From: Candidatus Paceibacter sp.
GTDB taxonomy: Bacteria; Patescibacteriota; Patescibacteriia; DYGC01
Length of the DNA stretch: 40,262 bases
Direction of reading: 5' to 3'
Assembly (NCBI GenBank): GCA_020724925.1
Contig: DYGC01000003.1
Coordinates: 1-40,262, forward strand
Shown here: positions 1 through 40,262 of the stretch, piece after piece
How the letters are laid out: the number at the start of each line of letters is the position of its first letter
Position numbering within the stretch: position 1 is the stretch's first letter
Position numbers and translations under genes: made by a program
Notes under the pieces: model-generated
Told to the model about the DNA's origin: nothing
Databases searched by the model: none
Seen by the model: only the letters and a program-made list of their open reading frames with translations

Positions 1-684
1 TCCGACGAAGCTTGTTCCAGTGTTAATTTAGGATGTTTGCCTGATTCAACCGAGCCTTGCCAATATGCTTTTGTTGATACCAATACCGGTGATGCCTTTG
101 CTTCCGCCCCTTTGTTTATTGATCCTAGTGATTATCGGATTAATTTTTACGAAGAATCTTCCAGCCGTTTATCTTTTGTGACCGAAGCGGAAATGATTTT
201 TAGTCGTAGCAGTGCCGGAGGCGATGAGGAAGATTTGTGCTCATCTGATAATGCGTTGGATGATAGTTCTACTGCAATCGATACTAGTGGTATTACTTTT
301 GGTCAAGTTAATAAATTAAAGGATAAGGAAAAAGGTAATGCTAAGGATAATGGTTGGGGGCAAACCAAGCATGCTGAAAATGTTTGGACTGAATATTCTT
401 GGGCACAGGGAAAATTATTAAATAAGATGCGTATTTGGTCCCATTTTGCCAATGGCGCCGAAGCGATTAAAGATTTTCAAATTATTGCTTCCAATAATCG
501 GGTTGATTGGGTGACCTTGTATACCGGGGTTCATCCGGGGGAATTACAAAATGAGTTTGTTGATTATTTTTTTCCAAATAATACTGCTTATAAATATTAT
601 CGTTTAGTGGTTAGCAGTAATTATCCCGGTGATGGTGGTGATGACGTTGGTTTGGATGAAGTGGAAATGTCTTGTCAAAATTAA
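1..684 (+). CDS. C-terminal part of a protein ending in an F5/8 type C (discoidin)-like domain; 5'-truncated by the window
   Basis: Frame 1 is open from base 1 (SDEACSSVNLGCLPDSTEPC...). The C-terminal pattern W.EY...KMRIW...IKDFQIIASNN..DW...YKYYRLVVSSN...GLDEVEM resembles discoidin/galactose-binding domains. Confidence 0.6.
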   Translation, partial: SDEACSSVNLGCLPDSTEPCQYAFVDTNTGDAFASAPLFIDPSDYRINFYEESSSRLSFVTEAEMIFSRSSAGGDEEDLCSSDNALDDSSTAIDTSGITFGQVNKLKDKEKGNAKDNGWGQTKHAENVWTEYSWAQGKLLNKMRIWSHFANGAEAIKDFQIIASNNRVDWVTLYTGVHPGELQNEFVDYFFPNNTAYKYYRLVVSSNYPGDGGDDVGLDEVEMSCQN

Positions 685-711
685 TATCTTTCTTTCTTAA
701 ATCAAAAACAT

Positions 712-1122
712 ATGGCAAAAAGCAAAAAAAGTCAGTCATTTCCGTCTAAAAAGAAATTTTTTGACGTCGATGCTAATCTTTTCATTAAATTGGTTTTAGT
801 GATTGTGATTAGCAGTTTGTTTCTAATTGCGATTTTATCAATTATTAATAAGGTTTGGGAAAGAGATTCCCAATTGATGCCGGTAAATTCCAACATGGCT
901 GATTATTTGATTGAGAAAAGAATTCCTGACACTAATGAACCATTACCGCTGGAAGAAAATGAAGAGCCAATTATGTGTACCATGGAATATATGCCGGTTT
1001 GTGCATGGAAAAGCGATGGGATTTGTACAGGCGTTGAGGATTGTCCTCATCAAACTTATGGAAACCGTTGCGTGGCCGGAGCAGAGAAAGCCAACATTAT
1101 CAGTGAGGGTGAGTGTGAATAA
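712..1122 (+). CDS. Single-pass membrane protein with C-terminal Kazal-like Cys domain
   Basis: Basic N-terminus, hydrophobic LFIKLVLVIVISSLFLIAILSII, then CTMEYMPVC...QTYGNRC...GEC, matching the Kazal pattern CxxxYxPVC...TYxNxC. Confidence 0.65.
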   Translation: MAKSKKSQSFPSKKKFFDVDANLFIKLVLVIVISSLFLIAILSIINKVWERDSQLMPVNSNMADYLIEKRIPDTNEPLPLEENEEPIMCTMEYMPVCAWKSDGICTGVEDCPHQTYGNRCVAGAEKANIISEGECE

Positions 1123-1132
1123 TTACTAACTT

Positions 1133-2188
1133 ATGACGATTGATTCTGGCATAAATCGAGGATTGGACTTAAAAGCTGGAGAAGGACATTTTCAGGAACA
1201 GCTTATTGATTTGAAAAAATTGGTTTTTCCGCAAGATTTCACAAAAGCTTTGGAAGTTTTGCGTTATCGTGTGCCAGCGGAACATTATTATCAGTTATGG
1301 GGTGAAGGAAATCATAACAATGATTTAGCTTTGGGGAAATTTTTTCAGCAAGTCAGTGCGTTATTATGGAATTTACGTCGATATTTGCAAAATCATCAAA
1401 AATTGGAGGAGTATAGTTATAACTTGAATTATCAAAAGGCTGATGAAAATAATACCTTTTTGAAAGATGTCTTGACGCAAAATCAGGAGTTATCAAAAAT
1501 TTTTGATAAAATTTCTTTGTTTGGTAGTGACGATTTGATCGCCGGTACAGCCGAGCGTTTGAAAAAAATTGCTTTTGAGGATCGGGATTATGAGCGGTTT
1601 TTTATTATAAGAATTAATGATTTACTTCGTTTGTGCCAATGGTTTTTGTGCGAGAATTGGAAAAAATTGTATTATTTAAATCTAAAGGAAAAAGGGCAGG
1701 ATGCTACAAGTACTTGGGTAGAACCGGTTTTTAAAGAATTTTCCAGTCCTTATGTTTTGTCAAAAAACGCTTTGTATTTACGAGAAAAGATTCTTGGCCA
1801 ATATGAATATAAATCAGCGTTTTCCGTGACTGATTTGGCGATTGCTGAGCATCCTTTTTATTTTTTGGGATATGAACAGTCTAAACATCAGGATTTATTA
1901 AAAGCAGCCGAAGCAAGTGTTCAATCTAATGGTAATAATAATGGTTTTTCTTTGAATCGTTACGCCGCGGCTTATGGTGAGGATAATTTAAAGTGGACGA
2001 TTCAAGAATTAAAACCCCATTTCGAGCAAGTGGATAATTTGAATATGGAGCAAGTGGGGGCGTTGCAAGAATTGTCGGATTTGTTAGCGGATTATCAATT
2101 GGGATCTTATCCGTTATTGGATTTGCAGGTTTATGATTTGGTGAGAGATAAAATTAGAAAAGTTTTTGATATTAAATTTTGGGTATGA
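1133..2188 (+). CDS. Hypothetical protein (351 aa, probably helical)
   Basis: Long ORF with ATG start; its stop overlaps the next start (ATGA, 2185-2188). No recognisable motif. Confidence 0.75.
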   Translation: MTIDSGINRGLDLKAGEGHFQEQLIDLKKLVFPQDFTKALEVLRYRVPAEHYYQLWGEGNHNNDLALGKFFQQVSALLWNLRRYLQNHQKLEEYSYNLNYQKADENNTFLKDVLTQNQELSKIFDKISLFGSDDLIAGTAERLKKIAFEDRDYERFFIIRINDLLRLCQWFLCENWKKLYYLNLKEKGQDATSTWVEPVFKEFSSPYVLSKNALYLREKILGQYEYKSAFSVTDLAIAEHPFYFLGYEQSKHQDLLKAAEASVQSNGNNNGFSLNRYAAAYGEDNLKWTIQELKPHFEQVDNLNMEQVGALQELSDLLADYQLGSYPLLDLQVYDLVRDKIRKVFDIKFWV

Positions 2189-4314
2189 GTTTAGAAACAG
2201 CTTTACAAACAACAAAGCCAGCTGAAATAACCCCTCCGCCCGAAGAAAATATTTCGGAACTTGTTTTGTCTACTCTACCTCAAGAAAAAGAAAAGCCCAG
2301 TGGGGTGGCTGATTTAAGTTTTAATCGAGAAAGAGTCATTAATACTAAAGCACCGGAATTGCCATCACGGGCGGAAAATGCTCCTGATTTTCGTAAGGAA
2401 TTAGAGGAGAGTATGTTGGAACGTGGTGGGCGCTCTTTATCATCACATGATTTGGCAGAACGTTTAGGAAATTTACAAAATCCGGATGATTTGAAAAAGA
2501 TTTTGGGGGAATTGAACCCAGCGGGCAGACCGGAAAATGCACAAACTGCCCTGAGTTTTTTGGAGAGTCGTGGTTTAGTAAAAGTTTTATTTGATTTAAA
2601 ACCGGGGGATCGGGTCTTTTCTTTTTTAACTCCCAGCGATGAGGCGACTTCTGTGAAAATTTTAAATCAAAATATTGGTCCTAATAAAAATGACAGTTTT
2701 ATCATTGCCAGAAAAGAACTATTTAGGAAAAATCTGTCCATGTATTTAACAGAATTGGATCAGGATTATAAACAGGGAGTTTTTAAATTGCGCGATGATT
2801 TGAGTGAGGAAAAGATTAAGGAATTTGAGACGCAGTTACCGGTTATTTTAAAAAAAATTAATCAGGAATTATTAACTTGGTTGAATGACCCCAAACATGG
2901 TAATTATAATGCAGCTAAGTCTTATAATATTACCTATGGTTCATATCAGGTTCCGGAAAATAATAATCCCGCTATTAGTGAACCGGTTAATAATTTATTG
3001 AGTGTTCAAAAATCTTTACAATTGGCCCAATTAAATCGAGGAATGGAATTATCAGCAGCTAATAAAGAATTTTCCCCGGAAATTTTTAATGAACATTTAG
3101 GCAAATTGGCTAATTTAAAAGGTGAGTTGCAAGGTTTTGCTTCAATTACTGATAAAAATGGTGATACTTATCAGATTTTTGGGGCGGATGGCCAGTTGAA
3201 TCGAGATTTGATTCGTTTGCATCGTAAAAATGGTTTAAAGGTTGATGAGGGTGATGCCAATAAAGTTTTGATTAAGGAGAAAATATCCGAATATATTAAA
3301 GCTATTAACTTTATTGATTTTTTTAAACCATACGCCCTTGATGAATTATCTCCTAAAGCAGAAAGCCCGGGAAAATTTGAAGAATTGCAGGCTCGACATA
3401 ATTTGGCACAAAAAATTAAAGCTTATCAAAATGGTGATACCAATGTGAAATTTGATGCAGCGGAGGTAGCGTTATTGGGGCAGTCGATTAACAAGGAAAA
3501 TAAAGATGCCAATTTCGATTCTGAAGTGCAGTTCGTCAGTAAATCTTTAGCCATTGATAATTGTACTTATTTATCAATGGATATCGTTGATGTCGGCGTC
3601 GATCAGTTATTGTCTTACGAGAATATGGTTAATGATTTTCAAGCTAATCGTTTTGACAGCAAAAAGAGTCAGACCTTTGATTCGGAAAGGGTTTTGGCGT
3701 CAGTCGGTGACGAAGTAACGAAAAGGTTGCGAGAAGTTAGAGCGAAACTGAAAGAAGTTTTTACTAAACGTGGTTTGGGTGATGTTAATTTTTTGGTCGG
3801 TGGTGATGAATTTACTATTAGTTTGCCAAGTGATAAGGTAAGCGATGAATTGTTATTTGATTTAAGAATAGCTGCCAAATCGTTTAATGGGGCACGCTTG
3901 GTGAAAACGGATCGGGTGACTGCTTCGGGTACTGATTTGAAAACCAGACAATTAGAGCATGCTCGCGCTTTGATTCAATCCGAACAGGGGATAGAAGAAT
4001 CAAAATTATTGGAAAAAAGAATTGCTAATTTTAAACAAAGTTTAGTAACTAAATTATTAGGGGAAAAGGGAGATTTAGAGCAAAAACTTGGGAAAAACCT
4101 TAAGGATTCTGAAATATCTGACCTTGTTCAACGTTCTATTGATGATAGTGGAATTGACAATTTTATCATTGTTCAGGAGGCGGATGGGGATATCGTTAAG
4201 TGGCCGGCCGGAATCAAATTTTCCGGAGCTTCGGCCGAGGAATTGTTAGATGATTGGGAAGCGAAAACCCGAGCGTCTCTAAGTGATGAGGAATATTTAA
4301 GAAATAATTTATAA
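2185..4314 (+). CDS. Hypothetical protein with two GGDEF/Cas10-palm-like modules (first degenerate, second with DIVDVG and GGDEF)
   Basis: ATG at 2185 overlaps the upstream stop. Motifs: KILNQNIGPNKND (2656-2694), DIVDVG (3580-3597, in YLSMDIVDVG) and GGDEF (3799-3813, in FLVGGDEFTI). Confidence 0.55.
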   Translation: MSLETALQTTKPAEITPPPEENISELVLSTLPQEKEKPSGVADLSFNRERVINTKAPELPSRAENAPDFRKELEESMLERGGRSLSSHDLAERLGNLQNPDDLKKILGELNPAGRPENAQTALSFLESRGLVKVLFDLKPGDRVFSFLTPSDEATSVKILNQNIGPNKNDSFIIARKELFRKNLSMYLTELDQDYKQGVFKLRDDLSEEKIKEFETQLPVILKKINQELLTWLNDPKHGNYNAAKSYNITYGSYQVPENNNPAISEPVNNLLSVQKSLQLAQLNRGMELSAANKEFSPEIFNEHLGKLANLKGELQGFASITDKNGDTYQIFGADGQLNRDLIRLHRKNGLKVDEGDANKVLIKEKISEYIKAINFIDFFKPYALDELSPKAESPGKFEELQARHNLAQKIKAYQNGDTNVKFDAAEVALLGQSINKENKDANFDSEVQFVSKSLAIDNCTYLSMDIVDVGVDQLLSYENMVNDFQANRFDSKKSQTFDSERVLASVGDEVTKRLREVRAKLKEVFTKRGLGDVNFLVGGDEFTISLPSDKVSDELLFDLRIAAKSFNGARLVKTDRVTASGTDLKTRQLEHARALIQSEQGIEESKLLEKRIANFKQSLVTKLLGEKGDLEQKLGKNLKDSEISDLVQRSIDDSGIDNFIIVQEADGDIVKWPAGIKFSGASAEELLDDWEAKTRASLSDEEYLRNNL

Positions 4315-4318
4315 TTTT

Positions 4319-5260
4319 ATGAGAAAAATTTTAGTAATTGTCTCTTTGGCGTTATTTTTTGGCGCGGTATCATTTTTGGCCTTTTATAATATTGCCAACC
4401 ATGATGAAAGTTTAAAAGATTTTCCGCGTGATATTATTCAAGAAAACAAAATTCCCGGCGGGGAGCCAATAATTGAGGAAGAACCGTCCAATGTTGGTGA
4501 TGAAACTCCGGAAGAAGAGTTCGTTCCCGGTAACTCTGAGAATTTACCGGATTCATCTTTTGAAAATGAGAATATTAAAGTGACGCAAAGGGAAATTATT
4601 GCAGATGAAAATGCTTTATTTGTCAGTGGTGAAGCTAGAACCTTTGAATCTATCGTTAATTTTAAATTATTTGATTCCAACGGAAATTTAATTGTGGAAG
4701 ATTCAACCATGGCCAACACTCACGTGGAAGGCGTTTGGGGACGGTTTTCCAAAGTTATTAATTTTGCTGCTCCTAGCACGGTGCGTGGTACTTTGCAAGT
4801 TTTTCAATACTCGGCCGTAGATTTGCAAGAAATTGATAAAATCATGGTTCCGGTTTATTTTCAATATAATGATCAAATGGAAGTTAAGGTTTATTTCAAT
4901 CATAATGCCAAAGCCGGTATGCCGGATGAATGCAGTTACACGCGAGTGGCTTCTCGTTATATGGCTAGAACCACGGGCGTGGCGCGCGCCGCCTTAACCG
5001 CTTTATTGCAAGGTCCGACCAATGATGAAAAGAATAATGGTTATTTTTCCAATATTCCGGTTGGTACCACTTTGAATAGCATTAGAATTGAAAATGGTAC
5101 CGCTTACGCTGATTTCAGCGAAGAGTTGAATAATACCGGCGGAAGTTGCGCCGTTGGTGGAATTTACGCTTCCATCAGTGATACTTTAAAACAATTTTCC
5201 ACCGTGCAAAATGTGGTGATTTCTGTCAATGGGCGAACTGAGGATATTTTGCAACCCTAA
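4319..5260 (+). CDS. Membrane-anchored protein with Gmad2 Ig-like and GerMN domains
   Basis: N-terminal TM segment. VSGEARTFESIVNFKLFDSNG is Gmad2-like. AALTALLQGPT...GTTLNSIRIENGTAYADFS...LKQFSTVQNVVISVNG is GerMN-like. Confidence 0.8.
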   Translation: MRKILVIVSLALFFGAVSFLAFYNIANHDESLKDFPRDIIQENKIPGGEPIIEEEPSNVGDETPEEEFVPGNSENLPDSSFENENIKVTQREIIADENALFVSGEARTFESIVNFKLFDSNGNLIVEDSTMANTHVEGVWGRFSKVINFAAPSTVRGTLQVFQYSAVDLQEIDKIMVPVYFQYNDQMEVKVYFNHNAKAGMPDECSYTRVASRYMARTTGVARAALTALLQGPTNDEKNNGYFSNIPVGTTLNSIRIENGTAYADFSEELNNTGGSCAVGGIYASISDTLKQFSTVQNVVISVNGRTEDILQP

Positions 5261-5277
5261 GGCATAAATTGGTGGAA

Positions 5278-5409
5278 AAGGGCGAATTGTCATTCGCCCC
5301 TACACAAGAGACGCAAGGCATAATTTTACAAAAACAATGGATTTTGTGTGACAAAAAAATATTCGTGAATATAAATCTCTCCCGTAGGGGCGAATGACAA
5401 TTCGCCCTT
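5278..5409. repeat. Inverted pair of GTAG-tagged REP-like palindromes
   Basis: 5384-5409 GTAGGGGCGAATGACAATTCGCCCTT is the exact reverse complement of 5278-5303; 80-bp spacer; each unit has an internal GGGCGAAT/ATTCGCCC hairpin. Confidence 0.85.
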
Positions 5410-5592
5410 AGAGATTGCACAATTTCAGCGCACAATTATTCGCAAATTCTAACCTCCCCGAGCTAATGGGTGGCAAAAATTTCGGGATAATTCGGCAACG
5501 GTTTATAATAATAAAAATTATTGGAAATACAAATACAAAATTTTCCAGGATGACAAATTCTCATGACATAATTGGCTACAAATAAAAAAATC

Positions 5593-5620
5593 TTGCTTTC
5601 TTTTTGTAACGGTTTATAAT
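5593..5620 (+). promoter_or_regulatory. Putative sigma70 promoter
   Basis: TTGCTT-16 bp-TATAAT, 27 bp upstream of the ATG at 5648. Confidence 0.5.
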
Positions 5621-5647
5621 AAAAATTAATAAATCATAAAAATACAT

Positions 5648-6988
5648 ATGAAAAACTCAAGATTTTTTATACTGATTGCGTTTTTGATAACAATAGCCTG
5701 GCCGGCAATGGGCCGGGCTGTTTCATTTTCGGCACAATATCTGGAAAACACCCGCGTTCGTAGCAGCCCGGAAGTTTTAGCCGATAATATTATGATGACT
5801 TTACCGGCCGGTAGCCTGGTGCAGGTTTTGGGTGAAAGCGGCTTATGGTATAACGTGGAATTGAAAACCGGCCAAATCGGTTGGTCAATGAAAGAATTTT
5901 TGAGCGCGACCGATAATCAATCATCAACCGAAACTGTTACGCCCACCGCGACCGCCGCTCCTGCTACGGGCTTATTGGGGCGCGTGACCGGTCGTTTATT
6001 GTTACAAGTTCAACAGCAAGGGCAAATTTGGTATGTGGATGTGCCTTCACAAAAAAGATATTTGGTCACCAAAGAGCAGGCTTTGCCGTTGTTTCGGGCT
6101 TTGTCTTTGGGCATCAGCAATAATGATTTGAGTAAAATTTTCCAGTGTGACGGTCAAGTTAAGCCGGCCAATGATTTAAGTAATCGTTTGAGTGGTCGTT
6201 TATTGTTGGCAGTGGAGGATTTAGGTCGGGTTTGGTATGTTTATCCGCCGCAAAATTGTCGTTACGAGGTTAGAACCGATAATATAATGGATTTGTTCCG
6301 TTCCTTGTCTTTGGGAATCACTGATGGCGATTTAAACGCGATTCCGATGGCCAGCGTGGTGGGCGGGTCTGGTTCCACCGCACCGAGCGGCAGCACTGCA
6401 AGCGCGAGTTCCAGTTCTAGTGCAACTTCCAGTCTTTCCGGTACGTTAACTAGTAGTCAATCAACGAATATTACAGATATCAATCAACCGCCGAGCCTTA
6501 ATTTGGCTGAGGTGGAAGCTTATTGGCTGCAGGAAGTAAATGCTTTGCGTTCAGCGGCTGGTTTGCGAACTTTAGTTAGTAATAAGTATTTACGAGCGAC
6601 CGCGCAAGAATGGGCGGTTTATATGGGACGTGATTTGGGCTATTGTACTCATGATCGGCCGGATGGCTCCAGTATGCACAAATGGATTGATACTAAAAAC
6701 ATTCCTTGGACGGTTCGTTATTCGGTTGGTGGCTGGAATACCAATTATTTCACGGAAAATATTGCTTACGGTTATACCAATGGAGCTTTAGCCAGTACAC
6801 AGAAAATGTTGGATGGTACTTTAAAATGGATTTTGGATGAAGCCAGCTATAATGGCCCGCATTACCGCACAATTTATCATCCGGATTGGAATTCCGTGGG
6901 AACAGGCTTTTATTTTCAAAAAGTCAGCGAGAATAATTATAAGATTTTTATTGCTTGGCATTACGGTAGTGTTGATTTAGGGAAGTAG
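5648..6988 (+). CDS. Secreted protein: SH3b-like domain, two 'GRLLLxV..G..WYV' repeats, Ser/Thr linker, CAP (SCP) domain
   Basis: Signal peptide; SH3b-like RVRSSP...GSLVQVLGESGLWYNV...GW; two ~50-aa repeats; CAP motifs NALRSAAGL, HDRPDGS, ENIAYG, HYRTI...SVGTG. Confidence 0.8.
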   Translation: MKNSRFFILIAFLITIAWPAMGRAVSFSAQYLENTRVRSSPEVLADNIMMTLPAGSLVQVLGESGLWYNVELKTGQIGWSMKEFLSATDNQSSTETVTPTATAAPATGLLGRVTGRLLLQVQQQGQIWYVDVPSQKRYLVTKEQALPLFRALSLGISNNDLSKIFQCDGQVKPANDLSNRLSGRLLLAVEDLGRVWYVYPPQNCRYEVRTDNIMDLFRSLSLGITDGDLNAIPMASVVGGSGSTAPSGSTASASSSSSATSSLSGTLTSSQSTNITDINQPPSLNLAEVEAYWLQEVNALRSAAGLRTLVSNKYLRATAQEWAVYMGRDLGYCTHDRPDGSSMHKWIDTKNIPWTVRYSVGGWNTNYFTENIAYGYTNGALASTQKMLDGTLKWILDEASYNGPHYRTIYHPDWNSVGTGFYFQKVSENNYKIFIAWHYGSVDLGK

Positions 6989-6998
6989 TCCCTGTTTT

Positions 6999-7224
6999 GC
7001 CATCCTGAACCATGTGCTGAACTTGTTTCAGTATTGTTTCAGGAAAGCAGGGAGATTGGGTCATCCTGAACTTGTTTCAGGATCTCTCCAATAAACTCTT
7101 CATTCCTTAAACGACGAGGGGGATAATAAGGATTAATTAAGAGATCCTGAAACAAGTTCAGGATGACTTAGGTCAACGATCCTGAAATAAGTTCAGGATG
7201 ATTTAGGTTAACGATATTGAAATA
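6999..7224. repeat. Cluster of GTCAT-tagged palindromic repeats (inverted pair, nested copy, tandem copy)
   Basis: 7060-7087 GTCATCCTGAACTTGTTTCAGGATCTCT and its exact reverse complement at 7140-7167; nested variant at 6999-7044; 35-bp-period copies starting at 7143, 7178 and 7213 (partial). Confidence 0.85.
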
Positions 7225-7264
7225 TTTTGGATTTGATCTGGGGTAGGATGATGATGCTTTTTTA

Positions 7265-7293
7265 TTGTTTTTATAATTTTTATGTATTATAAT
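7265..7293 (+). promoter_or_regulatory. Putative sigma70 promoter for clpP-xer-murE
   Basis: TTGTTT-17 bp-TATAAT upstream of the ATG at 7332; the context is AT-rich, so a chance match is possible. Confidence 0.45.
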
Positions 7294-7331
7294 GATAATT
7301 GCTAGGCTTTTTTATTATTAAATTGAAAAAT

Positions 7332-7916
7332 ATGTTAATCCCTACCGTTATTGAAAAAACCAATTTGGGAGAGCGCGCCTATGACATTTATTCCCGGCTT
7401 TTAAAGGATAGAATCATCTTTTTGGGCACGGAAATTGACGATATGGTCGCCAACAGCGTCATTGCCCAATTGTTGTTTTTGGACAGCCAGGACTCTAAAA
7501 AAGACGTTAAATTGTATATTAATTCGCCGGGCGGCTCGGTAACCGCCGGTTTGGCGATTTATGATACCATGCAATACATCAAAGCCGATGTTTCCACCAT
7601 TTGCGTGGGTATGGCGGCCAGTATGGGAGCGGTTTTGCTCGCGGCCGGAGCGCCGGGCAAGCGTTTTGCCCTGCCTAACTCGGAAATTATGATTCACCAG
7701 GTGATGGGTGGGATGCAAGGCCAAGCCAGTGATATTAAAATCCATGCCGAGCGCATTTTGGAAATCAAAAAGAAATTAAATGAGATTTTACATTATCACA
7801 GCAAGCAACCGATTAAGAAAATTGAAGTGGACACCGATCGTGACCATTTTATGAGTGCTTTGGAGGCTAAAAACTACGGTTTAATTGATAAGATTGTCGT
7901 TAATAAAAATAAATAA
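7332..7916 (+). CDS. clpP: ATP-dependent Clp protease proteolytic subunit
   Basis: MLIPTVIE...[36 protein letters not shown] (catalytic Ser), MIHQ, DRD. ATG 7332 preferred over TTG 7299. Confidence 0.97.
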
Positions 7917-7921
7917 CCCCG

Positions 7922-8860
7922 ATGAATGATCTGGAAAAATACTTAAAAGATTTTTTGGATTATTTGGAAATTGAAAAAAATCGATCTTTGCGTACTATCA
8001 ATAATTACGCCTTTTATTTGAATCGCTTTTGTTTATGGCTGGCCGATAATGGTCGGCCTTTGTCGTTAAATGAGTTAAATCAAGATAATTTGCGGGAATA
8101 TCGGAAGTGGTTGAATCGTTTGGAAACCGCCGGCAATGAAAACTTGAAGAAAAATACCCAAAATTACCATTTGATTGCTTTGCGTTCCTGGTTAAAGTAT
8201 TTAGCCAAGCGAGATTTGGAGGTGATGTCACCGGAAAAGGTGGAATTGGCCAAGATGCCGGAGCGTCAGGTGGATTTTTTAGAAGCCGAAGAAGTGGATG
8301 ATTTGTTGGCCGCCCCCGCCGCCACGCAAGAAGATGAAGTCATCCAAAAGCGCGACCGGGCGATATTGGAACTTTTATTTTCCACCGGCCTGCGTGTCTC
8401 GGAGTTGTGCGCTTTGAAAAAGGAGGATTTGAATTTGGATAAAGAGGAGTTTACGGTGCGTGGAAAGGGGAGTAAATTGAGAATTGTCTTTTTATCACCG
8501 GAAGCCAAAGAAGCCCTGAGAAATTATTGGGCTTTGCGAACCGATTTCAGTCCGTCGGCGTTTGTCCGTCACGACCGCGCCGGCACCGATAACGGTGACC
8601 CGAAAGGGCTGACTACAAGAAGTGTTCAGCGTTTGGTGGAAAAATATGCCAAGGCGGCCGGCATTGCCAAGCAAGTGACACCGCATACTTTGCGTCACTC
8701 TTATGCCACGGATTTATTGGTTAATGGCGCGGATATTCGTTCGGTGCAAACGATGTTGGGGCATAGCAGTATTATGACAACTCAGGTTTATACCCACATT
8801 ACTAATCGTCAATTGAAAGAAGTTTATAAAAAATTTCATAATAAGAAAAACGATTTATGA
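7922..8860 (+). CDS. xerC: XerC/XerD-family tyrosine recombinase
   Basis: SAM-like N-domain; intact catalytic set TGLRVSEL, GKGSK, HTLRHSYAT, LGH, TQVY; housekeeping context. XerC, XerD and single-Xer types cannot be distinguished by eye. Confidence 0.9.
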   Translation: MNDLEKYLKDFLDYLEIEKNRSLRTINNYAFYLNRFCLWLADNGRPLSLNELNQDNLREYRKWLNRLETAGNENLKKNTQNYHLIALRSWLKYLAKRDLEVMSPEKVELAKMPERQVDFLEAEEVDDLLAAPAATQEDEVIQKRDRAILELLFSTGLRVSELCALKKEDLNLDKEEFTVRGKGSKLRIVFLSPEAKEALRNYWALRTDFSPSAFVRHDRAGTDNGDPKGLTTRSVQRLVEKYAKAAGIAKQVTPHTLRHSYATDLLVNGADIRSVQTMLGHSSIMTTQVYTHITNRQLKEVYKKFHNKKNDL

Positions 8861-10197
8861 TTTACAAAATCAAACAACTTTTGAAAAAGATTTTACCGAA
8901 ATGGGTGATGCGTTTGTATCATTGGAAATTGGCGGTTTTGGCCAATCTGCTTTATGGTTTTCCCTCGGAGAAAATGATTATTATTGGGGTGACTGGTACC
9001 AACGGCAAATCCAGCACCGTGGAGATGATCGCTCGTTTAATTGAAGCTAGCGGTTATAAAGTCGGTTTTACTTCCACTGTTAAAATCAAAATCGCTGACA
9101 AAGAATTTTTAAATAAAAGTAAGATGACCATGCAGGGCCGTTTTGCTTTGCAAAAATCATTGAAACAAATGGTTAAAGCCGGCTGCCAATATGCGGTGGT
9201 GGAAACATCTTCTCAGGGTTTGGAGCAATTTCGTCATTTGGGAATCAATTATGATGTGGCGGTATTTACCAATTTAACGCCGGAACACATTGAAGCGCAC
9301 GGTGGTTTTGAAAATTACAAAAAAGCCAAGGGACGTTTGTTTGAGCATTTGAATAATAAAAATCGTAAAAATTTATTCGGACGACTTTGGGAAAAATGCT
9401 CGGTTATCAATGTGGCCGATGAGCACGCCGCTTATTATTTGAGTTTTCAAGCGGATAAAAAATATGGATTCGCTTTGGATAAAATTTATGATGCCAGCTT
9501 GGCTGAGAAGCTTAATCGTTTGTTGCTTTGCGAGCGTTATGAGTTGTCTTTGCAAGGTGCCAAGTTTTGGTTGAAAGATGAGGAATATCAAATACCGTTG
9601 TTGGGAAAATTTAATATCAAAAATGCTTTGTGTGCTTTAGCGGTGGCTAAATATTTACAGTTGGATGAATCAAAAGTAAAGAAAGCTTTGGCGGAATTGC
9701 CGATTATTCCGGGAAGAATGGAATTGATTAACGAAGGCCAGAATTTTACGGTTTTGGTGGATTACGCACCGGATCCGGCTTCGTTTGAGCAGCTTTATCA
9801 GGCTATTAAATTGTTGTCGCATAATAGAATCATTCATGTCTTTGGCAGTTGCGGTGGTGGTAGGGACGTGGCGCGGCGCCCGATTTTGGGACGTATGGCC
9901 GGCGAGTGGGCGGATTATTGTATTGTCACCAATGAAGATCCTTATGATGATGATCCGCAAGAAATTATTGATCAGGTGGCGGCCGGTTGTTTGGAAAAAG
10001 GAAAAATATTAAATGAAAACTTATTTAAGATTTTAAATCGTCGTGATGCCATTAAAAAAGCGATGTCTTTGGCGCAGGCCGGCGATTTGGTGGTAATGAC
10101 CGGCAAAGGCGCCGAGCAGGCGATTATGTTGGCCAATGGCACGCGCGAGGATTGGGACGAACGGGAAGAGGCACGGAAGGCGCTACGTGGTGTGTAA
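8857..10197 (+). CDS. murE: UDP-N-acetylmuramoyl-tripeptide synthetase (MurE family)
   Basis: GVTGTNGKSST P-loop, VVETSSQG, FTNLTPEHIEAHG, PGRME, GGGRD, GKG. Confidence 0.9.
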   Translation: MIYKIKQLLKKILPKWVMRLYHWKLAVLANLLYGFPSEKMIIIGVTGTNGKSSTVEMIARLIEASGYKVGFTSTVKIKIADKEFLNKSKMTMQGRFALQKSLKQMVKAGCQYAVVETSSQGLEQFRHLGINYDVAVFTNLTPEHIEAHGGFENYKKAKGRLFEHLNNKNRKNLFGRLWEKCSVINVADEHAAYYLSFQADKKYGFALDKIYDASLAEKLNRLLLCERYELSLQGAKFWLKDEEYQIPLLGKFNIKNALCALAVAKYLQLDESKVKKALAELPIIPGRMELINEGQNFTVLVDYAPDPASFEQLYQAIKLLSHNRIIHVFGSCGGGRDVARRPILGRMAGEWADYCIVTNEDPYDDDPQEIIDQVAAGCLEKGKILNENLFKILNRRDAIKKAMSLAQAGDLVVMTGKGAEQAIMLANGTREDWDEREEARKALRGV

Positions 10198-10320
10198 GTC
10201 ATTCCAGAAAATTTTGAACATAGTGAAAAATTTGTCTGGAATCCCGTGATAGTAAGATTAGCTTCGCCCACGGGATTCCGGGCTCTCGCCATCGGCTCGC
10301 CCCGGAATGACAGGATGACA
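10198..10320. repeat. Inverted pair of GTCAT-tagged palindromes
   Basis: GTCATTCCAG...CTGGAATCCCGTG (10198-10248) faces CACGGGATTCCGGG...CCCGGAATGAC (10269-10311), followed by an extra GGATGACA. Confidence 0.75.
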
Positions 10321-10368
10321 AGGCCAACGTACAAAGAAAATATTTAATAAAAATTAAACCATATACCC

Positions 10369-13362
10369 ATGCAAACCTACGCTGAATCATTGGAAAACCT
10401 CAATCCCGAGCAACGCCGCGCCGTGGAGTGCGTTGATAAACATTTGTTGATCGTGGCCGGCGCGGGGACGGGAAAAACGCAATTGGTGACCACCAAGATC
10501 GCTCATTTTTTAATGAATGATTTGGCGCGTGCCAACCAAATTCTGGCCTTGGCTTTCAATGATGATGCCGCCGACGAAATGGAGGCGCGAGTAATGGGTT
10601 ATTTGCCTTTGAGTTACGCCACCGATGATTTTTGGATTAAAACTTTTCACGCTTTTGGTGAAAGAATTTTGCGGGAAAACGCTTTTGAAGTTGGTTTGGG
10701 CAATGATTTTAAAGTTTTAAATAAAACCGAGCAATATTTATTGGTTTATCGCAACTGGTCGCGCTTTAAAGTTCGTCACATTGAGAAAAAAGGCAGCACC
10801 ATCACCTTGGTTAAAGCTTTGGTGGATTTTTTCCAGGATTGCAAACGGGAATTGATTACACCGGAAGATTATTGGCAGTGGACCGAAGATTGGCGTTTGA
10901 ATAAAGATCTGGCCAAGTTTTACAAACAAAATTTTAATCTGAATTATGATGAGGACGAGGCGCCCACCATGTCCGAAATTAAGGAAACGTATGAAGATCA
11001 CCGCGAACGCGCCGAAGCCTACGCTTTGTATCAAAAAATTCTTTTGGAAAATAATGCCATTGATTTCAGTGATATGTTGTTTCACGCTTATTTTTTGTTA
11101 AAAGATAAACCGTTGATTCGTCGTAAATATCAGGAGCAGTTTAAATATATTATCGTCGATGAATTTCAGGATACGGATTTTTTGCAATATGAATTGGTAA
11201 AAATGTTGTTGTCCGGCAAGAATCATTTGACCGTGGTGGGTGATGATGATCAATCTATTTATCGTTTTAGAGGAGCGTCCATTTATAATATTTTGCAATT
11301 TAAGGAAGATTTTCCGGAAGCGGAAGAAGTATTTTTGACCACCAATTATCGGAGCGGGCAAGAAGTTTTGGATTTGTCCTATCAATCCATTCAATATAAT
11401 AATCCGGAGCGTTTGGAAGTTAAATTGAATAACAGCAAGCGTTTACTTTCCAAGGAAAAGAAACATTCCAATGTCGAAGTTGCCGGTTTTAACACTGACG
11501 CCGATGAAATGGAATTCTTGATCAAACAAATTGTTCAGTTGTCCAAAGAACAAGAAGATTTTCAATGGAAGGACGTGGCGGTGCTCGCTCGCACTCACGC
11601 CGCCCTGGATACGGCCGCTAAAGCCTTGGAAGAAGCGGGCGTTCCTTATTGTTTGTATTCCGCCAAGGGTTTGTATAATAAAAACGCAGTTTTGGATGTT
11701 TTGAATTATTTGAAATTATTGGATGATTATCATGAAAGCACGGCGATGTTCCGTGTTTTATCATTGAGTATTTTTGATTTGCCGCGCGAGGACATCATCA
11801 AATTGAATCATTATTCCAAACAAAATCAGATTTCCTTGTGGGAAACTTGCAAACAAGCGGCGACTTTACCTTTAAATGACGGCAGTTTGGAAAAAATCAG
11901 CAAGATTTTACATTTGATTGAAAAACACAGTGCTCAAGTTAAAGATAAGAGTGTCGGACAAATCATTTTGAATTTTTTAACCGATAGCGATTATTTGAAA
12001 GATTTGTTGCGTGAAGAAAACGAACAAACCAAAGAGAGCTTGAAACATTTGCAAACCTTGTTTGAGAAAATCAAAAAGTTTGAGAGCAGTACTTTGGATG
12101 CCAGTTTGCCGGTTTTTATCGCCAATTTGCAGTTGGAATTGGATTTGGGCGAGAGCGGCGATTTGGGCATTGATTTTGATTTGGGACCGGACGTCGTTTC
12201 TTTGTTGACGGCCCATGGTTCCAAAGGTTTGGAATTTAAACATGTTTTTGTGATTAATTTGGTCAATGACAGTTTCCCCGGATCCAATCGTGATCGTGGT
12301 GGTTTGGATTTGCCTGACAGTTTGGTTAAAGAAAAAAGCAAGGATGAAAGTCATTATACCAAAAAGGAATTGCATTTGATGGAGGAGCGCCGTCTGTTTT
12401 ACGTGGCTTGCACGCGCGCCAAGGAATCATTATTTTTGACTTATTCCATTAAGCAAAGAAATTTAAAAAGAGATAAAAAACCGTCGGCGTTTTTGAGCGA
12501 ATTGGAATTGGATAAGGGTGATTTGCAAGATTTTGGTAAAGATTCTCTGAGCTTTTGGAAAACTTATGGCGCCGCCGATCGTTGGATGGCGGAAATCAAG
12601 CCCGGTGCCGAGCCGGTTTCGGCGTTGCCGACGCGTTATTCTTTCAGTAAATTGAAAACTTATTCCGAATGTCCTTATAAATACAAATTGCAACACATTT
12701 TGCGCGTGCCCACCAAACCGGCCGCGTCCTTGAGTTTTGGTCAAGCGATTCATCAAACTTTTGAAGCTTTTTGTAAAACTTTGATGGCCGGCGGACAAGT
12801 CAGTAAAAAGTTTTTATTGTCTTTGTTTGATAAATCCTGGGCGGCCAATGGCACCGGTTATGAATCTCCCCAACAAAAAGAGGAATATCATGAAAAAGGT
12901 TTGCAAATTATGGAAATGTTTTGGAACGATTATGAGAGCAATCATCCGAATGTTAAAGAAGTGGAAAAGCAAATCAATTGGAAATGGTCGGAAAAAGTCG
13001 CTTTGGAAGCGCGGCTGGACCGTTTGGATGTTTTGCCGGATGGAGCGTGGCGCGTGGTGGATTACAAAACCGGACGCGGTAAACAAAAAATCGATGATAG
13101 TTACAAGAAACAGTTGGTTTTATACGCTAAAGCGATGCAAGCACAGTATGGCGTTTTGCCCGCGGAAATCAAATTGATTTACGTGGAAGATTGGTTAGTA
13201 CACAATGTCAAAGTGACCGAAAAGGAAATCACGTCTTTGGATAAATGGGTGCAGGAAATTTTGGATGGAATCGCCGAGATGGATTATTCGCCCAATCCCA
13301 GCGAATTTAATTGCCAGTATTGTCCTTATCGTGATATTTGCGAATATAAAAAAGACACTTAA
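10369..13362 (+). CDS. UvrD/PcrA-type SF1 helicase fused to a C-terminal PD-(D/E)XK nuclease with four Cys (AddB/AdnB/Cas4-like Fe-S staple)
   Basis: AGAGTGKT, VDEFQDT, VGDDDQSIYRFRGA, NYRS, TAHGSKGLEF, EERRLFYVACTRA; then SFSKLKTYSECP, RLDRLD...VVDYKTG, QLVLYA, CQYCPYRDIC. Confidence 0.92.
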   Translation: MQTYAESLENLNPEQRRAVECVDKHLLIVAGAGTGKTQLVTTKIAHFLMNDLARANQILALAFNDDAADEMEARVMGYLPLSYATDDFWIKTFHAFGERILRENAFEVGLGNDFKVLNKTEQYLLVYRNWSRFKVRHIEKKGSTITLVKALVDFFQDCKRELITPEDYWQWTEDWRLNKDLAKFYKQNFNLNYDEDEAPTMSEIKETYEDHRERAEAYALYQKILLENNAIDFSDMLFHAYFLLKDKPLIRRKYQEQFKYIIVDEFQDTDFLQYELVKMLLSGKNHLTVVGDDDQSIYRFRGASIYNILQFKEDFPEAEEVFLTTNYRSGQEVLDLSYQSIQYNNPERLEVKLNNSKRLLSKEKKHSNVEVAGFNTDADEMEFLIKQIVQLSKEQEDFQWKDVAVLARTHAALDTAAKALEEAGVPYCLYSAKGLYNKNAVLDVLNYLKLLDDYHESTAMFRVLSLSIFDLPREDIIKLNHYSKQNQISLWETCKQAATLPLNDGSLEKISKILHLIEKHSAQVKDKSVGQIILNFLTDSDYLKDLLREENEQTKESLKHLQTLFEKIKKFESSTLDASLPVFIANLQLELDLGESGDLGIDFDLGPDVVSLLTAHGSKGLEFKHVFVINLVNDSFPGSNRDRGGLDLPDSLVKEKSKDESHYTKKELHLMEERRLFYVACTRAKESLFLTYSIKQRNLKRDKKPSAFLSELELDKGDLQDFGKDSLSFWKTYGAADRWMAEIKPGAEPVSALPTRYSFSKLKTYSECPYKYKLQHILRVPTKPAASLSFGQAIHQTFEAFCKTLMAGGQVSKKFLLSLFDKSWAANGTGYESPQQKEEYHEKGLQIMEMFWNDYESNHPNVKEVEKQINWKWSEKVALEARLDRLDVLPDGAWRVVDYKTGRGKQKIDDSYKKQLVLYAKAMQAQYGVLPAEIKLIYVEDWLVHNVKVTEKEITSLDKWVQEILDGIAEMDYSPNPSEFNCQYCPYRDICEYKKDT

Positions 13363-13364
13363 TT

Positions 13365-13700
13365 ATGGCTAGAAAATTGATTGATCAATCAATTGGGAAT
13401 TTGATGCGGCGCGGCGCCGGCGGGGGCGCTGCCAAAATGGAGCAGTTGTTGCTGGCGCAGTTTTTGTATTATGCCAATGAAGAATTGAAAAAATATTTTC
13501 CCAAAATCAGTCAAAATGATTTGCGGGCGGTCTCGGTGCGCGGTAAAAGCTTGATGATTTCTTGTAGTCACGCCGTCTTGATTCAGGAATTGCGTGCCAA
13601 AGAAAAAATGATTTTAAAAGCCTTGGCCGAGAAAATGCCACAATTTCCCGTGACCGCGTTGCGCGGGCAAATTCGCAGTAATGAGGAGCGTTGGGAATAA
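13365..13700 (+). CDS. DciA/DUF721-family protein
   Basis: 111 aa; RAVSVRGKSLMISCSHAVLIQELRAKEKMILKAL matches the DUF721 core pattern. Confidence 0.7.
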   Translation: MARKLIDQSIGNLMRRGAGGGAAKMEQLLLAQFLYYANEELKKYFPKISQNDLRAVSVRGKSLMISCSHAVLIQELRAKEKMILKALAEKMPQFPVTALRGQIRSNEERWE

Positions 13701-13720
13701 CGGCGATTTTGTGCTATGAT
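13691..13720 (+). promoter_or_regulatory. Putative extended -10 promoter
   Basis: TTGGGA-18 bp-TATGAT with TG two bases upstream of the -10 (TGcTATGAT), ahead of the ORF at 13753. Confidence 0.4.
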
Positions 13721-13752
13721 GGTAGGAAGTTTAGATTTAAAAATTTTATACT

Positions 13753-14136
13753 ATGCCATTACGACAATATTTGGCGCTCTTGATTTTAAGCGCCGCTTTC
13801 AGCTGGGCGATGTGGTTTTGGGTTTTTTATTATTTTCAGCCGGAAGGCGGTTTCCTGCACCGTGCCCTGTTTTTCGTGACCTTGTTCTTTTCCGTGTTTT
13901 TAACGGCATTTTTGGTGAATTTCGCCTTGCGCTTGATTAATTTCTATAAAAAAAATAAGATTTTAGGGAAAGAGCTTAATTTGAGCTTTCAGCAGAGTTT
14001 GGCCTTTTCATTGTTATTGCTGGTAATTTTGATTTTACAGAGCTGGCGAGTGCTAACTTGGTGGAATACCTTGTTATTGCTGGCGGCCGTGATTATCTGG
14101 CAATTTTTATTGCGATTCAGCCGAAATTTTAATTAA
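13753..14136 (+). CDS. Integral membrane hypothetical protein (~4 TM)
   Basis: 127 aa with four hydrophobic segments; fits the operon spacing before proS. Confidence 0.8.
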   Translation: MPLRQYLALLILSAAFSWAMWFWVFYYFQPEGGFLHRALFFVTLFFSVFLTAFLVNFALRLINFYKKNKILGKELNLSFQQSLAFSLLLLVILILQSWRVLTWWNTLLLLAAVIIWQFLLRFSRNFN

Positions 14137-14148
14137 TTTTCAAATATT

Positions 14149-15432
14149 ATGAAACAAAGTAAATTATTCGTAAAAAGCAGAAAAGAAGTGCAGAGTGAGG
14201 AAACCAGCATTAACGCTCAGTTATTATTAAAAGCCGGTTTCGTTGATAAACTGATGGCCGGTGTTTATACCTATTTGCCTTTAGGTTTGCGCGTTTTGGA
14301 TAAAATCAAAAACATTGTGCGCGAGGAAATGAATAAGGCGGGCGGTCAAGAAATTTTGATGCCGGCTTTAACTCCCAAGGAAATTTGGGTGCAAACCAAT
14401 CGTTGGGAAAATTTTGACGCTTTGTTCAAGTTGGAAAGTAATAATCATGAATATGCTTTGGGCGCGACCCATGAGGAAGTGGTGACGCCGTTATTACAGA
14501 AATTTACTTTTTCCTATAAAGATTTGCCGCAAGCGGTTTATCAAATTCAAACCAAATTCAGAAATGAAGCGCGCTCCAAATCCGGTTTGTTGCGTGGCCG
14601 CGAGTTTTCTATGAAGGATATGTACTCTTTCCATACTGATGAGGAAGATTTAAATCGTTATTATGCGGAAATGGAAAAAGTTTATGAAAAGGTTTGGGAA
14701 AGATTGGGAATTGGTCATATTACCGTAAAAACTTACGCTTCTGGTGGGGCTTTTTCCAAATATTCGCACGAATATCAGACTTTTGCACCGGTTGGTGAGG
14801 ATTTGGTTTATTATTGTCCGAAATGTAAGGTTGCTATCAATAAAGAAATTATTGAAGATTTGGAGCATGCGTGTCCGGAATGTCATGGTAAAGATTTGGA
14901 AGAGAAAACTTCCATTGAAGTTGGGAATATTTTTAAATTGATGACTAAATTCAGCGGGGCTTGTAATTTTAACTATACCGCCGCCGATGGCAGTGTGAAA
15001 CCGGTGATTATGGGTTGCTACGGTATCGGGCCAAGCCGATTGATGGGGACTTTGGCGGAAATTTATAATGATGCCAATGGCTTGATTTGGCCAAAAGCGG
15101 TCGCTCCTTTTCAAATTCACTTATTGTCATTGGGGGATCGTGATGAAAGCGTCCAAAACGAGATTATGAGCGCGGCGCAAAAATTGTATGAGCAATTGAC
15201 AGCTGCCGGTTGGGAGGTTTTATGGGATGACCGTGTGCAAGCCAGCAATGGTGAGAAATTTAAAGATAGTGATTTATTTGGGATCCCGCTCCGTTTGGTG
15301 CTTGGTAAGCAGTCTTTACAAGCGCAATCGGTTGAAGTAAAATTGAGAAATCAAGAAAACGGCGAATCATTGCCGATTTCGGAAGATTTGGAGAAAAAAT
15401 TAAAAGAAATTTACAATAATTATGCTGTTTGA
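14149..15432 (+). CDS. proS: Proline--tRNA ligase (short form without INS editing domain, with CxxC...CxxC insert)
   Basis: GATHEE, YQIQTKFRNEAR, GLLRGREFSMKDMYSF, IEVGNIFKL, MGCYGIG, C-terminal anticodon-binding domain. Confidence 0.96.
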   Translation: MKQSKLFVKSRKEVQSEETSINAQLLLKAGFVDKLMAGVYTYLPLGLRVLDKIKNIVREEMNKAGGQEILMPALTPKEIWVQTNRWENFDALFKLESNNHEYALGATHEEVVTPLLQKFTFSYKDLPQAVYQIQTKFRNEARSKSGLLRGREFSMKDMYSFHTDEEDLNRYYAEMEKVYEKVWERLGIGHITVKTYASGGAFSKYSHEYQTFAPVGEDLVYYCPKCKVAINKEIIEDLEHACPECHGKDLEEKTSIEVGNIFKLMTKFSGACNFNYTAADGSVKPVIMGCYGIGPSRLMGTLAEIYNDANGLIWPKAVAPFQIHLLSLGDRDESVQNEIMSAAQKLYEQLTAAGWEVLWDDRVQASNGEKFKDSDLFGIPLRLVLGKQSLQAQSVEVKLRNQENGESLPISEDLEKKLKEIYNNYAV

Positions 15433-16480
15433 TCGCTTGCTTAATCGTTTTTCCACGGATATTGGCCTGGATTTGGGAACCGGCTCCACTTTGATGTCTT
15501 TAAAAAATAAAGGCATTGTTATTAATGAGCCGTCCGTGGTAGCGGTTAACAGTCGCACTGAGCAAATCGTGTCCATTGGGCGCGAGGCCAGTAAGATGTT
15601 GGGGAAAACCCCGCCGTACATTACAGCAGTCAGGCCTTTAGACCATGGAGTGATTTCTGATTTTGAAATTACCGAGAAAATGTTGAAGTATTTTTTGGAT
15701 AAAATATATCAAGAATCATTTTCCGTTTTTCCTCGTCCCCGCGTGGTGGTTGGTGTTCCTTTGGACATCACTCCGGTGGAGAAGAAAGCGGTGGAAGACG
15801 CCGTTTTGTCCGCCGGAGCGAAGAGTGTTTTGTTAGTACAGAACGTGGTGGCGGCGGCTGTCGGGGCTGGCTTAAACATTCAAGATCCAGCTGGTAATAT
15901 GATTATTAGTTTAGGTGCTGGTTTAACAGAAATCGCAGTCTTGTCATTGAGCGGTGTAGTGACTTACAAAAGCATACCGATCGCCGGTGATATGCTGAAC
16001 ACTGATATTGTTCAGTATGTTAGAGAAAAATATTCTTTATTGATTGGTGACAAAATGGCCGAGAGTGCTAAACAAAAAATCACTAATTTGTTTGATAATA
16101 ATGAGATTTTATCAATGGATGTGCAGGGACGTGATTTGGTGACCGGTTTGCCAAAACAGGTTCATTTGACTAGTCATAACATGAAAGAGGCCTTGGCGAT
16201 TTCTTTGAAAAAAATCATCGCCGAAATTAAAAATACTTTAGAAGCCACTCCTCCGGAATTAATTGCTGATATTTATGAGAGGGGAATTGTTTTGTCCGGC
16301 GGTGGTGCTTTGATGAAAGGGATTGATAAGTTGATTTCCGATAATATTCAAATTCCAGTTACGATTACAGATGATCCATTGACCTGTACGATTAGGGGGA
16401 TTAGTTTACTTTTGGAAAATGATAATTTATTACAAGAAGTTAAAATTCCAACCAGTAAAGACGAAAGTTTGTTGCCATAG
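15422..16480 (+). CDS. mreB: Rod shape-determining protein MreB (divergent active site)
   Basis: DIGLDLGT, NEPSVVA, RPLDHGVISDF, GRDLVTGLPK, TPPELIADI, SGGGAL; located upstream of mreC. Confidence 0.93.
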   Translation: MLFDRLLNRFSTDIGLDLGTGSTLMSLKNKGIVINEPSVVAVNSRTEQIVSIGREASKMLGKTPPYITAVRPLDHGVISDFEITEKMLKYFLDKIYQESFSVFPRPRVVVGVPLDITPVEKKAVEDAVLSAGAKSVLLVQNVVAAAVGAGLNIQDPAGNMIISLGAGLTEIAVLSLSGVVTYKSIPIAGDMLNTDIVQYVREKYSLLIGDKMAESAKQKITNLFDNNEILSMDVQGRDLVTGLPKQVHLTSHNMKEALAISLKKIIAEIKNTLEATPPELIADIYERGIVLSGGGALMKGIDKLISDNIQIPVTITDDPLTCTIRGISLLLENDNLLQEVKIPTSKDESLLP

Positions 16481-16504
16481 TTTTTATAAATCAGACTTTA
16501 AAAT

Positions 16505-17299
16505 ATGAGGCGTTGGATGAAAATTTTTGCTTGGGCAATGCTAACGATTTTCGTCATTCTTTTTTTGTTGGTGGTTTTTAATCGTTCGTATCTTTTGTTT
16601 GATAAAATTGTTTATCCGGTGCAAGGATTTTTATATAATCGCAGCCAGGGGATTCGTGATTTATATGACAACTGGAAAAATTTTCGGGAACTGGAAAAGG
16701 AAAATAAATTGTTAATGGAGAAAAACATTCAATTGGAATTGGCCAATAGCCAATTGTTATCTGCTAAGCAAGAAAATGATGAGTTGCGGACCCAGCTGAA
16801 TTATGTTACTGAAAACGCTTATAGTGTATTGGGGGCAGAAGTAATTGGCAAAAGCACATCACCTTATGAGCAGGTTTTGATTATTAATAAAGGGACAATT
16901 CACGGTGTTAAGCCCGGTTATCCGGCGGTCGTGGGCGAAGGCTATTTAATTGGAAAAATTATTGTTGCCCATAAAACTTATTCTTTATTACAATTATTGA
17001 TTGACAACAATAGTGCGGTGGCGGCGACTGTACAAAATATTGATAAAACCAGTGGTGTGGTGAATGGTGAGTATGGTTTAAGTTTACGCATGAATTTTAT
17101 TCCCCAAAATGAAAATGTGGTGGTTGGTGACAAGGTTATCAGCTCAGGTTTAGAAAAATACATTCCTCGTGGTTTATTGATTGGCGTGGTGGAGGAATTA
17201 AAAAGTGAACAAGGGGAACTTTTCAAGACCGCGGACATAAAAACAATGGTAGATTTTAATAAAATCACTTCCTTATTAATTTTGAAAAGCAATGATTAG
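16505..17299 (+). CDS. mreC: Rod shape-determining protein MreC
   Basis: TM segment, coiled coil (ENDELRTQL), AEVIGKS, IINKGTIHGV, GDKVISSG...PRGLLIG. Confidence 0.93.
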   Translation: MRRWMKIFAWAMLTIFVILFLLVVFNRSYLLFDKIVYPVQGFLYNRSQGIRDLYDNWKNFRELEKENKLLMEKNIQLELANSQLLSAKQENDELRTQLNYVTENAYSVLGAEVIGKSTSPYEQVLIINKGTIHGVKPGYPAVVGEGYLIGKIIVAHKTYSLLQLLIDNNSAVAATVQNIDKTSGVVNGEYGLSLRMNFIPQNENVVVGDKVISSGLEKYIPRGLLIGVVEELKSEQGELFKTADIKTMVDFNKITSLLILKSND

Positions 17300-17804
17300 A
17301 AATTTTTTAATAGTTTTAATGTTATCACTGATCTTGCTGTGGCAATTCAGTTTTTATAATTTTTTCAGTAATTTTTTACCAATTACTTTGGTTCTTCTGT
17401 TGTTATTTTTATTCTATTCTTATCGTCGTGGGGCTCAGTCATTGTTGATTGTTTCCATTATCAGTTTTGAATATTTTTCTGGCCATTTTTATGGTTATTA
17501 TGTTTTATTGTTTGTGATTTATTATTTTTTAATGAGTTTTTTATTAAGACATTTTTTGGTCAATCGTTCTCGTTTGAGTTTGGTGGTTGCTTTGTTCTTG
17601 AGTGAGATTTTTTACTGGATTTACAATCGGATTTTTCTGTGGCTGGAAAATTTAATATGGCAAAAAAAATATATTTATCCTTTTGATTATTATTTGTTAT
17701 TAAAAGATTTTTTCTTTAATTTGTTGATTATTTTAGCGCTGTATCAATTGGTGAAATATTTAAAAAATAAGTTTTGGTCCAGTAATGAAATCATCATTGC
17801 CTAA
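17292..17804 (+). CDS. mreD: MreD-like membrane protein
   Basis: 170 aa, highly hydrophobic, overlapping mreC and mrdA. The assignment rests mainly on synteny and size. Confidence 0.65.
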   Translation: MIRNFLIVLMLSLILLWQFSFYNFFSNFLPITLVLLLLFLFYSYRRGAQSLLIVSIISFEYFSGHFYGYYVLLFVIYYFLMSFLLRHFLVNRSRLSLVVALFLSEIFYWIYNRIFLWLENLIWQKKYIYPFDYYLLLKDFFFNLLIILALYQLVKYLKNKFWSSNEIIIA

Positions 17805-19743
17805 TAATGTTGGAGATTTTTTTGAAAGTACCTCCTTGCAAATCCAGCTTAATCAAGAAAAATCTGGAGAATGGGTGGAGGAGTCTTATTTTACGCAAGA
17901 ATTAGATGGTGATGTTTTAGGGGTATCGGTTGATAAAAAGCGTTTGTGGTTTTTTGGAGTAATTATGATAATCGCGTTAACGTCATTATTAGGGAGAGCT
18001 TTTTATTTACAAATTATTAAAGGTGATGAATATAAGGTTTTATCTGATGAAAACCGAATTCGCAAGGAAGTGATTAAAACTAATCGTGGTTTGATTAAAG
18101 ATCGCAATTATTTACCGTTGGTGGAAAACAAACCTTATTTTAACGTTTTTATTATTCCTTCCAACTTAAGTGATGATCAGCAAAAGCGGACGGAATTTTT
18201 GCGCTCAATGGCCGGTTTATTGCGCATGGGCGAAACGGATATTCATCAAATTTTGGATAGTATTCCGGAAAGAGATAGCCAATATTATCGTCCGCAGTTG
18301 ATTAAAAGCGAGGTTTATTTGGAACAAATCTGGCCGATTTTGATTGCCGCCGAACAGTATCCGGCGATTTATGTTGAAGCTGATAGCTACCGTCATTATT
18401 TATTAGGAGAAAATAATTTATCTTTATCTCATATTTTAGGATACGAGGGAAAAATTAGTGCCGAGGAAATGCAAATGTACTCGGAAAAAAATTATTTATT
18501 AACGGATAAAATCGGTAAAAGTGGTGTGGAATTAATGTATGATGATTATTTGCGTGGACAACATGGTTTGAAGTATTGGGAAGTGGATGTGTTTTTACGT
18601 CCGCAAAAGATTTTATATGAACAAGATAAAGTGATCGGTGATGATTTGGTTTTAACCATTGATTTAAATTGGCAAACACAGTTGGAAAAAATTATCAAAA
18701 AACATTTGGCAATGAATGGTAAACGTAAAGGGGGGGCGATTGTCATGGATCCAAATAATGGAGAAATTTTAGCAATGGTTAGTTTGCCATCTTATGACAA
18801 CAACGATTTTGCTACCGGAATCAGTCAGGAGAAATATCAAAGTTTGGTTAATAATCCTGACAAACCTTTTTTGAATCGAATGTTGGCCGGAGAGTATCCG
18901 CCCGGATCAACTTTTAAATTGGTGGTGGGCGCGGCCGCCTTGCAAGAAGAAGTAGTGACGGCACGTGATACCTTTTTGAGTAGTGGCGGTATTAAAATTG
19001 ACCAGTGGTTTTTTCCAGATTGGCAGGCTGGTGGCCATGGGATTACTAATATTTATAAAGCCATCAGTGATTCGGTTAATACTTATTTTTATATGGTAGG
19101 GGGCGGTGATAAGAATTTTAAAGGTTTAGGTGTTTATCGTTTGGCTTTATATGCCGATAAATTTAATGTTGGTCGAAAATTGGGAATTGATTTGCCCGGT
19201 GAAAAAGGCGGTTTTATTCCCAGCCCGGAATGGAAATTAAGCACAAAAAACGAAGAGTGGTATATTGGTGATACTTATCATATGTCAATTGGACAGGGTG
19301 ATGTTTTGGTAACACCCTTGCAGGTGGCAGAATACACGGCCTTTTTTGCTAATGGCGGAAAATTATATACACCCCATGTATTAAAAGAAATTCATAATGA
19401 TATCACCAATGTTCATGAGGTTTTTGAGCAAGTGATAATTAGAGAAGGTATTATTTCCGATAATAATTTGGAAATAATGCGCCAAGCCCTGCGACGCACC
19501 GTAACAGACGGCAGTGGCCGCACTTTACAAGATTTGGGCGTGAGCGTGGCGGGCAAGACCGGAACAGCCCAATGGAATTTGGAAGAAGATCCGCATGCTT
19601 GGTTCACTTGTTTTGCACCTTATGAAAAGCCGGAAATCGTGGTGACGGTTTTCGTGGAAGAGGGCGAGGCCGGTGATAAAATCAGCGTCCAGATCGCCAA
19701 GGAGTTTTTAAGTTGGTGGGAACAAAATTATTATAAGAAATAA
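17785..19743 (+). CDS. mrdA: Penicillin-binding protein 2 (class B)
   Basis: TM segment, RGLIKDRN, IGKSGVE, YPPGSTFK (SxxK), SVN (SxN), GKTGTAQ (KTG). Confidence 0.95.
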   Translation: MKSSLPNNVGDFFESTSLQIQLNQEKSGEWVEESYFTQELDGDVLGVSVDKKRLWFFGVIMIIALTSLLGRAFYLQIIKGDEYKVLSDENRIRKEVIKTNRGLIKDRNYLPLVENKPYFNVFIIPSNLSDDQQKRTEFLRSMAGLLRMGETDIHQILDSIPERDSQYYRPQLIKSEVYLEQIWPILIAAEQYPAIYVEADSYRHYLLGENNLSLSHILGYEGKISAEEMQMYSEKNYLLTDKIGKSGVELMYDDYLRGQHGLKYWEVDVFLRPQKILYEQDKVIGDDLVLTIDLNWQTQLEKIIKKHLAMNGKRKGGAIVMDPNNGEILAMVSLPSYDNNDFATGISQEKYQSLVNNPDKPFLNRMLAGEYPPGSTFKLVVGAAALQEEVVTARDTFLSSGGIKIDQWFFPDWQAGGHGITNIYKAISDSVNTYFYMVGGGDKNFKGLGVYRLALYADKFNVGRKLGIDLPGEKGGFIPSPEWKLSTKNEEWYIGDTYHMSIGQGDVLVTPLQVAEYTAFFANGGKLYTPHVLKEIHNDITNVHEVFEQVIIREGIISDNNLEIMRQALRRTVTDGSGRTLQDLGVSVAGKTGTAQWNLEEDPHAWFTCFAPYEKPEIVVTVFVEEGEAGDKISVQIAKEFLSWWEQNYYKK

Positions 19744-19754
19744 GAATAATTCTT

Positions 19755-22700
19755 ATGTTCAGTGTTAAATTTAAAACAAAAAATAAGTCCAGAGGGCTTA
19801 TTTTTATTTTAGTGGTTTTTATCAGTACTTTATTTCAACCGTTAATTACTCAGGCTGTCGAGCTTTCCACCAAAGAAATTGCTACATTGACTACGGACTC
19901 AAAAATTTTGGAAAGTCCTGTTGCCAGTTCTTCCACCGAATTACGAAATGGCGAGTTCAATACTTTACAGCCGCATTTGATCAGTGGTGAGTGGCAAAAC
20001 CAATTTTTAATTGGGGAAAACGCCCCCAGCCCGGAAAGTGCCAAAGATAAAATGCAAACCGATTTATATTCCGGAGCGGCCACTTATAACTATGATTTTA
20101 ATTTCCCGGCTGGACGTAATGGTTTGGGACCGGCTTTATCTTTAGTTTATAATAGTCAGAATTTGCAAAACACCTCTGCCTTCGGTTATGGTTGGGACTT
20201 ATCAGGGTTACTCAGCATCCAACGCAACTTATCAGACGGGGTTGATGTTTTGTATTCAAATAAACGATTTGTTTTTTCCGGTGGCGGTGATTTGGTGCCG
20301 GTCGCTTTAACTGATGATGTTCATGGCGAATATTTATTAAACATTGATAATGGTGATTATTTAAGGTTTTTTTATTATCTCAACAATTCCTGGAAAATCG
20401 TTGATAAACAAGGAATTAGTTATTTTTTGGGGGCCAGTGCTGATAGTAAGGAGTCAGGAACTTCCGGGGTAGCCATTTGGAAAATCAATAAAATTCAGGA
20501 TAAAAGTGGTAATTTTGTGGTTTTCACTTATGATAATCAAAATGGTGTCGCTTGGCCCAGTAAGATTACTTATACTCACTATGCTACAGAAACGCCATTG
20601 TATGAAATTCGTTTTTCCTATGCCAGTCGGAATAATTATCAGGAACATTACCGTTTGGGTTTTAAACAATTATTTGACCGTAAAATCAAAAATATTCAGT
20701 TGTTCGTGGGGGGCGTGATGCATCGTGATTTTCAATTTGTTTTGCAGGAAGAAGCCTCAACCTTATTATTAACTTCGATTGGTAGACGAGCTTTTAATTC
20801 TGTTAACTCGACTTGGGAAAGTTTAATTCCGACTACTTTTGAGTATAATTTACCGGTCGCTAATAATTGGCAAATGCAAAATTACGGACAAGTAGATTTT
20901 TCTTTGGATTATTATAATGGTTTAGAGGTTTTTGACTTAAACAGTGATGGTTATGATGACGTGGCGATTGCCAATGATTTTGTTTATGATTCAGGCACAA
21001 TCCAGAATGAAAGAAAAAGTTTTTTAAATAACAAAAGCAATGGTTTTTCTGCCAACAACAGTGCCTGGTATTTACCCGTACCCTTATTTAATAAGCGACA
21101 AAATGATTATAGCTTTTTTACTGATTATCATGTTTTTGATTTGAATGGTGATTCCTATCCGGACGTAGCAAAAAACAATAGTGTTTATTTATTTAATAAA
21201 AATACCCAACGTTGGGACGTTAATAGTAATTATCATTGGTTTGACTATTGGCTTTATGATAATAATGTGGCGATTGAAACCGCTGGCAATCAAGATTTTA
21301 ATGGGGATGGTTTGCCGGATTATATCCATTTTTTGAACAAACGTGTTTATTTGAACAAATGGGCCAGTAATCAAAATAATTTAATTTATGGTTGGACCAG
21401 TTTACCGGTAACTATTTTACAAAGTGATTATCGCAATAAAGGATGGAAATTGATGGATATAAATGGCGATGGTTTGGGGGATATGATTAAGGCGCAAGAA
21501 ACCACTTACAATAATAGTGGTGAAAAAGGAGTTTACGTTAATAAAGGCGATGGGCAATGGTTGCCGGAGATGACGCGGTGGTTGTCACCATTATATTTTT
21601 GTCGACAAAGTACCTTGTTAGGTAATTGTTTGGATCAGAAGGTTTTGATTTTGGATATTAACAATGATGGTCTAGGTGATTTCTTGGATTCAACCGGTAA
21701 TTTTTATATTAATAATGGTCATACTTGGGTTTGGGATACGCGTTGGACATTACCGATTTCCTTGGTGGCCAATAATCAGTGGACGACTTTTCGTTTTGCT
21801 GAAGTTAACGGCGTTCCTGGCGTTGATTTGTTAAAGAGTGATGGTCCCTTAAGTAATAATTTATACTCTTTAAATGTTTATCGTAATCCCAGTCCCCATA
21901 TTTATTTATTAAATAAAGTTAAAAACGAAAATTACGGAGAAATTAATATTGAATATGAAGGATCTGCCAAGTTTAATAATAATCAAGGACCAAGTTTTAG
22001 TGTGGTAAAACGAGTCAGTGTTAATGATGGTTTTGGGCAAACACAGGTTGAGGATTATTCTTACGAAGGATCTTTTTATTACTTTGACACTATCTGGCAA
22101 CGTTGGCGAAGTGGTTTTGGTAAAATTGAAAAAAGCCTGGCGGGCAATCGTCAAGAAAAATACTATTTTCATCAGGGAAACGGCGATAATTATCCTTTTG
22201 AAATAAATGATCAACCGCAAAAAAGAGGAAAGTTATATTATTGGGAGGTTTGGGATAATAATACTCCCTTGCGAGCTAATTTGAATGTTTGGCAAGCCAC
22301 TGAAGGACCACTTAAGCATTATTTGCTTTTATCGGTTAAAGATTTTATTTTCTATTTTGATAATTCTTATCCTAATCCTAGTAGCATTATTTTGTTAAGT
22401 AAAACCTATAATTCTCTAACTGGAAATTTAACCCAAAGTGTTGATTGGGGGGCTGTGACTTATCAAAATCGCCATGAATTTACTGATTTGCGTCCGGATG
22501 ATAATCGTTTTGAGTATTTCACTTACGCTCTCGATAAGAGTAATGAACTGCGAGCGGCAGTGAGTAGCCGAAAAGTGATGAATAGTAGTAATCAAATTTT
22601 ATTACAAGAAAATTTCGAATATGACAATTTGGTTTTTGGACAAGTTTCTAAAGGATTACTTAGTAAGCACTCCCTATTAAATAGTAATAATATCTGGATT

Positions 22701-25700
22701 ACCGAATCTTTTTCTTATAATGCTTATGGCTTAAATAGCAAATTTACCGATTATAATGGTAACGTCCATACTTATTTGTATGATAGCTATAATTATTTTC
22801 CGGCCAAAATTACCAATCCTCTGGGGCATATTCAAGAAAATAAATATAATTATAATTGTGGGATTTTAAGTGAGCAGAAATTGGCCAATGGGGGAATAGA
22901 ATTTGATCTTTATGATGGTTTTTGTCGTTTAAAGCAAAAAGGCCGTAAATATTCTAACCAAACGGAAATAATTCAGGAATTGGTTTATGATCAAAATTTT
23001 CCGATGTCTGTTTATCAAAAAGATTATTTATCTGCTGGCGTTTATGGTGAAAGCAGGACTTATTATGATGGACTGGGAAGAACAATCTTAAAATTTAAAA
23101 AGCAAGATCAAAATTTATGGTCCGGAATTGCTTTTCAGTATAATGATCGTGGTTATTTGTTTAAACAATCACTGCCTTTTGCCAGTGGCCAGGGACTTTG
23201 GCCTGCGGGCAGTGTTAGCGGTTGGGAAGTTTATAATTATGACGCCTTAAATCGTTTGGTCAGCTGGAGTAATGAACAAGAAAATGTTTCAATTGCGTAT
23301 AGTTCTTTTGATAAACGTTCTTTGTATTTAAATGGACAATTGTGGGGAAATTATCAGTTTGATACCCGTAATAATTTAGTAAAAATAACTTTAAATAATG
23401 GTCAATTATTTCAGTACGATTATGATTTATTGGGGCGTTTGTTAAAAATGACCGATTCTAAAAATAATATTCGTCGTTTTACTTATGATTTGTTAGGTCA
23501 GCCTTTAATTCAGGAGGATTGGCACCAAAATAATGATGTTAATTTTGGTATCTGGAGGTATAAATGGGATGCCAATGGAAATTTATTAGAGAAAACCGAG
23601 CCCAGTGGAATTAAAATATTATATCAATATGATCGTTTAAATCGTTTGATTCAAGAGGATGATTTGGGCACGATTAATTTGGATTATCAGTATTTATATG
23701 ATGGTTCCACCTTTGGTATTGGCAATTTAACCGGTATTAAGAATCGAGATTTTTCCATTGATTATACTTATGATTGGCGTTCATTTCTAATTGGTGAAAG
23801 TTATGCCATTAGTAATTTTTTATACACATATAATTATGCTCGTAATTATCTTGGTCAGCCAACCGTGATAATTTACCCTGATAAAAGCAGTTTGGAGTAT
23901 GCTTATAATAATCAAGGATCTTTACTAAAAGCTAATTATATTAACGATAATGTCAGTAAACCGATTATTAAAAATCGTACTTATAATCAATTTGGAGCAG
24001 TGGATTCAGAAGCCTTGGGCAATGAAAGCGTTCGTCAGTTTGAATATGATAAATATGGAACTATAACGTCCGAAAGCGTGGAAAAGAACAATCAAGTTTT
24101 ATGGAAACAAGATTATACTTATGATCAATTTAAGAATTTACAATCATTGAGAATTTCCGGTGCTTTTTTGCCGACTTATCAATCTTTATTTACTTATGAT
24201 AGCAGTAATCGTCTGCGTTCTTATAATGTTTATAATAGCCAAAACCAAAGTGTTGCTAATGGAACATTTACTTACAATGATTTAAACGCATTGGTCACGG
24301 GTGATCAAAAGAATTATCAATACGAAGCAAATTTAGCCAGTTATACTAATCAATACGCTCCAATCGCCAATACCGGAGCGGGAAAAAATTGGCAAGGGGA
24401 ATATGATTTGTCCGGTAATTTGAGCAAATTGGGCCCTTATGAATTATTTTGGGATGCCAATCACCGCTTACGTGTTTTAAATTATGATAATGGTCAAAAA
24501 ACTAAGTATTATTATTATTTACCGGATGGCCAGCGTTTTATGACCCTTCGTGATAATGGCACAAAGCAAATTTGGGTTAATAATTATTACAAAGATGACG
24601 CTTTAGACATGGAAGAATTTATTTATGGACCATTGTGGCGTCAAAAAATCAATGATGATGAGTTTTTCTATTATCAATATTACGACAAATTCAATAATTT
24701 ATCTTTGGTTTTAGATGAAAATGCTAATTTGGAAAATTATTTTATTTATAAACCGAACGGCGAAATTATTGTACAAGCACAACAACAGGATTCAGGACAT
24801 TTTTATCACCAACAATGGCGTGACGCACAGGAAGAAAATTTAGATTACAAGGGGTCTCGTTATTATTCTGTTGATTGGCAACATTATTTGTCACCGGATC
24901 CGGTACACTATGATTTTTCATTGTTATCGTGGGAGGAGCAACAGCAAGTCTTGGTTAATCCGATTCGCTTGAATCCTTATATTTATTTAGCCCATAATCC
25001 TTACCAAAACGATGATAGTACCAATGCCATTTGGGAAACCGCTTTTGACTTAGTGTCTTTTGCTTTTAGTATTAAGGAATTTATGAATAATCCAACGTGG
25101 TTGAATGGTTTAGCGGCCACTTGGGATTTAGCGTCGGTTTTGGTGCCATTTGTGCCGGCGGTGGGTCAGGGTTTGAATAAACTAACACAAGCGATGTTGA
25201 CCAAGTGGTCTAATTTGAGTGCTAAATATCAAAATGAAATTAAAAAGACTGCCCAATATTTAAATAAAAAAGCTTCAGATGTCTGGCGCTTGATGCAAAA
25301 ACAACTGGGAAAAATTGATTCAAAAATGGGGAGAATTATTAATAAATATTGGCGTAAAGGGAAATTTGCTAGCTCGGAAATTAATTTTGTTGAACATTAT
25401 GTTAAACATCGTGGGGAGTTAGGGAAGTTTAATATCAATTCCATGGAAGATTATTTGAATTTTTCATCTAATTTTATCAATGTCACCGGAGATAAAATTA
25501 TTACTGAGTGGGGGCAATTCTATCGATTGGTTGATAACCAGGGGGCTAATTTATTCTTTAATCCACACAATAAATTAATGGTAGTGCTTGATTCTGATGC
25601 TAAAGGGCAGTTTATTCGTAGTGCTTATGAGGTGGAAGCTGGTAATAAATTAAATTGGTTGATGGGGTCGGTTTTGGGAAGAGCAATTTATTGGTTGTTT

Positions 25701-25772
25701 AATAGTTTTTCAGTGGTGACGCAACGTCTGTGGCATTTGCCCCTACTGTCAAAATTTGCTATAATACAATAG
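19755..25772 (+). CDS. Secreted SpvB/FG-GAP/TcdB-mid/RHS(YD)-repeat protein with C-terminal toxin-like domain
   Basis: Signal peptide (...LITQA/VE); SpvB-like SGAATYNYDFNFPAGRNGLGPALSLVYNS...FGYGWDL; five DxNxDG repeats; YD repeats (YDGLGR, YDALNRL, YDLLGRL); RHS-core-like SRYYS...SPDP...NPYIY..HNP. Confidence 0.88.
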   Translation: MFSVKFKTKNKSRGLIFILVVFISTLFQPLITQAVELSTKEIATLTTDSKILESPVASSSTELRNGEFNTLQPHLISGEWQNQFLIGENAPSPESAKDKMQTDLYSGAATYNYDFNFPAGRNGLGPALSLVYNSQNLQNTSAFGYGWDLSGLLSIQRNLSDGVDVLYSNKRFVFSGGGDLVPVALTDDVHGEYLLNIDNGDYLRFFYYLNNSWKIVDKQGISYFLGASADSKESGTSGVAIWKINKIQDKSGNFVVFTYDNQNGVAWPSKITYTHYATETPLYEIRFSYASRNNYQEHYRLGFKQLFDRKIKNIQLFVGGVMHRDFQFVLQEEASTLLLTSIGRRAFNSVNSTWESLIPTTFEYNLPVANNWQMQNYGQVDFSLDYYNGLEVFDLNSDGYDDVAIANDFVYDSGTIQNERKSFLNNKSNGFSANNSAWYLPVPLFNKRQNDYSFFTDYHVFDLNGDSYPDVAKNNSVYLFNKNTQRWDVNSNYHWFDYWLYDNNVAIETAGNQDFNGDGLPDYIHFLNKRVYLNKWASNQNNLIYGWTSLPVTILQSDYRNKGWKLMDINGDGLGDMIKAQETTYNNSGEKGVYVNKGDGQWLPEMTRWLSPLYFCRQSTLLGNCLDQKVLILDINNDGLGDFLDSTGNFYINNGHTWVWDTRWTLPISLVANNQWTTFRFAEVNGVPGVDLLKSDGPLSNNLYSLNVYRNPSPHIYLLNKVKNENYGEINIEYEGSAKFNNNQGPSFSVVKRVSVNDGFGQTQVEDYSYEGSFYYFDTIWQRWRSGFGKIEKSLAGNRQEKYYFHQGNGDNYPFEINDQPQKRGKLYYWEVWDNNTPLRANLNVWQATEGPLKHYLLLSVKDFIFYFDNSYPNPSSIILLSKTYNSLTGNLTQSVDWGAVTYQNRHEFTDLRPDDNRFEYFTYALDKSNELRAAVSSRKVMNSSNQILLQENFEYDNLVFGQVSKGLLSKHSLLNSNNIWITESFSYNAYGLNSKFTDYNGNVHTYLYDSYNYFPAKITNPLGHIQENKYNYNCGILSEQKLANGGIEFDLYDGFCRLKQKGRKYSNQTEIIQELVYDQNFPMSVYQKDYLSAGVYGESRTYYDGLGRTILKFKKQDQNLWSGIAFQYNDRGYLFKQSLPFASGQGLWPAGSVSGWEVYNYDALNRLVSWSNEQENVSIAYSSFDKRSLYLNGQLWGNYQFDTRNNLVKITLNNGQLFQYDYDLLGRLLKMTDSKNNIRRFTYDLLGQPLIQEDWHQNNDVNFGIWRYKWDANGNLLEKTEPSGIKILYQYDRLNRLIQEDDLGTINLDYQYLYDGSTFGIGNLTGIKNRDFSIDYTYDWRSFLIGESYAISNFLYTYNYARNYLGQPTVIIYPDKSSLEYAYNNQGSLLKANYINDNVSKPIIKNRTYNQFGAVDSEALGNESVRQFEYDKYGTITSESVEKNNQVLWKQDYTYDQFKNLQSLRISGAFLPTYQSLFTYDSSNRLRSYNVYNSQNQSVANGTFTYNDLNALVTGDQKNYQYEANLASYTNQYAPIANTGAGKNWQGEYDLSGNLSKLGPYELFWDANHRLRVLNYDNGQKTKYYYYLPDGQRFMTLRDNGTKQIWVNNYYKDDALDMEEFIYGPLWRQKINDDEFFYYQYYDKFNNLSLVLDENANLENYFIYKPNGEIIVQAQQQDSGHFYHQQWRDAQEENLDYKGSRYYSVDWQHYLSPDPVHYDFSLLSWEEQQQVLVNPIRLNPYIYLAHNPYQNDDSTNAIWETAFDLVSFAFSIKEFMNNPTWLNGLAATWDLASVLVPFVPAVGQGLNKLTQAMLTKWSNLSAKYQNEIKKTAQYLNKKASDVWRLMQKQLGKIDSKMGRIINKYWRKGKFASSEINFVEHYVKHRGELGKFNINSMEDYLNFSSNFINVTGDKIITEWGQFYRLVDNQGANLFFNPHNKLMVVLDSDAKGQFIRSAYEVEAGNKLNWLMGSVLGRAIYWLFNSFSVVTQRLWHLPLLSKFAIIQ
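25737..25765 (+). promoter_or_regulatory. Putative promoter for the M23 peptidase gene, inside the 3' end of the RHS ORF
   Basis: TTGCCC-17 bp-TATAAT with extended -10 (TGcTATAAT). Confidence 0.6.
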
Positions 25773-25814
25773 GAATTTGTTTGAGTGAGGTTTAAAACAA
25801 AAAAGTAAAACGAA

Positions 25815-27083
25815 ATGAGACAAATTTTAAAAAAGGCAGGAAAATTGTTGATTATTTTGTCGTTAGGCATGGCTTTGGTCTTGCCATTTTGGCATTTTGC
25901 CAGTGCCGATTTAAGTACTGATATCAAAAAATTGGAGAGTAGTATTGATGAAAAAGCCAAGAAAATTGATCAATTAGAAGCAGAGCGTAAAAAATACGAG
26001 GCTTTGGTGCGTAGCAAACAACAAGAAGCCGTTAGTTTGGGAAATGAAATGTCAATTTTGGAAAGCAAGATTGCACAGACTCAAGTATCTTTAGAAAAAT
26101 TAAAATTGGAAATTGAAAAATTGGAAGAAGAAATTGCTTTTTTGGAATTAACTATTAAGCAAAAAGAAGAAGATATTAATCGTCAAAAGACATATTTAGG
26201 CGGTTTATTAAAAGAAATTAATTTTCAGGATGAATTAACTGATGTCAATATTTTGTTGTGGTACGAGAATTTTTCCGATTATTTTGAACATGTTAGTTCT
26301 TATCAATCTTTACATGAGGATTTACAATTAACCATTGATTCAATTTATTTGGAAAAAACTCAATTGGAAAGTGAAAAAGCCGATTTAGAAAGTAAAAATA
26401 AAGCCCTGAGTGATCAAAAAATTGCGTTAGAGCATGAGGAAAGTAAATTAGAGGAAGAATTGTTAGTAAAAGAATTTTACTTGGAAGAAATTAAAAATTC
26501 GGAAGAAAAATTTAATCAGTTATTGAGAACCGCACGTGACAATGAAAATAGCATGGATAGTGAGTTGAAGTCCTTGGAAAACTCTTTGCGTGCCAAGTTA
26601 AAAGAAAAACAAGAAGCCGATAATAAGAAAACTAGCGAACAAAAAGATCAGGGCTTAGAATTTTTGAATCAGTCAGCGATTTTGCGTTGGCCGTGCACTC
26701 CCAATAAAGGTGTTTCTTCTTATTTTCATGATAAAGATTATCCTTATCGACGTTTCTTTGAACATTCCGGTATTGATATTCGTTTGTCGCAAAGCTCACC
26801 GGTTTATGCAGCGGAAAGTGGTTATGTTGCCAAAGCTAAAGACAATGGTTTGGGGTATAATTATATTATGGTGATTCATGGTGATAATATTTCTACGGTC
26901 TATGGTCATGTTAGTCGGATTGACGTGATTGCCGGCCAATATGTAAAGAAAGGCGACCAAATTGGTTTGAGTGGTGGGGCGCCGGGGACGCCTGGGGCCG
27001 GACAATTTTCCACCGGTGCACATTTGCACTTTGAAGTTCGTTTAAATGGTATTCCGGTTGACCCATTGATTTATTTACCATAA
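25815..27083 (+). CDS. Coiled-coil M23-family peptidoglycan DD-endopeptidase
   Basis: Signal peptide, long heptad coiled coil, HSGID (HxxxD) and HLHFEVR (HxH), PVDP. Confidence 0.92.
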   Translation: MRQILKKAGKLLIILSLGMALVLPFWHFASADLSTDIKKLESSIDEKAKKIDQLEAERKKYEALVRSKQQEAVSLGNEMSILESKIAQTQVSLEKLKLEIEKLEEEIAFLELTIKQKEEDINRQKTYLGGLLKEINFQDELTDVNILLWYENFSDYFEHVSSYQSLHEDLQLTIDSIYLEKTQLESEKADLESKNKALSDQKIALEHEESKLEEELLVKEFYLEEIKNSEEKFNQLLRTARDNENSMDSELKSLENSLRAKLKEKQEADNKKTSEQKDQGLEFLNQSAILRWPCTPNKGVSSYFHDKDYPYRRFFEHSGIDIRLSQSSPVYAAESGYVAKAKDNGLGYNYIMVIHGDNISTVYGHVSRIDVIAGQYVKKGDQIGLSGGAPGTPGAGQFSTGAHLHFEVRLNGIPVDPLIYLP

Positions 27084-27090
27084 GTTTAAT

Positions 27091-27681
27091 ATGAAAAATC
27101 TCTATAAATATTTAATACTTTTGAGCTTTTGTTTATTAGTTTTGATTTTGTTGTTGTGGCAAATTTGGGGACGTGGTGAGAGCGTGGCTATTAACCCTTT
27201 ACCTTTGCCGTTTGTCGAAAAACCTCAAGAAACAGTAGTTGAAGAGCCGATTTCCTGTGAAATTGATGATGATTGTCGCGTGGACGAAGCGGTGGTCCAT
27301 TGTCCGGCTGAGGCGCGTTGCGTGGAAAATTTTTGTCAGGTTTATTGTGTCTATGATGATGTCAGTGATTTGGAACCGTTTAGTGTTTCCGAATGTAAAG
27401 AAGATGTTAATCCTTTAGATGTACGTCCTGAGGAATATCAAACAAAATGGTTAAATGCCACAGATTTAAAGATTAGCTTTGATATTGTTTTGGCTTGCAA
27501 CATCGATAATTTGAGCGGTTCCTATGAATTGGATGATCACAATAAAATCACTTTAAATTATGAATATCAGGTTAAAGAAGCGGCTGGTCCGTGCTTGTGC
27601 GTCCGCCAGTTAAAATATCGTCTGCCAAACCTGGACGATAAAATGACTTATGAAATAAAAATAAATAAAATTGAAAAATAA
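27091..27681 (+). CDS. Membrane-anchored Cys-rich hypothetical protein
   Basis: N-terminal TM segment; CEIDDDC...CPAEARCVENFC...C module; later C...C...PCLC. Confidence 0.75.
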   Translation: MKNLYKYLILLSFCLLVLILLLWQIWGRGESVAINPLPLPFVEKPQETVVEEPISCEIDDDCRVDEAVVHCPAEARCVENFCQVYCVYDDVSDLEPFSVSECKEDVNPLDVRPEEYQTKWLNATDLKISFDIVLACNIDNLSGSYELDDHNKITLNYEYQVKEAAGPCLCVRQLKYRLPNLDDKMTYEIKINKIEK

Positions 27682-28815
27682 ATGTTCGCTTTTTGGCCGT
27701 TTTCAAACAATAAAAAGCAAAATCATCAATTAACGGAATATTGGCAAGCCATTGAAAAAATTGAGAAACGTTATTTGGAATTGACGGGAAAATTATTGGT
27801 TTCACAGCCAAAATGTTTAAATTTAAACAGCGAAAAGAAAAAATTTTTGGAAAAATACAAGGCCGGTGAAGTTTATAATCCGCAACTTCTTTTCAAAAAA
27901 AAACAATTTGACGGACGTAGTGTTTTGGCACTGCAACGTTTTTATGAAAGCATCACTTTAAAGGATGATTTTTTTTATTTCAAACAACTTTACAAAGAAA
28001 AAATCAAAAATTTATTATTGATGATTGATGCCTATCGGCAGTGGGGCGAGCCGGCTTCCACCAAGTTTATTATCAAGGCCAAAGGCCGTCCTTCTTGGTT
28101 TTTGTTTTGGCAAGCCAAAAGATTTTGTGCCAATTATCATGGCCATCGTTTAAAATACAAGCGAAAAATGACACCGCAGGAAGTCGGAATGGCATTGTTA
28201 AAATATGTTAAAGAAATTAGTGGCGAAACCCTGTCCGTGGTTTATAGTCGATATTTGGCCAGCAAAGCGATTATTTATCCTAAAAAACATTTATTAAAGA
28301 TTAATAGTAAAGCTAGTTTTAATGATGCAGAGCTGGAAAGATTGAAAGTTCATGAGATTGGTGTGCATTTTACCCGTTATCACAATGCCAAAAAGCTGGG
28401 ACGCCTGATTTTGGAAATCGGCGCAGCCAATTATTTGGAAACGGAAGAAGGTTTGGCGGTTTATAATGAAGAAAAACAGGGGGTTTTGAAAAGCTCACAA
28501 ATGTTTGTCTATGCCGGACGGGTAGTGGCGGCGTATTATGCCTTGCGTTGCAGTTTTTACAAGGTTTTTAAGATTTTGCGGGGCTATGGGTTTAGTCAAA
28601 AAGAAGCTTTTGAAATCACTTTTAGAGCCAAACGTAATTTAGCCGATACTTCTTTAGCTGGTGCTTACACTAAAGATTTCGTTTATTTTAGCGGCTATCA
28701 AAAGGTTAAAAAGTATGCCAAACAGCATCGTGCCAAGGTTAATGATTTGTTTTTTGGAAAATTCGCGTTGGCGGATTTGCCAAAACTGGAAAAATACTTA
28801 AAATATAAGGAATAA
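27682..28815 (+). CDS. DUF1704-family (MATCAP-like) metallocarboxypeptidase
   Basis: HEIGVH (HExxxH), TEEGLA, RAKR, YTKDFVYFSGY, LFFGK. Confidence 0.85.
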   Translation: MFAFWPFSNNKKQNHQLTEYWQAIEKIEKRYLELTGKLLVSQPKCLNLNSEKKKFLEKYKAGEVYNPQLLFKKKQFDGRSVLALQRFYESITLKDDFFYFKQLYKEKIKNLLLMIDAYRQWGEPASTKFIIKAKGRPSWFLFWQAKRFCANYHGHRLKYKRKMTPQEVGMALLKYVKEISGETLSVVYSRYLASKAIIYPKKHLLKINSKASFNDAELERLKVHEIGVHFTRYHNAKKLGRLILEIGAANYLETEEGLAVYNEEKQGVLKSSQMFVYAGRVVAAYYALRCSFYKVFKILRGYGFSQKEAFEITFRAKRNLADTSLAGAYTKDFVYFSGYQKVKKYAKQHRAKVNDLFFGKFALADLPKLEKYLKYKE

Positions 28816-28840
28816 GGGGATCATTAGGGAATCATTTAAG

Positions 28841-28939
28841 AGATTCCGGGTTCTATCCTGCGGATAGCCCCGGAATGACAGCGTGGGGGATTATGTCAGA
28901 GGTTTCAGGTTCTATCCTGCGGATAGCCCCGGAATGACA
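28841..28939. repeat. Two direct copies of a GTCAT-family palindrome (reverse orientation)
   Basis: Identical 32-mer GGTTCTATCCTGCGGATAGCCCCGGAATGACA at 28849-28880 and 28908-28939; the first copy forms the hairpin ATTCCGGG...CCCGGAAT. Confidence 0.85.
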
Positions 28940-28977
28940 ATAACAGGAAAACTTAATTAAAAATTTACAATAATCTT

Positions 28978-30462
28978 ATGAAAATGCGAGTCCGTTTTGC
29001 GCCGTCACCGACCGGTTACCTGCATATTGGTAGTTTACGAACAGCTTTGTATAATTATTTGTTAGCTCGCCACAATCAAGGAACTTTCTTTTTGCGTTTG
29101 GAAGATACTGATCAAACTCGTTATGTTCCTGAAGCTGATAAAAAATTAATCCAAACTCTCAAAGCTTGTCATTTGGACTGGGATGATGGCATTGATTTGA
29201 ACGAGGCCGGTGAAATCGTGGATAAGGGTGATTTTGGGCCTTACACGCAATCACAGCGCAAGGAAATTTATCAAAAATATATTCAAGAATTATTGGCCAG
29301 TGGGAAGGCTTATTATTGTTTTTGCAGTGCGGAGCGTTTGAAAGAATTGCGCACCATGCAGCAAAACCATAATTTACCGCCAAAATATGATAAACATTGT
29401 GTTAATTTAAGTCCGGAAGAGGTGCAAGCGAAAATCGCCGCCGGTGAAAAATATGTTATTCGTTTGAAAGTTGAGGGAAACCAGACAATTGAATTTACCG
29501 ATTTGATTCGTGGCCCGATTTCTATCAACAGTAATGATATTGATGATCAGGTTTTAATCAAATCCGATGGTTTGCCAACCTATCATTTTGCCAATGTCGT
29601 GGATGATCATTTGATGGGCACAACTCACGTGCTTCGCGCAGAAGAGTGGATTTCCCCCACCCCTAAACATGTTTTATTGTATGAATATTTTGGCTGGGAA
29701 AAACCGCAATTCGCCCATTTGACATTGTTGTTGAATCCGGATAAATCCAAGTTAAGCAAGCGCCAAGGCGACGTGGCAGTGGAGGATTACCTGGCCAAAG
29801 GTTATTTACCGGAAGCTTTGGTGAATTTCGTGGCTTTATTGGGCTGGAATCCCGGTGATGATCGAGAAATCTTTACTTTGGATGAATTGGTTAAAGAATT
29901 TTCTTTGGAAAAATGTGGTAAGTCCGGGGCGGTGTTTGATTTGAAAAAACTGGATTGGATGAACGGTATTTATATTCGTCAATTGAGTGAACAAGCTTTG
30001 GTTGATAAAGCCAAACCTTATTTATTGGAATATTTGGGAGACAAGAAAAATCAATGGTCTGATGATTATTTGAATAAGGTTATTTTAGTGCAACGAGATC
30101 GTTTGAATAAGTTAAGCGATATCGCTTCCGATGATTTGTCTTATTTTTTCAACGATGATTTGAATTACAATCCTGAATTGTTGGTCTGGAAAAAGTCTGA
30201 TAAGGAAAAAACTACAGAACATTTAAAGAGTTTGCAAAGTGAACTGACCGCTTATGCCGGCGAGTGGAGCATTCAAGCTTTAAATGATCATTTTATCGCT
30301 TGGATTAAAGAGCATGGCTGGAATAATGGTGATGTTTTGTGGCCGTTGCGCGTGGCATTGTGCGGGCAAGAAAAATCCCCGTCACCTTTTGAATTATTGT
30401 GGGTTTTGGGGAAGGAAAAAGCGGTAACGAGATTGAATGTTGCAGTGGGAAAATTATCATAA
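28978..30462 (+). CDS. gltX: Glutamate--tRNA ligase
   Basis: RFAPSPTGYLHIG, LRLEDTD, PTYHFANVVDDH, KLSKR. Confidence 0.97.
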   Translation: MKMRVRFAPSPTGYLHIGSLRTALYNYLLARHNQGTFFLRLEDTDQTRYVPEADKKLIQTLKACHLDWDDGIDLNEAGEIVDKGDFGPYTQSQRKEIYQKYIQELLASGKAYYCFCSAERLKELRTMQQNHNLPPKYDKHCVNLSPEEVQAKIAAGEKYVIRLKVEGNQTIEFTDLIRGPISINSNDIDDQVLIKSDGLPTYHFANVVDDHLMGTTHVLRAEEWISPTPKHVLLYEYFGWEKPQFAHLTLLLNPDKSKLSKRQGDVAVEDYLAKGYLPEALVNFVALLGWNPGDDREIFTLDELVKEFSLEKCGKSGAVFDLKKLDWMNGIYIRQLSEQALVDKAKPYLLEYLGDKKNQWSDDYLNKVILVQRDRLNKLSDIASDDLSYFFNDDLNYNPELLVWKKSDKEKTTEHLKSLQSELTAYAGEWSIQALNDHFIAWIKEHGWNNGDVLWPLRVALCGQEKSPSPFELLWVLGKEKAVTRLNVAVGKLS

Positions 30463-30480
30463 TCGTGGTTTGAAATTACC

Positions 30481-30505
30481 GTAGGGGCGTATTGCATACG
30501 CCCTT
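30481..30505 (+). repeat. Single GTAG-tagged REP-like palindrome
   Basis: GTAGGGGCGTATTGCATACGCCCTT, same architecture as 5384-5409. Confidence 0.75.
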
Positions 30506-30518
30506 TGACAATCACCAT

Positions 30519-30546
30519 TTGAAATTATCAATCAATCTGTTATAAT
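30519..30546 (+). promoter_or_regulatory. Putative promoter for the small ORF and recJ
   Basis: TTGAAA-16 bp-TATAAT with extended -10 (TGtTATAAT). Confidence 0.55.
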
Positions 30547-30574
30547 TATCAGGTAATAAAAATAAAATCAGTAT

Positions 30575-30676
30575 ATGAGCAAGAAACACAAAAAACGTAA
30601 CTGGGCGACAATCATTGTCTTTTCCGTGATGATTTTGTTAATGGTTTTATGGACGATTTTACCGTTTTTTGGATAA
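30575..30676 (+). CDS. Small single-pass membrane protein (33 aa)
   Basis: MSKKHKKRNWATIIVFSVMILLMVLWTILPFFG*: basic N-terminus plus one TM helix, directly after a promoter; below the ORF-track size cutoff. Confidence 0.6.
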   Translation: MSKKHKKRNWATIIVFSVMILLMVLWTILPFFG

Positions 30677-30732
30677 ATCACAGTTTTCGGTAAGTATTTT
30701 CCCTTCGTTAGTAATTAATTTTATATAAACAA

Positions 30733-32481
30733 ATGAAGAAAACATGGCTTATTGCCCCGAACGTGGGGCAGTCTTTGCTTAAAGAATTCCCCGACTTGCC
30801 GCCGGTAATTTTACAATTATTGAGCAATCGTGGTTTTAACAAAAAGCAAGAAATCGAGGAATTTTTTAACAGTAATTTTCAGGAACATGTGCACGATCCT
30901 TTTTTATTTAGGGACATGGAAAAGGCGGTGGTGCGGATTTTTGAATCAATTGAGAAGCAAGAAAAAATCGTGATTTTTGGCGATTTTGACGCTGACGGCG
31001 TCACCTCAACAGCGGTTGTGGCCAGTGTTTTAGCGGCTTTTGGTGCCAAGTTTGATTACTATATTCCGCATCGTGAAATTGAAGGCTATGGCTTGAACAC
31101 AGAAAGTATTCAAACAATGAAAAACGATGGTGCCAATTTAATCATCACTGTGGACTGCGGAATCAGCAATCACGAGGAAGTGGAAAAGGTCCATGAATTG
31201 GGCATGGAAATCATTATTACCGACCATCACCACGAACCGTTGGTTTTGCCAAAAGCTTATGCTATTCTGAACGCTCATTTAAAAAATGAAACTTATCCTT
31301 TTGAAAGTTTGGCCGGCGTCGGCGTTGCTTATAAATTGGCTCAGGGAATGTTGCGTTATGCCCAGAAAAAGGGGATTGCCATGCAAGCCAAACACAAGGA
31401 ATTTTACGGTTCTCCGGAAAATATGGAAAAATGGTTGTTGGATTTGGTGGCGATTGGCACGGTGGCTGATTGTGTGCCATTAATCGGTGAAAATCGTACT
31501 TTGGTGAAATATGGTTTGATGGTTTTGAAACAAAGCAAACGCAAAGGCTTGCGTAAATTGTTTGAAAAAATGGGCATCACCGATATCAATGCCACTCATA
31601 TTGGCTTTCAGATTGCGCCGCGCATCAATGCTGCCGGTCGCTTGAGCCACGCTTCAACCGCTTATGGTTTGTTGATGGCGGAAAGCGACGAAGAAAGCGA
31701 AAAATTAATTGAAGAACTGAATAATATCAATACTGAAAGACAAAAATTGACCGAGCAGATTTTTAAAGAAGCCAAAGATCAAATCGCCAGTCAAAAAACC
31801 GACAAAATGTTGATTGCCATCGGCGAATCGTGGTCCGTGGGAGTGATTGGTTTGGTGGCCGGTAAATTGACCGAAGCTTACAATACGCCGAGCTTGGTTA
31901 TCAGTAACTACAAAGGCTTATATCAGGGATCAGGGCGCAGCAATGAACATTTTAACATTGTTACCGCCATGCAGTCGGTGGAGCAGTATTTGGCGCATTA
32001 CGGCGGTCACGCGCAGGCTTGCGGCTTTACTTTGAGCAGTAATGACAAATTATTGGACTTTATTCAATCCTTGAAAGAATTGGCTAATAATCAGTTGCAA
32101 AATACGGATTTAAGTCCGGTTTTGAATATTGACGCCGAGCTGGGCTTTAAAGAAATCAACTGGAAATTGTGGGAACATTTGGAAAAGTTTATGCCTTTCG
32201 GAGAAAGCAATTCTCGACCTTTGTTTATGAGTAAAAACGTAAAGATTTTGCAAAAACAAAGTGTTGGCAAAGACAATAAACATTTGCGTTTATTATTGAA
32301 GCAAGACGAATCAAATTATATTTGGAAGAGTATCGCTTTTGGTTTGGGGACGATTTGGGGCGATGTTTTGCAAGCCGGCGATTACGTGGATGTGGCTTAT
32401 CATATCAATTTGAATGAGTGGAATAATAACAAAGAACTTCAATTGGAAGTGAAGGATTTGAAGTTGAAGGATAATGTGTAG
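30733..32481 (+). CDS. recJ: Single-stranded-DNA-specific exonuclease RecJ
   Basis: GDFDADG, ITVDCG, TDHH, GTVADCVPL, APRINAAGR, GSGRS, GGHAQACG. Confidence 0.97.
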   Translation: MKKTWLIAPNVGQSLLKEFPDLPPVILQLLSNRGFNKKQEIEEFFNSNFQEHVHDPFLFRDMEKAVVRIFESIEKQEKIVIFGDFDADGVTSTAVVASVLAAFGAKFDYYIPHREIEGYGLNTESIQTMKNDGANLIITVDCGISNHEEVEKVHELGMEIIITDHHHEPLVLPKAYAILNAHLKNETYPFESLAGVGVAYKLAQGMLRYAQKKGIAMQAKHKEFYGSPENMEKWLLDLVAIGTVADCVPLIGENRTLVKYGLMVLKQSKRKGLRKLFEKMGITDINATHIGFQIAPRINAAGRLSHASTAYGLLMAESDEESEKLIEELNNINTERQKLTEQIFKEAKDQIASQKTDKMLIAIGESWSVGVIGLVAGKLTEAYNTPSLVISNYKGLYQGSGRSNEHFNIVTAMQSVEQYLAHYGGHAQACGFTLSSNDKLLDFIQSLKELANNQLQNTDLSPVLNIDAELGFKEINWKLWEHLEKFMPFGESNSRPLFMSKNVKILQKQSVGKDNKHLRLLLKQDESNYIWKSIAFGLGTIWGDVLQAGDYVDVAYHINLNEWNNNKELQLEVKDLKLKDNV

Positions 32482-32496
32482 GACATTGATATAAAT

Positions 32497-32529
32497 AAAA
32501 AACCCCCAGAGTAGTTTTTTAACTGGGGG
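32497..32529 (-). terminator. Intrinsic terminator for the minus-strand HExxH gene
   Basis: On -, stem CCCCCAG/CTGGGGG with a 13-nt loop, followed by T6, just past the stop at 32538. Confidence 0.6.
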
Positions 32530-32537
32530 ACTGAAAA

Positions 32538-33485
32538 CTAGTAAAAGGTTGTAGGGTATGAATTATAGAATGCCATCATATAATTCATTTTTCTTTTATG
32601 AGCTTCAGCCGGCGGATACTTTCTATCAAAAAAAGTATACACCGAGTGAACCATGGCGCTCGTTTGGAAAAAAGTGGTTTCTTTCCTTGAGCGGGGAGCT
32701 TCTTTAAGGAGTGCTAATATCAGCCCCGGATTTTCTCTGGGGGGTGAAATTGCAATTGCATCGGGGACTTGCTTTTGATATTCCCCTAAGAGCTTTTCAT
32801 ACAACAAAATTTCTTCTTCCAAGTGGCGTTTGTAGTCTTCACCGCCAATCAAAAGCATTATTTTATTTTGAAAAGTATGTGCCAGAATTTCCTCTTCCAA
32901 GTATTCCGGGGTAACTTGTTGCTCTGAAGAAACAATACCCTTTATTTTCTTGGAATAAGAATAGGCGTGGTAGGCTTCATGCAGAAAAATCATGACTTTT
33001 CCATTATCTGTAAAATCATAAAATGATTTTAGGATAATGACATTGTTCGTTGGCATAAATACCGCTACGGCTGTGCCATCAAAGAAACTTTTCCATTTCC
33101 CGATTTTCTCATCTCCGGGGAGTAGCGGAACGAAGGTTAAAAATTTATTAACCCCAATCTTAATATTGGGATTTACCCCAATATGTTGATGTCCGTATTT
33201 TACCGGTTTTGCAACGGTCATATGATTGTAGACATACTCCCAAACTAGGTTAACTTCCGGATCATTTATTTTTTCAACGAACTTTTTGGTTGGATCGGCC
33301 CATTTCACAAAAACGGAAAACCGTTTTTGATCAGCACTAGGCGTTTGCTTGTCGCTGAACAAGTAAACCGCCAACATGACCACAAGGGAGAGCAACACCG
33401 AAGCGATCGTGAAAAACCTTTTTTTGTTAGAGAATAAGGGTTTTTCTTTGACGGGGGTTCTGTTTTTACGCGAATGCTTTTTCAT
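32538..33485 (-). CDS. Membrane-anchored hypothetical protein with HExxH zinc-metalloprotease motif
   Basis: ATG at 33485 preceded by AGGAG; basic N-terminus and TM helix; FLHEAYHAY followed ~20 aa later by EEEILAH (gluzincin-like). Confidence 0.7.
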   Translation of the reverse strand: MKKHSRKNRTPVKEKPLFSNKKRFFTIASVLLSLVVMLAVYLFSDKQTPSADQKRFSVFVKWADPTKKFVEKINDPEVNLVWEYVYNHMTVAKPVKYGHQHIGVNPNIKIGVNKFLTFVPLLPGDEKIGKWKSFFDGTAVAVFMPTNNVIILKSFYDFTDNGKVMIFLHEAYHAYSYSKKIKGIVSSEQQVTPEYLEEEILAHTFQNKIMLLIGGEDYKRHLEEEILLYEKLLGEYQKQVPDAIAISPPRENPGLILALLKEAPRSRKETTFFQTSAMVHSVYTFFDRKYPPAEAHKRKMNYMMAFYNSYPTTFY

Positions 33486-33504
33486 TATAAAACTCCTTTT
33501 TATT

Positions 33505-33551
33505 GTAAAAGTACTTTTACTAAAATTAAAACAATTATCATATTTTGTCAA
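33505..33551 (-). promoter_or_regulatory. Promoter with a downstream perfect 16-bp palindrome (possible operator)
   Basis: On -, TTGACA (33551-33546)-17 bp-TAATTT; palindrome GTAAAAGTACTTTTAC at 33505-33520. Confidence 0.5.
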
Positions 33552-33615
33552 TCAAAATTTATGCGTTCAGCGGTTTTTTGTTTTTCTGTTTAGCAAACAG
33601 GGGAGCGCGCCCTAT

Positions 33616-33644
33616 TTGACCGGGAGCGTGGTGGCTAGTATAAT
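33616..33644 (+). promoter_or_regulatory. Near-consensus sigma70 promoter
   Basis: TTGACC-17 bp-TATAAT. Confidence 0.7.
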
Positions 33645-33679
33645 CTAAACGTCAAGGTTTATTCATAAAAACCAATTTT

Positions 33680-33847
33680 ATGAAAACAAAATTTCAAGAA
33701 AAGAAAAAATTTGTTAGAGATGATTGTCTTAATATGGATTTTACTCTGGAAATTTTGGATCTGATTGGCTGGAATATGGAAGATTGGTTTTTTAAGCGTG
33801 AAAATACCGGTAAAAGAATTATCAAAAATACTAAACGTCTTAAATAG
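33680..33847 (+). CDS. Small hypothetical protein (55 aa)
   Basis: MKTKFQEKKKFVRDDCLNMDFTLEILDLIGWNMEDWFFKRENTGKRIIKNTKRLK*, 35 bp after a near-consensus promoter, with an AT-rich leader like other genes here. Confidence 0.5.
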   Translation: MKTKFQEKKKFVRDDCLNMDFTLEILDLIGWNMEDWFFKRENTGKRIIKNTKRLK

Positions 33848-33928
33848 TTTTCGATTAAAAAGCACCCGGAGTAGAGGATTCTTTTTTGTTTTTAGCTGCC
33901 TTTGGCCTGTGTTCTTGAAATGTACTTG

Positions 33929-33956
33929 GCGTCGCACAATATATCTTATGCGACAC
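33929..33956. other. dif-like Xer recombination site
   Basis: GCGTCGCACAA TATATC TTATGCGACAC: 11-6-11 layout, arms 9/11 inverted, inner CAyAA/TTATG as in known dif sites; intergenic, at the gene-strand switch. Confidence 0.72.
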
Positions 33957-34001
33957 TAGGTTATAATAAGAACCGCGGCCGGGCCTTATTTGGGCTAATA
34001 C

Positions 34002-34030
34002 AAAAAAGAACCCCTTTCGGGGTCATTTTC
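34002..34030 (-). terminator. Intrinsic terminator
   Basis: On -, ACCCC-GAAA-GGGGT followed by TCTTTTTT, immediately after the stop at 34034. Confidence 0.75.
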
Positions 34031-34033
34031 TGT

Positions 34034-34207
34034 TTACGCAGCAATTTCTTCATCAGTTTTGACTTCTTCGGTATTGCTATCATCAGTTGGTTTAACTTCT
34101 TCTTTAGGTGTTGCTTCAGTGTTTTCCTCAGTACCTTCAACAATTGTTTCCGGTTTGATTTCATCGGTAGCATCGGTTGGATTAACATTTGTGTTTGGAT
34201 CGGTCAT
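34034..34207 (-). CDS. Small acidic, probably disordered protein (57 aa)
   Basis: MTDPNTNVNP...KTDEEIAA*; 18 of 57 residues are D/E; own promoter and terminator. ATG 34207 preferred over the upstream TTG. Confidence 0.7.
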   Translation of the reverse strand: MTDPNTNVNPTDATDEIKPETIVEGTEENTEATPKEEVKPTDDSNTEEVKTDEEIAA

Positions 34208-34247
34208 AAAATTTTTTTTATGAATTAGATTTTCCATTCGTGGACGA

Positions 34248-34276
34248 ACTATAACAGGTATCCGATAATTAAACAA
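34248..34276 (-). promoter_or_regulatory. Putative promoter for the small acidic protein
   Basis: On -, TTGTTT-17 bp-TATAGT with extended -10 (TGtTATAGT). Confidence 0.55.
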
Positions 34277-34406
34277 CCTTTAATCAAAAATCCTTATACC
34301 CTAGCCACGTTTTTGTATTTAGCTGAGCTCCAGTACCTCCCATTTCAACCCAGCGCGATTTTGGACCACAGATTACGCTGATGAAGATGATTAAGATGAT
34401 GTTGTC

Positions 34407-34752
34407 TGAACTTTGATTCGTCTGAGGACATTTCATAGAATAATTTTTCTGAAACTGAAAATTCATCCATATTTAATGTCTTACTGAAAGACTATGATAA
34501 AAACTCAAAGTCCATCAGGTAAAATGACAAATACGGTAAAAATATCAATTTATGCCAAAAATAGCTTACGAAGACACATCAGACGAATCACAGTTCAAAA
34601 ACATGACTAATCACCAAAGCCACGTATTAAAGATCCCGAAATAAATTCGGGATGACAGACAGCAATCAATATACCAACGATAATGTTCATCAAAAATAAC
34701 AAAGTTTATCAAAATCAAAGTTATTCAAGTGAATCAGACGAATCAGTGTTCA
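34407..34752. repeat. Three copies of TCAGACGAATCA-NN-GTTCA plus one GTCAT-family palindrome
   Basis: Copies at 34407-34425 (reverse), 34579-34597 and 34734-34752; AGATCCCGAAATAAATTCGGGATGACA at 34631-34657. Confidence 0.75.
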
Positions 34753-34804
34753 AGACCAATCATGCGTCGCAAAATATTGCGGCCCGCAATTTGAAATATT
34801 CAAA

Positions 34805-35917
34805 CTAAATATATTTTCTCTCAATCAACGGATTGATTCTGGTGACTACTTCATAATTAATGGTGCCGATTTTCTCGGCGATTTGATCAGCTGTCTGCCC
34901 CGCTCCCAGTAAAATCACATCATCATTGTAACCCAAGGCAGGTAAATCACTTAAATCAATCATTGTTAAATTCATGCAAATACGTCCTAAAACCGGGCAG
35001 GCCACTCCCCTAATGATAACTTCCCCTTTGTTGCCTAACCGACGATCATAACCATCCCAATAGCCAATCGGTAAAACGCCCAAAATCGTATCACGTTTGA
35101 CTTGATGACTGTTACCATAACCGACAAACGAGCCGGCCGGAATCTTTTTGATATGAATCAATTTAGTCTGCCAAGTCAAAGCCGGTTTTAATTGGACTTT
35201 ATGCCCAAAATGCGGTTTTAAAGATTTGTCCGGCCACAAACCGTACAAACTGATGCCCAAACGTGTCAAACTAAATGCGCCCAAATCTTGTAAAACCAAA
35301 CTCGCGGCACTACAGGCAATATGATATGACAAATTTGATTTTAAGACTTCAAATTGATCCCTAAGCGCTTTAAATTTATCTAGTTGCGCGATTGTATATT
35401 CCAAATTTTCCTCAGATGAGGCGAAATGCGAGTAAACACCTTGCCAATCTAAAAACTTTTTCTCAGACAAAGCTTGGGCCAAAGCAAAAGCCTCATCCGC
35501 CAAAACGCCGACGCGTCCGGCACCGGTATCCACTTTTAAATGCGTTTTTATTTTCTGATTGACTGACGCACCATAATCGTCCAATTGCTTCAACATTTCT
35601 TGATGATAAACCGGTAAAGACAATAAAAATAATTTATCAATGGGAATGGATTTTAACTCCGCCGACGACCAAAAACTTAAAACAAAAATCGGACAATTTA
35701 CCCCCGCTTGTAATAATTGCAAAGCTTCTTCCAGAGAAACAACCGCCAAAATATCTACTTTATCCGCTAAAAATTTGGCCACTTCAAGCATCCCATGACC
35801 GTAAGCATTACTTTTAACCACCGCCATAATTGGCGTTTGGCTACTGAGTAATTTTTTATATTCTTGATAATTGTGTTGAATTGCCGCCAAATCAACAATC
35901 ACTTGACTGGAACTCAT
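34805..35917 (-). CDS. alr: Alanine racemase
   Basis: AVVKSNAYGHG (PLP Lys), HLKVDTG, SHFAS, RLGISLYG, VGYG, GRICMN, IGTINYEV. Confidence 0.96.
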   Translation of the reverse strand: MSSSQVIVDLAAIQHNYQEYKKLLSSQTPIMAVVKSNAYGHGMLEVAKFLADKVDILAVVSLEEALQLLQAGVNCPIFVLSFWSSAELKSIPIDKLFLLSLPVYHQEMLKQLDDYGASVNQKIKTHLKVDTGAGRVGVLADEAFALAQALSEKKFLDWQGVYSHFASSEENLEYTIAQLDKFKALRDQFEVLKSNLSYHIACSAASLVLQDLGAFSLTRLGISLYGLWPDKSLKPHFGHKVQLKPALTWQTKLIHIKKIPAGSFVGYGNSHQVKRDTILGVLPIGYWDGYDRRLGNKGEVIIRGVACPVLGRICMNLTMIDLSDLPALGYNDDVILLGAGQTADQIAEKIGTINYEVVTRINPLIERKYI

Positions 35918-35929
35918 AAACGTTAATTA

Positions 35930-36862
35930 CTATTGATAAAAGATTTTCTCCTTAATACGCAGATCAATATATTGCAAAGCGTTTTTATCCACTTGCTTTA
36001 AATAAAACTTATAAAAAACATGGAATTTTTTCAACTGGGATAAAACATCCAGGTTTAAATCAAAATAAATATCAAAACCATGTAAGGTTTTTACTTCCAA
36101 ATTACGACTGATATCATCACGGAAAGAAAAATCAACCGGTTTTAACAAATCATAAAATTTTAAATAACTGAAAACTTCCAAAATTTTTACCAAAGTTTCC
36201 GGCTGAATGGGAATGTTTTCATTGGCCGGACATTGCGGCTGCCAAGTTTTAATAATTGGATATTCCCCTAAACCGGACATGTTAATAGTACCAAAAATCT
36301 TATTATCGCGCGTCTCCGCTGATTCAAAAAAAGAATTATTGGCTTTCACATCATTGATTAAACGGCCGTCACTTTCAAAAGCGTAAAGTTTATTTTCACA
36401 TTGCCAGTAACCGGCGATTTCTTTATAGCGTAGTTCGATTGTGATGGTGTTCCTTTCCACTTTGCGAATCAACACATCGGACAAACCGGAATCAAAAGCC
36501 AATAAACGATTTTTCAATTCAGCCTTATCCATCAAAAACAAATTACTTTCTTTAAATCCCCAATGACGTTCCCGCAAAAAATCCTGGGCCAAACTTTTTA
36601 TCGCGTAATCATCGGCGATGTTTAACACTTCCACATTTTTAATGTTAAAAAATGAGGAAAACAAAAGCCAATAAGCAATCACCAATAAACTAATCATCAG
36701 GGAAGAATAAAATAAAAAATCAGTAAAAGCTCCCCAATTCCAAGATGAGAAATCAAAACGTTTTTTACTCGGACGACGATCAATAAAATACGGATTAGCC
36801 GAGACGCTTTGATGACGATGATACTTTAATAACGGTTTGTTTGAATTTTTTTGCTGAAACAT
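35930..36862 (-). CDS. FtsQ/DivIB-like cell division protein
   Basis: Cytoplasmic N-terminus, one TM helix, FFNIKNVEV (POTRA-like), C-terminal YIDLRIKEKIFY. Confidence 0.75.
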   Translation of the reverse strand: MFQQKNSNKPLLKYHRHQSVSANPYFIDRRPSKKRFDFSSWNWGAFTDFLFYSSLMISLLVIAYWLLFSSFFNIKNVEVLNIADDYAIKSLAQDFLRERHWGFKESNLFLMDKAELKNRLLAFDSGLSDVLIRKVERNTITIELRYKEIAGYWQCENKLYAFESDGRLINDVKANNSFFESAETRDNKIFGTINMSGLGEYPIIKTWQPQCPANENIPIQPETLVKILEVFSYLKFYDLLKPVDFSFRDDISRNLEVKTLHGFDIYFDLNLDVLSQLKKFHVFYKFYLKQVDKNALQYIDLRIKEKIFYQ

Positions 36863-36875
36863 TGCGTTTCAATTT

Positions 36876-38168
36876 TTATTTTTGATTCAAAATAATTTTT
36901 TCACGATTGAAGAAATATGGTTGTAAGGCTTTCGGTATATTGATATTACCATCAGAATCTTGATGATTTTCCACAAAAGCGATGATGGCACGCGCCAAGG
37001 AAATCGCCGTACCGTTTAAGGTATGGACAAAAGCTTTTTGATCGCCATCACTGTATTTGATATTCAAGCGACGTGCTTGGTAATCGGTGCAATTGGAACA
37101 GCTGGTGACTTCGCCCCAATCCCCCATAGGATGATTTTCATCACGCTTCATGGTCATCCAAGCTTCCAAATCATATTTTTTGTAAGCCGGACCGCCCAAA
37201 TCACCGCTGCAGATTTTAATAACGCGAAAAGGAATTTCCAAATCATTAAAAATTTCCATTTCAATTTCTTTCAGTAACTCCAAAATTTCCGCACTTTGTT
37301 CCGGTGTGCTGAAAATAAACATTTCTAATTTGCTGAATTGATGGACACGATATAAACCTTTGGAAGTACGACCATAAGCGCCCGCTTCAGTGCGGAAACA
37401 ATGAGATAACCCCAAATATTTTAAAGGCAAAAGCTCTTTATTCAAAACTTCTTCCTTATGATATCCGCCCAAAGAAATTTCCGCCGTACCGATTAAACTG
37501 CTGTCTTCACCTTCAATGTTATAAATTTGTTTTTCAGCGCCGCGCGGATTAAAACCGGTTCCCAAAATCACTTCGTTCAAAGCCAAATCCGGCGTACTGA
37601 ACATTTGAAACCCAAATTTATTCACCACCTTATCTAAAGTGAATTGGATTAAAGCTTGTTCCAATAAGGCGATATCATTCTTTAAAAAATAAAATTTAGC
37701 CCCGGAAACTTTGGCGCCACGTTCAAAATCCAAATAATTATCATTCAATAATTCGGTATGATCTTTTGGTTCAAAAGCAAATTTTACTTCTTTCACGGAA
37801 CGATAAATTTCCACGTTATCTTCATCGGTCGCGCCAATCGGACTGTCTTCACTGGTTAAATTCGGGATTTCCAACCAAATTTTTTTAAATTCCGCCTGCG
37901 CTTCTTCCAAGCGGGGCTCTTTTACTTTCATTTCTTCTTTAATTTGATTGACCTCGGCTGATAATTTCTCTTTCTCACTATCCGTGGCTTGCGGGAATTG
38001 CTTGCTGATTTCGTTGCGCTTGGCTTTCAACACATCCAACTCTTGAATCAAACGATTGCGCTCATCCAACAAATCATAAAATCGCCCGATATCCACTTTC
38101 ATGTTGCGGTTCTTGATGTTTTCTTCCACCAAAGCCCGATTTTCCTTTAAAAAGTTTAAATCCAACAT
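36876..38168 (-). CDS. serS: Serine--tRNA ligase
   Basis: N-terminal coiled arm, IGTAE, CFRTEAG, GLYRVHQFSKLE, SCSNCTDYQARR, HTLNGT. Confidence 0.97.
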   Translation of the reverse strand: MLDLNFLKENRALVEENIKNRNMKVDIGRFYDLLDERNRLIQELDVLKAKRNEISKQFPQATDSEKEKLSAEVNQIKEEMKVKEPRLEEAQAEFKKIWLEIPNLTSEDSPIGATDEDNVEIYRSVKEVKFAFEPKDHTELLNDNYLDFERGAKVSGAKFYFLKNDIALLEQALIQFTLDKVVNKFGFQMFSTPDLALNEVILGTGFNPRGAEKQIYNIEGEDSSLIGTAEISLGGYHKEEVLNKELLPLKYLGLSHCFRTEAGAYGRTSKGLYRVHQFSKLEMFIFSTPEQSAEILELLKEIEMEIFNDLEIPFRVIKICSGDLGGPAYKKYDLEAWMTMKRDENHPMGDWGEVTSCSNCTDYQARRLNIKYSDGDQKAFVHTLNGTAISLARAIIAFVENHQDSDGNINIPKALQPYFFNREKIILNQK

Positions 38169-38173
38169 AATAT

Positions 38174-39703
38174 TTATTCTTTATCTTGATTATTTTCTTG
38201 ATTTTGTGACTTCGGGCGCATTAACGGGAACAAAACCACGTCCCGCAAATTGCTTTGACCGGTCAATAAAGTCAAAATACGATCCACGCCCATACCCCAA
38301 CCGGAAATCGGTGGCATGCCATATTTCATGCAGTCAATAAACTCATCATCACCATACATTGCTTCTTCATCCCCTTCGGCTTGTGCTTGAGCTTGCTCTT
38401 TAAAACGTTGTTCTTGATCCAAAGGATCGACCAACTCGGAATAAGCCTTGCCCAATTCCCAACCGTTTAAAATAATTTGAAATTGATCAACCATTTCCGG
38501 ATTTTTATCATTACGACGAGCCAAAGGTTGCAATTCCACCGGGTATTCATACAAAAACAACGGACCTAGTAATTTCGGTCTAGACATTTTTTTGTAAACA
38601 TAATCAACCAAAGTGGAATAACTCATTTTGTCTGATTCTTCGATTTCGATCCCTTTCTTGGCAATGATTTTACGCAATTCTTCCACGGTTTTCACTTCAT
38701 TCAAATCAATACCAGTATCATTTTTAATTAATTCCATATAACTGATACGTGGCCAAGGGGTAGTAAAATCCACTTCTCTAAATTCGCCGTCCTTACCCTG
38801 AATGGACATTTTTCGCGGCAAATTCAAAGTATCAAACAAATAATCAAACATTTTTTCAGTGAATTTGATATTATCTTCAAAATTCCAATAAGCGCAATAA
38901 TGTTCCAAATGAGTATGCTCAGGCAAATGTGACGGATCAAAACCCTCATTGCGGAAAGCTTTTCCCAATTCAAAAATCTTTTCAAAACCACCGACAATCA
39001 ACTCTTTCAGCGGCAGTTCGTGGGAAATGCGCAAATAAACGTCAATATCCAAACCATTATTATGCGTGATATAAGGACGGGCGTTGGCGCCGGTCGGTGA
39101 ATGCAACAAAGTGGAAGTTTCCACTTCTTGAAAACCCTCTTTCCAATAAAATTCACGAAGCGCTTTAATAAATTGGCTGCGGAATAAAAATCTATTCATG
39201 GTTTCCTGATCACTAATCAAATCCAAATAACGTTGGCGATATTTCACTTCCTGATCTTGCAAACCATGGAACTTTCCCGGTAATGGTTTCAAAGCCTTGC
39301 CCAAGAACATAAAATCTTTCACCAAAATGGTTTTCTCACCTTTATGAGTGACAAACAATTCTCCTTCCACACCGATAAAATCACCCAAATCAAAATGTTT
39401 TACAAAAAAATCATATTTGTCTTTGCCGACTTCATCCGCTTTAAAAGCGATTTGATAACGGCCGCTGTAATCCTGAATATGAGCGAAACATAGTTTTCCC
39501 ATATCACGAATCAAAACCAAACGTCCGGCGGTTTTTACTTTTTCCCCTTCCGCCAATTCAAAAGTATCCTTCAGAGAACAATCTTTATCATAACGTTCAG
39601 GATAAGTTTGCACGCCCATTTTTTCCAAATCGCGTAACTTTTTCAAACGAATCAACTCTTCATTGTTGACATCAATTTCCGGATTAAAATTTTCGTCGGC
39701 CAT
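38174..39703 (-). CDS. lysS: Lysine--tRNA ligase (class II)
   Basis: OB-fold, YRQRYLDL, GANARPY, FRNEG, YGMPP...GMGVDR...VVLFP. Confidence 0.97.
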   Translation of the reverse strand: MADENFNPEIDVNNEELIRLKKLRDLEKMGVQTYPERYDKDCSLKDTFELAEGEKVKTAGRLVLIRDMGKLCFAHIQDYSGRYQIAFKADEVGKDKYDFFVKHFDLGDFIGVEGELFVTHKGEKTILVKDFMFLGKALKPLPGKFHGLQDQEVKYRQRYLDLISDQETMNRFLFRSQFIKALREFYWKEGFQEVETSTLLHSPTGANARPYITHNNGLDIDVYLRISHELPLKELIVGGFEKIFELGKAFRNEGFDPSHLPEHTHLEHYCAYWNFEDNIKFTEKMFDYLFDTLNLPRKMSIQGKDGEFREVDFTTPWPRISYMELIKNDTGIDLNEVKTVEELRKIIAKKGIEIEESDKMSYSTLVDYVYKKMSRPKLLGPLFLYEYPVELQPLARRNDKNPEMVDQFQIILNGWELGKAYSELVDPLDQEQRFKEQAQAQAEGDEEAMYGDDEFIDCMKYGMPPISGWGMGVDRILTLLTGQSNLRDVVLFPLMRPKSQNQENNQDKE

Positions 39704-39711
39704 AAAATTAT

Positions 39712-40167
39712 TTATTTAATTTCTAAAATTTGATATTCCATTTTGCCGCTCGGTGTTTCCACCAAACACTTGTCACCCACTTTCTTGCCCATTAAGGCTT
39801 GGGATAACGGTGATTGATCAGAAATTTTCTTTTGTAAAGGATTAGCTTCGGCAAAACTGACAATTTCCAAATCCATTTTCAAATTATTATTAACGCAATT
39901 CACTAAAACCTTAGACCCCAAACCCACGCACTCAGTGTCCTGGCACGTCCCTACCACTTCCGCGTACTTCAAGATTTCCTCGATTTCTTTGATGCGACCT
40001 TCATTAAAACCTTGAGCATCGCGTGCTTCATGGTAAGAAGCGTTTTCTCGCAAATCCCCCATATCTTTGGCTTTTTTAATGTTTTCGCTAATCGCCGGCC
40101 GTTGCGCAATGCGGTCTTCCAATTCGGTTTTTAACTTGTCATAAGCGCTTTGCGTAATTTGTGCCAT
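39712..40167 (-). CDS. greA: Transcription elongation factor GreA
   Basis: GDLRENASYHEA, KISDQSPLSQALMGKKVGD...TPSG. Confidence 0.95.
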   Translation of the reverse strand: MAQITQSAYDKLKTELEDRIAQRPAISENIKKAKDMGDLRENASYHEARDAQGFNEGRIKEIEEILKYAEVVGTCQDTECVGLGSKVLVNCVNNNLKMDLEIVSFAEANPLQKKISDQSPLSQALMGKKVGDKCLVETPSGKMEYQILEIK

Positions 40168-40198
40168 AGCAATCGTTTTTTACTGTTTTAACTATCTA

Positions 40199-40227
40199 AT
40201 TTTACTTGATTAAAGGGGATTTTTCAA
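40199..40227 (-). promoter_or_regulatory. Putative promoter of greA-lysS-serS-ftsQ-alr
   Basis: On -, TTGAAA-17 bp-TAAAAT, 31 bp upstream of the greA ATG. Confidence 0.6.
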
Positions 40228-40262
40228 GAAGCAATCACCGCCCCGCCGATTACCTTCCCGCC

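Follow-up and report, generated by a model that had tools for sequence, protein, structure and literature searches.

The window analysed here, a stretch of 40,262 nucleotides from Candidatus Paceibacter sp., an ultra-small uncultured bacterium, encodes a protein (P0001) that is the founding member of a conserved and unannotated family occurring mainly in Patescibacteria (CPR). On balance, P0001 is probably a single-chain nucleotidyltransferase of the GGDEF/class III cyclase/Cas10 superfamily, in which two palms would join two purine nucleotides at one centre. The layout of the chain is a dead palm, a helical linker and a live palm, and since dead and intact copies of the GGDEF fold are held in one chain, the product is probably derived from nucleotides.

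The gene and its family

Translation of positions 2185-4311 on the forward strand gives a 709-aa open frame, in which residue r starts at nucleotide 2185+3(r-1) and which contains YLSMDIVDVG, VGDEVTKRLREV, NFLVGGDEFTISL, ALIQSEQGIEESK, VKILNQNIGPNKNDSFI, YNITYGSYQV and LLSVQKSLQLAQLNRG. The motifs quoted in the first-pass annotation, DIVDVG at 3580-3597, GGDEF at 3799-3813 and K158 to D170 at 2656-2694, all lie exactly where it placed them. The longest version of the ORF starts with TTG at 2179; an ATG at 2185 shares bases with the stop codon that ends the upstream ORF (gtATGA), and the MSLETAL read from it is also the N-terminus of the close homologues P0004 and P0005. Relatives of the upstream protein, P0002, are limited to the window's own genus, and the two-palm gene forms an operon-like arrangement with the downstream Gmad2/Germane ORF on the same strand. 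The features are as follows.

1133..2188, + strand: upstream ORF P0002, 351 aa, without a family; stop codon overlapping the two-palm start codon
2185..4314, + strand: ORF of the two-palm protein P0001, 709 aa (translation, 89 homologous clusters)
2185..2379, + strand: N-terminal ~65 residues, predicted disordered and poorly conserved (pLDDT <50 at residues 1-49 and 55-62; consensus mostly x)
2383..2595, + strand: N-terminal helices ahead of palm 1, residues 67-137 (DSSP of the model)
2602..3039, + strand: palm 1 core, residues ~140-285, degenerate GGDEF/cyclase fold (VIA-align)
2656..2694, + strand: nucleotide-binding-type helix of palm 1, K158..N161..G165....D170 (consensus IKxLNDxxFGxQxTDxII)
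2761..2772, + strand: tip of the palm 1 beta2-beta3 hairpin, Q193-D194-Y195-K196, standing where the GGDEF loop would be (DSSP strands 188-193 and 197-202)
3076..3504, + strand: central region, residues 298-440, mostly helical (conservation, DSSP)
3505..4203, + strand: palm 2, residues ~441-673, GGDEF fold with insertions at ~490-508 and ~612-655 (VIA-align, hhalign)
3580..3597, + strand: DIVDVG, D466-G471, end of palm 2 beta-1 (strand 459-467)
3706..3720, + strand: G508-D509-x-x-T512, aligned with GHxxGD of GGDEF (hhalign)
3799..3813, + strand: GGDEF hairpin, G539-F543, between strands 535-538 and 542-548 (DSSP)
3958..4014, + strand: closing helix H592..E600.G602....K607..E610, aligned with ADxAMYxAK in a low-confidence global hhalign alignment
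4234..4308, + strand: C-terminal helices, residues 684-708 (DSSP)
4319..5260, + strand: downstream ORF with Gmad2 and Germane domains and an N-terminal hydrophobic segment, 4 nt past the two-palm stop

P0001 gave no match in Pfam, NCBIfam, PADLOC, PHROGs or PDB sequences. The GGDEF model PF00990 did not match it even at E up to 1, nor did it match 52 other family members at E up to 0.01, and PF00211 did not match P0001 either. Its homologues, however divergent, make up 89 clusters at 50% identity, and the motifs of P0001 are kept far beyond chance. The conservation counts below refer to a 73-sequence alignment whose members are 18-41% identical to P0001 save one 79% relative; 18 of the 89 matches were left out, namely P0005 (95% identical) and 17 long or short forms. 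Among these 17 forms GGDE is present in 14, RGDE stands in its place in the full-length P0073, and the region is missing from two short pieces.

In palm 2, D466, a candidate metal-binding Asp, is invariant (73/73), D469 is kept in 63 and G471 in 72, while G539, G540, D541 and E542 are each found in 72 of the 73, the single miss being the truncated P0089. D509, T512 and K607 are each kept in 71/73, and the closing helix also retains H592 (67/73), E600 (62/73) and E610 (69/73). The first-pass annotation had proposed checking the conservation of GGDEF in homologues, and the motif is conserved as GGDE; the fifth position, however, is L in 27, I in 13, V in 11, F in 9 and A in 7 of the 73 sequences, which makes GGDE with a following hydrophobic residue the motif of the family. 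In palm 1, N161 is invariant (73/73), K158 is kept in 71 and G165 in 68, position 170 is Asp in 61 and Asn in 10 more, and G252 is again invariant (73/73). The hairpin tip is less strict, with Q in 50, D in 39, Y/F in 68 and K/R in 62 of the 73.

Two predicted palm folds in one chain

In the AlphaFold2 model of the full chain (pLDDT 88.5, pTM 0.86), fold searches recognise two palm domains, as the first-pass annotation had supposed, in the case of module 1 from short motifs. Palm 2 has the complete fold of GGDEF diguanylate cyclases (PF00990; DgcZ 4h54/3tvk, PleD 1w25/2v0n, WspR and Thermotoga maritima TM1788, 4urg), which are its closest known relatives (Z 12-13.5, rmsd 2.0-2.6 A over 135-155 residues), and it shares with them the beta-1 Asp, the GD motif, the GGDE hairpin and the closing-helix Lys. 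The first VIA-align matches are DgcZ 4h54_B (Z 13.5, rmsd 2.1 A, 151 aligned) and 3tvk (Z 13.0, 152 aligned, target length 172), so that a palm fold is indeed predicted around GGDEF. The best 50 matches are all GGDEF domains (Z 11.5-13.5) and include no Cas10 palm. At the sequence level, a profile built from 28 GGDEF domains of Patescibacteria aligned with palm 2 in hhalign at a probability of 86% (E 4.9e-6), and the family profile cross-matched two canonical GGDEF genes, in G138 (E 3.4e-5) and G115 (E 9.1e-4), at the same places as the PF00990 matches. Elsewhere in the analysis the limits of palm 2 are put at about residues 430-673.

The best 50 are mostly diguanylate cyclases but also take in the degenerate domains of LapD, FimX and DosP, and many proteins of the GGDEF fold, such as LapD, FimX and PelD, are receptors. 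That P0001 is a non-catalytic scaffold or nucleotide receptor is nevertheless extremely improbable, because the GGDEF motifs of receptors are degenerate, whereas D466 and GGDE are here almost without exception at 18-41% identity.

Palm 2 also differs from diguanylate cyclases. An insert of ~40 residues had been claimed for it; extra residues are present, but they number ~26 over the GGDEF consensus and lie between beta-1 and the GD motif, D509 following D466 by 43 residues, whereas in the consensus the Asp of GD follows the first Asp by 17. A second insertion precedes the last strand. In 65/73, V, I or L stands where GGDEF domains have an Arg just before the motif, no RxxD inhibitory site recurs at a fixed position ahead of GGDE in the alignment, and the position eight after D466, where GGDEF domains have the base-binding Asn, is variable (consensus x).

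The N-terminal half contains a second cyclase/GGDEF fold spanning residues ~118-306, so the protein is more than one canonical domain. Its core order is beta1-alpha1-alpha2-beta2-beta3-alpha3-beta4-alpha4, and a wide VIA-align search with a separate model of the N-half (pLDDT 93.2) matched the class III cyclase Rv1625c (Z 10.9), the GGDEF domain 3hvw (Z 10.8), GTP cyclohydrolase III (GCH-III, Z 10.3) and mCpol (Z 10.1, 115 aligned, target length 119); Cmr2 followed at Z 8.7-9.0. The best 50 matches range from Z 10.9 to 8.2, and 48 of them are named cyclase, GGDEF, Cas10, mCpol or GCH-III. Palm 1 resembles diguanylate cyclases in topology, in the K.LND..G....D helix, in the conserved beta-4 Gly and in the closing helix, and hhalign pairs its helix with FKxINDxxGHxxGDxxL of GGDEF, although with a weak score (E 0.0057, probability 6.5%). 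The claim that module 1 keeps this helix and has no GGDEF loop holds, and palm 1 cannot catalyse, because it has no beta-1 Asp and the QDYK hairpin replaces GGDEF. Aligned with each other, the two palms show no sequence similarity (probability 0.4%).

For the whole chain, the best Foldseek matches are likewise two-palm proteins, namely Cmr2 (4h4k_C, E 6.7e-5, probability 0.99, 628 columns), with the further Cas10 chains 3w2w_A, 4doz and 4w8y, and human soluble adenylyl cyclase (E 1.2e-3, 516 columns). Rigid superposition on these is poor (TM 0.12-0.29, rmsd 15-40 A; Cas10 0.12-0.21, class III cyclases 0.13-0.29), and VIA-align of the whole-chain model placed no two-palm chain in the top 50 by Z. 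Consequently, the predicted orientation of the palms differs from that in both analogues, and two facing palms with one site would be a matter of analogy.

Proposed nucleotide joining and the c-di-GMP alternative

We infer a mechanism in which palm 2 catalyses, palm 1 binds a nucleotide, both contribute to one active site and a nucleotide product results. Palm 2 would be the catalytic half, as D466, the GGDE hairpin, D509 and K607 are kept in it, and D509 aligns with the base-binding Asp of diguanylate cyclases. The helix of palm 1 is kept as strictly as these catalytic residues, and a second nucleotide is therefore most likely held there, either as an acceptor or as an allosteric ligand. By analogy with Cas10 and the C1/C2 cyclases, two purine nucleotides, probably including GTP, would be joined at a single catalytic centre to give a linear di- or oligonucleotide, or a cyclic one after re-binding.

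Such complementary halves would be the logic of class III cyclases and Cas10 carried to GGDEF-like folds; a domain of a canonical GGDEF enzyme, by contrast, binds one whole GTP by itself. Cas10 (Cmr2/Csm1) of type III CRISPR-Cas, which has a degenerate Palm1 and a GGDD Palm2, shares with P0001 the order of parts (degenerate palm, helical middle, GGD(D/E) palm, helical C-terminus). P0001, however, has no HD domain, carries GGDE rather than GGDD, has a palm 2 nearer to GGDEF than to Cas10 palms, and has no cas genes within the window; Csm1 (TIGR02578) and Cas1 were also not found in any of the five carrier genomes examined (G000, G058, G110, G196 and G229; four are 100% complete). With the lack of a sensor domain by Pfam, this agrees with the earlier remark that neither a sensor nor a cas or CRISPR link is visible. 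Pseudo-heterodimeric class III cyclases, namely soluble adenylyl cyclase (4cls/4clp) and the membrane adenylyl cyclases (C1/C2, AC9), also carry two homologous palm/cyclase domains per chain, and one of the two provides the metal ligands, as proposed for P0001, but P0001 has no class III motifs, and a canonical class III cyclase is encoded separately in the window's genome on another contig (G000:C31). The minimal CRISPR polymerase mCpol (OptS of Panoptes defence, 9mnr/9pd0) is likewise a stand-alone palm of the same superfamily outside CRISPR, and it is reported to make cyclic nucleotides beside a partner effector gene in defence islands. It is a single palm of ~120 residues, unlike the two fused palms in the 709 residues of P0001, which has neither a PADLOC match nor a conserved effector neighbour.

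A clearly less probable reading is a conventional diguanylate cyclase with an internal regulator: c-di-GMP would be made by the palm 2 domains of two chains, paired in the manner of PleD or DgcZ, while palm 1, a degenerate GGDEF domain, would either sense a nucleotide (GTP or c-di-GMP) or serve dimerisation alone, and the protein would stand in for the canonical GGDEF enzymes that these lineages lack. The neighbours of palm 2 in fold space, led by diguanylate cyclases, favour it, as do D509, aligned with the GD Asp, and N161 and D170, aligned with ND..GH..GD; the aligned residues are the guanine-binding Asn/Asp of diguanylate cyclases, as described for PleD, so they fit guanine nucleotides. 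In addition, MshEN domains, a known type of c-di-GMP receptor, occur in ATPases of all five carriers (four above the family cut-off). Across the phylum, PF00990 matches 113 of 301 genomes (one of these, G192, is unpublished) but none of the five carriers; this absence does not reach significance, and the carriers are related to one another. EAL, HD-GYP (HD_5) and PilZ were each found in 0/5 carriers, and the lost Arg, the lack of a conserved RxxD site and the variable base-binding position described above also stand against this reading. Furthermore, degenerate regulatory GGDEF domains usually have residues less invariant than catalytic ones, whereas those of palm 1 are equally invariant. Joining of two nucleotides within one chain remains the preferred reading.

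The central region, the eCIS_core fusion and the gene neighbourhood

The conserved 140-residue central region has no counterpart in GGDEF enzymes. It holds three of the six invariant residues of the family, R347, N375 and D378 (each 73/73), and F332, N339, K348, Y370, K381 and P382 are also conserved. The match list of the N-half fold search was filled by palm 1, so that the fold of this region was barely sampled. As a separate observation, the two-palm model gives R347, N375 and D378 no explanation. Since R347, K348, N375, D378 and K381 could bind nucleic acid or a triphosphate, and palm 1 matches GTP cyclohydrolase III and the Rev1 polymerase palm (Z 8.2), the protein might act on a polymer end or a single nucleotide and make no signal, for example by template-independent extension of an RNA or DNA 3'-OH or by a reaction like that of GTP cyclohydrolase III. 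This is very unlikely: those matches tie with or fall below the cyclase and GGDEF matches, Pfam finds no nucleic-acid-binding domain, and the GGDE hairpin and GD motif align specifically with GGDEF.

An effector role is also unlikely, less strongly so; here the protein would consume nucleotides or make a signal against other cells, the host of an episymbiont or competitors, and would not be a housekeeping synthase. It is suggested by P0092, a 2037-aa protein from GC-rich metagenomes whose C-terminal ~560 residues are a whole two-palm unit (family profile by hhalign, probability 99.9%, E 5.4e-33, 508 columns, P0092 residues 1423-1983) and whose N-terminus is an eCIS_core/DUF4157 domain (E 3.6e-34), a mark of injected cargo and toxins. 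At locus L073, a 192-aa ORF overlaps the stop of a P0092-type gene in the manner of an immunity gene, which often overlaps the stop of the preceding gene; no eCIS structural genes, however, lie within 10 kb of it. In the window, same-strand neighbours carry F5/8 type C-like, Germane/Gmad2 and CAP/SH3 domains, and another has hydrophobic segments and a weak Kazal-like match; these predicted domains are typical of exported or surface proteins. P0001 itself has no signal peptide or transmembrane segment when its sequence is read by eye, PADLOC and PHROGs are blank, and viral contigs yielded no relative of the family. Across 26 loci, no neighbour is universally conserved, and no effector either. 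At ten CPR loci, by contrast with what an effector would suggest, the two-palm gene lies in a stable chromosomal operon of housekeeping look beside FtsX, an FkbM methyltransferase and a DUF6938 protein; a small gene precedes the two-palm gene at ten loci, while the window has no such small gene before or after its two-palm gene.

The two-palm gene and its family

The two-palm protein P0001 is encoded by an open frame on the + strand at 2179/2185..4314 and has 709 residues counted from the ATG at 2185 (ORF scan and translation of the window), with residue r beginning at nt 2185+3(r-1). All of the peptides quoted in the first-pass annotation are present in this translation, and conversion of residues to nucleotides reproduces the positions claimed there for DIVDVG (3580-3597), GGDEF (3799-3813) and the K158-D170 stretch (2656-2694).

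Comparison of P0001 with Pfam at E up to 1 gave CTD7 as the sole hit, at a meaningless E of 0.35, and two NCBIfam hits both lie far under their cut-offs; Cas10 families are absent from the hits in these two libraries. The GGDEF family PF00990 matches neither P0001 (E up to 1) nor any of 52 other members scanned (E up to 0.01). PDB sequences gave no match with the single sequence or with the family profile, the best profile hit having an E of 0.95. In addition, PADLOC matched 0 of 12 proteins, BFVD gave no match at E up to 0.001, and no relative of P0001 was found among 244 pattern matches in viral contigs. In PHROGs, P0001, the 351-aa protein P0002 encoded upstream of it and the 442-aa neighbour found at other loci were all without hit, and a 108-aa neighbour found at other loci gave only a weak one (E 0.0065). 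The top scores for P0001 in the ESM Atlas were 0.87-0.88, which is below the lead level of 0.9, and one GGDEF cluster appeared at rank 9.

A word-based search detected three near relatives at 96, 95 and 80% identity, and phmmer against 1.84 billion cluster representatives detected 89 proteins at E up to 1e-3, of which 82 score 1e-10 or better and 27 score 1e-30 or better; the majority are 600-800 aa long. An alignment of 73 rows was made from P0001, its relative P0006 and 71 of the 89 hits, omitting P0005 (a 95% twin) and 17 much longer or shorter forms. Six columns are invariant in this alignment despite 18-41% identity to P0001: N161, G252, R347, N375, D378 and D466. In the N-terminal palm 1, K158 is kept in 71 rows, G165 in 68 and D170 in 61 (with Asn in 10 others), so the KxxNxxxGxxxxD helix pointed out in the first-pass annotation, with N161 in all 73 rows, is kept across the family. 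In the C-terminal palm 2, G539, G540, D541 and E542 are kept in 72 rows each, D509 and K607 in 71, E610 in 69 and H592 in 67. The Asp residues of DIVD and GGDEF, on which the first-pass annotation had laid weight, are thus conserved among the homologues (D466 in 73 of 73 and D541 in 72). The single GGDE miss is the truncated P0089. Among the 17 omitted forms, GGDE is present in 14, the full-length P0073 has RGDE and two short pieces are without the region. At position five of the GGDEF motif, L, I or V is commoner than F.

The two-palm protein represents a new family and a new architectural variant inside a known superfamily. No description of it was found in the portions available of the literature on Cas10-like/GGDEF proteins of Patescibacteria, on mCpol and on tandem GGDEF proteins. 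Invariant residues of catalytic type in an unannotated family point to a nucleotide chemistry which has not yet been assigned.

Two palms in one chain and their relation to known enzymes

For sequence comparison with GGDEF domains by hhalign, a profile was made from 28 canonical domains of Patescibacteria genomes, drawn from 30 PF00990 loci. The AGDxxT...VGGDELTLA segment of palm 2 pairs with GHxxGD...RxGGDEF at a probability of 86% (E 4.9e-6), a partial match over 39 columns, while the palm 1 helix IKxLNDxxFGxQxTDxII pairs weakly with FKxINDxxGHxxGDxxL (probability 6.5%, E 0.0057). AExGxxxAK607 stands opposite ADxAMYxAK in a global alignment of low confidence; across the insert region this global alignment is unreliable, and D466 is not placed by it. 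No sequence similarity between palm 1 and palm 2 was detectable (probability 0.4%). Furthermore, the family profile cross-hits canonical GGDEF genes at G138:C3:39487-39954 (E 3.4e-5) and G115:C101:3326-3742 (E 9.1e-4), where PF00990 matches the same places. These cross-hits support homology with GGDEF at the level of sequence, and because of them low-scoring genome hits of this profile are not family members.

The full chain was predicted by AlphaFold2 from the 73-row alignment with a mean pLDDT of 88.5 and a pTM of 0.86, pLDDT being below 50 only at residues 1-49 and 55-62. When the whole chain was compared with the PDB by Foldseek, the first match was Cmr2/Cas10 (4h4k_C, E 6.7e-5, probability 0.99, 628 columns), followed by six further Cas10 chains at E up to 1e-3 and then by human soluble adenylyl cyclase (E 1.2e-3, 516 columns) and AC9. 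The TM values of these same matches are only 0.12-0.29 and the rmsd is 15-40 Å, so that in the predicted model the likeness to Cas10 and soluble adenylyl cyclase is one of domain content and order, not of rigid geometry.

The palms were also compared one by one. For palm 2 (approximately residues 430-673), VIA-align was run over Foldseek's best 1000 chains, and the predicted model superimposes on DgcZ (4h54_B) with Z 13.5 and an rmsd of 2.1 Å over 151 aligned residues, and on 3tvk with Z 13.0 over 152 of a target length of 172. The best 50 rows are all GGDEF domains (Z 11.5-13.5), and Cas10 chains are none of them. For palm 1, residues 66-436 were modelled separately (pLDDT 93.2, pTM 0.89) and about 48,000 PDB representatives were searched without Foldseek, which by itself gave no match to the N-half at E up to 0.001. 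Palm 1 (approximately residues 118-306) superimposes on the adenylyl cyclase Rv1625c (7yzi_A) with Z 10.9 and an rmsd of 3.1 Å over 133 aligned residues, on the GGDEF domain 3hvw with Z 10.8 (153 aligned, target length 159), on GTP cyclohydrolase III with Z 10.3, on mCpol with Z 10.1 (115 aligned, target length 119) and on Cmr2 with Z 8.7. Among its best 50 rows, 48 are named cyclase, GGDEF, Cas10, mCpol or GCH-III, the remaining two being a hypothetical protein and the Rev1 palm.

The secondary structure of the model fits two β1-α-α-β2-β3-α-β4-α units. In palm 2, β1 ends at D466 and the β2-β3 turn is formed by G539-G540-D541. In palm 1, β1 (RVFSFL) is followed by TP with no Asp there, and the turn is D194-Y195-K196, inside the conserved stretch Q193-K196. 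The pair of palm folds proposed in the first-pass annotation is thus recovered in the predicted models, one of them a GGDEF fold around the GGDEF motif (Z 13.5) and the other a palm fold N-terminal to it (Z 10.9), and the GGDEF loop which had been reported missing from the first module is indeed replaced by a QDYK hairpin.

Four groups of known proteins have to be considered as relatives. With GGDEF diguanylate cyclases, palm 2 in its predicted form shares the fold, the GGDE hairpin and the β1 Asp, whereas palm 1 would share the fold but neither the hairpin motif nor the β1 Asp; by profile, P0001 and the 52 other members scanned fall outside these enzymes. With Cas10 (Csm1/Cmr2), the predicted layout has in common two palms in one chain, of which the first is degenerate and the second carries a GGDD-type hairpin, here GGDE. 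However, the Cas10 family TIGR02578 matches nothing in the window's genome and four other carriers, the two-palm gene included, and the palm arrangement may differ (Foldseek TM 0.12-0.21, rmsd 18-27 Å), with no Cas10 chain among the best 50 by Z. The first-pass remark that no cas genes are visible in the window agrees with the Pfam and NCBIfam scans, which found no cas gene families there, and with the count of Cas1 (0 of 5 carriers). The single match there to a model with a Cas name, a weak Cas_Cas4 hit (PF01930, E 2.4e-7), falls on the PD-(D/E)XK nuclease domain of a UvrD-type helicase-nuclease at 10369-13362. Class III cyclases share the cyclase fold with palm 1 (Rv1625c, Z 10.9), but their profile PF00211 gives no hit on P0001, and the PF00211 match of the window's genome sits on a different contig from the two-palm gene. 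Finally, mCpol is a single minimal palm of about 120 residues with a partner effector gene, whereas P0001 has 709 aa and two palms, and its surroundings are not of the mCpol type, with 0 PADLOC hits and no conserved effector neighbour across loci. In the arrangement of its parts the protein comes closest to Cas10 or a C1/C2 cyclase and in its putative catalytic domain to diguanylate cyclases, yet by profile it belongs to none of them.

To our knowledge, the architecture of two palms with one active site has so far been tied to Cas10 and eukaryote-type adenylyl cyclases. Here it appears to be built from GGDEF-like domains, without CRISPR, in genomes of 0.7-1.1 Mb which can afford few genes, and this bears on the origin of Cas10 from cyclase-like ancestors.

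A toxin-type fusion and a possible mechanism

The metagenome protein P0092 (2037 aa) has an eCIS_core/DUF4157 domain at its N-terminus (Pfam, E 3.6e-34) and a complete two-palm unit C-terminally at residues 1423-1983 (hhalign probability 99.9%, E 5.4e-33, 508 columns), which contains KAMNDEMIG, DIKDMG and GGDEI. P0092 or its relatives are encoded at ten metagenome loci (L072-L081), whose contigs have 68% GC and are therefore not from CPR bacteria. The word-based search had detected no longer, fused family forms, which is weak evidence since P0092 exists. One of these loci, L073, has the following features.

L073:10001-16111, + strand, P0092-type gene
L073:16111-16689, + strand, 192-aa ORF of no family, overlapping the stop of the P0092-type gene

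Judged from this gene order, the pair resembles a toxin gene with its immunity gene; injection-system genes were not detected within 10 kb of the P0092-type gene in L073. The toxin-type fusion suggests that the two-palm activity can harm a recipient cell, in which case the module would represent a novel type of effector domain.

In the predicted folds a dead palm is followed by a live palm. The candidate metal ligands of palm 2 are invariant, the K/N/G/D helix of palm 1 is no less so, and the central region adds an invariant R/N/D set of its own. By analogy with GGDEF enzymes, class III cyclases and Cas10, residues D466 and D541/E542 of palm 2 would bind two metals and the donor NTP, and D509 and K607 may contact the base and the phosphates. 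Palm 1 would hold a second nucleotide through N161/D170, being unable to activate it. Each binding event would then yield one phosphodiester bond, and a cyclic product would require re-binding of the intermediate, as in Cas10 or cGAS. The Asn and Asp which specify guanine in PleD are N335 and D344. In palm 2 the Asp is kept (D509, 71 of 73) but position eight after D466, the place of the GGDEF Asn, is not conserved, and in palm 1 both N161 (73 of 73) and D170 (61 of 73) are kept in a helix that aligns weakly with GGDEF. The retained Asn and Asp would favour guanine nucleotides. The poor rigid superposition of the model on Cas10 and soluble adenylyl cyclase calls for caution about placing the two palms face to face.

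A broader reading, which we consider rather unlikely as a whole, is that the family constitutes a Cas10-like synthase, formed by a single chain and independent of CRISPR, in which the dead GGDEF palm presents an acceptor to the live palm and the product is an undescribed nucleotide signal or oligonucleotide; the module would have been recruited as a cargo domain of injected or polymorphic toxins, as in the eCIS_core fusion, and the host cell of ultra-small symbionts may be what it acts or reports on. If such a Cas10-like synthase existed, it could also serve as a present-day model for the transition from GGDEF-like cyclases to Cas10.

Carriers, neighbourhoods and the rest of the window

The window's assembly has 681,849 bp in 31 contigs and is 80% complete. 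The family profile was positive in 3 of 41 related genomes and in 10 of 401 genomes sampled across the phylum; two of the latter are the GGDEF cross-hits (G138 and G115), so 8 are members, and five of these belong to a single family (f41) represented by 6 genomes. When each species was represented by one genome and searched with an 18-row alignment, 20 loci were detected, and it is from these genome loci, not from the 89 clusters, that the taxonomy of the family is drawn. They are labelled Magasanikbacteria (8), Uhrbacteria (2), Patescibacteria/Parcubacteria group (3), 'bacterium' (2), 'uncultured Gammaproteobacteria' MAGs (4) and Udaeobacter (1). One 'Gammaproteobacteria' contig (47,562 bases) matches contig C7 of the carrier genome G196, which is placed in the window's own class, in size and gene order, and the Udaeobacter contig (L036, DATION010000007.1) has 39% GC and the gene order of the Magasanikbacteria loci. 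These labels are read as binning or naming errors. The five loci under Udaeobacter or 'uncultured Gammaproteobacteria' labels (L036, L029, L033, L034 and L041) have a CPR-type gene, and most of them a CPR-type gene order.

The signalling inventory was searched in the window's genome and four 100%-complete carrier genomes (G058, G110, G196 and G229). PF00990 GGDEF, which occurs in 113 of 301 genomes of the phylum (one unpublished genome, G192, counted), was found in none of the five, and EAL, PilZ, HD_5, Csm1 and Cas1 were each found in 0 of 5. The absence of GGDEF, EAL, PilZ and HD_5 means that the classical set for c-di-GMP turnover is missing from these carriers. MshEN, a receptor type that binds c-di-GMP, is present in 5 of 5 (4 above the cut-off) in ATPase-sized frames of about 580 aa, and a class III cyclase in 3 of 5. 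The family bears on which signalling exists in CPR bacteria without GGDEF, EAL and PilZ.

Across 26 loci there is no universal neighbour, and three local arrangements recur. Directly upstream of the two-palm gene, ten loci encode a conserved helical protein of 108 aa that belongs to no family; in most of the ten, genes for a 442-aa DUF6938 protein and an FkbM methyltransferase come before it, and in several also one for FtsX.

L013:10777-13161, - strand, two-palm gene with the 108-aa upstream neighbour (same order in L014, L016, L017, L027, L033, L034, L036 and L039-L041)

The 108-aa protein could be a clade-specific partner. Five loci have another flanking set, with c12 upstream and c22, c8, c13 and c14 downstream. 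Within the window's genus, an F5/8-like protein comes first, then a 136-aa protein with a hydrophobic segment and a weak match to Kazal-like domains, then P0002, the two-palm protein and lastly a Germane/Gmad2 protein. In the window, the five ORFs 1..684, 712..1122, 1133..2188, 2185..4314 and 4319..5260 share one strand and are packed in an operon-like manner: the start ATG of P0001 shares bases with the TGA of the upstream ORF (gtATGA), and 4 nt separate its stop from the next ORF start. P0002 had no match in the ESM Atlas, and co-folding of P0001 (66-709) with P0002, whose own predicted fold is uncertain, gave an ipSAE of 0.00 in two runs, a result that speaks neither for nor against a complex. 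On comparison, P0002 proved unrelated to the 442-aa DUF6938 protein encoded in the other clade, and the small neighbours found in two clades (108 aa and 109 aa) are likewise unrelated to each other. The same-strand flanks at 1-1122 and 4319-6988 (+) encode domains typical of exported or surface proteins, to judge from family matches (F5/8 type C-like, weak Kazal-like, Gmad2/Germane and SH3/CAP).

The other genes of the window are those of an ordinary chromosome, including ClpP, a Xer-type recombinase, a Mur ligase, the UvrD-type helicase-nuclease, tRNA synthetases, MreB/MreC, a transpeptidase-type penicillin-binding protein, RecJ, alanine racemase and GreA; no tRNA or Rfam families were found in the window. 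A 2005-aa ORF (19755-25772, +), flanked by the genes for the penicillin-binding protein and an M23 peptidase, contains RHS repeats and FG-GAP-like repeats as well as a TcdB_toxin_midN-like region; it encodes a giant of polymorphic-toxin type in a 0.7-Mb genome. The ORF at 27682-28815 (+) is a bacterial member, in a CPR genome, of the MATCAP family (PF08014, E 2.2e-35), whose name comes from a tubulin tyrosine carboxypeptidase of eukaryotes. Genes are all on the + strand up to 32481 and all on the - strand from 32538, the cumulative GC skew has its maximum at about 33-34 kb, and a stretch of about 1.25 kb (33552-34804) has no ORF of at least 120 aa. The convergent genes and the skew at about 32500-34800 would fit a replication terminus region.
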